Below, piece after piece: positions 1 to 64,000 of a stretch of 64,000 bases of DNA. A program made the translations under genes and the position numbers. Within the stretch, counting starts at the first letter, position 1. Each line of letters begins with the position of its first letter. The stretch lies in the NCBI GenBank assembly GCA_964247055.1, contig OZ176059.1, positions 2,852,001 to 2,916,000 on the forward strand, written 5' to 3'. Source of the DNA: Paragordius varius. Lineage: Eukaryota > Animalia > Nematomorpha. The notes under the pieces were generated by a model. The model did not search any database. It was not told the origin of the DNA and saw only the letters and a program-made list of their open reading frames with translations.

Positions 1-3000
1 GTTTTGTGTTTGAATTATAGCATTAGATTCGCTTAACATAATTTTTTGTCCGTTAAAACTCGAATCTAACATGAAAACATCATCGTCAGGATCAACAATA
101 GGTGGTGGTGGTGGTAAAGGTAAATGAGATGTAGATAAAACGTTTGATGAGTTGGTAGTGTATTCCAAACATCGTGTTTTACATGGAGAATTTGGGATGG
201 TATTATTGTTATAATTATAATAATTAAATCCATAACTGTCGTCGCTAAATAAAGCATAAAATTGAAAGGATTTAAACAATTATACATATATATATATATA
301 TATAATGAATGTTTGGTATTTTAGTCATTTTTTGAGTTTACCGAGCAAAAGAAAGCAGCATTATTGGGTGAAAATCAATTTAGTATGTATATTACAAAAA
401 ATTATGGGAGATCAAAAAAATACTACAAATATATAAAAGGGAAATGAATGATTTAAACTTTATATACTTATTAAAAATGTGGAATTTTTTTAACTTATAA
501 AATAAAATAAAGCGAATGAATTGCAAAACTCTAAAAAAAAAAATTTGTACATCAAACGTATTTCTCGTTAATCAAAAAATAAATGTCTTAAAAACATATA
601 ATAAAAAACCATTTTTTCCGTTTATTTCTCGTCGGCGTATTATTACTATATATTGGAGGAGAATTGTGCCTAAAATTTTTTTCATCACAACTACAATCTT
701 TTACACAGTCATGACGGATAGCATTTTCATTTTCCACTATGAGCGGATGAGTAAAAGGAAACGTGGGCGGGGGAGACCGGTTTCTCAGTTGATCGCGGGC
801 AGTTATAACGCTCCAAGCTAAACCCGTAATTTTATCCGTACCCATGGCACGATAAATGGAATCATATGTGTTTTGATGGCTCGCATTACAAAACCCTCTA
901 TCACGGTTAAAAGATGCGCTATAAAAATGTCGGTTTATTTCTTCATTATTATTACAATGGCTATTTATGTCAGTGGTGGTGATGGTGGTGGTATTAATAT
1001 CAAAGGGTGTACTACTTGATATATGATGAGGCGAATTAGTTTGTTCCAAATTTTGATTGCCGTGGGGCGGCGAGATTAGGTAGTTGTTTAAGGTTGAAGG
1101 TATAATCGTTTTTTCAAGAGCCACACCAGGAACAATATTAGTAGATTGAACACATTGATTAGCCTGCTGGGGGGGGGGGGGGGTAAAAAGCAAGGTAAAA
1201 AATGTTAAAAAGCAAGGTAAAAATGTTAAAAAGCGAATAGTAAAAAATTGGTTATAATGCACATATTAAAATCAGGATATGGTATAGTTTTTAACGTGAT
1301 TAAATTAACGTTAATTTAAATATAGTATAATTGGAAATTAAAAAATAATTTTATGCATTACCAATACTTATTTATATAATGGAATATAGGGTAGAAATAA
1401 GTAAAAATAATTATGAAGTAGTATCCCCCAAACACAATCACCATTGATATAGGTATGAAAGTGTGGTTTATAAACATTAGTCTGATTAACGTAATCAAAT
1501 ACGTTATAACGTTATTACATTTAAATTTTAAAAGAGAGCTAGCTAGCTAGCTAGCTATGAGTTTAAATAAGCCAATTTTTTATACACAATCTGTGAGTCG
1601 ACAACGATAAGTCAACACACGCCAAATTATGTTAAAAAACCATAGCAAAATTAGTAAAAATATTGAAAAATTTTATGGATATCACATTTTTACAAAAAAA
1701 CATAATATAATCTTTATATATAATGTAAAATATACTATACAAAACCTGTAATTCCTGTTGAATTGATAAATAAGGTTCCTCAAACTTTAAGCCCGAATCC
1801 TCGTTAATTAGAGTTTGAGACGAACAGGAAGGCATATCTAGTCCATTTTCTATAAAATATTGATGATATTAACATAACAAAATATTTTATTTGAAGGAAT
1901 TTAATACTGCAATAATATATACCATTTACAATTCAATTTCACCCTCGAACAATTCGAATTCACCCTAAATATAAATCATGTGTTTTCGGTCTAATATAAC
2001 TCATCATAAATAATACATACATCTTTATGGCATAGTTTTATTATTTTTTCAGTATTATTTTAATGTTAAACAATTATTTTTTTAAAATTTAAAAAAATAT
2101 AGGTAAATTTTAATCGTAAAAAACACATAATATATTTTAGGGTGATTTTAAATTGTTCAAGGGATATGAAGTGTAAATGGATATGTAATAAGATTTGTGC
2201 TAGCTAATTTTGTGAATTGCCTATATTTTTTTACCTTTTTTTTATTTGATAATAACTGTTTTCAAAATTTGATGAATTTATATAAGGATAAATGAGATCA
2301 CTATAGTTGTATACCCTCATAAATAAAATTGAAATTATTGTGCTTCATTTCGATATATAGGCGTCATTTATATAATAATTTAATTAAAAAAAAAGTTTTT
2401 TTTATGGCGAATTTTACACCAAAGTTTTTTCTATGGAACTAAAGTATGCATTTTAATGGTTGCTTATTTCACAACACTATAGTAGGGGGCAATTTGCAAC
2501 ACACAGTGGTGTATGGAAAAAAATAAAGGAAATAATTGTTTATTCAACATTTTGTTGCTTTTAAACTGCCCCCACTAAAGGGGGGTGAAATAAGCAACCA
2601 TTAAAATGCATATTATATATAAAAAATAAATAGCTAAGCTTTAATCTTAGGAACAAAACAATATTATAGCTCTCATGATAAACCAATAGTATAAATAATG
2701 AAAACATAGTCAGAAAGTTTCATTGTTTTAATTGTAATAGATTATTGTAGTGTTATTTAAACGGTTTATTTCTGATAAATATTTTGCTATCAAACATTTT
2801 TTTTCAAAACTATTTTAATCCAAAAAAATTTATCATAAAAAATAATTAATAAACAGCAATGTGTATAAATCATTTTTTATTGATACGCGCTCCAAATGCT
2901 AACCTTAATTCATATAATAATAAACTTGCTTAGTTATCTATGCGGTAATCACATGTTTAAAACTACATTTTTAATCTCACAATATGCATATATATAGCAT

Positions 3001-6000
3001 TTACACTTCAAATTAACCCTTGAACAATTCAAATTCACCTTCGAACAATTTAAATTCACCCTAAAATAAATTATGTGTTTTTTAAAATATAATATTACCT
3101 ATATTTTTTTATATTTTCAAAAAATAAAATTTTGTTTAAAAATATTGTACAAGAAAAAATAATAAACTATGCCACATGGATTTATTTCATATTAATGAGG
3201 AGTATATTATCCCGAAAACACATAATTTATTTTTAGGGTAGATTTTAAATTGTTCAAGGGTGAAAATTCACCCCTGGACAATTCAAATTCACCCTAAAAA
3301 TAATTTATGTATTTTCGGGATAATATAACTCATCATCATTAATATGAAATATAATTTTACGACATAGTTTATTATTCTTTCAAAATTATATTATTTTTAA
3401 CAGAATTATATATTTTGAAATATTATAAAATAAAGGTAATTTTTAATCTTAAAAACACATAAATTATTTTTAGTGTAAATTACTATTGTTCAAGGGTAAA
3501 TTTGATTTGTTCAAGGGTGAATTTGAATTGTTCAAGGGTGAATTTGAATCGTTCAAGGGTGAATTTGAATTGTTCAAGGGTGAAATTTGAATTGTTCAAG
3601 GGTGAAATTAAATTGCAAATGATATAATATATATATTAAACATATATATTACCAATTTGCCCGGTTAGACCATGGACCGGCGGCGGTTGTTCCGCTAATC
3701 CATCATGTAGTATAGACGTTGCGTTAGCGGTTAAAACATTTGATGAATCAACATTATTATTATTATTGCGAATCGGTATGTCAATAATTCTTTGAACACA
3801 TGCACGTGATGAGTTATCATTACCAGCGGAAGGGTTATAACGGTCACCATCATCGTGATGATTGCTAGTGTTTAGCGGTGGTGTAGCCGCCAGCAGCGGC
3901 GGTAACATATTATTGGTAAGGGCATTTAAATCCACAAGTTTTGTTACCTGTGTTTGATGACATTAAATATTTATGTCATGTATATATATATAATGAATGC
4001 AGTGCAGTGATAAAAATTAAAAATTGAGACAAATATTTAATTTTTTACAAACGTAAAAAATGATGGCAATACTTTTTTAACCTTAATTATTAATATATAC
4101 TACCGATTACAGTTCAAATTTACCCTAAAAATAAATTATGTGTTTTCGGGATAATCTAACTTATCATTAATATAAATATATCTTTATGGTATAGGTTATT
4201 ATTTTTTCAGTATTATATTAATTATAAGGGAAATTTCAATATAAAAAAATAGGTAATATTTAATCTTAAAAAACAAATAATTAATTTTTAGAATGCATTG
4301 TTCAAAGATGATTAAATGGTTAAAGGGCGAATTTAAATTGTTCGAGGGTGAATTTAAACTATAAATGGTATATTTCCAATTTCTTACAATAATTTACAAT
4401 AATATTATGCTTCCCATGATATTACACATATAATAATGAATGATCAATTAATATTTTCATTGTTTTTAACTCATTATAGTGGCTTAAAACTACACCCACG
4501 CACTTTATATATATAGTTTGTGGAAAAAATAAAAGCAAAAACTTTAAATGATTCCATCTTAAAAAAACCAAAACCTTATTTCGAAATCGAAAAAGTGCAG
4601 GCTAATCAACATAAACTAATTATTTTTTTGTATAATAAGAAAAAATGAGGTATATTGCTGTAGCGGTTTATCCAAAATTTGGTAAAATATTATTCAATAG
4701 AAGACACCTGGCTTGAGGTAGCATCCCATAAATAAACGCAAGACCCGAGACCGACGGCTAAAACATTGTTTTGAGACCAATCGACCAAGTTTAAGTAAAA
4801 ATCGTCCGCTAACTCAGGGGCATCTAAAACTTTGTAGGGTAATGGTGGGACCGTGCGAATCCGCTAAAACATATTTTTTTCAAAAAAAACGGTGTTAAAA
4901 AAATTTCATATGTGTGTGGAAACATTTTTGTGAGTTGACCTTGTACTGATCAATTCTTACCCCCTTTTTTTGAAAAAAAAGTTGATTTTTAATCAATCTT
5001 TAAACAACTTTTTGTATTTCTATCGTATGTCCATGGGTAAAAATTTTGGTTTTAGTTTTTCTAAGCAAAATAAAACAAAGTAAAAACGGATTTCTTAGAG
5101 TAATGGCAAAAACGTTTTTGGCGGATTAGCTATCTTGCATTTTATACTCCAACCAAAGTAAATTCGTAAAAACACTTGTTTGCGTTTATAAAAAATATTG
5201 ATATATAAAAAATTTTGTTTGCGTAGTCTCGCCCTTTTTAAAGAGATTTTCATATATATAAATGTCTAAAACATAATGATTACAAAAATGTTTGGTTTTA
5301 GGTAATAATTATACCTTACGAGGGGACCCCAAAACAAGCTCAGAATCCTGAGTTAAATGCGTACTGGAATATGGAGATATTTGGATTGCATTTTCTTTCT
5401 TGGGCGTACACTAAATATTTGGGTAAAATGAGAACAAAAATAAAAAAGAATTACATTTTTTTTAAAAAAAAATTCACATCTATAGAAACGCTCCTACCCC
5501 CTAAATAAACCCCGACCTAATTGTATAAAAAATATATCGTTCAATATTTGCATCCCTACCCGTTTTTGTGAGAGAATAATAAAATTGAAATTTTTTAATA
5601 ATAACAGTATTTTATTCTTGCAATCATTCAAAAAATAATTAATTTTAATATTTAGGGGTATGTATAATAACCACAAACTGGTTCATAGTGAAAAAGGGCA
5701 TGCTCTCAAATCTGATTTGATCCTAACTTAAAAACTAAGATCCTAATAAAAAATTCTTAAACGATATATTGATAAGCATAAGCCATATTTAAAAGAGCTG
5801 TTTTCATAAAAATTATAAAAGGGGAATTTAAATATATATATATATATATATATATATTACGCGAAAAAGCCTTCGTGCTGCCGGAGATCTAGTTGTGGTT
5901 GCTGTTAAATACATGTTTTTATGTTGCCTAATGATATGCGGTACTGTTCTAACTACTTTTTTACTTGTACTCATACTTCCGATTGTTCGACGATTACTTG

Positions 6001-8680
6001 AGGAGGAGGGTGTATTAAAGATTCGGTCCGCCCTAAGCGGTGTAGATATAAGCGGTGATAATAGTGATGATGATGAAGCTAACTTAGTCATCCGCTGAAA
6101 ACAGCTGTCAGCATAAAGGTTATAACTGTTTTTTTGTCGTTTATTGATTGTTGGTGGAGTAGTGTTATTTGACATTAGCGTATATATTGGTCGAGCCTGA
6201 GCCGTGTCAAAAGGGGAATTTAAGTAATCGTGGTGTGGGTATTCACTAACCATACCGCTAAAACCGGATAAACAGCTGCTAAAACTATTACCGTTGCCAT
6301 GGAAACTATTTTGGTCTTCATAAGCGCATTCCAAGTTGATGTGATTATTAGATGTGATTCTGTGTCGGTGTTGTCCATTACGTTTTGTATGAGATGCATT
6401 ATTAATGCTACTGCTACTAAATTTTTCGGTGCCTTGTTGGAAATTGAGTTTGATACGTGTTACAGGTATATAAGGATCTAAAAAAACAAAACAAAATAAG
6501 ATATTTAATGTTGTTTGTTAGATATAAAATATTTATTACGTGAAAAAATGGAAATTAATACGAACTATCATATATTTTGGAGGTAGTCAATGTCAAAATT
6601 AATTACATGAGCTCACTTAATTTCTATTAAAGTTTTACTTAACCTGATAGCTTTTGTTCATTCAGTAAAAGACACGCCAAAACAAAATTGCCTACCAATA
6701 GTATAATTTGATTCTCTATTATTCCAATCAAAAAACAAACAAATAGTATGTCTTCCTAAACTAATAAAAATCATTTTCATTTTTTTGATTTTCCACTATT
6801 TTTTAACTTCATACCGCGGGTGCTAATAGAAAATTCTAAATTTCATACCACCACAAGCAAAAGTGTTAATTCAAAGCAACAATCGCCTAAAATACTTTTG
6901 ATTTTTTGATATAATCTTTGTTTTACCGTTAATTACACGGAAGTACCGAATTCCTAATAATTTCAATCAACCATAAGCTAAAGTACAGTAGGATTAGCAA
7001 ATGAATATCACGTAGCAACTAATGAATATTTAAATGAAAAAAAAAATGATTAGAACATGGTTAAAAAAAATATGGTAAATTTGTAAGTAGATACATCATA
7101 CAACAAAAAGGATTCATCAAGGGTAGTATAACATATTTTTTAACCATTTAATCATTTTTTTTTTCATTTTTAATTTAATTTTTGTTTTTTTGTGTGATAA
7201 TCATTTATTAATCTTAGCGTAATATAATCATTGTTTAACATACTTTGCGCAATGGGAAACAAATTAAACAGATCTCGGTTTGCCATTAGGTTAGCATTGG
7301 AACCACAAATTTCATTGTCAAGCAAGTCATGTAATATGTGATTCGTATTAACCAGTGGGACATATACAGGAGGAAATTCATCTTTTTCCATATTCAATGG
7401 TGTAATGATGTTTGATTGGGATGGTGTACCATGTGATTGAGTTTTTGGCTCACCGAAAAATGTATTATTACTTGTTTGACATGGCTGAGTTAATTTTTCT
7501 CTAAAAATGACATTTTGATTTAGTATATATATATTATATAATATATTATAGCAGTTAATAGTTATAAAATCATTAGATTATTGGGTATAAATTTAAACAA
7601 AACTCTCAATAATTCTGTGTTATAACGGTAAACTTAATAAAGATATCAAAAAATATAGGTTTAATTTTGTACTTTGGGTTACTTTCGTATCCCGGAAAAT
7701 ACGATATTGTAATATTTAAAAATGATTCAATTACAATACATTTTAGCAGAAAAAAATAGGTTTTATAACCATTATAAACGTAATTAGTCCTAAAAATAAA
7801 ATTGGACATAGTTTTCGTTAAAGAGAAAGAGAGTAAATATATTATGGTACTGTTGTTTCAAGGGGAGTTTATCATTGGAGGATAAATTGTCAAAACTGTT
7901 AGAATTAGGGTTATCATTATCAGATGAGACCGCTTCAAAATTTAAACGCCGACTAGCGGAAGCTATCGTAGTTATAAGCTTAAAAGAGGAAGAAACAATT
8001 GATGGTTGAATTAAAGCGCTTTCAATATTGTTTGGTTTAATGGGAGGAGTGTTTTTACCCAAAACAGGCGGTGATTTTTGTGATATTACATGATTATAAT
8101 TATCATCCAATGTTTTATCCAAATCTGTCAATTTTATTATACAATCTTCTGCTGTTTGGATATCTAGAGACCGTGACAAGGGCTTTTCAAACAAACATTT
8201 TTGGTTAATCAGGGCATTTGGCAAGCTAAGTTTGAGTTCATTGAAATGAGGTGTTATATAAACATTTTCGTTTGTTTTATCATCTTCTAATATATTAAAG
8301 AATAGTTATACTCTTATTAGCTTTGTCTTCAATATTTAGTAGAATAAAATCTGAATCCTTAAATGTTTGGTCGCTATCTATAGTATTTAGATTTCCGAAT
8401 CCAATAGACCTAAATAGAGTTCTGGTAACATTTTGCTTTTTGTTTAATGATTTGTTTTCAAAATTTAAAAAATTCCTCTTTCTTTTATGAGGTGTGGTCC
8501 ATAGTTTCTATATATCATAAAATAATAATTACATGATGCAAATTATTAGCATTTTTCCATTTTATTCCTGTCCTGCTTGGTACAAACCGATCTCCAGTGG
8601 TTTTTAAATTAAAATTCTAACTTTTTAAATCACTATACTTTAAAAAGATTTTCCTTGTCAGCCAAATCGCCGTTGTCCAT
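1..8680 (-). CDS. FZR1: Cdh1/Fizzy-related (APC/C activator)-like protein; at least 10 exons, 3' end outside the window
   Basis: Phase-consistent GT-AG exons: 8680-8639, 8616-8533, 8507-8312, 8286-7851, 7500-7244, 6477-5861, 3947-3653, 1849-1746, 1166-610, 244-<1 (2832 nt, 944 codons, open at the edge). N-terminus MDNGDLADKENLFKNFNLKTTGDRFVPSRTGIKW has a KEN-like motif and a C-box matching Cdh1 GDRFIPSRAGANW; HDLLDNEICG resembles Cdh1 ALLKNELLG. No WD40 repeats seen in the window, so the family call rests on short motifs. Confidence 0.62.
1920..2182. mobile_element. MITE family A (TACCATTTACA termini, TA-flanked), in FZR1 intron
   Basis: Left TACCATTTACA, right TGTAAATGGATA; internal AATTCACCCT/AGGGTGA inverted motifs shared with copies at 2995, 4101, 46425 and 49588. 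Confidence 0.7.
2445..2612. mobile_element. MITE family C (palindromic, about 170 bp)
   Basis: TATGCATTTTAATGGTTGCTTATTTCAC ... GTGAAATAAGCAACCATTAAAATGCATA inverted ends; homologous to 45396-45578 and to the terminus at 20918. Confidence 0.7.
2995..3624. mobile_element. MITE family A, long/compound copy with 20-bp subterminal tandem repeats
   Basis: TAGCATTTACA ... TGCAAATGATA ends; about six TTGTTCAAGGGTGAATTTGAA units at about 3487-3610; two internal body halves. Confidence 0.7.
4101..4370. mobile_element. MITE family A copy
   Basis: TACCGATTACA ... TATAAATGGTA ends; body matches 1920-2182. Confidence 0.65.
4650..5690. mobile_element. Unclassified intronic element, possibly a Transib-like non-autonomous relic
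   Basis: Locally GC-elevated non-coding block ending CTGGTTCATAGTG (reverse complement CACTATG, a Transib-type terminus); matching left terminus not found, so the left boundary is approximate. Confidence 0.25.
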
Positions 8681-8757
8681 AAAAAAATTTAACCTGGCGT
8701 TACTAATTAACTCCACTAAAAAACATATAAACACATGTTTGTATTGACGAAAATTAA

Positions 8758-8937
8758 CACTTGGATACGACACACTCATTTTAGTCCTTCGATTCAAATC
8801 GGGGTAGTTGGATACCCCAGACCTTTTTAAAATCAACTTTAAAAGTATGGAAAAACCATAGCAAAATTTTGCACTTAGGTAGCATTTATAAATAGAAATA
8901 TATAAAAAAATTTATTCAAAAATAGATATTACTTGTT
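8758..8937. mobile_element. MITE family B, truncated left-end copy
   Basis: TTAA then CACTTGGATAC...; near-duplicate of the first about 180 bp of the copy at 8942. Confidence 0.7.
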
Positions 8938-8941
8938 TTAA

Positions 8942-9517
8942 CACTTGGATACAACACACTCATTTTAGTACTTCGATTCAAATTGGGGTAGTTAAATACC
9001 CCAGGGCTGTTTACAATCAAATAGTTTAAAAAGTATGGAAGCAATCGAAACCATGGCAAAATTTTGCACTTATTTAACATTAATGAACCGAAATAAAAAA
9101 AATTTTAATTCAAAAATACTTGATATTACTTATTTTGAGCTAAAATTGAAAGGAAAAAATTTAGTCAACGTGACATGTGTCAAATTGTAAAATTAAAATA
9201 TAATACAAAATAAACCGCTTTTTCTATTTCTATCAATGTTAGATGTAATTTCTATAAAAAAAAGCTTTAGTTTTACCCTTAAAATTAAAGGAAGACGATA
9301 TTTTTCAAAATTTTTGTAAAATAAAAATGGCGTCGAAGTAGTTTGACATAAAACTTTTTTTTTAAACCAAATTTTATTTAGTTTGGCATATCTATATAGT
9401 TTTTTATTAAGATAGAAGCATAAATTTAAATTGGGACCGTTTCCTTCAGAAGTTTTTTAAAAATATTAATTTAAATTTAGTCTGGGGTATTTAGATACCT
9501 CAATTCGAATCGAAGTG
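8942..9517. mobile_element. MITE family B, full copy (piggyBac-like, TTAA-flanked)
   Basis: TTAA|CACTTGGAT ... ATCGAAGTG|TTAA; subterminal inverted repeat CTTCGATTCAAATTGGGGTA is offset by a spacer at the left end only, the asymmetric layout known from piggyBac. Confidence 0.75.
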
Positions 9518-9559
9518 TTAAATATATAACTAATTAGGATGTAAAAACAAAATAGAAAC

Positions 9560-10855
9560 TAATATATATTCTAAAAAAAACAGAATTTTGGCTTGGCTTT
9601 TGTGGCCTTAACCTAAAATATAGAAAAATTATCACTCATGTAGTAACCTGCTTTCATATCAGAAAATGGCAAAACTTGCGCACATTTTGTTAAATATTTT
9701 TTGAGAATATTAATTGCTAAAAGTAGCCTTTACACATAAAGAAAAGGGATATTTTATAAAAATTATATTCGGAATGTGGGCTATAAAGTCTCAAATAAAT
9801 AATTAGCAAATTCTAAAAACGATGGGTTGAGATTGCAGGATATATGTATTATATATTATCCTAATTTTTAGATCAAAGTTTATTTTGAAAAATAAACTAT
9901 GTATTTTAAGACAAGATGGAAACGGTGGAAAGCGCTCAAGAATATAATGAGAAGACTTTATATAATATTTAATGGTTAACAATATTATCACCCCAGAATA
10001 ATAATTTAAAGATTCGTTTTCTAATTTAAGTCAATGTTTATAAAAAATAATTATATTAAACATTTATAAAACGTATGATTTTATCTAAGGTAAAAGAAAT
10101 GAGCATTATCGAATTATATAGAAAATTGTTTTATTATAGCTTATTATACCGTTTTAAATAGTATGAAGTACGCTAAATTTTGTTATAAATTAATTTAACA
10201 AACATTTATTTTTTTAAAAAATTCATGTTTTTAAATTTTTATTGCACAATAATTCATGTTTATTTTTAAAAAATTATATGCGGGTATAATTTAGGACTTT
10301 CAGAGCCTCGGTCTAAAAACTAATATTTTTTCAAATTATTGTTTGTTTTTTTGTGGGAGTTTTTAATATAATTTGGTGTATATTTGAAGTGAAGTATAGC
10401 TTATATTATATATATATCTATAACATTTAACACTTAAATACCTTCTTTTATAATGGGGTAAATTTATATTCCAGAGCTCAATTTGTGAATTATCTACATT
10501 TTTGAAAGTTAATTTATTAAATTTAATTTTCAAACATTAATATTATTGATATACAGAAAATGCATATTTTTTACGGTTTGTGTTTCTAGAGTGCAAAATT
10601 TGGACAGGTCCAAAACATGATTGAAACGATAATCTCATATTAAAATTTAAATATATATTAAGTACTGGTAAATTGTAGCTTTAAAGCTTTTTTATCTAGA
10701 TATTCAAAATATAAATCGCTTTACGATATAGAACTACCATAAAATTTAATGGAGTATTAACAAACGCAAATCTTGCCATTTTGTAATAGCAACAAGATAA
10801 ATAACCAACAAACGAACTATGATGATTTTGCTATTTTATTTTTAGAAAATATAAA
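9560..10855. mobile_element. Degenerate inverted-repeat element (family G)
   Basis: Left TATATTCTAAAAA...AAAATGGCAAAACTTGCG is mirrored by CGCAAATCTTGCCATTTT...TTTTTAGAAAATATA; shares blocks with 52990-53700. Boundaries approximate. Confidence 0.4.
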
Positions 10856-11397
10856 TTTTATCTGGATATTTTTTGTGAACACTCTTCCATGCCTCAAAAT
10901 AGTTACCCTTCAATAAAATTTTAATAAAATTTTTTTTGAAAGCATGTATTCAATAAATTTTTTCATTAATCGCGTACAATTAATTGAAAAAAATATCTAC
11001 ATCTTTGTAATAATTATTTCCTATCAAAAAATTGTTTACATTATATAATTTTTTCTCGTAAATGCTTCAGTAAATATCAGTAATTATTAATATACTATAT
11101 TTTAAACATATTTTTAAATTTCTATTTTTAAATGTGGACTAGAGTCTTATTTTGAATAAAAACATGATTGAGCGATATTAGTTTTTCATATCTTTGGTTA
11201 CAACATCTAACTGCTGCTTACAATCGAATATGGAGATAATATACCTTCGAAAAAGCAATAAATCGACAACGATCGTTGCTATAATCCAAAGAATAGATCA
11301 TTTAAATATCTCAAAAATTTATTTTTGAGAAATGTTATGTGTACTTCATGCTCGTTGAAGCGGGGTAGAAACGGATAAAATTTATTCGACACTTTTT

Positions 11398-14300
11398 TGA
11401 AAGTTGTGGATTGTGTAAAATACCCATATAAGATTGGTTACGATAATTTGATTGTATGAAAGTTATGGATTATTGTGTAAAATACCCATATAAGATTGGT
11501 TATAATTTGATTGTATGAAAGTTGTGGATGATTTTGTAACATACCCATATAAGATTGGTTAATATCATTTGAATGTTGAAAGTTTATTGTGTAAAATATC
11601 CATATAAGATTGGTTAATATCATTTGAATGTTGAAAGTTATGGATGATTGTGTAAAATACCCATATAAGATTGGTTAATATAATTTGATTGTATTAAAGT
11701 TGTGGATGATTGTGTAAAATACCCATATAAGATTGGTTAATATAATTTGATTGTATGAAAGTTATAGATGATTGTGTAAAATACCCATATAAGATTGGTT
11801 ATAATTTGATTGTATTAAAGTTGTGGATGATTGTGTAAAATACCCATATAAGATTGGTTAATATAATTTGATTGTATGAAAGTTGTGGATGATTGTGTAA
11901 AATACCCATATAAGATTGGTTAATATAATTTGATTGTTATAATGTTGTTGTGAAAAATACCCATATAAGATTGGTTAATATAATTTGATTGTTGAAATGT
12001 TGTGGATGCTTGTTAAAAAACCCATATAAGATTGGTTAATATAATTTGATTGTTGAAATGTTGTGGAATTGTGTAAAATACCCATATAAGATTGGTTAAT
12101 ATAATTTGATTGTATGAAAGTTGTGGATGATTGTGTAAAATACCCATATAAGATTGGTTAATATAATTTGATTGTATGAAAGTTGTGGATGATTGTGTAA
12201 AATACCCATATAAGATTGGTTAATATAATTTGATTGTTAAAATGTTGTCGATGCTTGTTTAAAAAACCCATATAAGATTGGTTAATATAATTTGATTGTA
12301 TGAAAGTTGTGGATGATTGTGTAAAATACCCATATAAGATTGGTTAATATCATTTGAATGTTGAAAGTTGTGGATGATTTTGTAAAATACCCATATAAGA
12401 TTGGTTAATATAATTTGATTGTTATAATGTTGTTGTGAAAAATACCCATATAAGATTGGTTAATATAATTTGATTGTTGAAATGTTGTGGATGCTTGTTA
12501 AAAAACCCATATAAGATTGGTTAATATAATTTGATTGTTATAATGTTGTTGTGAAAAATACCCATATAAGATTGGTTAATATAATTTGATTGTTGAAATG
12601 TTGTCGATGCTTGTTTAAAAAACCCATATAAGATTGGTTAATATAATTTGATTGTATGAAAGTTGTGGATGATTGTGTAAAATACCCATATAAGATTGGT
12701 TAATATCATTTGAATGTTGAAAGTTGTGGATGATTTTGTAAAATACCCATATAAGATTGGTTAATATAATTTGATTGTTAAAATATTGTGGATGATTGTG
12801 AAAAATACCCATATAAGATTGGTTAATATAATTTGATTGTTATAATGTTGTTGTGAAAAATACCCATATAAGATTGGTTAATATAATATTGTTGAAATGT
12901 TGTGGATGCTTGTTTAAAAAACCCATATAAGATTGGTTAATATAATTTGATTGTTTAAATGTTGTGGATGGTTGTTTATAATACCCATATAAGATTGGTT
13001 AATATAATTTGATTGTTAAAATATTGTGGATGATTGTGAAAAATACCCATATAAGATTGGTTAATATAATTTAATTGTTGCACAGTTGTGGATGATTGTG
13101 TAAATTACCCATATAAGATTGGTTAATATAATTTGATTGTTAAAATATTGTGGATGATTGTGAAAAATACCCATATAAGATTGGTTAATATAATTTGATT
13201 GTTATAATGTTGTTGTGAAAAATACCCATATAAGATTGGTTAATATAATATTGTTGAAATGTTGTGGATGCTTGTTTAAAAAACCCATATAAGATTGGTT
13301 AATATAATTTGATTGTTTAAATGTTGTGGATGGTTGTTTATAATACCCATATAAGATTGGTTAATATAATTTGATTGTTAAAATATTGTGGATGATTGTG
13401 AAAAATACCCATATAAGATTGGTTAATATAATTTGATTGTTATAATGTTGTTGTGAAAAATACCCATATAAGATTGGTTAATATAATATTGTTGAAATGT
13501 TGTGGATGCTTGTTTAAAAAACCCATATAAGATTGGTTAATATAATTTGATTGTTGAAATGTTGTGGATGCTTGTTTAAAAAACCCATATAAGATTGGTT
13601 AATATAATTTGATTGTTAAAATGTTGTGGATGGTTGTTTAAAATACCCATAAAAGATTGGTTAATATAATTTGATTGTTAAAAATCTGTAAATGATTGTG
13701 TAAAATACCCATATAAGATTGGTTAATATAATTTGATTGTTTAAAAGTTGTGGATGATTGTGTAAAATACCCATAAAAGATTGGTTAATTTAATTTGATT
13801 GTATGAAAGTTGTGGATGATTTTGTAAAATACCCATATAAGATTGGTTAATATAATTTGATTGTTGAAAAATTGTGGATGATTGTTTAAAATACCCATAT
13901 AAGATTGGTTAATTTAATTTGATTGTATGAAAGTTGTAAATGATTTTGTATGCCCATATAAGATTGGTTAATTTAATTTGATTGTTGAAAAATTGTGGAT
14001 GATTGTTTAAAATACCCAGAAAAGATTGGTTAATTTAATTTAATTCTATGAAAGTTGTGGATGATTGTGTAAAATACCCATATAAGATTGGTTAATTTAA
14101 TTTGATTGTATGAAAGTTGTAGATGATTTTGTAACATACCCATATAAGATTGGTTAATTTAATTTAATTCTATGAAAGTTGTGGATGATTTTTTAAAATA
14201 CCCATATAAGATTGGTTAATTTAATTTGATTGTATGAAAGTTGTGGATGATTTTTTAAAATACCCATATAAGATTGGTTAATTTAATTTGATTGTATGAA

Positions 14301-16548
14301 AGTTGTAGATGATTGTGTAAAATACCCATATAAGATTGGTTAATTTAATTTAATTCTATGAAAGTTGTGGATGATTTTTTAAAATACCCATATAAGATTG
14401 GTTAATTTAATTTAATTCTATGAAAGTTGTGGATGATTGTGTAAAATACCCATATAAGATTGGTTAATTTAATTTAATTCTATGAAAGTTGTGGATGATT
14501 TTCTAAAATACCCATATAAGATTGGTTAATATAATTTGATTGTATGAAAGTTGTAGATGATTGTGTAAAATACCCATATAAGATTGGTTAATTTAATTTA
14601 ATTCTATGAAAGTTGTGGATGATTTTGTAAAATACCCATAGAAGATTGGTTAATTTAATTTAATATGAAAGTTGTGGATGATTGTGTAAAATACCCATAT
14701 AAGATTGTTTAATATAATTTGATTGTATGAAAGTTGTGGATGATTGTGTAAAATACCCATATAAGATTGGTTAATATAATTTGATTGTTGAAAAATTGTG
14801 GATGATTGTGTAAAATACCCATATAAGATTGGTTAATATAATTTGATTGTATGAAAGTTGTGGATGATTTTGTAAAATACCCATATAAGATTGGTTACGA
14901 TAATTTGATTGTATGAAAGTTGATGATTTTGTAAAATACCCATATAAGATTGGCTAATATAATTGATTGTTGAAAAATTGTGGATGATTGTGTAAAATAC
15001 CCATATAAGATTGGTTAATATAATTTGATTGTATGAAAGTTGTGGATGATTTTGTAAAATACCCATATAAGATTGGTTAATATAATTTGATTGTTGAAAT
15101 TTTGTGGATGATTGTGAAAAATACCCATATAAGATTGGTTAATATAATTTGATTGTATGAAAGTTGTGGATGATTTTGTAAAATACCCATATAAGATTGG
15201 TTACGATAATTTGATTGTATGAAAGTTGATGATTTTGTAAAATACCCATATAAGATTGGTTAATATAATTGATTGTTGAAAAATTGTGGATGATTGTGTA
15301 AAATACCCATATAAGATTGGTTAATATAATTTGATTGTATGAAAGTTGTGGATGATTTTGTAAAATACCCATATAAGATTGGTTAATATAATTTAATTCT
15401 ATGAAAGTTGTCGATGATTGTGTAAAATACCCATATAAGATTGGTTAATATAATTTGATTGTATGAAAGTTGTGGATGATTGTGTAAAATACCCATATAA
15501 GATTGGTTAATATAATTGATTGTTGAAAAATTGTGGATGATTGTGTAAAATACCCATATAAGATTGGTTAATATAATTTGATTGTATGAAAGTTGTGGAT
15601 GATTTTGTAAAATACCCATATAAGATTGGTTAATATAATTTGATTGTTGAAATTTTGTGGATGATTGTGAAAAATACCCATATAAGATTGGTTAATATAA
15701 TTTGATTATATGAAAGTTGTGGATGATTGTGTAAAATACCCATATAAGATTGGTTAATATAATTTGATTGTATGAAAGTTGTACATGATTGTGTAAAATA
15801 CCCATATAAGATTGGTTAATATAATTTGATTGTATGAAAGTTGTGGATGATTTTGTAAAATACCCATATAAGATTGGTTAATATAATTGATTGTTGAAAA
15901 ATTGTGGATGATTGTGTAAAATACCCATATAAGATTGGTTAATATAATTTGATTATATGAAAGTTGTGGATGATTGTGTAAAATACCCATATAAGATTGG
16001 TTAATATAATTTGATTGTATGAAAGTTGTGGATGATTTTGTAAAATACCCATATAAGATTGGTTAATATAATTTGATTGTTGAAATTTTGTGGATGATTG
16101 TGAAAAATACCCATATAAGATTGGTTAATATAATTTGATTATATGAAAGTTGTGGATGCTTGTGTAAAATACCCATATAAGATTGGTTAATATAATTTGA
16201 TTGTTGAAATGTTGTGTATGCTTGTTATAAACCCATATAAGATTGGTTAATATAATTTGATTGTTGAAATTTTGTGGATGATTGTGAAAAATACCCATAT
16301 AAAATTGGTTAATATAATTTGATTATTTAAATGTTGTGGATGCTTGTTTAAAAAACCCATATAAGATTGGTTAATATAATTTGATTGTTGAAATTTTGTG
16401 GATGATTGTGATAAATATCCATATAAGATTGGTTAATATCATTTGAATGTTGAAAGTTATGGATTATTGTATAAAATACCCATATAAGATTGGTTAATAA
16501 AATTTGATTGTATGAAAGTTGTTTATGCTTCTTTAAAAACCCATATAT
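11398..16548. repeat. 62-bp satellite, array 1 (about 83 units)
   Basis: Consensus GATTGTATGAAAGTTGTGGATGATTGTGTAAAATACCCATATAAGATTGGTTAATATAATTT; variant blocks change along the array. Confidence 0.97.
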
Positions 16549-19500
16549 TATAGCAATTTATGTTAACATTTGTAATAATGTTGTTACGTATTTAGATGCG
16601 GAATTTTGTGGGTTTTTATCTTTGATAAATTAATAAATAGTAAAATACGTATTTTAAGATATTTTATGTTAATTATTCCTAAATTTAATAATAAATATTT
16701 TTCAACATGCTAAATACCTGTATTAATTAATCTTGGTATTATAATTTTATATAGTTGTTATTACTAATTTAAAAAACACAGGTAAATATATATTTGTGAA
16801 AATTTAAGTAGATTTTTGTCTTTTATGTTTTGCATTATTTTTATCAGGTAAAAATTGCGGTTTTTAATAAATTTCCTAAAAATTTAGTTTTTTTTGATTT
16901 TTAGGTTTTGCATTGTTAGTTGTAATTAATTACTACATATTTTGGACATTATAATAAATAGAGGTAAAAATTGCGTTTTTTAATAAATTTACTAAAAATT
17001 TAGTTTTTTAGGTTTTGCATTGTTAATTGTAATTAACTACTACATATTTTGGACATTTTAATAATTACAGGTAAAAATTGCGGTTTTTAACATATTTAGT
17101 AAAAATTTTGTTTTTTTTTTGTTTTTTAGGTTTTGCATTGTTAGTTGTAATTAATTACTACATATTTTGGACATTATAATAAATAGAGGTAAAAATTGCG
17201 GTTTCAATAAATTTACTAAAAATTTAGTTTTGTAGGTTTTGCATTGTTAATTGTAATTAACTACTACATATTTTGGACATTTTAATAATTACAGGTAAAA
17301 ATTGGGGTTTTTAACAAATTTAGTAAAAATTTTGTTTTTTTTTGTTTTTTTAGGTTTTGCATTGTTAGTTGTAATTAATTACTACATATTTTGGACATTA
17401 TAATAAATAGAGGTAAAAATTGCGGTTTTTAATAAATTTACTAAAAATTTAGTTTTGTAGGTTTTGCATTGTTAATTGTAATTAACTACTACATATTTTG
17501 GACATTTTATTAATAATTACAGGTAAAAATTGCGGTTTTTAACAAATTTAGTAAAAATTTTGTTTTTTTTTGTTTTTTTAGGTTTTGCATTGTTAATTGT
17601 AATTAACTACTACATATTTTGGACATTTAAATAATTACAGGTAAAAATTGCGGTTTTTAACAAATTCAGTAAAAATTTAGTTTTTTTTTGTTTTTTTTAG
17701 GTTTTGCATTGTTAATTGTAACCAACTACTGCATATTTTGGACATTATAATAATTACAAAATTTAGTAAAAAGTTTATTTTTTTGTTTTAGAGGATTTTC
17801 ATTGTTAATTGTAATTAATTAATTTTGGACATTTCAATTAATAAAGGTAAAAAATGAGGTTGTTTTTATATTTAATAAAATTTAATATTTTCTTGTTTTT
17901 TTATTTAATATTGTTAATTGTAATTAATTACTACATATTTGGAAATTTTAATAAATACAGGTGAAAATGGCGGTTTTTAACAAATTTCAAATGTAACATT
18001 TTTTGTATCTTGTATCATTGTTATTTAATTAATTATTAAATATTTTGGACATTTAAAAAACTTGTGTAAATTGCGGTTTTTATTAAATTAGTAAATTTTA
18101 TTTTTTGTTCAACCTTGCTAATTTATTTATCACTATATATTTGTGATACATTGATATATACAGGTAAAAATTACTATGACTTGCGGTTTTTTGAATTTTT
18201 TAAAATATTTTTTTTACATTGATAACTTATATAATAAATATAGTTAACATATCTGAGTAGGTAAAAATGCATGTTACGGTTTTATGTTTGACATTTTATT
18301 TTTCATCAACTATTTATATTTTAACAAACAACTTATGTCACCAAAGATTGAAAATAAGATCAAGATATATAAAACATCTTTTAAAGGATCAGAATATCGC
18401 CAAATATAAATAAATTTATTTAAATTATAAATGTATAATTATACAAAGTCTGAAATTAACATTCTTCTTATTGATATTAATACAGGTAATTTGTTTATAT
18501 AATTGATGTACGATGCGGTGTGCGTTCATGATGATCATATGGATTGAAGAATAGTATAAGATGTAGATAATCCTGAAAATTTTAATCACCATCATTTTTT
18601 TAGGTAGATTCTATCACCTAAAATATAAGATAATTGATTATTAGAAAATTGATACCTGGAAATATTGGGGGAAACATTCATAGTTTGAAAGGAAACTCAA
18701 AAGGTTGACTTGGCTTTTTAACAACTAAATTTGCAAAAAAATATTTTCTTCATGATAAAATATTCAAAAATGATACCTTATTTTACGTTTTCGTTTTACC
18801 ATCCTAAACTTTAAATATTAAAAATTATTCTTCACCAAAGCAAACAATGTAAGTGTTGCCTGCTTTTGGAGTGCTGTTGCATTCCAAGCTTTTGAAAAAA
18901 ATTATTTGTTTCTATTTTCTATTTGACGTCATTGGTATGGTGAAATCATATAAGCCTTTTCATATTTATAGTTTAGGATGGTAGAACGAAAAAAAACATA
19001 AGTATCATTTTTGAATATTTTATCATGAAGAAAATATTTTTTTGCAAATTTAGTTGTTAAAAAGCCAAGTCAACCTTTTGAGTTTCCTTTCAAACTATGA
19101 ATGTTTCCCCCAATATTTCCAGGTATCAATTTTCTAATAATCAATTATCTTATATTTTAGGTGATAGAATCTACCTAAAAAAATGATGGTGATTAAAATT
19201 TTCAGGATTATCTACATCTTATACTATTCTTCAATCCATATGATCATCATGAACGCACACCGCATCGTACATCAATTATATAAACAAATTACCTGTATTA
19301 ATATCAATAAGAAGAATGTTAATTTCAAACTTTGTATAATTATACATTTATAATTTAAATAAATTTATTTATATTTGGCGATATTCTGATCCTTTAAAAG
19401 ATGTTTTATATATCTTGATCTTATTTTCAATCTTTGGTGACATAAGTTGTTTGTTAAAATATAAATAGTTGATGGAAAATAAAATGTCAAACATAAAACC

Positions 19501-20736
19501 GTAACATGCATTTTTACCTACTCAGATATGTTAACTATATTTATTATATAAGTTATCAATGTAAAAAAAATATTTTAAAAAATTCAAAAAACCGCAAGTC
19601 ATAGTAATTTTTACCTGTATATATCAATGTATCACAAATATATAGTGATAAATAAGTTAGCAAGGTTGAACAAAAAATAAAATTTACTAATTTAATAAAA
19701 ACCGCAATTTACACAAGTTTTTTAAATGTCCAAAATATTTAATAATTAATTAAATAACAATGATACAAGATACAAAAAATGTTACATTTGAAATTTGTTA
19801 AAAACCGCCATTTTCACCTGTATTTATTAAAATTTCCAAATATGTAGTAATGAATTACAATTAACAATATTAAATAAAAAAACAAGAAAATATTAAATTT
19901 ATTAAATATAAAAACAACCTCATTTTTTACCTTTTATTAACAATGAAAATCCTCTAAAACAAAAAAATAAACTTTTTACTAAATTTTGTAATTATTATAA
20001 TGTCCAAAATATGCAGTAGTTAGTTACAATTAACAATGCAAAACCTAAAAAAAACAAAAAAAACTAAATTTTTACTGAATTTGTTAAAAACCGCAATTTT
20101 TACCTGTAATTATTAAAATGTCCAAAATATGTAGTAGTTAATTACAATTAACAATGCAAAACCAAAAAAAACAAAATTTTTACTAAATTTGTTAAAAACC
20201 GCAATTTTTACCTGTAATTATTAAAATGTCCAAAATATGTAGTAGTTAATATACAATTAACAATGCAAAACCTAAAAAACTAAATTTTTAGTAAATTTAT
20301 TAAAAACCGCAATTTTTACCTCTATTTATTATAATGTACAAAATATGTAGTAATTAATTACAACTAACAATGCAAAACCTAAAAAACAAAAAAAACTAAA
20401 TTTTTAGGAAATTTATTAAAAACCGCAATTTTTACCTGATAAAAATAATGCAAAACATAAAAGACAAAAATCTACTTAAATTTTCACAAATATATATTTA
20501 CCTGTGTTTTTTAATTAGTAATAACAACTATATAAAATTATAATACCAAGATTAATTAATACAGGTATTTAGCATGTTAAAAATATTTATTATTAAATTT
20601 AGGAATAATTAACATAAAATATCTTAAAATACGTATTTTACTATTTATTAATTTATCAAAGATAAAAACCCACAAAATTCCGCATCTAAATACGTAACAA
20701 CATTATTACAAATGTTAACATAAATTGCTATAATAT
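16545..20736. repeat. 4.2-kb foldback inverted repeat with tandem subrepeats of about 115-125 bp in the arms
   Basis: Arm about 16545-18820 is the reverse complement of about 18962-20736 (ATATTATAGCAATTTATGTTAAC ... GTTAACATAAATTGCTATAATAT); unique spacer about 140 bp; the right arm has fewer subrepeats. Confidence 0.93.
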
Positions 20737-20918
20737 TCCCAAAATTTAACATTACAAAATATCCATCAAATTAAAGCCTATGTTAATTCTCACGTCAATC
20801 TTCTTTCATATGTGTACTACGAAATAATTTCGTGGGTCAGTATTTTACGCTTTTGATAAACCATTTATGTTATTTGGCAGGCAATAAAATTACTTAACAG
20901 ACATTAAAATGCATACTG
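20737..20918. mobile_element. Terminal fragment of a family-C element
   Basis: Ends CATTAAAATGCATACTG|TA, the family C terminus, directly at a satellite TA. Confidence 0.55.
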
Positions 20919-23900
20919 TAATTTGATTGTATGAAAGTTGTGGATGCTTGTGTAAAATACCCATATAAGATTGGTTAATATAATTTGATTGTATGAAAGT
21001 TGTGGATGATTTTGTAAAATACCCATATAAGATTGGTTAATATAATTTGATTGTATGAAAGTTGTCGATGCTTGTGTAAAATACCCATATAAGATTGGTT
21101 AATATAATTTGATTGTATGAAAGTTGTGGATGCTTGTGTAAAATACCCATATAAGATTGGTTAATATAATTTGATTGTATGAAAGTTGTGGATGATTTTG
21201 TAAAATACCCATATAAGATTGGTTAATATAATTTGATTGTATGAAAGTTGTGGATGATTTTGTAAAATACCCATATAAGATTGGTTAATATAATTTGATT
21301 GTATGAAAGTTGTCGATGCTTGTGTAAAATACCCATATAAGATTGGTTAATATAATTTGATTGTATGAAAGTTGTGGATGCTTGTGTAAAATACCCATAT
21401 AAGATTGGTTAATATAATTTGATTGTATGAAAGTTGTGGATGATTTTGTAAAATACCCATATAAGATTGGTTAATATAATTTGATTGTTGAAAGTTGTCG
21501 ATGCTTGTGTAAAATACCCATATAAGATTGGTTAATATAATTTGATTGTATGAAAGTTGTGGATGATTTTGTAAAATACCCATATAAGATTGGTTAATAT
21601 AATTTGATTGTATGAAAGTTGTGGATGCTTGTGTAAAATACCCATATAAGATTGGTTAATATAATTTGATTGTATGAAAGTTGTGGATGATTTTGTAAAA
21701 TACCCATATAAGATTGGTTAATATAATTTGATTGTTGAAAGTTGTCGATGCTTGTGTAAAATACCCATATAAGATTGGTTAATATAATTTGATTGTATGA
21801 AAGTTGTGGATGATTTTGTAAAATACCCATATAAGATTGGTTAATATAATTTGATTGTATGAAAGTTGTGGATGCTTGTGTAAAATACCCATATAAGATT
21901 GGTTAATATAATTTGATTGTATGAAAGTTGTGGATGATTTTGTAAAATACCCATATAAGATTGGTTAATATAATTTGATTGTTGAAAGTTGTCGATGCTT
22001 GTGTAAAATACCCATATAAGATTGGTTAATATAATTTGATTGTATGAAAGTTGTGGATGATTTTGTAAAATACCCATATAAGATTGGTTAATATAATTTG
22101 ATTGTTGAAAGTTGTCGATGCTTGTGTAAAATACCCATATAAGATTGGTTAATATAATTTGATTGTATGAAAGTTGTGGATGATTTTGTAAAATACCCAT
22201 ATAAGATTGGTTAATATAATTTGATTGTATGAAAGTTGTGGATGCTTGTGTAAAATACCCATATAAGATTGGTTAATATAATTTGATTGTATGAAAGTTG
22301 TGGATGATTTTGTAAAATACCCATATAAGATTGGTTAATATAATTTGATTGTATGAAAGTTGTCGATGCTTGTGTAAAATACCCATATAAGATTGGTTAA
22401 TATAATTTGATTGTATGAAAGTTGTGGATGCTTGTGTAAAATACCCATATAAGATTGGTTAATATAATTTGATTGTTGAAAGTTGTCGATGCTTGTGTAA
22501 AATACCCATATAAGATTGGTTAATATAATTTGATTGTATGAAAGTTGTGGATGATTTTGTAAAATACCCATATAAGATTGGTTAATATAATTTGATTGTT
22601 GAAAGTTGTCGATGCTTGTGTAAAATACCCATATAAGATTGGTTAATATAATTTGATTGTATGAAAGTTGTGGATGATTTTGTAAAATACCCATATAAGA
22701 TTGGTTAATATAATTTGATTGTATGAAAGTTGTCGATGCTTGTGTAAAATACCCATATAAGATTGGTTAATATAATTTGATTGTATGAAAGTTGTGGATG
22801 CTTGTGTAAAATACCCATATAAGATTGGTTAATATAATTTGATTGTATGAAAGTTGTGGATGATTTTGTAAAATACCCATATAAGATTGGTTAATATAAT
22901 TTGATTGTTGAAAGTTGTCGATGCTTGTGTAAAATACCCATATAAGATTGGTTAATATAATTTGATTGTATGAAAGTTGTGGATGATTTTGTAAAATACC
23001 CATATAAGATTGGTTAATATAATTTGATTGTATGAAAGTTGTGGATGATTTTGTAAAATACCCATATAAGATTGGTTAATATAATTTGATTGTATGAAAG
23101 TTGTGGATGCTTGTGTAAAATACCCATATAAGATTGGTTAATATAATTTGATTGTTGAAAGTTGTCGATGCTTGTGTAAAATACCCATATAAGATTGGTT
23201 AATATAATTTGATTGTATGAAAGTTGTGGATGATTTTGTAAAATACCCATATAAGATTGGTTAATATAATTTGATTGTTGAAAGTTGTCGATGCTTGTGT
23301 AAAATACCCATATAAGATTGGTTAATATAATTTGATTGTATGAAAGTTGTGGATGATTTTGTAAAATACCCATATAAGATTGGTTAATATAATTTGATTG
23401 TATGAAAGTTGTCGATGCTTGTGTAAAATACCCATATAAGATTGGTTAATATAATTTGATTGTATGAAAGTTGTGGATGCTTGTGTAAAATACCCATATA
23501 AGATTGGTTAATATAATTTGATTGTATGAAAGTTGTGGATGATTTTGTAAAATACCCATATAAGATTGGTTAATATAATTTGATTGTATGAAAGTTGTGG
23601 ATGATTTTGTAAAATACCCATATAAGATTGGTTAATATAATTTGATTGTATGAAAGTTGTGGATGCTTGTGTAAAATACCCATATAAGATTGGTTAATAT
23701 AATTTGATTGTATGAAAGTTGTGGATGATTTTGTAAAATACCCATATAAGATTGGTTAATATAATTTGATTGTATGAAAGTTGTGGATGATTTTGTAAAA
23801 TACCCATATAAGATTGGTTAATATAATTTGATTGTATGAAAGTTGTGGATGCTTGTGTAAAATACCCATATAAGATTGGTTAATATAATTTAATTGTATG

Positions 23901-24012
23901 AAAGTTGTGGATGATTTTGTAAAATACCCATATAAGATTGGTTAATATAATTTAATTCTATGAAAGTTGTGGATAATTGTGTAAAATACCCATATAAGAT
24001 TGGTTAATATAA
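20919..24012. repeat. 62-bp satellite, array 2 (about 50 highly homogeneous units, higher-order repeat)
   Basis: Few 61/62-bp variants; identical shadow ORFs recur at 21347, 21594 and 21841, a 247-bp period. Confidence 0.97.
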
Positions 24013-25133
24013 CACTAGACAACAAATTTTAACTTTTTTTAACTGCCATTCTTGTAAATTTAAAATTAATTTCATTAAAGTAAATTAGTATATCTGAAAA
24101 GAAAATTGGTCTTACATGGAAGAATTTTTTTATATTAGAGTTTATCGATAATTTTTGGCCCCGATATAACATTAAACTCGAAATTTCAAAAATTTAAAGT
24201 TTTAGATATGAAGCCATGTATTTTATATCATTCGAAAGAGCTCAAAAAACTGCATCTTTTAAATGGTAGTAAGTCATTTAAATCAATCGGATGTAAAAGT
24301 TATTTGGATTTAAATGGTCGAAATTTTTAATCCTTAAATAAGTCAAGAATTTTCACAGACAAACTTATTTGAAAATCATATAAATTATTTTAATATAATT
24401 ATTAGGGTTATATTAGTATTTAATTAAAAAAAATGTTTGGAAAAGCTTTTGGTTTGCTTTTTTAATAAAAATTATTATTATCATAAATATTTTACCTAGT
24501 GGATACTAAAATGCATAGTTATAACTGTAAATTTATTACATAATGGCTATAAAAGATCAAAAATACCTTAAACTTTGTTTTTATCTTTAAATTTTCGAAA
24601 TTATCAGCCTTGTAAAGAAAATAAAATAATAAGGATGAGATGGTAATTTTTAAAAAACAAAAAACTTAAAAATGGCTGTTTTGAGTGACATAAAAGCAAT
24701 AAAAAATGTTTTAATCAAAAAAAACTTTCTTGTGTTATCTTTTTTGGACATTCATCTCCATCTAAACAAAGTTTGAGCTATTTTCATCCATTAGTTTTAT
24801 AAATATAATAATTAAAAAAAATGCTCTCGCTTCTCGCGTTTGTCGCTCTTTGTGTCCAATATTAACTGTCGATGTAATACATATTAGTATACATATTATA
24901 GAGTTTTTAATACTCTTTCGAATGATATATTACAAATGGGCATTACTTGTATATTTTCAAAGAAAAACATTTTTTAGTAAAATTTTGATAAAGAGGGCGC
25001 ATAATCTAAAAAATCAAATTATACAAAATTCTTCCAACGAGTTATAATTTTTAATTCAGATTTACTGTTAAAATGATATTAAATATCAAAAAATGCAAAA
25101 AACTCGAGTGGCAGAAAAATTTGTTGTCTAGTG
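24013..25133. mobile_element. MITE/non-autonomous DNA transposon family E (1121 bp) inserted in the satellite
   Basis: TIR CACTAGACAACAAATTT ... AAATTTGTTGTCTAGTG; satellite phase resumes with TAATTT after it; inverted homolog at about 36390-37335. Confidence 0.85.
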
Positions 25134-25329
25134 TAATTTAATTTTATGAAAGTTGTGGATAATTGTGTAAAATACCCATATAAGATAGGTTAATATAATT
25201 TGATTGTATGAAAGTTGTGGATGATTGTGTAAAATACCCATATAAGATTGGTTAATATAATTTGATTGTATGAAAGTTGTGGATGATTGTGTAAAATACC
25301 CATATAAGATTGGTTAATATAATTGATTG
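25134..25329. repeat. 62-bp satellite, array 3 (about 3 units; continuation of array 2)
   Basis: Same consensus as arrays 1 and 2. Confidence 0.95.
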
Positions 25330-26669
25330 TTGTTGTTGTTATGGATGGAACAATGGGACACAATTATACAAATCAATAATACGAATTCAATGACAAGATG
25401 TCCAAAGGGAAGACCGAAATTATCATCTCTTATTATAAAAGCTTCTCCAGCTAAAGTCCACAAAAGAGAAGTTCTACCTCTCCCATAAAATTGCCTCAAA
25501 TTTTGAATAAAATCATGGGGAAGTTCCTTGGGACGATGCAGTAAAAAACTCTCTTATTTATATTCATTGCCATTTTGATATCTTAATAGCTTTGTGAAAA
25601 AATTCTGAATCCAAATATGCTACAGGTAGGATTCAATGTTTTTTAAAAGTAGCATTCATAAAATAACTTTTATGCTAATCCGATTCTCCAACCGATTTTT
25701 ATATATCAATAATTTTTTTTATAGAATGACAAGTTTTTAGATCAAAGCAAAAAAACATTTAGTAATTTTAGCCTTGGTATATGTTATACAAATATTTTGA
25801 ATTTGTGTATATATTAACAATGTGTACGCAGGAGGAAATGGCAAATTTTCAGAAAAACAAAACTACAATCATCCCAGAAATTAAAGTTTATGAAATGAAA
25901 AAACCATTAATAACTCAATTACAATTCCATGTGCCTGAATCCTCAATACTTACAATTAAGTCTATGAATCGGAAAAAATCGTTTTTAAGTAACCATATAC
26001 TTACAAATTAATATCTTATATGTGTATAAAAGATTTATGAGTGGTTTTATGCACTTAATAAATTAAAAATTTTATGGCGAATATTCCTAGCAAATAAACT
26101 TCTGAGATTTGTTTTTAAAAGATGTCTTTTAATTTTTACAATTCTTTATATATATTCGAAATTATCATTTGCCATATCTACTAAATTAAAAATTATATTT
26201 TCCGTTCCATTATATAGGAAAAAAATGAAAAATGTATTGTGTTGAATGGTGCAACATTTGAAAACCCTTAACCAAGATTTATATACCAAATTTATTGTGA
26301 TATAATTTTAAACATTGATCATTTAAATAATTATTTTCAGTACAATAAATGAATAGTAATGGATATGTATGTATAAGAATGCAACTTCAATAAAACGATC
26401 ATTATATGACCAGACACCTTTACAATTAAAATCAAAGTAAATAACTAACCAAATTGGTTTTATTGGATTGATAAAATTTAGATATTTTACAATTTGATTG
26501 AATCAATTAGTTGGAAACTCATGTTCAGAATTTTTAGTCCGATTATATTTCATGTAATAATCACTACACAGGTATGCCCTTCCAGTAAATCAAAAGCATA
26601 GAGCGGATTATCATATGTTAAGCCCAACACCAATAAAATTACAAATTTGAAAACATTTAATAGTACATT

Positions 26670-28390
26670 TTACAATCTGTTTAAACGTTGTACATTATTT
26701 TGTCTATTAAAATAATAGTAATTTAATCCGGTGCCAGACATTTTAAACTCATACTTATCCATTTTATAAGTGGTAGGGTTACCAAACACTTCATCATTGA
26801 CATCGTTAAAGAATTCATTATCTAGAAAGATAAATTTACTTTAAAATATATTTGGTGTAATGCATACCATGTGAAAAAATAATATGCACTTTCTAAAATG
26901 TCAAACTTAAATTTAACCATTTTAATATCAGCTCACTACCGTTTTTATGTAAAGTTACGAACACTTAAATATGCAATTTATAATAATATAACTTCCCTCT
27001 CAAATCAATCAATACTTTATTAATTCTGTCTTTGCTAAGTAAACGATTCCAGCCGGTTATATTGTTTAGTCCTGTACTATAGGCTGAAAATTTTCTCAAT
27101 TTTGGAAAAGTTGAAAGCACCGAAATGTCAAATGATATCAAACGATTGTAGTCCAAATTAATTTGTTTTATTGAATGTTTATACGAAGCGGGTGAAAGAT
27201 CACCAGATGTAATTTTACCGTGTTTTATTGTCAAATTTTGTAGTTGACTCCAATTTTCAATGGGTTTCAAGGTCCCTAATCCATACACAAAATTTAAATC
27301 TAAAACTTTGATATGATTTGGTTTTTGAAAAGTGTCCGGAGTAACTGTGCAATACATGACTTTCAAAGTGTTGAGAGTTTCGGGGAAGGATGGTGAGGAG
27401 AATGAGATGTTAATGTTCCGCATATGAGATAATCTGCCATTTATGAATAAGGAACGAACATTGGGAAAATTTTTGAATATGTCAGTCAGATCATAAAAAT
27501 TATCCACAATGTCCAAGAGGACTTCATTCGCTGATGTCAAACCTTGTACAGCAAAAGTGTTTGTATATGACTCTATCTCTAATCTTTTAAGTGCAGGCAA
27601 ATTCACACGCATCGTGTTATCAAATTTGGCATTTAGTGATAAATACTCTATGCCTGGATGACTAATATTTCCTACCAAACGTACATTGCCAATATATAAT
27701 CGTGCTCTTTCCAACTCTCTAAAATGATTCAATACGGTCCAGTTAAAATCTTGTTCTTCATATCCCTTTACTTCTAGGGTAAGTGATTTAACTATTATCT
27801 GTGCAGACAATAGCCTTAACAATTCAGAGGTATGTTCAATTTGATTCAAAATCAACAATTCTAAGGTCTGTTAAATTTTTTTCAAAATGCACAAAAAATG
27901 TTGAATTGTGGATACAATATTCTAGACTGGTAGTGGTATAATTAAGCTCTCCCAACATATCTTGAATTGTTGAAAGATTTGCACATTTCTCTTCTATCAT
28001 CCCATATTTTATATAGTTGCATTGAAATATCTCGGTATTTTTGCATTCATTGGACACATCTTTTATGAGCAATATTATTAACTTTTCTATGCTGGTGTTA
28101 TTAGAAAAATCATAAATTGAACCACCATATTCGCATGTACCATTAAAGTTGCCATCCTCTATCATATTCATATCATATTTCGAAGTATTTTCAGTAACTA
28201 TATAAAATATAAAAAAATTTCAAGAATACATAGAATGACATTTTTGTCAAAAAGTGTAACATTATTTTACAATAAAATTAATAAAAGTACCTCTTCTTAA
28301 TGTTTCGTTTTGAGAAAGACTAGGAATGGTTTCCTCAGAGGCTTTAAAAGATAAGCACAGAAGCAAAAATGATATAAGAATAAATATCAT
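26670..28390 (-). pseudogene. Secreted LRR protein, copy 1 (disrupted)
   Basis: Exons 28390-28291 (MIFILISFLLLCLSFKASEE signal peptide), 28197-26997 and 26821-26670. A 2-nt deletion at about 27840 (AATTGAA vs AATATTGAC in copy 2) splits the ORF; the exon-2 donor reads GGAAG instead of GTAAG (26996-26995). Confidence 0.8.
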
Positions 28391-28925
28391 TTAGAAAACG
28401 AAAAAAATTTATAAAATAAATTCAAATGAAATAATAGACTGAAATTTATACTTTTATTCAAAATAATTCTGCGAAATATTGACTAGCTGGTACGCATTTC
28501 AGTACTTTCACATTAAGGAAGGTAAAATTACAACGAAAATAATGTATTTCTTGGTAAAATTTAAATTTTTTAGAAGGTATATGTAGTTTGAGTAAACATC
28601 AAACTGTGTGTTTTAAATCAATTTTTATTAATTTATTGAAATATGTAGCTGCTATATTTTTGTTGTTTAGTGAATTAACTATAATACTCATATATTTGCA
28701 ATTTAATTTATATCTAATTTTAAATCGGGCAAAGTTGTTTTTATATTATTATTTTAATATTTAATTTTGTTGAAGAGTCGAATTATTAATCATATTAGCA
28801 TCTTAAAATATTTCAAACTTTAAACCTAATTAAAACACTTACTCTAATTAATATTTGTATACAAGAAAGCTCAATGTAATAAAATATTTTTATGATTGAT
28901 ATATAGTAAGGCAGTTAATTATGGC

Positions 28926-29298
28926 GACGTCCCGCTTTTTAACGATTATATAAAAAAATGTTTTTTAAATACATTTAAATTTTTTATCATTAGTTATTAA
29001 AATCTATATCAATTTTAAATTAAATTTTTTATTAAATTAAAAATATTTATTTTTTCGAATTTATATATGATTATACACTCTGTTTCCTACTCCTACTGCC
29101 AACATTACCAAAAATACAAATAAGTACCACAAATCGGTGGCTTATACGTTTACTCCAGAAATTTAAGGTATTATAATATTTTTTTATACTAATATTAAAT
29201 ATATGAGTACAAAAAGTGGTTATAAATTCAACGATGAATAAATGAAAGAATTTCCTTTTATCAAAAAACGAAGAATAAGTGGATGATTGCTGGGTTAG
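28926..29298 (+). mobile_element. hAT family 2, 5'-end fragment
   Basis: GACGTCCCGCTTTTT ... ATGAGTACAAAAAGTGG...; reverse-complement homolog of about 34090-34570, including the transposase start. Confidence 0.7.
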
Positions 29299-31448
29299 GG
29301 TTTAATAATTATTTTAAATATTTGGTATATTAAATAATTTATAAACATCCAATTTATTTCAAAATATATGTTCATCCCATTAAATTAAGGATGTGAATTT
29401 CGACTACCTTAACTAAAACTGGTTTAAACCGTAATGATTAAATTTATTAGGGTAACTTCATACCGACCATATTGTTATAGTAACTAACTGCCTTAAAATA
29501 TTTTCAGACATAAAAATATTTTTCACAGATAGCTTTCTTGTGCAAATATATTATTTGTTACGGTATAAGTTAAGGTGTAGTAGATTAATACTTAACCCCT
29601 CATATACAAAATTAAGGATAATATTATTAAGAAAACAACTTTTTCTGATTTCTAAAATTTTACATTATATATTACTTAAGAATACTCTCCAGGGGTGTCC
29701 AACAGGGTACTCGCGAGCCATTAGTGGCTCATTGAAAATTTTGAGTGGCTCTTTGAAAATTAAAAAATTTTTTTTAAAAAAAAATAATTTTTAATTTTTT
29801 TCAAAAATTTTTTATATGTAAATTATGCATTTTAATTTTGACATTTAAATTTTTAGAAACTTTTAATAAAATTCTTTATTATGAATATCTATCAATGCAT
29901 TCATTTAATCATTTATAAAACACATTTTTTCCAGCATGTTATTTCCAAGTTCAAGATGATAACTTTCACATTAAATTAAAACATTAAATTACTTGCAAAA
30001 AATAGATATTTAAAGTAATTTATTTAGCTTTCATACCAATACTCGGAATTATAGTTTGGGTCCAATGAAAGATTGAAATACTTGCAAAAAATAGGTATTT
30101 AAAATAATTTATTTAGCTTTCATACCAATACTGGGAATTATAATTAAGGTCCATTGAAAAATTAAATTACTTGCAAAAATAATTTAAAATAATTTATATA
30201 GCTTTCAATATGCATAAATCCAAGAAAGTAACTAGAAAATACAATCCCTGGGAATAAAATATGGGTTTATTAATTTTCAACAAAGCGGAGTGCCTTATTT
30301 GCAAATTTACGACAAACGGGTTTCGCGAATATAATTTAAAATGACATGCCAATACCTGCATTTGGATTTTATTAATATGACTACAGAAATGAAAATAATA
30401 AAATTATTATTAATCTCCAACCAACAATTTCATTCACGCAACCTTATCCGATAGTAAAAGCAAGTTATATTGTTGCCAATTTACTCGCCAAAAAAACGAA
30501 GCCTTATTCTTATGGTGATTTGTAAAGGAATGCGTGGAAATTATAAAATATTTTGCCTAATAAAGTTGAATTAATATCTAATATAGTCTTTCGCGCAATA
30601 CTATGTGTCGACGAATTACAGACATCGCAGAAGAAATTCAACTTTCCCTAAAAGAAAGAATTCAAATTTGTGGCGTTTTCCTTGTCATTTGATGAAAGCA
30701 CAGATATAAGCAACATATCACAATTGGTAGTCTATTTGATGAAAGCACAGATATAAGCAACATATCACAATTGGTAGTCTTTATTCGAGGGATAAATTTT
30801 TTTAATATAACAGAAGATATGTTAGGCTTACTTTCGATGAAAATACAACTAACAGAGATGATATATTTCATGCAATTTTAAAATGTATTGAGGACAATAA
30901 ATTAAATATGAGGGCATGTTTGACAACAGATGGTGGCCCTATGATAGGAAAAAACAAGGGAACGTGAAATTATAGTTATAAGATGGAATCCGATGGTATT
31001 AATGTTGACCATATATATAATGCATTGCATGATTCACCGTGAAAATCTCTGCGCACATGCTCTGACAATGGACAATGTTATGACTGTTGTTATTAAAGTA
31101 GTTAATTTTATAAAATCTCATGCTATGAAGCATAGTTTAAGGAGTTATCAAAAGAAATTCATTCAGAATATGGAGATCTTATGTATTTTCAAATGTAAGG
31201 TGGTTTAGTCAAGGGGAATGTCTAAAAATATATTATTTATTAAAAAGAATAAAAATTTTTCTATTGCAGAATAATTATTTGGTATAGGAAATAACCAATG
31301 AAGATTGGTTGTCAGAATTATGCTTTCCCGTAGATATTACCGAAAAACTAAATCAATTAAATGAATCCTTGCAAAAGCAAGATAATTTGATTGTTGATGC
31401 GAATAACCATATTAAAGCGTTTTGTAAAAAATTGACGTTATTTGAATG

Positions 31449-31987
31449 ATAGAAAATCGGATAATTCATGGCGGAAGGCGCCATCTCCTTATAAGTTATT
31501 AATCAAGAAGGAGTATAAATAGTTAGTCTACCGAGTTGCAGGTTGGATATATTAGTTATTCCTAATTAGCAACAGAGACTATGAAAAAAATAAACACTGT
31601 CAACAAAATTTGGTTTCTTGATTTTCTAATTATAAAAAGCTTAATCCTGGCTTAAGGATTATAAGGAGTCATAATATTTGGTTGAATTTTGGTATTATCG
31701 GTTTTCCAATATGGACTCTAAGCTCTATAATATTCGTTTCCCCGACTCTATTCGGTTTCAATCTAAAACTCAATATATACAATTCCTGAACTGACAGTGT
31801 TTACCCGTGTTCATTATGTGTGGCTGATGAGTCCACAAAAAGGACGAAACGCGTCTCACACTATGACACGTGGTAAACACTGTCAACAAAATTTGGTTTC
31901 TCATAGTCTCTGTTGCTAATTAGGATATACTAATAAATCCAACCTGCAACTCGGTAGACAAACTATCTATACTCCTCTTGATTTATT
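31449..31987 (+). mobile_element. Non-autonomous Penelope-like/retrozyme-type insertion nested in hAT family 1
   Basis: 12-bp TSD GTTATTTGAATG (31437-31448 and 31988-31999); removing the insert restores the transposase frame; inverted arms about 31499-31584 and 31901-31987; 28-bp direct repeat at 31591 and 31874; contains a hammerhead ribozyme. Confidence 0.8.
31818..31861 (+). ncRNA. Minimal type I hammerhead ribozyme
   Basis: GTGTGG-CTGATGA-GTCC-ACAAAAA-GGAC-GAAA-CGCG-TC-TCACAC: complete core (CUGAUGA, GAAA, GUC site at 31853-31855), 4-bp helix II, minimal helix III with palindromic CGCG; helix I extends out to 31792-31885. Confidence 0.9.
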
Positions 31988-32432
31988 GTTATTTGAATGC
32001 CATTTAAAAAAAATAATGCTGAACACTTTCCAGAATTGAATAGATTTAAAGCTGGTAAAACTAACGATTTTTCAAAATATGCAGATCAAATTAACATATT
32101 ATCAAAAGCTTTTAATAATCGATACGGGGATATGACAAAATATGAAAAAATATTTGATTTATTTTTTGTCCATTCTACGTTGATGCTATCAACGCTCCTA
32201 TTAATTTACAAATGGAATTACTAGATTTGCATTCCAATAATGAATTAAAATTATTATTTAAGCAAACAAAAATATATTGAATTTTATAAAAAATATATAA
32301 CGTTTGATAAATTTCCCAAATTGATATTTATTTAGCAAAGCATTATGATATTTATACTGTTTATTTTCTTTTTGATATGAAAATTAGCACATCTATATGT
32401 TAATATAATAAATTTATTTGTTACCAATGTGT

Positions 32433-32471
<39 letters not shown>

Positions 32472-32836
32472 GGCTCTTTGGAATTTTGAGGTCGAAAAGG
32501 TGGCTCTTCAAGCCATTTGTGTTGGACACCCCTGCTCTACACCTTTGTCATTATAGGTGTAATATAATTTATTTCATCTATTACAATAAATTGATAGATA
32601 TCGATTTAAAAAAACATACATTTGTTTACTCAAACTACATATACCTATTAATAATTTAAAATTTTCCAAGATTTTTGTTGTAATTTTACCTTCATTAATT
32701 TAAAATGTTAAAGGACTGATATGCATAACAGGCTAATCGAAAATTCGCAGAACTGATTTGAGCAAAAGAATTTATGGCAGTTTGTTAGAGTTTATATTTC
32801 AATTGATTTTATTTTATAAATTTATTTCGTTTTCGA

Positions 32837-33058
32837 ATGAATTTAATTGTTATATTCATTTTTCTCTGGTTATCCTTTAAAAATTCTGAGGAAACCATCC
32901 AAAGTCCTTTTCAAAATGATATATTTAAAAAATGGTGCTCTAATAAGATAAGCGCTTCAGGCAAATTACCACACTTATATACTAAAATAACTTTTAATAA
33001 AAAATTATCGAATTATGACACTATTTTGCCTAATCATGCTTCGCTGACTGAGTCATAA
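32837..33058 (+). CDS. Short putative secreted peptide (73 aa), paralog of LRR-gene exon 1
   Basis: MNLIVIFIFLWLSFKNSEETIQSPFQND aligns with MKFILISFLLICFSFKASEETIPSSSQNE; upstream region homologous to the LRR promoters. May be a pseudogene. Confidence 0.45.
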   Translation: MNLIVIFIFLWLSFKNSEETIQSPFQNDIFKKWCSNKISASGKLPHLYTKITFNKKLSNYDTILPNHASLTES

Positions 33059-33264
33059 CATAAAACTTTTAAAATTTTTGATGATAAAAGATTGTCAATT
33101 AAAATTGTTGATTATATTAATATCTTATATTTGTTCTCGTTCATTGATATTGATTTAAAATAAATTATATGTATTTATTTAATATCAGTGAGATCTGGTG
33201 GAAGAGCCTTTCACAGCTCATTAAAATTGGGTCAACTATGCTAGGCTCTTCCTTATTTGATAAT

Positions 33265-34581
33265 GAACTTCTGCATTTTCACAGAATTCCTTAAGCGTTT
33301 CAACGCGTATATTGCATATTTAAAATAGCAATAACAACTACATTTTCCGCATCTAGGGGTAACAAATCAGCAGCTGTTTGAATAGCGTTGTGTATTATAT
33401 GCTCTGCACACCCAACGCCAATAATGTTTTGATTAAGATTATCTGCTAATTTATCAAAAATATATTTTGCTCCCCTCCTTGCTTTTCCACCAAAGTTCGT
33501 ATTGGTGTTATCAGCGCAATATGCGATGATTTTGTCTTTTAAATTATTTTTTGCTACAATACTTATTAAGGAAGTAATAAGTATGTCGGAATTTTCATCG
33601 GGTAGAGAAATAAAATCTAAAATTTAAATTTTTACTCTGGCTTCTGCAAAATATCTTATTAAAGTAGCAAATAATTTTGTTTCCTTGAGATTTGATACAT
33701 CAGAGTATAGCGATATGAAATTAATTTTCAGCACTTTGTATTTCAGAAAAAGCATGTGGGGAAAGGACATTGCACAATGGCTTCAGCCTTTGTAAGGGCT
33801 CATGTAAATTTTTTATTGAATAAGGTACAAACTGTCAGGTACAATCCATAGAGCTAAAGGAATGATTGTGATTAACGGCGTAAAAAGATAAAACACCTTC
33901 GACTAGTGCCAAATTCTTTTCTTCCTCTCCTCGATAAAAATCGCTCATTTGGTAAGATGATACCGCCATATCTAAAAATTTATGTTTATGCTTTGTAATA
34001 TCATGCTTGCCGCCATGTGTTAGGGTTAATTTCCCCTTGCATAAAGAACATTTAACAAATGATTCATTCTTCGTTTTTTTGATAAAAGTCACTTTCATTA
34101 ATTTATCGTTGAATTTACAACCTCTTTTTGTACTCATATTTTAAACTAATAGTATAAAATATTATATTACCCTAATTTTCTAGAGTAAACGTATAAGCTA
34201 CCGATTTGTGGTATTAATTTGTCTTTTAGATAATGTTGGCAGGTAATAAAACTAAAATATTAGTATACAAAAATATTTTATTAGTTTAATCTGGAGTAAC
34301 GTATAAGCTACCGATTTATGTTCTTTTAGATAATGTTGGCAGTAGGAGTAGGAAGCAAAGTGTATAATCATATGATATAATTCCGAAAAAAATAAATATT
34401 TTTAATTTAAAATTTAGATTTAAAGATAACTAATGGATAAAAATTTAAACGGATAAAAAAAATAATTTTTTTATAAAAAATTTAAATGTATTTAAAAATT
34501 TATTTTATATAATCGTGAAAAAGCGGGACATTCTAACATAGCGGGACAAAGTGTGAAAAAGCGGGACGTCTGGTCACCCTA
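33265..34581 (-). mobile_element. hAT family 2, 3'-truncated element with decayed BED-finger transposase
   Basis: Terminus TAGGGTGACCAGACGTCCCGC at 34581 with GCGGGAC subrepeats; ORF 34137-33835 (CSLC...HGGKHDITKH, EGVLSFYAVNHNHSFSSMDCT); downstream YCADNTNTNFGG and IGVGCAEHIIHN motifs. Confidence 0.85.
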
Positions 34582-34649
34582 GCCATAAAATTCAGTTAAA
34601 ATTATTTTTTAAAAAATTTTTAGTACCGCTGTTGGCCGCCTTCCTAATC

Positions 34650-35270
34650 CGTGTTATTGGTATACCAACAATTTATTTTTAGATTTTAGTACTTTACATT
34701 AAACTAGGTAATCGACGATAACAACTATTATTTAAATGGTTTATTGATTAAAGGTTAAATATCGAATTGATATGTATATTATACATGGACGAACAATTTT
34801 GTTTTTAATTGTGTATTTGCAAACATTATTTTCTCCTTAATATAAAGTGTACATTTCAATAGCTTTAAATTCAATACATTTTTTTAACATTTTTTACAAA
34901 TATCTAATTTACATTATTTAGATAGGGACCCTCTTGTTTTGTATCATCAATATAATTTATAAACTTTTACACACCTTTTTCGAATTTAAAAATACAAAAC
35001 CTTAAAAACAACATGTTATCGTCTACATATTTCATTTGAAACATATAAAATGTAAAATTATTTTTGTTGAAACTTAAATAAATGTTAGTTAGTTACCTTA
35101 AATTGAATTAATCATAATTATTGGCCATTTCAATTGAATAAAACGGGTTTTAAATGTATGTTGTCATTAAGACTTTTCGTTCCTAATTACATACTTTTTT
35201 AGTAAAATACACTGCCAGAAATGTAAATAAAAAATGAATTATCTCATATATTGCAACATACATGTTTATT
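34650..35270. repeat. Diverged direct segmental duplicate of about 37530-38140 (far-upstream region of the LRR-family genes)
   Basis: Shared blocks AACTAGGTA...ACAACTATTATTTA, CGAACAATTTTGTTTT and TAATCATAATTATTGGCCATTTT in the same order. Boundaries approximate. Confidence 0.65.
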
Positions 35271-35272
35271 AA

Positions 35273-35372
35273 CACTTCGATCTAAATTAGGGTATCTAAA
35301 TACCCCAGACAATTAAATTGATACTTTTAAACTACTGAAAAAACGGTTCCAATTTAAATTTATGCTTCTATC
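35273..35372. mobile_element. MITE family B, end fragment
   Basis: TTAA|CACTTCGATCTAAATTAGGGTATCTAAATACCCCAGAC, the reverse complement of the family B right end. Confidence 0.65.
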
Positions 35373-35374
35373 CT

Positions 35375-36260
35375 ATTTCACAGATAGCTTTCTTGTGCAT
35401 AAATATTAATTGTTACGGTATAAGTTAAGGTGTAGTAGATTAATACTTAACCCCTCATATACTAAACAGCATAATATTATTAAGAAAACAACTTTATCTG
35501 ATTTCTAAAATTTTACATATAAATACTCTACACCATTGTCAATATAGGTGTAATATAATTTATTTCATTTATTACAATAAATTGATAGATATCGATTAAA
35601 AAAACATACATTTGATGTTTACTCAATACATATACCCATTAATAATTTTAAATTTTCCAAGAAATATATTATTTTTGTTGTAATTTTACCTTCATTAATT
35701 TAAAATGTTAAAGTACTGATATGCGTTACAGGCTAGTCGAAAATTCGCAGAACTGATTTGAGAAAAAGAATTAATAGCAGTTTGTTAGAGTTTTTTCAAT
35801 TGATTTTATTTTATAAACTTATTTCGTTTTCGAATGAATTTCATTGTTATATTCTTTTTGTTTCTCTGGTTATCCTTTAAAAATTCTGAGGAAACCATCC
35901 AAAGTCCTTTTCAAAATGATATATTTAAAAAATGGTGCTCCAATAAGATAAGCGCTTCAGGCAAATTACCACACTTATATACAAATTTAAGATAACCTTT
36001 GATAAAAAATTATCGAATTATGATACTATTTTGCCTAATCATACTTCGCTGACTGAGTCATAACATAATGCTTTTAAATTTTTTGATGATAAAAGATTGT
36101 CAATTAAAATTGTTGATTATATTAATATCTTATATTTGTTCTCGTTCATTGATATTGATTTAAAATAAATTATATGTAATTATTTAATATCAGTAAGATC
36201 TGTTGATAAAGCCTTTCTCAGCTAATTAAATTTGGGTCAACTATGCTACGCTCTTCACAA
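35375..36260. repeat. Direct duplicate of 29520-29689 joined to 32535-33265 (empty site for the hAT family 1 element)
   Basis: Continuous alignment once 29690-32534 is removed. Confidence 0.85.
35834..35995 (+). pseudogene. Second copy of the short secreted-peptide ORF (53 aa), shortened by a small insertion
   Basis: MNFIVIFFLFLWLSFKNSEETIQSPFQNDIFKKWCSNKISASGKLPHLYTNLR*; a few extra bases relative to 32837-33058 cause an early stop. Confidence 0.5.
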
Positions 36261-36389
36261 TAAAGCCAAATTTTCACATTTATATTAAAATGTGACTAAC
36301 TTTATTTTAAAGGATATTTATGCATTATCAGCTAACATGTAAAGTGCAACTGATTCAAAAGCGGTTTTATTGTTGATTTAATAAAATAA

Positions 36390-37335
36390 ACAATTGGAGA
36401 ATTTTGATATTAAAATGCTAGGCTCATAATATATTTGTAATAAAAAATATAATTTATCATTCGAAAGAGAAATAAAAACTCTATAAAATGCATACTAATA
36501 TGTTTTACATCTATAGATAAATATGGACATAGGAAGCGACAAACGCGCGAAGCGAGAACGTTTTTCTTAATGAATATATTTGTAAAACTATGGATGAAAA
36601 TAGCTCAAACTTTGTGTAGACGGCAATGAATGACCAAAAATAAGACAAAAAAGTATTTTGATTAAAACATTTATTCTATTGCTTTTATGTCATTCAAAAC
36701 AGCCATTTTTAATTTTTGTGTTTTTAAAAAAATTACCATCCGTTAAATATTAATTAATGCTCTTTCCACTTATAGAAAAATATCAAAGACTAAAAATATT
36801 GGTTAAGGCAGTCTTGATCTTTTATAACCATTATGTTAAAAATTTAGAGTTATAACTATGCAATTTAGAATCCACTAGGTAAAATAATTTTGATAACAAT
36901 ACTTTTTTATTAAAAAAGCAAACCAAAAGCTTTTTCAAAGTTATTTTTAAAAATTTTATACGAGTAACCCCAATAATTCAATTACAATAATTTATATTAT
37001 AGTTTGTCTGTAAAAAATTTTGACTTATTTAAGGGTTGAAAATTTTGACCATATAAACTCAAATAAAACTTTCACATCAGATTGATTTGAATGACCAACT
37101 ACGATTCGAAAGATAGCGCTCTTTCGAATGATATATAAAACATGACTCTATATCTAAAACTCTTAAATTTGAAATTTCGAATTTAATGTTAAATCGGACC
37201 TAATTTTCGATAAACCCATAATAAAAAAAATTCTTAACATTTAAACCAATTTTATTTTATGCTATTTATGTACCTTAATGAAATAAATTTTAATTTATAA
37301 GAATGGCAGTTAAAAAAAGTCAAATTCGTTAGTGT
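36390..37335. mobile_element. Family E, diverged inverted copy
   Basis: Reverse-complement matches to 24013-25133 (GAAGCGACAAACGCGCGAAGCGAGA; GAATGGCAGTTAAAAAAAGT). Left boundary approximate. Confidence 0.7.
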
Positions 37336-37504
37336 AACTGCAAAAACGTTTTAAAACGATAATTTTTAGGCCATTTTTCGAAATAAGTTTATCCATATTA
37401 TAGTAAGAGCGAGAAAAATTGCTACAGTCCGTTTTCATTTTGCAGTTTTATGTTTGAAATCTAATAAATTATTTGCGAATCATATATTAAAATACAGCCT
37501 GAGA

Positions 37505-37527
37505 AGCCATTTGTGTTGGACACCCCT
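37505..37527. mobile_element. Isolated hAT family 1 right terminus
   Basis: AGCCATTTGTGTTGGACACCCCT, matching about 32511-32533. Confidence 0.6.
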
Positions 37528-38703
37528 TATAACAAAATTAATTTTAAATATTATACATTGTATTAAACAAATAAATTTTATTCTAACTAGGTAGACGAAA
37601 ACAACTATTATTTATTTAATTATTTAAGGTTGAATATAGAATTGATATAATACATAGGCGAACAATTTTGTTTTTGTATGTTAGCTCCCACAATAATTTT
37701 TCCTAGTAAAAACCAGACTTGTAAAATTTAATAGCTTTAAATTTCAAAACATTTAAAAACCTTCATTTATATAACCATTTATTTTATATTATTTCGATAA
37801 GGAGCCTCATGAACCTTTGATTTATCAAATTAATAAAATTTTACATACCTTTTCCATATTTAAATATATAATTTAACCTTAAAAACAAAATGTTATTGAC
37901 TACATATTTCATATTAAACATATAAAGTGTAAAATTATTTTTATTGAAACTATAATAAATGTTAGTTACCATAACCTTGTAAATTGCGTTAATCATAATT
38001 ATTGGCCATTTTAAATTGGTCAAAACGGGATATAAAAGTTTGTTGTCATGTATGGGATTTTTCGTTTTAATTCGTTACATATTTTAGATTCGTAGAAAAA
38101 AATGTATACAATAAAATGAATATTCTCATACATGGCAACAGATATGTCAATTACAAACATTACACCCTTTTACCCAATTAAAATAACAAAATGGCTGATA
38201 AAGCTTTCATTATTGTATATCAAATAATTTTTTAATTTATAAGTGATTCAAATAGGTTTAATGTTTTGAGATATTTTAAGGTGCTAGTAAAATTAATTTA
38301 ACATTCAACAAAAAAATTAAGGAAATGAATATAGTGAAAACTTGCCCGATCTAAAATTTTAGAATAAAAATTAAATTGTATGTGCGTAATTTAATTCATT
38401 TCTTAAACATCATAACTATAGCAATTAAATATTAAAATAAATTAATAGAAATTGACTTAAAACAAACACCCAGTTTGATGTTTACTCAAACTGCATATAC
38501 CTTCTAAAAATTTAAAATTTTACCAAGAAATATATTATTTTCGTTGTAATTTTTACCTTGCTTAAAATAAAAGGTTAAAGTACTGAAATGCGTACCAGCT
38601 AGTGATTATTTCGCAGAACTAATTTGAGTTAAAGTATAAATATCAGTCTATTAGAGTCTATATTTCATTAGATTTGATTTTATAAAAAATTTTCGCTTTC
38701 TAA

Positions 38704-40418
38704 ATGAAATTCATTCTTATATCCTTTTTGCTTATCTGCTTCTCTTTTAAAGCTTCTGAGGAAACCATTCCTAGTTCTTCGCAAAACGAAACATATAATA
38801 TAGGTACTATTATCAATTTTATTGTGAAATAATGTTACGCTTTTTGACAAAAATGTCGTTCCATATATTCTTATATTTTTTGAATATTAATATAGTAATT
38901 GGGAACACATCGAAATGTGATTGGCATATGATAGAGGATGACAACTTTAATGGTACATGCGAATATGGTGGTTCAATTTATGATTTTTCTAATAACACCA
39001 GCATAGAAAAGTTAATAATATTGCTCATAAAAGATGTGTCCAATGAATGCAAAAATATCGAGATATTTCAATGCAACTATATAAAATATGGGATGATAGA
39101 AGAGAAATGTGCAAATCTTTCAACAATTCAAGATATGTTGGGAGAGCTTAATTATACCACTACCAGTCTAGAATATTGTATCCACAATTCAACATTTTTT
39201 GTGCATTTTGAAAAAAATTTAACAGACCTTAGAATTGTTGATTTCGAATCAAATATTGACCATACCTCGGAATTGTTAAGGCTATTGTCTGCACAGATAA
39301 TGGTTAAATCACTTACCCTAGAAGTAAAGGGATATGAAGAACAAGATTTTAACTGGACCGTATTGAATCATTTTAGAGAGTTGGAAAGAGCACGATTATA
39401 TATTGGCAATGTACGTTTGGTAGGAAATATTAGTCATCCAGGCATAGAGTATTTATCACTTAATGCCAAATTTGATAATACGATGCGTGTGAATTTGCCT
39501 GCACTAAAAAGATTAGAGATTGAGTCATATGCAAACACTTTTGCTGTACAAGGTTTGACATCAGCCAATGAAGTCCTCTTGGACATTGTGGATAATTTTT
39601 ATGATCTGACTGACATATTCAAAAATTTTCCCAATGTTCGTTCCTTATTCATAAATGGCAGATTATCTCATATGCGGAACATTAACATCTCATTCTCCTC
39701 ACCATCCTTCCCCGAAACTCTCAACACTTTGAAAGTGATGTATTGCACAGTAACGCCGGACACTTTTCAAAAACCAAATCATATCAAAGTTTTAGATTTA
39801 AATTTTGTGTATGGATTAGGGACCTTGAAACCCATTGAAAATTGGAGTCAACTACAAAATTTGACAATAAAACACGGTAAAATTACATCTGGTGATCTTT
39901 CACCCGCTTCGTATAAACATTCAATAAAACAAATTAATTTGGACTACAATCGTTTGATATCATTTGACATTTCGGTGCTTTCAACTTTTCCAAAATTGAG
40001 CAAATTTTCAGCCTATAGTGCAGGACTAAACAATATAACCGGCTGGAATCGTTTACTTAGCAAAGACAGAATCAATAAAATAGAGATAGATTTGGGAGGT
40101 AAGTTTAATTTTGTTATAAAAACACTAGTTTAATTAACCTTATTTAAGTGTGCATTTAAGAAAATGCTTATTTGAAATTTAAATAAATTCAACTAATTTA
40201 TCATTCGAAAGAAAGTGTAAAATTATTTTTTCACGATTATAATATGCATTACATCAAATATATATTTTAAATATTTTTTCAATCTAGGTAATGAATACTT
40301 TAACGATGTTAGTAATGAAGTGTTTAGTTTGAACTATACCACTTATAATACGAGGGATAAGTATGACTTCAAAATGTCAGGCACCAGATTGAATAATTTA
40401 TATTTTAATAGATTGTAA
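38704..40418 (+). CDS. Secreted leucine-rich-repeat protein, copy 2 (3 exons, about 477 aa)
   Basis: Exons 38704-38803 (signal peptide MKFILISFLLICFSFKASEE), 38896-40098 and 40288-40418, all GT-AG and in phase; LRR-type segments LKRLEIES, IKVLDLNF, LQNLTIKHGKI and IKQINLDYNRL; many N-x-S/T sites. Additional 3' exons cannot be excluded. Confidence 0.8.
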
Positions 40419-40925
40419 ATTTTACTCTTTAATGTGTTATTATATTATGGTGTTGGGCTTTACATATAATAATCCGCTTTTTTTAAAGGACATATCTGTG
40501 ATTGTGACCGCTTTGAATCATAACCAGACGAAAAATCAAAACATGTGTTTTGAGAAAATGATTTAAAAAATTGTAAAATATTAAAATTTTTGATCATTCC
40601 AATAATACCATTAGTTAATTACTTTGATTCTTATTGTAATTTAAACTGATCATAAACCGGTAATGATTGTTTTACTGGTGAACGCATCATTATACAAATA
40701 ATTCATTACTAATTTATTGTACTAAAAAATTAATTTTACATATATGTAATGATCAATGTTCAAATTATCACAATAAATTTGGTAATATAGATCTTGTTGA
40801 AGAATTTCAAATATTGCACCATATAAGACAATACATTTTGACATTTTTTCCCTATATAATACGGATAAAATAATATATTTTTGGATAATTAAAATTGAAA
40901 CAAAATAAAAATTAAGGATTTAAAG

Positions 40926-40966
40926 CAGTGATACTCAAACCGCGGCCCGCGGGCCGCATGCGGCCC
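40926..40966 (+). mobile_element. hAT (Charlie/SPIN-type) left terminus
   Basis: CAGTGATACTCAAACCGCGGCCCGCGGGCCGCATGCGGCCC, a typical GC-rich hAT end; partner end not found. Confidence 0.7.
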
Positions 40967-40972
40967 TAAGAG

Positions 40973-41452
40973 TTAAATGTTGTGGATGCTTGTTTAAAAA
41001 ACCCATAAGATTGGTTAATATAATTTGATTGTTGAAATGTTGTGGATGATTGAGAAAAATACCCATATAAGATTGGTTAATATAATTTGATTGTTTAAAT
41101 GTTGTGGATGCTTGTTTAAAAAACTCATATAAGATTGGTTAATATAATTTGATTGTTTAAATGTTGTGGATGATTGTGTAAAATACCCATATAAGATTGG
41201 TTAATATAATTTGATTGTTTAAATGTTGTGGATGCTTGTTTAAAATACCCATATAAGATTGGTTAATATAATTTGATTGTTTAAATGTTGTGGATGCTTG
41301 TTTAAAAAACCCATATAAGATTGGTTAATATAATTTGATTGTTTAAATGTTGTGGATGATTGTGTAAAATACCCATATAAGATTGGTTAATATAATTTGA
41401 TTGTATGAAAGTTGTGGATGATTGTGTAAAATACCCATATAAGATTGGTTAA
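40973..41452. repeat. 62-bp satellite, array 4 (about 8 units)
   Basis: Same consensus and orientation; TTTAAATGTTG variants like those in array 1. Confidence 0.95.
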
Positions 41453-41459
41453 CCCATGT

Positions 41460-41800
41460 TATTTTTTGTAAAAAATCTATACTAAACATAAATTTAAAGA
41501 CCAGCGAGTTTTTTATGAAAATGAGGTATTAGAAATGTTTTATATCATATTAAAAATTTTATTAAATGCATCATTCACCAAATCAGGGGTTATAAGAAAT
41601 ACGTTAATTACATTATTTATGAGCTCGATTTCATTGTCTGAAATTTTTAATAAAATTTTATTGAAATAAGTATTTATGACTGTGCTGAATTTATTAATTA
41701 AGCCTAACGAAACCAAAATTATAATATGTTTAACCGATTTGAACTCTTTAATAAAATAACCATTAAATTTCAACCTAATTTTTTTGATTGATTGAAGAAA
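41460..41800 (-). pseudogene. Possible transposase relic (MULE-like)
   Basis: ORF 41773-41540 ends VFLITPDLVNDAFNKI, loosely like the MULE LAFxPxxxVxxAFxxL segment; weak resemblance only. Confidence 0.2.
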
Positions 41801-42136
41801 ACAAAGTTAATCCCAAATCCTACAAATACCCCATGAATATATAAAGTTTTTTCGTGTTTCCTTAACATTCAGCTAATAAATGAGCAGACGTATTATTCGC
41901 TTCATGTCTTGCACTATTATCTATTTTAGCTTTATTTTAACCTTAAAACTTAAAATAGAACTATGAACTCTATAACAAATATACATATATATATATATAT
42001 ATATATTCATTTTTTAGCTATTACATGTTATAAATGTGTATGGCGTAAAAATTTGAATGCTTATGCGGCCACATCGTTGCTTTTAAACTTTATTAAACCT
42101 ATAATCATTAGTACAGTATAATTAGTTAGTACATCA

Positions 42137-42679
42137 ATGTGGTTGGTAGGTATAACCATATTCATACTAAAGTATTTGGAACAAACATATTTCACCGCTA
42201 AATGCAAAACTCAACTCAAACCCATAGAAATTGGCCAAACGCCGCCTCAAACCAAATTAGCAAAAATAATTTCCAATATTAGCCCCTCTCCTTCACATGA
42301 GTTGTCCCATTCTCCTGTTTTAACGGTTCAAGATTCAAACCATACTCTTGATAATTTGATTGTCAAAAATTTTACAATTCTATCTTCGGCCACGTTTCAA
42401 CCATCTTGTGTATCCACAAACCAATCGGGCCTACCAAGTTTACCCAAAACAGGAGAAACAGAAATAGATTGTAAAACCTTGGACGCTACAAAATGCCTCA
42501 AAATCTTGCTCAATCAAATCCTTGTAAATGAAACTATATGGGTTAAAAGTATGAGCCAATGTCTACCCATCCGTGAACTTCCACAAATTATTGAATTCCA
42601 ATCACAACTCATAAATTACTATCAGCTGATCACGGAACATATGACATTGTTGTTGAACGCTTACAAACACGCTTTCTAA
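42137..42679 (+). CDS. Hypothetical protein (180-aa ORF, possibly a terminal exon)
   Basis: Long ORF with GC above background, Ser/Pro/Thr-rich middle and helical-looking C-terminus; no recognised domain; 5' structure unresolved. Confidence 0.5.
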   Translation: MWLVGITIFILKYLEQTYFTAKCKTQLKPIEIGQTPPQTKLAKIISNISPSPSHELSHSPVLTVQDSNHTLDNLIVKNFTILSSATFQPSCVSTNQSGLPSLPKTGETEIDCKTLDATKCLKILLNQILVNETIWVKSMSQCLPIRELPQIIEFQSQLINYYQLITEHMTLLLNAYKHAF

Positions 42680-43501
42680 AATACACAAAAAAATTATTTA
42701 ATATTATAAATTAATTTATTTATATAACTATTGTATTTGTTGTAATAAATTTAATACCATTAAGTATGTGAATAATGTGTGATGATATATCAAAAATAAT
42801 ATTATAAATATATTGAAATAAATTTAAAATTACAAAAAATAAATATTACACACCATTTTTTTGGCTTATTTTGCATAACTGTGGTTAAATTTATGATAAA
42901 TACAGTATAAAAATTAATATGTTATAAAATATTTTTTATATAAATTTGGCACAACTTTTTTTTCAAATACAAAATATGTATGTATATATGTATGTAATTG
43001 TTAAATGTGTTAAAATAACTTATGAACTCTTAAATAAGATTGGTCCCAAATGAGAAATTGTGCACGTTTAAATATTTTTCACAAAGTGTGAGTATTTAAA
43101 TAAAATAGCTCAAATTAATCTATTTTTTTATAAAAAAAATTATATAGGTATATGCATTTTTTTTGATCCTTTGAAAATATTGCGTTCCTTTACTATAAAT
43201 TATTTTGCATAAAAAATAAAAATCATATATTTTTGCAAAAATACCATATAGATATTAAATATATAAATAAATAACAATACTTCCAGTATAGATATTAATA
43301 CCCAGCACACATCACATTATAGTGCATATATACATATATGTATATTATAAGTTTTATCTTAGTTCTCAAACAAAAAAAACAACATAATTTAAGTAAAATT
43401 CCTCAACAAAACAAAAATAACATATGCAATTATCAACAAGGTTAAGTTCATCCGGTCCCTTTTCGCCAGGTGAAAGAAAAAGTTAGCGATCACGTGACCG
43501 G

Positions 43502-46500
43502 TCATAACGGTGATTTATGTATCTTTCGCTCAAACATCCAAAGTTGTGTAGCAATGCTATCACTACAAGGCGCTAAATAAATGTCCTGTTCAGCTTTGCG
43601 GTCCGCCATATCGACGCACAAACCCGATTTCGCGTGCTTTATATGGACCAAGGTTGTCTAAAACATAAGGGAATAACGGAATAAAGATATATATTTTCGA
43701 AAAAAGCGACAAATATAATTTTAAAATAACAATTCTCCGATAAATAATGTAGGTTTTTAAACATTGGACTTACGCAATATACCATATATCAAACACAAAG
43801 CTCTAGGATTCAAAATTATTAAGTTGGTATACACCAAACATGCTAACATTTCCAATCTAAAAATTTATTCCCCTTAAAATACAGAATTTAGAGTTAGTTG
43901 ATAAAACAAAGTATACCGTTAAATAATGATAGAAAAAAATAAAAGGATGTATGGCGAAAGCAAAAGCCACGACTTAAATTAAAACTAATCTGTGTACACA
44001 AATTTCTTGCCTAATTTAAATTACTAATTATATACCTCCCAAAAGTTGTTTTGTTACCAAATAAGACCAAATTAATAAAAAAAATGATTCCAAAACAAAA
44101 CTATTTCATTAAAACAAAACATTTTTGGAATTAAAAACGAAATATATGACTCCAAAAATATGGTTGTTACATTCAAACGTAAATTATTAAAAAGCACCAC
44201 TTTTTCAATTAAACGCAACAGCATTTTAATTTTGTAAACAATATTTTTCGATTCAAAATGAAGCCTATATGTTGTTTAATTCAAACGCAAATTTTTATTA
44301 GATAACACATTTTACCTTAAAATAAAACTTTTTCTGTTTTACCTTTACATGTATAAATGTTCTCCTTCTAAATGTAGCGGAAAAAATGTCTTTAATTTGC
44401 AATTATGTTACATGAATTCAAAATCAAATTAAAATCAATCAAGGATAAATTAATTTAAGATAACATCATACATCGCCCTTAAAAGGTGTGAGGGACCAGG
44501 TATGAGACTTAGCTTCCCAGGCATTACAATCTACCATGGTTACTCTGGGCTGGGCGCTAATGGCTTGGTGGTTAATACCTAACGGACCAACAATGTTATT
44601 ATTATTGCTGCCAACGTAACTTACGGCACAACTATCCTCCATACGTAACAATCCATTCAGATCTAATGAAAACATCTGAAGCAAAAATATATATGCACTA
44701 AAAAAATGTAATTTATTATTTCAAAGATAATAAAAATCAATCAATATATGTCATGGCACAAACGAGTAAAAGATAAATTTTAAGATTTACGTTGTAAAAT
44801 TAAACATCGTTTTTTAAAAAAAGAATCTATCTACTTTTTGTGTAAATTTTTTAATACCAACCGAACATTGAAAATAACTCAAATTTATGGACTTATATAT
44901 ATATATATAGAGCAAAGTTTAAATTATAAGATGGCTAAAATAAAGTAAAAAATTAAGTATTATAACTGACGTTAATCAAAAAAAAGTTAGTTAGTGTGCA
45001 TAACATATCACCTATTAAAAGGTTCGTAAAATATAAAGTTAAAGATCCCTTATAACTCCATAATTAACATCTTCCCGACACACAATTATATAAAAATATA
45101 ATAAAGCATTATCCTGTTAATTCTAATCGAAAAAAACTATAACATTTACTTTTACATATTTTACACTCCTTTTTTTACAAACATCACTGTAATTAACTTG
45201 TAGATAATTTATATTTTCTATGAAATTTTCTGTCAAACAAATTTTACCTCTTGTGAACTTGCTCCTTGACACCAAAAAAGTCCAATGTGTTGATTTACTT
45301 TAAGGTCTCGGCCCAACATATCCCAGCACAAACCGGTAGCTTCATTCTTTACCTTTTGTGTAGTAAATTTGATTTAAAAGATAAATATTAAAGTGCAGTA
45401 TGCATTTTAATGGTTAATTCATACCACTTTAGTTAAGCAATTTGCTGTGTGAAAAAAAAGAAAAAAGAAAGGTAAAATTGAATATTCAACATTGTGATGT
45501 TTTTTCCTTATACTAATGTGTTGCAAATTGCCCAACTGTAGTGGGAGGGTGAAATAAGCAACCATTAAAATGCTACTGTATATAGTATTCACATTAAGGT
45601 TAGTCAATTCACCGTATTTTTTACTGATTGGCATCACAGTAGCGTAGTAAAAAAATAAATGGTTGTTAAAATTACAATATTTTTCCATCTTACAACATTA
45701 AATTTTATTTAATTATGGATAAAATTTGTTTTATATCATGCGCTACCGTATTACCAATTAGCCAACAATAATGTGAATTCACCAACATTATTATGCATAC
45801 TATATACATACATATAGAGAGAAATAAGTTATAAAATTATTGAGTCTCACCGCATATTAATGCAGTTATTAATCTCAAAAATGTATAAAATTCAAAGCTA
45901 AAAATAATAGTTAACCATTTAAATTGTGCTAAAAGTGTCAATAACATATTTATAAAAACTTGCGAAAATTTATAGATTTCACAAATTTTGCACACAAATC
46001 AAAGTTTTAAATCATATGATAAAACATAGTCGTTTAAAGGTTTCTGGCTTTTTTTACAAAATGTGCGGTAAAAGTCATATACATTAATGCAATTCCAAAC
46101 CCTAAATATTTGATAAAATTTCAGGGTTAATGACAAAAATATTATGAAATCATAGAAGTCTCAATTATTTAAACAAATTAAATTAATAAACACTCCTTTG
46201 AATTTATATTGTAATAATTTTATTAAGTTATTATAGTATCACCTTGCCGTAAGCCAGCACATTTTCATCTGGGATAAATTTTTCAGGGTAAACATTATCA
46301 AGGAACCATTTAAAATCGTGACACATTAAGCGTTGTCGTATGGCTTTACGTTCCGTCAAATCACCTACCTCTTTATTCTACATATAATACAATAAAATTA
46401 AATAACTCTAACATATCCTGTAATATATAAATTCAAATTCACCCTTGAACGTTTCAAATTCATCCTAAAAATAAATTAGTGTTTTCGGGCTAATATAACT

Positions 46501-49500
46501 CATCATTAATATGAAATATATATTCTGGCAGAGCCTATTTTTTATTCAAAATGTCATTTTTCGTAATAATATAAAATATAAATAATAAAATAATCTTAAA
46601 ATAACAACATATTGATCACGTTTATTAAAATCAAAATGGTTGACACTTAACTTTCATGTGAAAAAATGCGTAATTATATATATATGTGTATATAATCTTT
46701 TTAAGATATACCAACCAAAACTTAATCCTAATGCATAAAGTATTAATTCGTAAGCTTTTAAAAACGGCAAAAGTTTTTTTGTGCTCACCTTAAGCCATTC
46801 CTCATTTCAGTTATTAGGGTTTAATATTTGTTTTTTAATTATATTTTTTATTTCAATATATGGTTAGACCTAGATGATAGTGTACGTCTTGGCAAATTTA
46901 TCTAACAATGGTAATCAAAATTTACAATTTTATCATCTACCTATCTTACAAGATATCTTGTTAGTTGTAGAAATTCTATATTTATATGGTTTTGAAGTTT
47001 TTAAATTGTGATATAATAAAGTTTTGTTTTGGCATATAAGTTGGTTAAAATTACACTGCATTTCGCAATAATAAAATATGTATTATAAATTTTATTGTAA
47101 CAACATTTGCGAAACCAATTTCGCAAAAGAATTAATTGTAAATATACCAAATAATTTGTGCGATACATATATACATACATATCAATATTTTATTTAATAC
47201 TAAATTTTAACAAAATGCCATGCATGCATTTATGCTATTTACTATATATTTGACAACATCAGTTTAATTCTAATACTTAAACAAACAGATCCCACTAAAA
47301 TATGACACTACATATTTATATGATAACATACAAATTTTTTGGTTCAACAGTTGGATACAACATATCCATTTTAATCCTTTGATTCAAATTGGGGTAGATA
47401 AATACCCCAGTCTGTTTAAAATTAAATTCTTTAAAAAATATGGAAGGGTTTAAAATTAAATTCTTTAAAAAATATGGAAGGATTCTGAAACCATGGCAAA
47501 ATCTTGCACTTATATAACATTGAAATATACTAAAAATTTTATTCAAAAATATTTGATATTACTTATTTTAAGCTAAAACCGAAAGGTAAAAATTTAGTCA
47601 ACGTGGCATGGGTGCAATGGTAAAATTAAAAAAAAATACAAAATAAATATCAATGTTAGATGTAATTTAGATAAAAAATTAGCCTTAATTTTACCCTTAA
47701 AATTAAATGAAGACATTTTTTGCAGAAATTTTGGAAAATAAAAATGGCATCCAAGTAGTTTGACATGGAACTTTTTTTCAAAACAAAATTTTATTTAAAT
47801 ATTTTGGCATAAGTATATAATTTTTATTAGGATAGAAGCATAAAATTGGAACCGTTTCCGTCAGTAGTTTTTTGCAAATCCTAACTCAAATTTAGTCAGG
47901 GGTATTTAGATACCCCAATTTGAATCGAAGTGTTAATACAGTTAAAACAAAAAAAACAAATATAAAAATAAAACAAAAAAGCCAAAAACTTTTAAATCAG
48001 TACGGTAGGCATAGTACAATCGTATATAATCATCCATCCAAACACGAGCCATACGTAAACTATTGAGCCCGTGGGTATCCTGTTTATCAGCGGGCCATTC
48101 AAAGGGATGTGTTGCTCGAAATATGTGCCCCACATGGGAACAAGGAATAAATTCTAAACTACCATGACATTGCCAAACCTAACGAAATTACAGTAAAAAT
48201 TAAAATTATATACGGAGGACAAAACGATTATAAAGACAAATGTTTTTTTTTTCTAAAAGACAAAACCACCATATTTTTTGAAACCTTAATTTTTATAACG
48301 ATAACTCATAGAGTTTCAAACTATAAAGTAGGAAATAAAATGTAAATTGATAAAACAAGAAATTTATGTGGTATACAATTGTAATGAAATGGCTTTAATA
48401 GGATAAACTAAGGTGTGAAAAATATCATTGTCTGTTAGAAAAAAAAATTGTCTGTATATTTTTACGTTTTATCCGTATAATTTCAGTTTTTACTGTAATT
48501 ATAAAGACATGACTATGACGACGAGTTCTAGCGCAATTTACATGGTAGTAAAAAGACATTAAAGAATAATATTTCTTTATAAAAAATTTTGATGCTTGAT
48601 TTCATCTCAAACTAACATCATTGCCAAAATTATCGCAATAAATAACATGGCAAAATGGTTAGAATTATAAGGAAACTCTAAGACTTAAATTTTGAAAAAA
48701 ACAACATTTTTTTGAACAAACCTAGCGCAATCAAAATATTTTAAAGTGAAATAAGTAGAGCTTAGATAATCATTAGAGTAGAAAATTATAATGTATAACC
48801 AATCAAAATAAAATTTTGATTTTATTCATTACCTGTTTTGGAAGGGGGAGTAAAGATGTCGCGATGTAAATAGTTATAGACTCAATCATTTATATTATTA
48901 GGATTGTAATAAAATAATATTGTTTTTATAAGTAAAATTAAGAATCAAAAAGAAAGATTTCCATCAAACAAAATATCATTAGCCTTTTACTTTTTTATAA
49001 TTTATTTATTGTAAAGTAAGAATGTATTAATATTGTGATTTATATGCAATTTAATTCCTTTTATATAAATAACGAGACAATGCCTTACTCTAAATGAAAG
49101 TTCCAAATTTTCGCCACCCCAAATCTCCATCCCTTCATCATAGTACCCAATTTGTTGAAAGTAGGCTTTACTTAAGGCAAATAAACCACCAGCCATGGTT
49201 GCAGATCTATAAACATGTTTAAACAGATACATATATTTGTAAATTTTTCTTTCAATTTTAACTAATTAACTACTATGGAACTCATCTATGAGAGTGTTTA
49301 ACTTCACACAAAAAAAGTTAATTCATGCTTATCATTCTAATTTTTAGATTTCTGATTAATGTGAGAGATTTATATGGTCTAAAACCAATAATAAAGGTAA
49401 ATAATGTTAATAAAATTTGGCCACACTTAGCATTTGTTTGGACTAAAAATATCTGTGTATGTCTCTAAAATTTATAAAAATTTCATCAGTATTATAGGGT

Positions 49501-52158
49501 GTACATCCCTTAAAAAATCAAATTTTTGCGGCGCTTTAAAAAAATTTCGGTGAATATACCACTGCTCTAAACTGTACTGTTTATATATACCATTTACAGC
49601 TCAAATTTACCCTTGTACAATTCAAATCCATCTTAAAATAAATTATGTGTAGTTTAACATTAAAAATTACCTATATTCTTTTATATATATATTCAAAAAA
49701 TGAAATATTGTTTAAAATCAATATAATATTGAAAAACTAATAAACTATGTTATAAAGGTAAATTACATACAAATGATAAGTTATATTAACTTGAAATCAC
49801 ATAAATTATTTTTAGGGTCAATTTGAATTGTTTAAGGGTGAATTCGAATTGTTCAAGGGTGAATTTGAATTGTTCAAGGGTGAATTTGAATTGTTAAGGG
49901 GTGAATTCGAATTATAAATGGTGTATACATAGTTAAAAACCCCAAAAAAATCATAAAAAAATACTCATAAGGGTCAATGGCTGAGGTACGTTTATTCTTG
50001 ACCCGTTGACTGACTGGGATCCATGTAAAGTGAAGGGACCATGTAAACCCCCCAACTGAAGCACCAAATGAATGACTAAACTCTAACGTTTCATCATTTA
50101 TGCTATCAATCATGGGACATAACACTACGTTAGGTTTATCCTTTATGCGTTGTAGGAGCGGTTCCGCCCTATAATTATAATAAATTTGACATTTAAAAAA
50201 GATTAGCATAGCTTAGCTTTTAGAGTTGCAATATAATTCATCTATTAATTGTGGGAAATAAACCGAGTTTAATCTATCCATAATAATGCATTGTAAAAGT
50301 GGTTCAGCCTGCAATTTTATTTTTTATGGGTGACACATAAAATTTAGAGTCAAAAATGTTGTTTTTTAGTGTTTTTAAATAATAAATAAGCGTTTGTACG
50401 GAAAAATATGGTAGTAGGTTTTTCGAACCAATATAAGTTATATTTAAAGAACCAACGGTGACATATTAATAAAGTTGTTCACAAACTGAGTGTTAGTATA
50501 TAAATTCCATTGATATAAAAGAAATTAAGAAGGACGATATGGTGATAAATAAATTAAAAAACTTTTCGAGGTCCAATAGTTGGTGAGATACTATGTTTTC
50601 AAATTTGTTGTGTCTTTAAAAAGAGATTAAGGATTTTACAGGTTGTTATGCTTATACTTAGGAAAACGACATATATACAGGAAAATCTTTAAAAAAACAT
50701 GAAATTATTTACATGCGACGGACATGCCGGTGCATAAATGCTAGGATAGAAAAAAGAGTTATTTGACCTGGTAGGTCTAAATCAGAATATCAAAAAACTG
50801 AACATACACCCTATTAAAAAAAGGAAAAAAACTAACATTTTCGACCTCAAAAAACTTTTTTTATACACACGCATACTATATAAAATAAAAAGTGTTAAAA
50901 ACAATTATAATAATATGTACCAGCCAACATTAACTTCACAATGGGCATCCAGAAATACTAGAACTTGACCTTGGGCCAACCGAGCCCCGGCAACTTTGGC
51001 TTTGATAAGGCCTAGCCGTTCACGACTCCGATATATTTTAACCAGGTGGGCTGGGAAATTATCTTGGACATAATCTTTAAGGGGTTTACCCAATTCCTCT
51101 ATGGAAAGAAAAAGAAAAAATAAAATTAAACTTTTAGCTGTCTGAGAGTTGTAATGATAACCCGCTTTAATTTGTTTTCTGTACACTCTCTTTTTTTAAT
51201 TTCCTGTTCTGGGACTGATTTTGTCCATTTTAGAAACTATAAATATGGAGTAAAACAAGAAATACTGTCTTAACATTTTTTTTCAGCCTAATTTTATTAA
51301 CATAAAATCATCATTTAACAAATATACTGCTACTATAGGTAAATAAAAGTCTTTTAGATAAAATATATATTATCAACAACGGCATCATAGGATAATCGAA
51401 ATTGTTGTTAAGTATTAGTTTACTTTATCGCCGAAAAATTTTAATATTCTTTGTCTTTATATAATTTCTAATTTGTAATAACCTTTATCACTGACATCGT
51501 CATATAAAATTATTTCATGCAAATATTTAGCGGGTGTCCTGTTAATCAAACTCCAAATAAGGCGTAAAATAGCGGATATAGCTTCATTATTGTAAATTAT
51601 GATAACGCTAGCGGTTGGAAGGTCATTATCATACAAAACTGATAAACATCTATTGCGATTAAAAAATAATTGAATAAATTTAATAAACGAGTGATAATTT
51701 GTATTAACGTAAATATAATCAATCATTTTTCGAAAATAGGATATAACATTAGTAGGCATAATTTGTTCTCATCAAATAATAAAAAAAAATAGAAACTAAA
51801 AAAAGGTATGTGATAACAATTTTAGGATATGGAATATTTACTCGGACGGTCTATTATCAGGTATCGTTCTGTTAAGCGGAATTTTATTACTGAGAACGGC
51901 ATTGAAAGAATTGCTTTTGAAAGTTTCATTGTGTTTCGCAATATCTTTTGGGTTAGTTAATTTAGCTGCCCTCCCATCCTTGCCAAGGTTGTAATCTACA
52001 TCTTTAAAATATTTAGCATAAGAGGGCTCATGTGAAAGAAAATTTTGTATTGTTTCATAATCCGTGACATTGTATATCGTTAATGTCAACAAAATACATG
52101 CAAGCAATTTGAGAATAATACTCCTATTACGAGGATATCTTTTCCGGCTAAGAAACAT
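43502..52158 (-). CDS. GALNT: Polypeptide N-acetylgalactosaminyltransferase (GT27), 10 exons, about 590 aa
   Basis: Exons 52158-51842, 51649-51483, 51098-50921, 50168-49965, 49206-49089, 48178-47990, 46377-46243, 45352-45248, 44675-44472 and 43657-43502, all in phase. Type II TM anchor, [15 protein letters not shown] (DxH), [30 protein letters not shown] and a C-terminal ricin-B lectin (GLCWD, GLCVD, QLW). Confidence 0.96.
45396..45578. mobile_element. MITE family C in a GALNT intron
   Basis: CAGTATGCATTTTAATGG ... CCATTAAAATGCTACTG|TA; CAGT-type end typical of Tc1/mariner. Confidence 0.7.
46425..46550. mobile_element. MITE family A, left-half fragment
   Basis: AATTCAAATTCACCCTTGAAC...GTGTTTTCGGGCTAATATAACTCATC matches family A. 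Confidence 0.55.
47348..47932. mobile_element. MITE family B in a GALNT intron
   Basis: CAGTTGGATAC ... GAATCGAAGTG|TTAA; colinear with 8942-9517. Confidence 0.8.
49588..49923. mobile_element. MITE family A in a GALNT intron
   Basis: TACCATTTACA ... TATAAATGGTG; 20-bp TTGTTCAAGGGTGAATTTGAA repeats at the right end. Confidence 0.75.
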
Positions 52159-52989
52159 TGAGATACTCCAGCTGGATAAACCAACTAACGTGGTTTAAAG
52201 CAAACATTCATCTCATCAGTATCTGTAATCATTTTCAATTAAATATTTATTATTCCACCTTTTAATTATATAAAGCCTTACAGCATGAACTTATACTATA
52301 ACTAATATAATGTCTTCCAATATTTTATTTACAAATGCGCTAATATAATCCTAGCTGATTCCCTTATTGAGTTATATTACTTGAGCTTTTTTCAATGGAT
52401 CTCTAAGTAGAGCTTAGATTCCAAATACGCTGCTAAATTAAAGTGTTATGAATAAACTGTAATTTTATATAAAATAATTAATAGCCAATCATTTTCTTTA
52501 GATGCATCAGGGAAACTAAGTTTATATCTGTTTTTTGCACATAGGTAGAGGCATTTACTGAGATATTGTCAATCACAAAAAATGGCACGAGCATTAATCG
52601 GGAAATTCGTATAATAGAGATTTAAACCGTCTGCTATTAAAATAACAGGTTTACCACCGGCTATATATCTAGTTTAAAAAATGTCGTTTATTTAAGTTTA
52701 AAAGGAACATTTATATTTTTTTAGGTATGCGCCTATGATAGCCAAACGGTGCGTTTTTTGCCTAGCCCAAGTGCCCATAACTACAGAATCGGGGGTCACA
52801 AAAATATATTTCTAGATATAATAATTATATGCTGTTGAAAAATTATATTAGTTAACCTGGTTAATTCTCATGCCCCAATTAAAAAAATTATTCCACTTTG
52901 ATGGCAACTGCTTTGCATTGAATAATTACATGGTTCGTACACATTACACTGCGTCCAAAATTGGAAGGTATAAAAAAATAACCTTATAA

Positions 52990-53700
52990 TATATATATAT
53001 ATTCTGATGGAAAATGTATCAGGTTAATCATGATGGTTTTGGGTTAGGCACTTACGAGTGATTTTAGAAAGTTATTATACTTATGTGGTAAGTACTCCAT
53101 ATCAAAAAATGGCAAAATTTGCGCACATTTTCCAAAAATATCACTAAAATTAATAACTACATATAAAAAGAAAAGCAATATTTTAAATATTTTTTAGATG
53201 TGAACTCCAAAAGCCTTAAATTTTTTAGCTCTTTTGAAATGGACTGTTTCAAAATAAACGCAAAAACGCCGGAATTACGCAGGAAAAATTTATATGATAA
53301 AATTTTATATCAATTAAATATATTTAAAAAAAATGTATAAATTATAAAAAAATAACTTTTAGAAAAATTTTGTTAAAGCGTCGCAATCTAGGCATTTTTG
53401 CATTTATTTTAAGCGGACTTGCTGATTTTAGAAGAGCAAAAAATATTGGTACTTTTGGGGTTCACATCTAAAAATAATTTTTTTTAAAATATAATTTTAT
53501 TTATACCTAGCTTTATATTTAGTGATATTTTTTGGGGTGAGGCATCTAGCTTTCATCAAAAAAATGCGGGCAAATTTTGCCATTTTCCGATTTGAAACCC
53601 TCGCCAAAAAAGTGTATATATTTCTTATATCGTTTGTAAGGGTCAAAACCAAAATCACAATGATATCCTGATACGTTTTCTCATTAGAATATATATATAT
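52990..53700. mobile_element. Inverted-repeat element family G in (TA)n
   Basis: ATATATTCTGATGGAAAATGTATCAGG ... CCTGATACGTTTTCTCATTAGAATATAT; long imperfect arms. Confidence 0.7.
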
Positions 53701-55558
53701 TATCAGGTTATTATCTTGTGAAGACTGTGTTATCCTAATTTTTTATTGCTGTAAGCAAATGTTTCGTTTCACAAATATTAAAATGTATAATAAACTAAAT
53801 TTATCAAAAAAATATATTTATATTCAATTATAATTTTCATATGGGAGTTACCGGAGGTACCACATTAGTGGAATCACCTCAATATGGCTAGTTTAGCTTA
53901 AACGCAAAAGAACCAAGATTGTGCGATTTTTGAATGCTCGATAATAACACAAAAAAAAATTTAAAAAGTAAACTGTTTCGAAATTAAAACTTTGTCAAAT
54001 TTTATAGAAGCGTTTATGGACTTTGAGGCATGTGAAAACAGATCTCTTTAAGTTATTATAATACACATTTTTATATAATCTTATGACTAAAATTTTATTG
54101 TATTAGATCGATATAATTTTATAAATTTTAATGGTGTCTTTATCCTTTTGCGATATTTTTTACACAATCATTTCCTTAAGAAAGTATTGACAGATATGTA
54201 TTGGCCATATCTGTCATCTCTATGAAAAAAATATTTTTTACCAAGGAAGCTTTGTTCTGTTGATATGCCTCAATGAAACGGCACATATTGTTTTACTACC
54301 AGAAAACAAACCCTTTTTGGCTATCAAAACATCAATTATATTTTATAAAACATTTCATAACTTTATATCCTAAAACTTTAGTTCAAGAAAATTTTAATTC
54401 CGAGTGGTATCCAAATCTAAAGCATATCTGAAAAATTGACTTGATCCAAACATAACTGTTTGTAAATTTATAGTAAGCGCCTATATATTCAGCAAATAAT
54501 TATAAAAATCTGGTTATCTTTATGCTTCTTGTTTAAAAAATTGGATGTATTTTAAAACAGCTAATTATAATTTTTACGTTAAGGAACCAAACTATCCGAT
54601 TAAAGACAAAAGTAGCATACATAAATATTTAAATAAAATCAACCTTAACTTTTTACCTTACAATCAATGTGTTTAAGAATTAGCCATAGATATAATTAAT
54701 TGGTATAAGACATGAGTACCGTAAAAATATAAAATGTTTTTATATATATAACTCCTTTTGGAAAATGTTTTAAACAATTATATTTTATGCAAGCATTAGC
54801 TTAAATTTGTTTTACCTGTCAATAGTTTTAAAAAAAACATATTATTATTATCCGTTTTTATTATTAGATAATAAGCGGTTTTATAAAAAATGGGAAGTAA
54901 ATTAAATTTTACCGCCATAATGAAATTTAAATATAATGTAATAGAGATTTTTAAAATTATTAATGGTACTTTATTGAAAAAGATTTATTAACACATACGC
55001 AATTTATATTGATGTTGATAATACAACAATATCTCAAATTTGCTTTTGAGAACATGTAAACGTGTTACAGTACGGCCAAAATTTCCATTGTAATTGATTA
55101 CAAAAATTTGGCCTAGACAATGAATTAAAAATAATCAATACCTATTTTATACATTTATGATTTAATTATATAGATTTTAAATTAATATGTGAACACTGAT
55201 ATTTGTCTAGTGGTTTGCTAAACTGCTAAATAGTGATCGTTTCCCAGACAAAAACTAGTTGTTGAAGCAACGCTTAAGTCAAATTTATAAATTTTACATT
55301 GAAATTTCAATAAAGTTATAAATTATAATGATATTTTATCTAAATATTTATTATATAATTTAAAACACATGCTTAATTTTTTATCATGTGATTACAGTGG
55401 TCCAATCGTGTTAGATCGTTTACTCTAAAATTTATGCGTATTGTATAATAATACAAATGTCAAAAATATACACATATAAAAATTTTTAAATGTTCAATTT
55501 TACAATCGTTTTGCATAGTAAAAAGATCCAATATGCGTTTCCAACAAAGTGGTATGAA

Positions 55559-56167
55559 TTATACCGGTGACATCGTCGTTGTGGCATTCGTAACAGCAGC
55601 CGTTGTTGTAGTAGCAACGGTTATTGTAGTAGATGCGCTAGAGGAAGCAGTTGAGCTCATCGATAGGCTAGCGGTCGATGTGACACTTGTCGAGCTGACC
55701 GTTGAAGGGGTCGTAACCACCGCTGAGGACAGACTGGTTAAGGTAGTTAAAGTTTGTGCCGATAGGGTTATAACTGTCACTGCGTTATTTGGCAACGGTG
55801 GCCTTATCCGTGAAACACGGGGAAGAAACGAGACCCGTGGAGTCCTTCGTTGCAAACGAGTAACACGGGTATAAGCGGTCCGACCTGTTCGCCTTGTTCT
55901 GGCCGTTCTAGCAGTACGGAACACCGGTCTTAAAGTAGCCGCAGGTCTCCTTCGACGTGGTAATGGGCGTCGCGGTTTATTTCTCACCACCCCAATGGTG
56001 GATGATGGTTTGGATCTAACAGAAATTCTTGAACGCATTGTTTTAACTGTGGGTGCAGTTACGGAACATAGAGGTTTGCATCTATATGGATTACCAGGAC
56101 ACCGGTTGGCTGCTGGGAAACACACTATGTATGCGTAAAAGATAGTAGTAAATTGTAACAACTGCAT
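55559..56167 (-). CDS. Putative secreted Arg-rich/Ser-Thr mucin-like protein 1 (202 aa)
   Basis: GC-elevated single ORF: hydrophobic N-terminus, RCPGNPYRCKPLC motif, Arg/Pro-rich middle, Ser/Thr/Ala tail; paralog at 63468. Confidence 0.85.
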   Translation of the reverse strand: MQLLQFTTIFYAYIVCFPAANRCPGNPYRCKPLCSVTAPTVKTMRSRISVRSKPSSTIGVVRNKPRRPLPRRRRPAATLRPVFRTARTARTRRTGRTAYTRVTRLQRRTPRVSFLPRVSRIRPPLPNNAVTVITLSAQTLTTLTSLSSAVVTTPSTVSSTSVTSTASLSMSSTASSSASTTITVATTTTAAVTNATTTMSPV

Positions 56168-56949
56168 AATTATATAAAATTTTGTACGTCAAAAAGGGTG
56201 ATCAAAAGTTTAAGTGTGTATAAATCATTCGGTGGCTTATAATATAAAAAACAATTGTTCGTTTTCAGAATACTACTAAACATAAACAATGACATTGTTC
56301 GTATAATGAGTCAATTAAGATATGAATACCGATACTGACTGATCGAATTATATTTTATATAAAAAACTATTCTAATTCAAATTTATGAAGCCTTACATAA
56401 AATTTGAAAACTCCAAGTTATAATTGCATATTTAGCTATTCTTTACTAAATTATTAAACTTTAAATTATTAAAAACGCTTTTTGAGCCTAACCCTTAATT
56501 ATATTCATTTTAAGATTTGCTTAAGAAATATTAATGCATAGTTTATAGAAGTGCCCCCCTGATATGGTTACCATATAATGTAATTACAGTAACGAGAGCT
56601 ATTAAAGGCCATATCCTTATTTTTATTGTCTAAAATGGGATTCAATTTACATGTCTTTTGGGTAATAAAATTTTTTTTATTAGTTATATTAAAATTATTG
56701 CTGACCAGTGCGAACAGACGTCATTGTATTTCTCCTTGTATAAAAATTAAAAATCTATTACATACCAAAGCCTAGTAAATTATAAATAAATATACCCTTT
56801 TAGACAATTAAATTATCAAAATGGCCAGTAATACTTCACGTATGTTACTGTACAAATATAGGATATATTTATGCTTACGCGCTTTTTGGGTTTCCGTAAT
56901 CCAAGCAAAACTGATTATAAGTAATACGATGATAATATATTTTTCCATA

Positions 56950-56952
<3 letters not shown>

Positions 56953-56991
<39 letters not shown>
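56953..56991. repeat. (TA)n microsatellite
   Basis: About 19 TA units; similar runs at about 5832-5858 and 32433-32468. Confidence 0.9.
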
Positions 56992-56994
<3 letters not shown>

Positions 56995-57899
56995 TAAGTA
57001 AGGAATTTCCTAATTACGAATTTATTCTACACCAACGTGATTGGCTAGGTACCAATTTTTAACCTTAAACAATATCATAGAATACACCATTTATTGATTG
57101 ATTATCGGTATATATGTATTTGAATAAAAATGTTCAAAAATTATATAAATATTATTCAACATTTTAAAATATCCGCCTCGAGATATAATTGTTTACGCCT
57201 GCCTGTCCTTATTGATAGCTAAAGTATGATAAGGGATACTAATATTATTACTGATGTCAATTTTAATCAAAAATTTGATTTTTTTATAAGAAAAAACAGA
57301 ACATGTTATCAAAATAAATTAGTAAATTAGAAGTATCATCATTTAATTATTTGGCCATAAGTTGCTAAAATTATACATGTGACCTACAAAAATTAAACTT
57401 GTTAAAGTGCTGATTTTGTATTTAAAAATAAATTTGAAATAACTTGAAATATTTTAAAATATAATAGTATTGATATACATTATCAATCTTCTTGACAAAT
57501 AAATTACCCCCATCATTGACTTCAATATAAAACAGATTTAAAGTACAAAGAAATTATAAAATATAAGTTATGTATATCCTTTTAATCATTTTCAAAAAAA
57601 GATCAATCTGCTAACCTTTCCGGCCAAATATTTTGAATGCCATTTTCCTAAATTTTTTTATTTAATGACCGCTTTTAAAGGACCCATTAAATTATTATTA
57701 TAAATACACATCGTTGATATTTGAAATTATAGTTTAGATTTCAAATATTATATAAAATCATATTTGTGTTATCGAATCGCATGGTTTTCCGTTTCAGTCA
57801 TCTATAAATTTATAAAAATGGAAAGTGGTGGCTTTGTGATCTGTTTCCGGAAAACCGGTAGAATTCGAATCCTAATGTCGAAAATATATATCATTAATG

Positions 57900-60720
57900 A
57901 ATGCCCCGACAATAGCTTCGCCTATTTTTTGAATTAGGCCCCCAGTTCGTGCCCACCCCGTGTGAAAAACGGGTTTTTTGAAAACACAAATCCACAAAAA
58001 TCATGTCTTTGAGACAATTTTCCGGAAAACGTGTTGGACAAGTCGATTTCAAATATAATTTTTTTTACTTTTTTTCGATGCGCCGAACATAGTCGGCTCG
58101 CCTCTTTAATTTAAGTCCTCTTTTTACACTCTCTTTCCGTAAAATGCCATTTTTTTTCTAAAAAACCAAGTCCACAAAAATGATTTTTTAAATCTATTTT
58201 TCGCCCAAGGTATGAGACCGTAAAAATTCAATGATCCAGGTATTCCCTGTTAAAAGGCTCGTGCGTTTTTTATATTAGCTGCTGGGTAAGGCGATACCCG
58301 CTAAAATCTGCCCCGTCATATCGAAATATTGTGCCTTTGGGACTAAATTTCGGAAAACCTATCAGGCCATATGAGTTTAATAGGTGCTTATTACCCGTAG
58401 CTAGGCAAAATTTTGGTCATGCAGTTTTTTAAAATTAGCCGTTAATTAGGTCATTCACGCCCTGAAAAATGCGCCATAATAGAATGATTTATCAGTTTTA
58501 GAAATTTTTCCAAAAACTAATGTAAGCATATGGAATCAATCATGTTTCAAGGTATTCTCCGGAAAAAGGCAACAATTTTAATCTAGCGCTTTTTTTGTAT
58601 CAGCCTCTGGGTATGGCTAAAACTGCGCCACCATATCAAAATTGCGTTGTTTAGGAGTTTATTTTCAGAAAACTTATCAGGCCATATAAGTTTTATAAGG
58701 GCCTGAAATATTACCCGTAAAAAGGCAAAAATATAAGTCGAGTGGTTTGATTAATTAGCCCTTAATTAGGCCCTTGTCCTGAAACCTTTTGGTCTTGAGG
58801 CAATTTTTCGAAAATCCTACGAGAGCATATGGGATCAGTCATGACTCCAGGTATTACCCGAATTAAGGCAAAAATAATCGAGCGTTTTTTTGTATCAGCC
58901 TCTCAGTAGGGAGCTACCCGCCTAAAACTGCGCCGCCATATAATTGCGTTGTTTAGGAGTTGATTTTCAAAGAACCTATTAGGCCATATAAGTTTAATGA
59001 GGCTGAATTATTACCCGTAAAAAGGCAAAAATTTAAGTAGAGCGGCTTTTTGAATTAGCCGTCAATGAGGCCCTTTACGCCCTAAAAATGTGCTATCATT
59101 CAACTATTATTTAGTTTTGAAGCCATTCCAAAAACCATTAAGAAAATATGGAATGAATGATGATTCCGGGCATTCTTCTATAAAAGCAAAAATTTGTATC
59201 GAACGTCTTTGTGATATTGGCCTCTGGATAGGGGTCTACCCGCCAACAACTGCGCCACCATATCGATACAGCGTGACTTTGGAAACAAATTTTAGTAAAC
59301 TTATCAGGCCATATTCAATAAGGGCTTAAAATATTAACCGTAAAAAGGCAAAAATTTAAGTAGAGTGGTTTTATTAAATTACCCCTTAATTAGACCCTTG
59401 CCCTGAAAAATGCACCACCATAGAATGACTTATTGGTTTTTTGGCAATTTTTCGAAAATGCTAAGAGAGGATACAGGTATACCATTTGCACTTCAATTAG
59501 TGTCCTTACTTCAAGTTGGTCCTTGAACATTTCAAGTTGGTCCTTGAACACTTCAAGTTGGTCCTTTGACTTTTTTGTTTTGTTTTTAACTATTATCAAT
59601 CAAAAATAATTCATCTATTTTATTGTTTTTAACCTATTTTCTATTATTTAACATTATTTTAAATCCATATCAACTTTTAATCTTTGAAAAAACGTATATC
59701 TTTATTAATTTTTTAAAATAATTTTGGATATTTATAAGATTTTAACACGAAATGAAAAAATATAAGTTTTCTGGGTTATTAATTAAAATTTTGCATTAAA
59801 AACATTTAAAAGTCAATAATTTTGTTCAATTGAAAAAAAATAGTTTGAAACAAAAAAGTGGTTTTTCAATAAAAAATTTTATTTTTAAATGAATAAATAT
59901 ATAATAAATATAGAAAATTAGGTTAATAAATAATTAAATTAAAAAATAAATGTAAAAATTATGGTTAATCAAAATTTATAAATTTTAAGGACCAACTTGA
60001 AGTGTTCAAGGACCAACTTGAACTGTTCAAGGACCAACTTGAAGTGTTCAAGGACACTCTTGAAGTGCAAATGGTATATTACCCGAATTAACGCAAAAAT
60101 TTTAATCGAGTGTTTTTTTGTTTCACCCCTGGTTAGGGGGCTATCCGCATAAAACTGGGTCACCATATCGATGCAGCATGCCTTTGGAGCCAAATTTCAG
60201 AAAATCTATGAGTCAAATAGGAACATATGGAATCCATGATAATTCCAGATATTCTTAATATAAAAACAATTGCCCAACGCTTTTTTTACCCTATGGGTAA
60301 GGAGCTACCCGCCAAAAACCGCGCCACTATATAGGAATTGCGTTGTTTTGGAACTAATTTACTGAAAATTCATAAAGCCATATGAGTTCAGTAAAAGCTT
60401 GAATTATTACCCGTAACTAGGTAAAAAAGGTCAGGCGTTTTTTATTAGCCATTAATTTGGGGCCTTTGGGCCCTAAAAATACGCCATCATGTAACGATTA
60501 TATAATGTTGAAGTATTTTTTCGAATAACCCATGAGACAATGGTATCAAAGATGATTCCAAAAATTTGCCCTATAAATAAGAATTGAACTTAGCGCTTTT
60601 TCCATATAGGTCTATAGGTAGGGTTCTACCGGTTTAAAACTGAGACGTCATACAAAAATGGCGTGGTTTTGGAGCAGATTAAAAAACTTAAGAAGCCATA
60701 GAACTTCAGTTAAACACATT
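57900..60720. repeat. Degenerate tandem repeat, period about 310-320 bp
   Basis: Recurring ordered blocks ATCAGGCCATA, TTATTACCCGTAA, AATTAGCC.TTAATTAGG and AAAACTGCGCCACCATAT at about 58360, 58680, 58980, 59300, 60380 and 60690. Boundaries approximate. Confidence 0.75.
59480..60076. mobile_element. MITE related to family A, with 21-bp subterminal repeats and TA TSD
   Basis: TA|TACCATTTGCACTTCAA ... TTGAAGTGCAAATGGTA|TA; the uninterrupted site CCAGGTATTACCCGAATT occurs in a neighbouring repeat unit (about 58849). Confidence 0.88.
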
Positions 60721-61055
60721 TCTGGGAGTTTATATAATATCATTCTCAAAAGGGACCAAAAATGAGTTACATTTTATATCCCTTGATCCCAGCTGTGTGA
60801 ACACAATTTTAAAATAAGACTTAACCATAATTTCGTAAACGAAAATCTTTAAATCCAATGATAGTTGAATATTAACTTTAATAAGGGACAGTTTAAATAT
60901 GGTCAATTTTGAGTAAACAATATTTAAGCCTATGCAAAAACCCGTAAAAGAATAATTAAAGACATTCTTTTTATTAAATATGTTTTTTATTATTTTATCT
61001 CCATTACCTCTATTTATTGTAAATTATTAAGAATAATAATTATCGGTGAGACTAC

Positions 61056-61085
61056 GTCACAGCGAAGCGTTACAGAGCCTGCTAG
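61056..61085 (+). mobile_element. Candidate Helitron 3' terminus
   Basis: Imperfect hairpin GTCAC-A-GC-GAA-GC-GTTAC, followed 8 nt later by CTAG|T. Confidence 0.4.
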
Positions 61086-62228
61086 TATATAATAAAAATA
61101 TTTTATAAACACTAAATAACATATTGAATCATTATAAGGGCAGAGAAAGTTCAAACATTTTTTTTTCCAATTAAATGGGTTCAATCCGATTTATAACCTC
61201 AATAAAGATATGCGTGTAAAAAAACGCTTTCCTTCAATCGAGTCCTCCAATGGTTTCAGTGTTGTCTAAAAACTTTGCCCTTTGTTGCCGTTTTATGATA
61301 TGATATCGAGTTTTATTCAGGTTATATGTATTCAAAAAGGTGGAATTTCTTGTCTTTAAATTAACAAAATATTTGCATTTATACATAATATGATGATATT
61401 TGGTGGATTATATTATTATGCTGAAAAAGAACAATATAATATGGAAACATATATTTAAGGTTACGTGTTAAAAAATAATAAGTTAATAATTTGAAATATA
61501 AATCAAAGAATATAGTGTTAATATTCCCAAAAATTATAAAACACAGATTAGTAGCCTTTGTAACGGTATATCCATATTCCATGGAGCATTTTTATTAACG
61601 TCACAGCCAATCATATTACTAAACTTTATTTAACTTTATTTTATAAAATTATCATTTTTATAATTAAATATCACATTAACTCTTCACATTATTTTTTGAA
61701 ATATTATACCCCAAATACATTTGAAATCTAATTGTTCGAAATCCTTCTTACAAAAAGTATGTATGTAAAATATTGGTGAGCCAAATATAAAATTATGCTT
61801 TCTTTGGCGGCATGCTTAAAATATTTTTTTAAAAAAATGCAGATTGTAACCCCTTACTTCAAACTTTTTTGTGATTTTTTTCTTTGGATTTTTTAAACGC
61901 TTTATAACGTTGAAATAAATTTATATTAAGGTTTAAAAATATTAATTATAATTAATTTGGGAAAACAGTTTTCAAAATTTATTTTATCATCAAATTTTTG
62001 ATATTATCGTAACAGATGTTTGTTTGAATCGTGTATTGGTGCTATCCCAATTTCGGGCTCTAGAGGTTAGAAAACTGTAAAAAATTTAAGCTTTTTATTA
62101 AATACAGGAGAAAAATGTTTAATATTTAAATTTTAATTAAAACATTTTACAAAACAGTTATATATATTTACAATAAATAACAAGGTAGAGCCGCCAAAAT
62201 CTGATGGACACCGAATTAACAATATTAA

Positions 62229-62756
62229 CACTCGGATACAACACATTCATTTTAGTCCTTCGATTTAATTGGGGTAGTTAAAATACCCCAGTCCTGTTTA
62301 AGATTAAATTCTTTAAAAAATATGGAAATGTCAAAATTTTGCACTTATATACCATTAATAAACCGAAATATATAAAATATTTTATTCAAAAAATTTGATA
62401 TTACTTATTTTAACCTAAAACCGAAAGGTCAAAATTTGGTCAACGTGATATGTGTGCAATGGTAAAATTGAAAAATAATACAAAATAAACAGCTTTTTCT
62501 ATTTCTATCAATGGTAGATGTAATTTAAATAAAAAATTTTTTGCATAAATTTTGTAAAAAATGGCGTCGAAGTAGTTTGAAATGGACCTTTTTTTTTCAA
62601 AACAAAATTTTATTTAGATATTTTGGCATATTTATATAAATTTTATTAGAATAGAAGCATAAATTTTAATTGGGACCGTTTTATTCAGTAGTTTTTTATA
62701 AATCCTAACTCAAATCTAGTCAGGGGTATTTAGATAACACAATTTGAATCTAAGTG
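62229..62756. mobile_element. MITE family B copy
   Basis: TTAA|CACTCGGATAC ... GAATCTAAGTG|TTAA. Confidence 0.82.
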
Positions 62757-63467
62757 TTAAATTGCAAAAAATTCAATGCAACCTATCATCCTAAAATATT
62801 GCAGAACACGTGATAAGGTAAAATGAAATTAAAGCAGCTATATAGGATTAAAATAAACCCAGTTTTTTAATTGGATTTCAAAAGACATTGCTTTGAATCC
62901 GAATAATGTGCCTAATCAAAGTATTTTATCAAATTTATTGCTACCAAAATCGAAAATCCATTTTACTTACAAGTGTATGCATTTTTTTTCCCTTATCAAT
63001 TAAAGGGATGTCTAAATTAAATATTTAAGTGGTCGAGCACAATTTGTGTCTAATATTTCAAAAACAATGTTCGAGCAATATTCAAGTGTAGTGTTCATAA
63101 AACAAAAATTCTTACAGAAAAATTGAGAGAATTACGCATTATATATTATGATTTTTATTAAAAATTAAGCTGAAATGTGTATCTTATAAAAATATAAATT
63201 CTAATTTTCTACTTTTATAGTAAAGGCTTTATCGATAAAATATTTTACCATAAAAGTCGAAAATTAAAATTTATATTTTTATAAGATACGCGTTTCAGCT
63301 ATATTTATAATAAAAAAATTTACATATCTACAGTTTGTATGGTTACAAAAATACATAATCATCATTTTATATACAATAATGACTCAAAAACAAGAGAGAG
63401 AATTAATACAAGAACGAATAAATCCATTTTTTACAATAAAATTGCCATATAATATATACAAAGAAGT

Positions 63468-64000
63468 TTATCCCATCGTTGAATTAGCAACGGTTGTTGT
63501 AGCCGTGCTTGCCGTGCTTGCAGTTGAAGCCGTTGTTGTGGTTAATGTCGTACTTGAGGCCGTTGACGTACTCGCTGTGCTAGAAGTTACAACAGGGGTG
63601 CTTGCTGTAGAAGACAAACTAGATAGTGTTGTAGTGGTCACTTGAGATGGAGTCGAATCTGTAATTGTGTAATACTCATACGAAACGGTCACGGCTGGCT
63701 GTATCCGTGAAACACGTGGTAGGAATGGGATTCTTTGTGTTCTACGCACAATTCTAACCGTTCTGCCTGTTCGAGCTGTTCTGACTGTTCTAGCGGTACG
63801 GAACACGGGACGCACAGTGGTTAGCGGCCGTCTCCTTCGTCTAGGCAAAGGCCGTGGATTATTTCTCACTACCACAATGATTGGTGGCAAGGATACGGGT
63901 AAAATCCTGACAGGAATTGGCGGGATTGTTCTAACCGTCGGTGCAGTTACTGAACAACTTGGTTTACATCGGTATGGATTACTAGGACACCGTTGAGCCA
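63468..64000 (-). CDS. Arg-rich/Ser-Thr mucin-like protein 2 (5' end outside the window)
   Basis: Frame open to the edge: AQRCPSNPYRCKPSCSVTAPTV...RNNPRPLPRRRRR...TASTATTTVANSTMG*; colinear with 55559-56167. Confidence 0.85.
   Translation of the reverse strand, partial: AQRCPSNPYRCKPSCSVTAPTVRTIPPIPVRILPVSLPPIIVVVRNNPRPLPRRRRRPLTTVRPVFRTARTVRTARTGRTVRIVRRTQRIPFLPRVSRIQPAVTVSYEYYTITDSTPSQVTTTTLSSLSSTASTPVVTSSTASTSTASSTTLTTTTASTASTASTATTTVANSTMG

Follow-up and report, generated by a model that had tools for sequence, protein, structure and literature searches.

A perfect 28-nt direct repeat, present at 31591-31618 and again at 31874-31901, accompanies a hammerhead ribozyme in the stretch of Paragordius varius DNA analyzed here (64,000 nt; hereafter, the window), and the 283 nt that separate its two copies had been taken as the unit of a retroelement mobilised through a self-cleaved, possibly circular RNA of that length. 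Whether this spacing in fact represents a unit, and how the element that contains it came to be where it is, are the questions raised by this locus.

An insertion in a multicopy host repeat

The element occupies 539 bp (31449-31987) and is flanked on either side by the 12-bp sequence GTTATTTGAATG, of which the left copy lies at 31437-31448 and the right copy at 31988-31999. That these constitute a target-site duplication (TSD), as had been claimed, was borne out by the rest of the genome, where empty sites were inferred from the coordinates of the flank matches. At 20 or more paralogous copies of the host repeat, the sequence is present once, and the matches to the left and right flanks share exactly 12 bp; these sites are therefore empty, and the duplication is more than a chance occurrence. 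In the window and in three other loci (L002-L004), in contrast, the flanks are about 539 bp apart. The form joined from 31436 to 31988 was also present in short DNA-type contigs of public runs; of the 31 joints there, 15 were listed, and none of these was of the back-joined form. The empty sites prove that 31449-31987 is an insertion into a hAT-like repeat of at least 40 copies.

The host repeat runs in the forward orientation on both sides of the insertion; its decayed left part (30850-31448) has 41 matches in the genome, at 84-90% identity, and its continuation on the right (31988-32586) has 71. By our own reading of the sequence, a host frame (...KKLTLFEC/HLKKNNAEHFPEL...) presumably continues across the insertion site, and the repeat also carries motifs that we take to be transposase-like. 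The designation 'hAT-like' is based partly on this motif reading and partly on a sub-threshold Pfam match to DUF4371 (E 0.005) in a paralogous ORF of L002. A protein atlas search with the host repeat returned no match.

Flanks, TSD and an odd 28-nt junction, described below, are all common to the window copy and L002-L004 (together, L001-L004), and the insert and the flanks are equally diverged among the four (93-96% identity). Because of this, the four copies with the 283-nt architecture are best read, by sequence comparison, as one insertion that was later dispersed along with its host repeat. A further copy, L011, with identical flanks and TSD, probably belongs to the same lineage. The window locus itself is one old, dead, ORF-less copy of the element.

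Anatomy of the window copy and its ribozyme

The left end of the insertion consists of an inverted (minus-strand), heavily 5'-truncated copy of the 3' end of the element (31449-31590; about u447-586 in family coordinates), with a short A-run junction at its end; it matches the reverse complement of 31897-31986, and arms of the same type occur in independent loci. The inverted copy of about 85 bp that had been noted at the 5' side is therefore genuine, the arms at 31509-31588 and 31897-31976 matching over 80 nt with 91% identity, and the match reaching about 90 nt (31498-31588 versus 31897-31986). The outermost 49 nt of this copy (31449-31497, minus strand) form the extra portion of a long 3' end, i.e., a 'tail' of the type known from Penelope-like elements (PLEs), which the 3' end of the direct copy lacks and which corresponds in sequence to the canonical unit junction of L010, L023 and L052. 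A GC hairpin (31468-31484; ATGGCG-GAAGG-CGCCAT) lies within it, and so do the first ~10 nt of the following unit.

Adjoining the arm, on the plus strand, is the first copy of the 28-nt repeat (31591-31618), which is a remnant of an upstream partial unit (u426-453) fused straight to the unit start, the intervening 122 nt (u454-575) having been skipped; L010 and L023, when aligned with the window copy, show that the canonical junction is missing at this point. The pLTR-type partial tandem is thus reduced in the window to these 28 nt, which represent merely the distal 3' strand of helix I of the ribozyme, a second ribozyme being absent there. The body of the unit follows as the direct copy (31619-31987, plus strand), which extends from the unit start (TGATTTTCTAATT...) to a short 3' end (...CTTGATTTATT), the same place at which independent loci with short ends stop. 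The second copy of the repeat (31874-31901, plus strand) lies within it in the normal family context, where helix I ends and the 3' region begins. The reported absence of an RT ORF was confirmed, as the element contains no ORF and its longest stop-free stretch amounts to 55 amino acids. A KKLNPGL sequence, previously regarded as a remnant of a GIY-YIG domain, is unlike the GIY-YIG PLE protein of this genome and was rejected as noise; in blastx against the genome's PLE proteins at lax settings, the best E value was 0.07 over 21 amino acids.

The ribozyme (31792-31885, plus strand) is a hammerhead of type I whose helix I is long; its core lies at 31823-31850, helix II is GUCC/GGAC, and helix III comprises one base pair with a CGCG loop. 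Cleavage is predicted after C31855 (between 31855 and 31856). At gathering thresholds, Rfam returned no match in the whole window, and the hammerhead surfaced only at E-value thresholds, as Hammerhead_HH9 (RF02275) at 31805-31877 with 35.4 bits (E 3.4e-7; gathering score 52) and as Hammerhead_1 (RF00163) with about 32 bits against a gathering threshold of 34. Despite these sub-gathering scores, the core (CUGAUGA...GAAA) is complete, and so are helices I and II. Both models match over their full length and share with the element the catalytic core, the type-I topology and a helix II with an A-rich loop, but the element differs from them in that helix III is cut down to an A-U pair and the CGCG loop, and helix I is lengthened to about 28 bp. 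The weak Rfam matches to mir-2008, snoR120 and CRISPR-DR2 were discarded as being far below threshold, the first of these just mirroring the long helix I.

The predicted fold of the hammerhead has an energy of -46.4 kcal/mol (z = -6.5), and 94% of the pair cells hold over 32 copies. Significant covariation was not found over the same 32 copies, a test that is uninformative here because the ribozyme block hardly varies. Between subfamilies this block is 91-96% conserved, and the parts flanking it are 52-68% identical; judged by such conservation, the hammerhead appears to be kept by selection in the active lineages. The window locus has a single ribozyme with a single predicted cleavage site; a transcript could thus be cut here only once, and this copy cannot release a unit-length or circular RNA.

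A dispersed family with a longer unit

The element is not single-copy, and related copies are dispersed through the 110-Mb genome. We found 76 ribozyme cores (0 in the control) and at least 117 matched family pieces, and the tail hairpin motif had 188 matches in the genome against 17 in the control (~170 tail hairpins), so that 3' ends outnumber internal parts. The family is real, and the part of the original prediction that envisaged an ORF-less hammerhead retroelement of the Penelope or retrozyme kind is upheld: it is a multi-copy, hammerhead-bearing retroelement, akin in structure to both PLEs and animal retrozymes.

As determined from independent copies, the canonical unit or period is about 405 nt in subfamily A and 412 nt in subfamily B, and consists, in this order, of the unit start, the hammerhead with its long helix I, the 3' region, the GC hairpin and an A-rich spacer; a full-length copy is about 560 nt long. 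The 283-nt spacing equals the 405-nt period minus the 122-nt skip and is seen only in the one insertion lineage of the window, L002-L004 and probably L011. The 28-nt repeat was therefore correctly recognised, but it brackets no family-level unit, and the notion of a 283-nt unit has to be abandoned, since that spacing is confined to copies that share the flanks and the TSD of this insertion. It also serves as a warning that the spacing of repeats in a single copy should not be taken as the unit of a family.

The 5' ends differ across independent loci, from u166 to u514, in a pattern of 5' truncation. Partial units of the pLTR type are found upstream in L006, L007, L009, L010, L016, L017, L023 and L028, and they end at u426-510, always short of the upstream ribozyme, five of them at u426-432. 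The TSDs are mostly 12-15 bp in the family, as in L005, L006, L007, L009, L010, L018 and L026. The 3' ends, on the other hand, are fixed at two places, 47-49 nt apart, on either side of the GC hairpin, and in each insertion a long end is combined with a short one (11 of 11 independent pairs), the long ends of independent loci terminating at ...GATTTTCTA. Where two ribozymes lie less than 1 kb apart they are invariably head-to-head (-,+), with the inverted partner adjacent (12 of 12 pairs); direct pairs at this distance number 0 among the 76 cores. A direct tandem was also absent when a looser core pattern and scans with RF00163 and RF02275 were used, in which only the best candidates were scored and a few could be missed.

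Probable Penelope-like integration and its alternatives

Insertions of PLEs are known for partial tandems, an adjacent inverted and 5'-truncated copy, and a tail of 30-40 bp at one end only (PMC8557442); the tail is delimited by two internal RT start sites at a stem-loop, and both DNA strands are cut and extended (PMC11167929). In addition, type-I hammerheads with a helix III of 1-2 bp and a palindromic loop have been described, and pairs of them on opposite strands, 100-700 bp apart, were ascribed to truncated PLEs (PMC4209133). The present element resembles the canonical EN+ PLEs (Penelope/Poseidon, Neptune, Cercyon and relatives) in its variable 5' truncation, pLTR-like partial tandem, adjacent inverted 5'-truncated copy, optional one-sided tail delimited by two fixed 3' ends that flank a stem-loop (and would mark the RT starts), type-I hammerhead with minimal palindromic helix III, and AT-rich targets with TSDs. 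It differs from them in lacking the single ORF with telomerase-like RT and GIY-YIG that defines an autonomous EN+ PLE, in the small size of its full-length copy (only ~560 nt), and in its tail of 49 nt, compared with the published 30-40 bp. Moreover, its ribozyme, with a proximal helix I of 6 bp and a helix II of 4 bp, belongs to the 'canonical' metazoan type, in contrast to the min-HHR typical of autonomous PLEs, and the element is not similar in sequence to the one PLE lineage readable in this genome.

The non-LTR retrozymes of metazoans are low in GC and have units of 150-450 bp and TSDs longer than 4 bp (PMC7229834, Cervera and de la Pena 2020). The element shares these properties, its unit of 405-412 nt falling within the range, as well as the lack of an ORF, the canonical type-I hammerhead, the coexistence with PLEs and a proposed origin from PLE pLTRs. 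However, retrozymes are defined by direct tandem arrays, from dimers to multimers, in which each unit lies between two ribozymes and which give rise to circular RNAs, whereas this family consists of head-to-head pairs and dispersed, truncated copies. The element was found in no public run annotated as RNA, and one putative RNA run contained 0 records of it; contigs cannot show RNA ends.

The scheme in which a 283-nt unit between the 28-nt repeats of a non-LTR retrozyme self-cleaves, circularises and templates retrotransposition would draw on a repeat that indeed exists at that spacing and on a ribozyme of the canonical metazoan type-I found in retrozymes, but we regard it as extremely improbable. 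Mobilisation through such an RNA is contradicted by a locus that has one ribozyme and one cleavage site, with only a strand of helix I in the upstream 28 nt, by the 405-412-nt period of the copies that do not share its flanks and TSD, and by the absence of direct ribozyme tandems among the 76 cores; furthermore, the 3' region, the hairpin and the inverted arm lie outside the supposed circle, and yet are the best-represented parts of the family. A true retrozyme, in which a circular or multimeric RNA of about 405-412 nt undergoes rolling-circle reverse transcription, is an unlikely explanation as well. On this view, the template would have left its traces in the partial tandems and in the 10 nt by which the long end enters the next unit, and such a template would be in keeping with cDNAs that exceed one unit in at least eight independent insertions, with the crossing of the unit junction by the long tail, with the strong conservation of the ribozyme, and with the agreement of unit size, low GC and TSD length with published retrozymes (PMC7229834). 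Nonetheless, no insertion was found in which two ribozymes follow each other in direct orientation, a unit cannot be excised from a master that has one ribozyme, and the stopping of upstream units within u426-510, with the cluster of five, is better explained by copying of a linear master RNA whose 5' end is fixed than by a circle.

Mobility of other than the PLE type would mean either a foldback or MITE-like DNA transposon whose long inverted repeats are subterminal, or a SINE that LINEs mobilise, at times with twin priming. Inverted repeats of ~90 nt together with a TSD are superficially MITE-like, and LINE-type RTs are abundant in the genome; even so, both possibilities are very improbable, as the inverted repeats are not terminal, the two ends differing by 49 nt, and the arm lengths differ in every independent locus, as is typical of 5' truncation and unlike a TIR. 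For cut-and-paste elements, a TSD of 12-15 bp is also long, neither of the two fixed 3' ends has a poly(A) or simple-repeat tail, and inverted partners are the rule and not the exception, with 12 close pairs among the 76 cores.

It is quite likely, in our judgment, that 31449-31987 represents one insertion of a short, ORF-less hammerhead retroelement that integrates in the manner of PLEs and is presumably mobilised by them in trans. Integration would start with staggered nicks, 12 bp apart, at an AT-rich site within the hAT-like repeat. Reverse transcription would then be initiated within the RNA, at a start site on either side of the hairpin, as was observed in vitro for an Anolis PLE. A 140-nt copy carrying the long end would be joined to one DNA end, and an almost full-length copy carrying the short end to the other; during synthesis of the latter cDNA, or earlier in its template, 122 nt may have been skipped at a TTTCT microhomology, producing the 283-nt spacing. 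Copies of the filled host repeat would afterwards have reached at least three or four further loci.

On a more tentative note, the family, at ~560 nt and without an ORF, might be a natural minimal substrate of PLE integration, in which the pairing of ends (11 of 11) and the head-to-head arms reflect priming of the two target strands in a coupled manner, at the RT starts flanking the hairpin, and in which the hammerhead, strongly conserved even though it is never accompanied by a tandem partner in cis, serves a purpose other than circle excision, such as protein-assisted or in-trans cleavage, or a recognition structure; we consider this reading possible but rather doubtful. The locus itself is ordinary, and the interest lies in the family as a compact natural case that links animal hammerhead repeats with PLEs, a link for which a recent preprint has argued in vertebrates (Li et al. 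2026; 10.64898/2026.07.22.740005). Its PLE insertion signatures are packed into ~0.4-0.6 kb, with two sharp 3' ends and an invariable pairing of long and short, which makes it a convenient substrate for the model of internal-initiation, two-strand PLE integration. It could also help explain the role of the hammerhead where a tandem for dimeric cleavage, or a circle, never forms.

The enzymes presumably acting in trans would be among the PLE RT/GIY-YIG proteins of the same genome, a suggestion that comes from the anatomy of the insertions. At least four PLE RT lineages are present; L039 combines RVT_1 with a C-terminal GIY-YIG, and L038 has an uninterrupted frame of 788 amino acids. The linked PLE RT/GIY-YIG ORF that had been anticipated did not materialise, as none of these genes was found to be linked to the element or, in the lineage compared, similar to it in sequence. 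No PLE RT match lay within 10 kb of any of the 76 ribozyme cores or of the 100 hairpin matches listed among the 188, and ORF scans of ten further loci detected no long ORF adjoining the ribozymes. In blastn of the element against five GIY-YIG loci there was no match, the one readable PLE lineage has no nucleotide similarity to it, and an Rfam scan of the PLE loci showed no partner with the element's ribozyme; the search for an autonomous PLE whose ribozyme, hairpin or termini agree with those of the element was thus negative, with one of the four or more lineages compared at the nucleotide level. Two ribozyme loci are situated 0.5-1.6 kb from LINE-type RT matches, which is roughly the chance expectation. 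As in the element, an inverted upstream copy and a pLTR are seen in insertions of the genome's own readable PLE.

The insertion and its host repeat

The element occupies window positions 31449-31987 and is flanked by a direct 12-bp repeat, GTTATTTGAATG, at 31437-31448 and 31988-31999. The host repeat surrounding it has at least 40 genome copies, and at least 20 of these are empty sites at which the matches to the two flanks overlap by exactly 12 bp, the left-flank match running to the end of the 12-mer and the right-flank match beginning at its first base; examples on genome contigs are C3:3091489-3092097 with 3092086-3092441, and C9:3746310-3746922 with 3745966-3746321. The same flanks are separated by about 539 bp in the window and at three other loci (L002, L003 and L004), and DNA contigs from public runs contained the joined form, 31436 running into 31988, in which 11-12 letters can be assigned to either side. 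The insertion and its target-site duplication (TSD) are genuine, as the original prediction had it.

The window copy (L001) and L002-L004 have in common the flanks, the TSD and a peculiar internal junction. Since insert and flanks are equally diverged (93-96% identity), they represent a single insertion that was dispersed later with the host repeat, and they are no evidence for the 539-bp architecture as a mobile unit in itself. L011 is probably a fifth descendant, internally deleted. The host repeat resembles a degenerate hAT-type transposase; this label is taken partly from motif reading, the DUF4371 match of its 173-aa paralogous ORF being sub-threshold only. Copies elsewhere carry some 330-370 extra bp between the parts matching window 31988-32345 and 32317-32542, so that either the window copy was deleted near 32318-32345 and onward, or the other copies would carry an insertion. 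A (TA)n microsatellite lies within the host repeat at 32432-32470.

The ribozyme and the origin of the 283-nt spacing

The hammerhead core, CTGATGAG...CGAAAC, was located at 31823-31850. Rfam at gathering thresholds gave no match; at E-value thresholds, Hammerhead_HH9 aligned end to end over 31805-31877 (35.4 bits, E 3.4e-7, sub-gathering against a gathering score of 52), and the 94-nt block 31792-31885 folded at -46.4 kcal/mol (z = -6.5 versus shuffles), which together uphold the predicted hammerhead. The topology is type I: a proximal helix I of 6 bp continues past an internal loop and reaches about 28 bp, helix II (GUCC/GGAC) has an A-rich loop of 7 nt, and helix III is a lone A-U pair closing a CGCG loop (ACGCGU being palindromic), with the predicted cleavage site directly after C31855. 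Such an architecture is the canonical type-I form of metazoans, for which efficient cleavage is thought to need a dimer (PMC4209133). No ORF was found in the element, the longest stop-free stretch being 55 aa, in agreement with the claimed lack of a reverse transcriptase (RT) ORF. The KKLNPGL motif, earlier noted as faintly recalling the GIY-YIG C-terminus, is absent from the Penelope-like element (PLE) protein, and no translated similarity was found; that reading has to be dropped.

The family falls into two subfamilies, A (that of the window) and B, which overall are about 75% identical. Their ribozyme blocks (91-96% identity) are far more alike than their 5' parts (67-68%) or 3' parts (52-57%), and thus strong constraint has acted, in propagating lineages, on the ribozyme together with its long helix I; a covariation test was uninformative, the block barely varying. 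Further hammerhead cores with a different helix II, at C3:5417219 (-), C3:5417918 (+), C1:12267181, C2:4924865, C5:12825651 and C6:83868, may belong to other small ribozyme families; one pair among them is again head-to-head.

The 28-nt direct repeat at 31591 and 31874, 283 nt apart, is indeed perfect; the proposal of a 283-nt family unit did not hold. Subfamily B has a direct repeat of 74 nt at 412-nt spacing, and the coordinates of L006 yield a 405-nt period. A canonical junction was found in independent subfamily A copies, L010 (with its own TSD) and L023, in the order 3' region, GGAGATGGCGCCTTCCGCC hairpin, A-rich spacer and unit start (A/G)ATTTTCT...ATTATAAAAAGC. In the window, the outer 49 nt of the inverted arm (31449-31497) correspond to the canonical hairpin and spacer, followed by ~10 nt from the start of the next unit. 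The direct copy lacks the junction upstream of the unit start: the 28-mer, u426-453 in family coordinates, is fused straight to u171 at a TTTCT microhomology, leaving out 122 nt (u454-575). Thus, 283 = 405 - 122, and the spacing is private to the window insertion lineage. The upstream 28 nt represent only the distal 3' strand of helix I and hold no second ribozyme, so that a circular RNA intermediate, as originally predicted, is not supported at the window locus.

Family anatomy compared with Penelope-like elements and retrozymes

At least 117 pieces of the element were matched in the 110.5-Mb genome, with 76 ribozyme cores (up to 3 mismatches; 38 per strand; none in the reversed control), and the tail hairpin motif was matched 188 times (17 in the control); 3' ends outnumber internal parts, as 5' truncation predicts. 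The relatives expected in the genome exist as dispersed hammerhead-bearing copies; no direct ribozyme tandem was found among the 76 cores, nor any PLE RT match within 10 kb of a ribozyme core or of the 100 hairpin matches listed (of 188). Ribozyme pairs less than 1 kb apart among the 76 cores were all in (-,+) order (12 of 12, none direct), and neither a looser core pattern nor two Rfam scans revealed a direct pair.

The predicted inverted copy of the 3' end is present in the window as arms at 31509-31588 and 31897-31976, 91% complementary, with the match reaching about 90 nt, and most independent loci likewise have a head-to-head inverted partner. The 5' ends of independent loci range from u166 to u514, and eight loci begin with a partial upstream unit, a direct repeat resembling the partial-tandem repeat (pLTR) of PLEs. 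TSDs of 12-15 bp occur at L005, L006, L007, L009, L010, L018 and L026; L014 has a candidate of 8 bp only, and none was found at L012, L016, L017 and L028. Arms terminate in two ways only, at a short end (...TTGATTTAT) or at a long end 47-49 nt beyond (...GATTTTCTA), the latter extending through the GC hairpin. All 11 independent head-to-head pairs (L005, L006, L007, L009, L010, L014, L018, L026, L051, L052 and window 31449-31987) combine one long with one short arm, never two of a kind. This invariable pairing, and a ribozyme conserved without a tandem partner, are two regularities of the family that merit a specialist's look.

Published PLE insertions show strong 5' truncation, often with partial tandems making pLTRs, and often a directly adjoining inverted, 5'-truncated copy, a tail of 30-40 bp being confined to one of the ends (Craig et al., PMC8557442). 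In vitro, a PLE protein acts on both target strands, cutting and extending them; reverse transcription begins at two adjacent internal stem-loop sites, the tail being the sequence between them, and hammerhead cleavage is protein-assisted and dispensable for insertion (Frangieh et al., PMC11167929). Hammerhead pairs on opposite strands, 100-700 bp apart, have been ascribed to truncated PLEs (Cervera and de la Pena, PMC4209133). The family agrees with all of this, differing in that an ORF is lacking, the tail measures 49 nt and the ribozyme is canonical instead of minimal. Insertion anatomy and the multi-copy hammerhead family support a non-autonomous, Penelope-related hammerhead element; the original observation was largely correct, and the window locus is a further example of an already known element type.

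Metazoan non-LTR retrozymes, with canonical type-I hammerheads, direct tandems of 150-450 bp and circular RNA expression (PMC7229834), are derived from PLE pLTRs in a 2026 preprint (10.64898/2026.07.22.740005). The family resembles them in ribozyme type, unit size, low GC, long TSDs and coexistence with PLEs, but tandem arrangement was missing in every search run. Among public runs, none recorded as RNA contained the element, and a single putative RNA run yielded no match to it. Partial upstream units always end before reaching the upstream ribozyme, five of them at u426-432, a pattern suggesting that the template is linear, a master RNA whose 5' end is fixed, and not a circle. At these coordinates the longest arms (window 31591, L009, L016, L023 and L028) have a cluster of 5' ends, 20-24 nt downstream of the cleavage site and not at it; the cluster might mark the start of transcription, a site where RT stalls at helix I, or a master structure that was inherited.

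Candidate autonomous elements in the genome

Judging from the insertion anatomy, the element would have been mobilised by a PLE. PLE RT sequences of the genome fall into four or more lineages (31-100% identity), in several of which long open frames occur, and canonical PLEs with the GIY-YIG endonuclease are present, RVT_1 preceding a C-terminal GIY-YIG at L039:6592-8046. A paralogue of the latter at L038:6349-8712 (-), i.e., C1:4914348-4916711, has an uninterrupted frame of 788 aa and is apparently an intact autonomous element. This lineage has the same insertion style as the element (an inverted 5'-truncated copy upstream, plus a pLTR) but no sequence in common with it. Rfam detected no hammerhead in the lineage; by eye, a hammerhead-like motif was noted in the L038 pLTR at L038:6254-6282 (-) and L038:8739-8767 (-), consisting of UUGACAAA, a 6-bp hairpin and then GAAA. 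Its core has U3/A8 in place of C3/G8, a covariation known from Cercyon PLEs (PMC4209133).

Genome-wide, the top-scoring GIY-YIG match, C4:2321709-2321936 (58 bits, 134-aa frame), lies outside every PLE RT match and is probably a host GIY-YIG gene. Separately, C2:1.86-3.16 Mb contains no fewer than 35 RT ORFs. They measure 1148-1236 aa, the majority being 1234-1236 aa, and their RVT_1 scores are the same or nearly so; the usual distance between them is ~14-29 kb, and they form blocks in either orientation. The region is either a segmental duplication or a large array of non-LTR-type elements that are near-identical.

What the first reader, a model, noticed from the sequence alone, without database searches (positions are those of the whole stretch)
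31792..31885. Hammerhead ribozyme embedded in a 94-nt hairpin
Seen: intact core CUGAUGA/GAAA with GUC cleavage triplet (cut after 31855), helix II GUCC/GGAC, a single C-G helix III within palindromic CGCG, and helix I GUGUGG/UCACAC. Helix I extends through CGUGUUCAUUA/UAUGACACG to a perfect 14-bp UGACAGUGUUUACC/GGUAAACACUGUCA stem. Established: minimal type I hammerheads with a tiny helix III occur in Penelope-like pLTRs and animal retrozymes and can cleave as dimers. Inference: a functional self-cleaving RNA in this genome.
Basis: partly seen in the sequence, partly recalled or inferred. Interest (0 to 1): 0.9.

Follow-up and report, generated by a model that had tools for sequence, protein, structure and literature searches.

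The report
Hammerhead ribozyme in a solo retrozyme
The sequence is a genuine, textbook animal-type hammerhead self-cleaving RNA motif, carried by a 539-bp non-coding Penelope-like ("retrozyme") insertion in a dead transposon; such elements are already known to be very common in animal genomes, so it is real but ordinary.

Summary
A complete type I hammerhead lies at 31805-31877 (+), at the tip of a 94-nt hairpin (31792-31885). It has a 6-bp helix I, a 4-bp helix II, a 1-bp helix III capped by palindromic CGCG, and a predicted cut at 31855/31856. It scores 35.4 bits on Rfam HH9 (E 9e-7 locally), below the curated cut-off of 52. None of 300 shuffled windows gave a comparable motif.

It belongs to a 539-bp non-coding insertion (31449-31987) with a 12-bp target-site duplication, inside a dead FAM200/GTF2IRD2-like (hAT-derived) ORF. 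Public contigs contain the matching empty site. The insertion has the Penelope-like element (PLE) layout: an inverted arm at its left (5') end, a 28-nt partial tandem, a tail at one end and a constant 3' end.

In contigs from four related organisms, the hairpin is the most abundant and best conserved part, and it occurs with many different flanks.

This architecture is the published "canonical metazoan type I hammerhead", thought to cleave as a dimer, in non-LTR retrozymes and PLE pseudo-LTRs. With one ribozyme, this locus is most likely a solo offspring copy, not a circle-producing source. Cleavage and expression could not be tested.

The scan already holds about 145 hammerhead notes for this genome. 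Verdict: new member of a known kind, low interest.

The parts
31437..31448 (.). Left copy of the 12-bp target-site duplication GTTATTTGAATG
   Evidence: Identical 12-mers at 31437-48 and 31988-99. Contigs join 31448 directly to CCATTT/32007, which is the empty site (tables 5 and 5c).
31449..31497 (+). 'Tail': 49 nt at the left end that extend beyond the inverted repeat. Contains a small GC-rich palindrome (ATGGCG..CGCCAT).
   Evidence: Not matched in the right arm. Its reverse complement follows arm sequence in a + oriented copy from organism C (loose end at 31916). Other copies break off at about 31464-31476 (table 8). Matches the 30-40-bp tail described for PLE insertions (PMC8557442).
31498..31588 (-). 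Left arm: an inverted copy of the element's 3' region
   Evidence: 91 nt, 90% identical to the reverse complement of 31897-31986.
31591..31618 (+). Upstream 28-nt direct repeat (partial tandem copy): the last 12 nt of the hammerhead hairpin plus the 16 nt that follow it
   Evidence: 100% identical to 31874-31901, spacing 283 nt.
31619..31791 (+). Body of the 283-nt unit. Non-coding, with no significant structure of its own.
   Evidence: No ORF over 38 aa. Fold z = -0.3. Summed contig depth is 10-20 thousand against 70-176 thousand for the hairpin in X1.
31792..31885 (+). 94-nt hairpin with the hammerhead at its tip. The conserved module of the family.
   Evidence: MFE -46.4 kcal/mol, z -6.5. 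Contigs break off at 31789/31793 and 31884 into differing flanks in all four runs (table 7).
31805..31877 (+). Type I hammerhead ribozyme motif, predicted to cut between 31855 and 31856
   Evidence: Rfam HH9 full-length match, 35.4 bits, E 8.9e-7. All core positions are intact. Descriptor hits 0 of 300 shuffles.
31849..31854 (+). Palindrome ACGCGU: helix III (A15.1-U16.1) and its loop. Candidate dimerisation site.
   Evidence: Sequence. Self-duplex -8.9 kcal/mol. The dimer mechanism is taken from PMC4209133 and PMC7229834.
31874..31901 (+). Downstream copy of the 28-nt direct repeat
31897..31986 (+). Right arm: the 3' region of the element, with a constant family 3' end at 31986
   Evidence: Inverted repeat with 31498-31588. 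Five contigs in X1 and four in X3 match up to 31986 and then continue into unrelated sequence (table 7).
31988..31999 (.). Right copy of the 12-bp target-site duplication
30600..32224 (+). Host sequence: a dead, frame-broken FAM200/GTF2IRD2-like (hAT-derived) transposase remnant, itself highly repeated, interrupted by the insertion at 31448/32000
   Evidence: Translations. Atlas features score 0.96 with 205 shared features to PF27046 clusters for 31309-31446. Flanks have very high contig depth, and empty-site joints are present. Pfam itself is silent on the short fragments. The outer limits of 30600 and 32224 are approximate.

Best explanation
The 94-nt hairpin carries a canonical metazoan type I hammerhead ribozyme. 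It belongs to a non-coding, non-autonomous retroelement of the non-LTR-retrozyme / Penelope-like pseudo-LTR kind.

What is shown:
- The 539-bp element (31449-31987) inserted into a dead hAT-derived transposon copy and duplicated 12 bp of target.
- The insertion has the layout typical of Penelope-type reverse transcription: an inverted copy of its own 3' region at the 5' side, a 28-nt partial tandem, a tail at one end, a constant 3' end and a variable other end.
- The hairpin is the most conserved and most often reused part of the family.

What is inferred from published relatives:
- At family level, the ribozyme serves in multimeric or tandem transcripts of source copies.
- Two neighbouring ribozymes pair through the ACGCGU palindrome to build a stable shared helix III.
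- They cut after the GUC and release unit-length RNAs with 5'-OH and 2',3'-cyclic phosphate ends.
- A tRNA ligase can circularise these RNAs, and a Penelope-like reverse transcriptase copies them back into DNA.

My conclusion for this locus: it has one ribozyme and 1.1 units. It is therefore most likely a solo offspring copy. If transcribed, it could at most cut weakly, or cut after pairing with another transcript, and it cannot release a unit-length RNA or a circle on its own.
For: Motif:
- All core nucleotides are intact, with helix I of 6 bp, helix II of 4 bp, and helix III of 1 bp plus a palindromic tetraloop.
- The HH9 alignment matches the 4/3 internal loop of helix I (UUA../UA.) and the loop 2 sequence CAAAAA. 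These are the positions used for tertiary contacts.
- Chance is excluded.

Insertion:
- 12-bp target-site duplication.
- Empty-site contigs in organisms A and B (tables 5 and 5c).
- 91-nt inverted arms and a 28-nt direct repeat 283 nt apart.
- Contigs of other copies end at the same 3' position, 31986, with unrelated flanks. The left ends vary (tables 7 and 8).
- No ORF, no tRNA-like head and no B box.

Family:
- 778 contigs of X1 lie on the 801-nt stretch.
- Summed depth over the hairpin is 5-15 times that of the rest of the unit in X1 and X3.
- The flanks beyond 31789 and 31884 differ between contigs in all four runs.
- Within the hammerhead, the only listed common variants are 31823 G>A, which turns the G-U wobble at the base of helix I into A-U, and 31839 A>C in loop 2.

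Literature:
- The same helix sizes and the dimer logic are described in PMC4209133.
- Non-LTR retrozymes, their circular RNAs and a helix III of one base pair capped by a palindromic tetraloop are in PMC7229834.
- The Penelope insertion anatomy (partial tandem, inverted 5'-truncated copy, tail) is in PMC8557442.
- Solo monomers as non-mobile offspring, and the origin of retrozymes from pseudo-LTRs, are in bioRxiv 10.64898/2026.07.22.740005.
Against: - The score is below Rfam's gathering threshold for HH9 (35.4 against 52).
- The nearest-neighbour minimum-energy fold pairs part of the core. The hammerhead-compatible fold is 4.8 kcal/mol less stable.
- No RNA run holds the sequence, and the kind of runs X1-X7 is not on record. 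Depth can therefore be read neither as copy number nor as expression.
- No full tandem dimer of this 283-nt unit was seen.
- No Penelope-like reverse transcriptase that shares the 3' region was identified.
- The body of the unit is not rod-like, unlike many retrozyme circles.
- The list of variants is truncated (36 not shown). Conservation of the core is therefore supported, not proven.
Confidence: 0.8

Rival explanations
1. This very locus is an active source. It is transcribed, and its single hammerhead cleaves efficiently, either alone (helped by the helix I / loop 2 tertiary contacts) or by pairing between two transcripts. The products are discrete, biologically used RNAs.
For: The core and the tertiary-contact positions are intact. 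A contig that matches the inner junction 31527-31648 without a difference has a word depth of 1075 in X1 (table 8), so this exact arrangement may exist in several copies or be expressed.
Against: There is only one ribozyme and only 1.1 units. Published motifs with a one-base-pair helix III cleave poorly as monomers (PMC7229834, PMC4209133). No RNA run holds it. It lies inside a dead transposon between two divergently oriented LRR ORFs, so there is no obvious promoter.
Confidence: 0.12
2. The element is a fold-back DNA transposon (MITE-like) that captured a hammerhead hairpin. The long inverted arms are its terminal repeats, it moves by cut-and-paste, and the ribozyme is a passenger without a role.
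For: The 91-nt inverted arms at 90% identity flank the unit, and there is a clean target duplication. Other first-reader notes in this genome describe hammerheads at the apex of fold-back elements (unchecked).
Against: The arms are asymmetric: the tail is on one side only. The right end is constant and the left end variable. A partial tandem of the ribozyme's own 3' part lies inside the left arm. These are Penelope-type features (PMC8557442). A 12-bp duplication is long for a DNA transposon (my own knowledge).
Confidence: 0.05
3. The long, nearly perfect hairpin is mainly a small-RNA precursor (miRNA- or siRNA-like), and the hammerhead core is incidental to that role.
For: The 94-nt hairpin has a 14-bp perfect outer stem and is very stable. 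There is a weak hit to mir-2008. A read-through transcript of the whole insertion would also form a roughly 90-bp double strand between the arms.
Against: The mir-2008 hit is 23.5 bits against a gathering score of 93, E 0.06 in a 1.7-kb scan, so it is not significant. The complete hammerhead core is far beyond chance. No small-RNA data were available.
Confidence: 0.03

Closest known systems
Canonical metazoan type I hammerheads of non-LTR retrozymes (newt and axolotl satellite 2 / HHR_Amex1, Schistosoma Sm-alpha, coral and mussel retrozymes; PMC7229834, PMC4209133)
   Same: Type I topology. Helix I of 6 bp followed by an internal loop, and helix II of 4 bp (GUCC/GGAC) with an A-rich loop 2. 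Helix III of one base pair capped by a palindromic tetraloop, hence the dimer logic. Unit length (283 nt) falls within the 150-450-nt range. Low GC, no ORF, and a target duplication longer than 4 bp.
   Different: Here there is only one full unit plus a 28-nt partial copy, not a tandem array. The unit outside the hairpin is not predicted to be rod-like. An extra roughly 90-nt 3' region and an inverted 5' arm are present. No circular RNA or cleavage is shown.
Penelope-like elements and their pseudo-LTRs (PMC8557442, PMC4209133; bioRxiv 10.64898/2026.07.22.740005)
   Same: Insertion anatomy: a partial tandem, an inverted 5'-truncated copy forming flanking inverted repeats, a short tail at one end, and a hammerhead near the 3' end. 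Non-autonomous derivatives of pseudo-LTRs are described.
   Different: There is no RT / GIY-YIG ORF here or elsewhere in the window, and the autonomous partner is unknown. The ribozyme is the canonical type with loop contacts. It is not the 'min-HHR' variant (long helix II, short helix I) that is most typical of animal PLEs.
Rfam RF02275 Hammerhead_HH9 (intronic amniote, Xenopus and Schistosoma-like type I hammerheads)
   Same: Best-scoring Rfam family. A full-length alignment with the same core, the same helix I geometry (6 bp, then a 4/3 internal loop) and loop 2 CAAAAA.
   Different: The score of 35.4 bits is below the gathering score of 52. Helix III is 5 nt shorter. The genomic setting is a retroelement insertion, not a conserved intron.

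Membership tests
Hammerhead ribozyme, type I (Rfam clan CL00010) | Conserved core: C3 U4 G5 A6 N7 G8 A9, G12 A13 A14, the A15.1-U16.1 pair, and H17 at the cleavage site | tested here: met
   CUGAUGA at 31824-30, GAA at 31846-48, A31849 with U31854, C31855. Aligned to the model core without a mismatch.
Hammerhead ribozyme, type I (Rfam clan CL00010) | Three helices around the core, with helix I open (type I) | tested here: met
   Helix I is 6 bp and continues into the outer hairpin. Helix II is 4 bp. Helix III is only 1 bp with a tetraloop, as published for animal motifs (PMC4209133).
Hammerhead ribozyme, type I (Rfam clan CL00010) | Score at or above the curated Rfam gathering threshold | tested here: not met
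   HH9 gives 35.4 bits against 52, and nothing is found at gathering thresholds. The E-value of 8.9e-7 is still far from chance.
Hammerhead ribozyme, type I (Rfam clan CL00010) | Site-specific self-cleavage giving 5'-OH and 2',3'-cyclic phosphate ends | not testable with these tools
   No RNA run holds the sequence. Contigs carry no information on molecule ends (table 6).
Hammerhead ribozyme, type I (Rfam clan CL00010) | Pairing kept by covariation among family copies | tested here: inconclusive
   Only one informative change is listed: 31823 G>A, which keeps the pair with U31856 (G-U to A-U). No copies could be fetched for an alignment, and the variant list is truncated.
Animal non-LTR retrozyme | Tandem repeats of a 150-450-nt unit, each with a type I hammerhead | tested here: not met
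   At this locus there are 1.1 units (283-nt spacing of a 28-nt repeat) and one ribozyme. It fits the 'solo monomer' class of the 2026 preprint. Tandem source copies of this family were not seen.
Animal non-LTR retrozyme | Non-coding, low GC, target-site duplication longer than 4 bp | tested here: met
   No ORF over 44 aa in the insertion. GC is 34%. The duplication is 12 bp.
Animal non-LTR retrozyme | Expressed as unit-length linear and circular RNA | not testable with these tools
   No RNA run holds it.
Penelope-like element (non-autonomous derivative) | Insertion anatomy: partial tandem (pseudo-LTR), inverted 5'-truncated copy, tail at one end, constant 3' end | tested here: met
   compared with the description in PMC8557442. 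The partial tandem is very short (28 nt).
Penelope-like element (non-autonomous derivative) | 3' region shared with an autonomous RT + GIY-YIG element of the same genome | not tested
   No RT-like ORF appears among the 62 open frames of 75 aa or more in the window (only five were scanned with Pfam).
SINE (Sm-alpha-like, pol III) | tRNA-derived head with A and B boxes | tested here: not met
   No tRNA-like gene in 31300-32100. No B-box match in the element.

The most novel reading that the evidence does not exclude
The 94-nt hairpin may be an exchangeable module in its own right. The ribozyme plus a long perfect extension of helix I is kept nearly unchanged while the rest of the element diverges or is swapped between families and between at least four related species. 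The module would then serve a second purpose, such as a recognition or priming structure for the Penelope-like reverse transcriptase. A related possibility is that this retroelement copy is being multiplied as a passenger of a non-autonomous hAT DNA transposon. Other notes of this scan report 537- and 540-nt hammerhead elements inside hAT remnants on other chromosomes.
Probability: 0.15. Interest if true: 0.5.

Novelty: new member of a known kind. Interest (0 to 1): 0.22.

Why it matters
It adds one more family to the very large set of hammerhead-bearing retroelements of animals. The 283-nt unit and 94-nt hairpin module are present in several related species. The locus is a clean, well-bounded example: target duplication, an empty site in public contigs, an inverted arm, a partial tandem and a tail. 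It could therefore help in annotating the many hammerhead sites of this genome, and in testing the idea that retrozymes are non-autonomous Penelope derivatives. It does not open a new question by itself.

Tried and rejected
1. Rfam at gathering thresholds over the whole window found nothing. The motif shows up only in the E-value scan.
2. I searched the window for further copies with blastn and with a hammerhead descriptor and found none. No family alignment could be built from the window.
3. A metagenome scan with the core, helix II and helix III pattern gave one hit, L001. It shares the core, helix II and ACGCGUC, but helix I is hardly paired and the flanks are unrelated, so it is of no use for covariation.
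4. I tried to fetch other copies through exact ORF products of the host and of the hairpin. Neither is on record.
5. No RNA runs hold the sequence. The only RNA-labelled runs of organism A are tiny and lack it. Cleavage and expression therefore stay untested.
6. I considered reading the 28-nt repeat as a long target duplication of an insertion into a fold-back. I rejected this because its first 12 nt are the 3' arm of the conserved hairpin, which other copies carry with different downstream sequence.
7. I tested for homology between the unit body and the 3' arm. There is none above shuffled controls.
8. A rod-like fold of the 283-nt unit as a circle is not supported. The signal comes from the hairpin alone.
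9. A SINE / pol III head is absent.
10. Identifying the organism failed. A 433-aa LRR ORF has no relatives in the protein database. The atlas only shows an animal (GALNT exon) and gives a weak, unreliable hint of Orthonectida for the host transposase cluster.
11. Pfam did not recognise the short fragments of the host transposase. The atlas features did.

Full report
**1. The observation**

In standard hammerhead numbering:

| Feature | Coordinates |
|---|---|
| Core C3-A9 (CUGAUGA) | 31824-31830 |
| Helix II (GUCC / GGAC), closing loop ACAAAAA | 31831-34 / 31842-45 |
| G12 A13 A14 | 31846-48 |
| A15.1 paired with U16.1 | 31849 / 31854 |
| C17 | 31855 |
| Predicted cut | between 31855 and 31856 |
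| Helix I (GUGUGG / UCACAC), 6 bp | 31818-23 / 31856-61 |
| Outer perfect 14-bp stem | 31792-31805 / 31872-31885 |

The helix I pair next to the core is a G-U wobble. The four nucleotides between A15.1 and U16.1 are CGCG, so ACGCGU is a 6-nt palindrome. Helix III is therefore one base pair capped by a palindromic tetraloop. Beyond the six pairs of helix I comes a 4/3-nt internal loop (UUAU / UAU), then an imperfect stem, then the 14-bp stem.

**2. Is it more than chance?**

- Rfam finds nothing at its curated thresholds over the whole window.
- In an E-value scan of 31000-32700, the best match is Hammerhead_HH9. It spans the full model at 35.4 bits, E 8.9e-7, against a gathering score of 52.
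- That alignment places the internal loop of helix I and the loop 2 sequence CAAAAA on the model's own positions. These are the positions known to make the tertiary contact. The main loss of score is a 5-nt shorter helix III.
- A simple descriptor of my own finds only this site on either strand of the window. It requires the core, helix II of at least 3 bp, A15.1/U16.1, H17 and helix I of at least 5 bp. It hits 4 of 300 dinucleotide-preserving shuffles. None of the 300 reaches the observed quality of helix II at least 4 bp and helix I at least 6 bp.
- The hairpin folds at -46.4 kcal/mol, z = -6.5.
- The minimum-energy fold pairs part of the core. A fold compatible with the ribozyme costs 4.8 kcal/mol more. 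This is usual for hammerheads, whose junction is held by tertiary contacts that the energy model ignores. It is still a caveat.

**3. What surrounds it**

The hairpin is part of a bounded insertion.

- The 12-mer GTTATTTGAATG occurs at 31437-48 and again at 31988-99.
- The 539 nt in between consist of:
  - a 49-nt segment (31449-97);
  - a 91-nt arm (31498-31588) that is the reverse complement of 31897-31986 at 90% identity;
  - a 28-nt segment (31591-31618) identical to 31874-31901;
  - a 173-nt body;
  - the hairpin;
  - the right arm.
- The 28-nt repeat is made of the last 12 nt of the hairpin plus the 16 nt that follow. It is a short upstream partial copy of the element, 283 nt from its partner.
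- There is no ORF of note, no tRNA-like head and no B box.
- The body and the arm are unrelated to each other.
- The body has no structure beyond chance (z = -0.3). The unit folded as a 283-nt circle owes its stability to the hairpin alone.

**4. The host sequence**

- The flanks translate into a frame-broken transposase remnant.
- Pfam does not recognise the short pieces.
- The 46-aa piece that ends at the insertion point matches FAM200/GTF2IRD2-like (hAT-derived) clusters by language-model features. The score is 0.96 with 205 of 256 features shared, and all ten best family-bearing hits agree.
- The locus lies between two LRR ORFs that point away from each other (26965-27858 minus, 38832-40133 plus). 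It is therefore probably intergenic.

**5. Evidence from public runs**

No RNA run holds the sequence. Six runs of unrecorded kind, from organisms coded A, B and C, hold much of it, and three runs from D, E and F hold small shares. I laid Logan contigs of four runs (A, B, C, D) on 31350-32150 at 80% likeness. There are five results.

1. **The empty site exists.** Contigs of A and B join 31448 to CCATTT/32007. That is the host repeat without the insertion and with a single copy of the 12-mer. So this is a true insertion into one member of a repeated transposon family.
2. **The hairpin is the dominant module.** Summed word depth over 31782-31889 is 70-176 thousand in X1, against 10-20 thousand over the body. 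In X3 it is 158-529 against 21-94.
3. **The hairpin has many different flanks.** Contigs stop matching at 31789/31793 on one side and at 31884 on the other, in all four runs. The continuations agree only 55-83% among contigs, with one group of three contigs agreeing almost fully.
4. **The 3' end is constant and the other end variable.** Five contigs of X1 and four of X3 match up to 31986 and then run into unrelated sequence, so 31986 is a shared end. Contigs on the left arm break off at 31464-31476. One contig of organism C has the reverse complement of the 49-nt segment downstream of arm sequence in the + orientation. That segment therefore belongs to the element's 3' region.
5. **Few common variants in the ribozyme.** Within the hammerhead, the only listed variants reaching a tenth of the depth are two:
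   - 31823 G>A, about a third of the depth in X1, which changes the G-U wobble at the base of helix I into A-U;
   - 31839 A>C in loop 2.

Caveats on these data:
- The variant list is truncated.
- The kind of the runs is not on record, so depth is neither copy number nor expression.
- Contigs say nothing about molecule ends.

**6. Comparison with what is known**

- Cervera and de la Peña (PMC4209133) describe "most metazoan HHRs". They are type I, with helix I of 6 bp and helix II of 4 bp interacting through loop nucleotides. Helix III is 1-2 bp capped by a small palindromic loop. Such a motif cleaves poorly alone and folds into an active dimer when a second copy is near. The motif here fits point by point.
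- The same group showed that such ribozymes sit in 150-450-nt tandem repeats, the non-LTR retrozymes. [quoted passage not shown]
  - An axolotl motif with a single-base-pair helix III and a palindromic tetraloop cleaved only 6% in one hour as a monomer, but cleaved efficiently in a dimer construct.
  - RtcB ligase circularises the products (PMC7229834).
- Craig et al. (PMC8557442) describe Penelope-like insertions. They are frequently 5'-truncated, arranged as partial tandems that form pseudo-LTRs, and often have an inverted 5'-truncated copy at the 5' end that creates flanking inverted repeats. A 30-40-bp tail occurs at one end, and hammerheads lie in the pseudo-LTRs. The anatomy in section 3 matches this description.
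[quoted passage not shown] It treats solo monomers as offspring that can no longer transpose.

**7. Best reading**

This is a real, canonical animal type I hammerhead. It is the conserved module of a non-autonomous Penelope-type / retrozyme family.

- The locus is a solo insertion with one ribozyme and 1.1 units.
- The cleavage-circularisation-reverse transcription cycle is inferred from published relatives. It was not shown here.
- A single motif with this helix III is expected to cut weakly, unless two transcripts pair through ACGCGU. The computed self-duplex is -8.9 kcal/mol.
- This copy cannot release a unit-length RNA by itself.

Rivals:
- An active source locus.
- A fold-back DNA transposon with a captured hairpin.
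- A small-RNA precursor (the mir-2008 hit is 23.5 bits against 93, not significant).

All three are less well supported. Details are in the Rival explanations section.

**8. Earlier notes of the scan**

- A note on this same window (s1-277281, 31437-31999) proposed a retrozyme / Penelope-like family with a 283-nt unit and an inverted arm. My checks agree with its boundaries.
- About 145 notes on this genome mention hammerheads. They include elements with a 450-nt unit, partial tandems, 5' inversions and target duplications.
- Two notes describe hammerhead elements of 537 and 540 nt inside hAT transposase remnants on other pieces.
- Those last two notes, together with a word depth of 1075 for a contig that matches the inner junction 31527-31648 exactly, raise a possibility. 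This composite may have been multiplied along with its hAT host. I could not test that.
- The scan has therefore found this kind of element many times before, on other DNA of the same genome.

**9. Verdict**

It is not shown for function at this locus.
- It is a new member of a known and very common kind, of low interest. There is modest value as a cleanly bounded example for annotation.

Noticed in passing
window 30687-30780: A perfect 47-nt tandem duplication inside the dead hAT-derived ORF. It repeats the conserved 'FDESTDISNISQLVV' segment.
   Followed up: no
window 30000-30207: Two and a half copies of an 85-89-nt tandem repeat (89% identity) just upstream of the transposase remnant.
   Followed up: no
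window 11441-16062 and 21350-23445 (minus strand frames): Satellite arrays whose units give the same open frame again and again ('PILYGYFTQ...NQSYMGILQNHPQLSYNQ'). They lie on both sides of the 4.2-kb palindrome noted by another reader.
   Followed up: no
window 47945-50212, minus strand: Exons of a polypeptide N-acetylgalactosaminyltransferase (GALNT)-like gene. The atlas features score is 0.95 to GALNT fragments. This shows that the window comes from an animal.
   Followed up: partly
window 33303-34140, minus strand: Two open frames of about 100 aa that look like another transposase remnant: a Cys/His-rich zinc-finger-like N-terminal piece and an 'AYCADNTNTNFGG' piece. They sit next to the hAT-derived remnant in opposite orientation. 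I read this by eye only.
   Followed up: no
L001 4142-4173 (minus strand), metagenome contig Ga0209679_1008605: A hammerhead-like site with the same core, the same helix II (GUCC/GGAC) and the same ACGCGUC, but a different loop 2 and hardly any helix I pairing. It lies in an unrelated, apparently eukaryotic contig.
   Followed up: partly
window 31350-31448 and 31988-32150: The hAT-derived host sequence is itself extremely abundant in the contigs of organisms A and B. Its summed depth is comparable to that of the hammerhead hairpin, and many variants are present.
   Followed up: partly
window 32424-32481: A (TA)n microsatellite forms a perfect AT hairpin and gives weak, non-significant hits to several miRNA models.
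   Followed up: no
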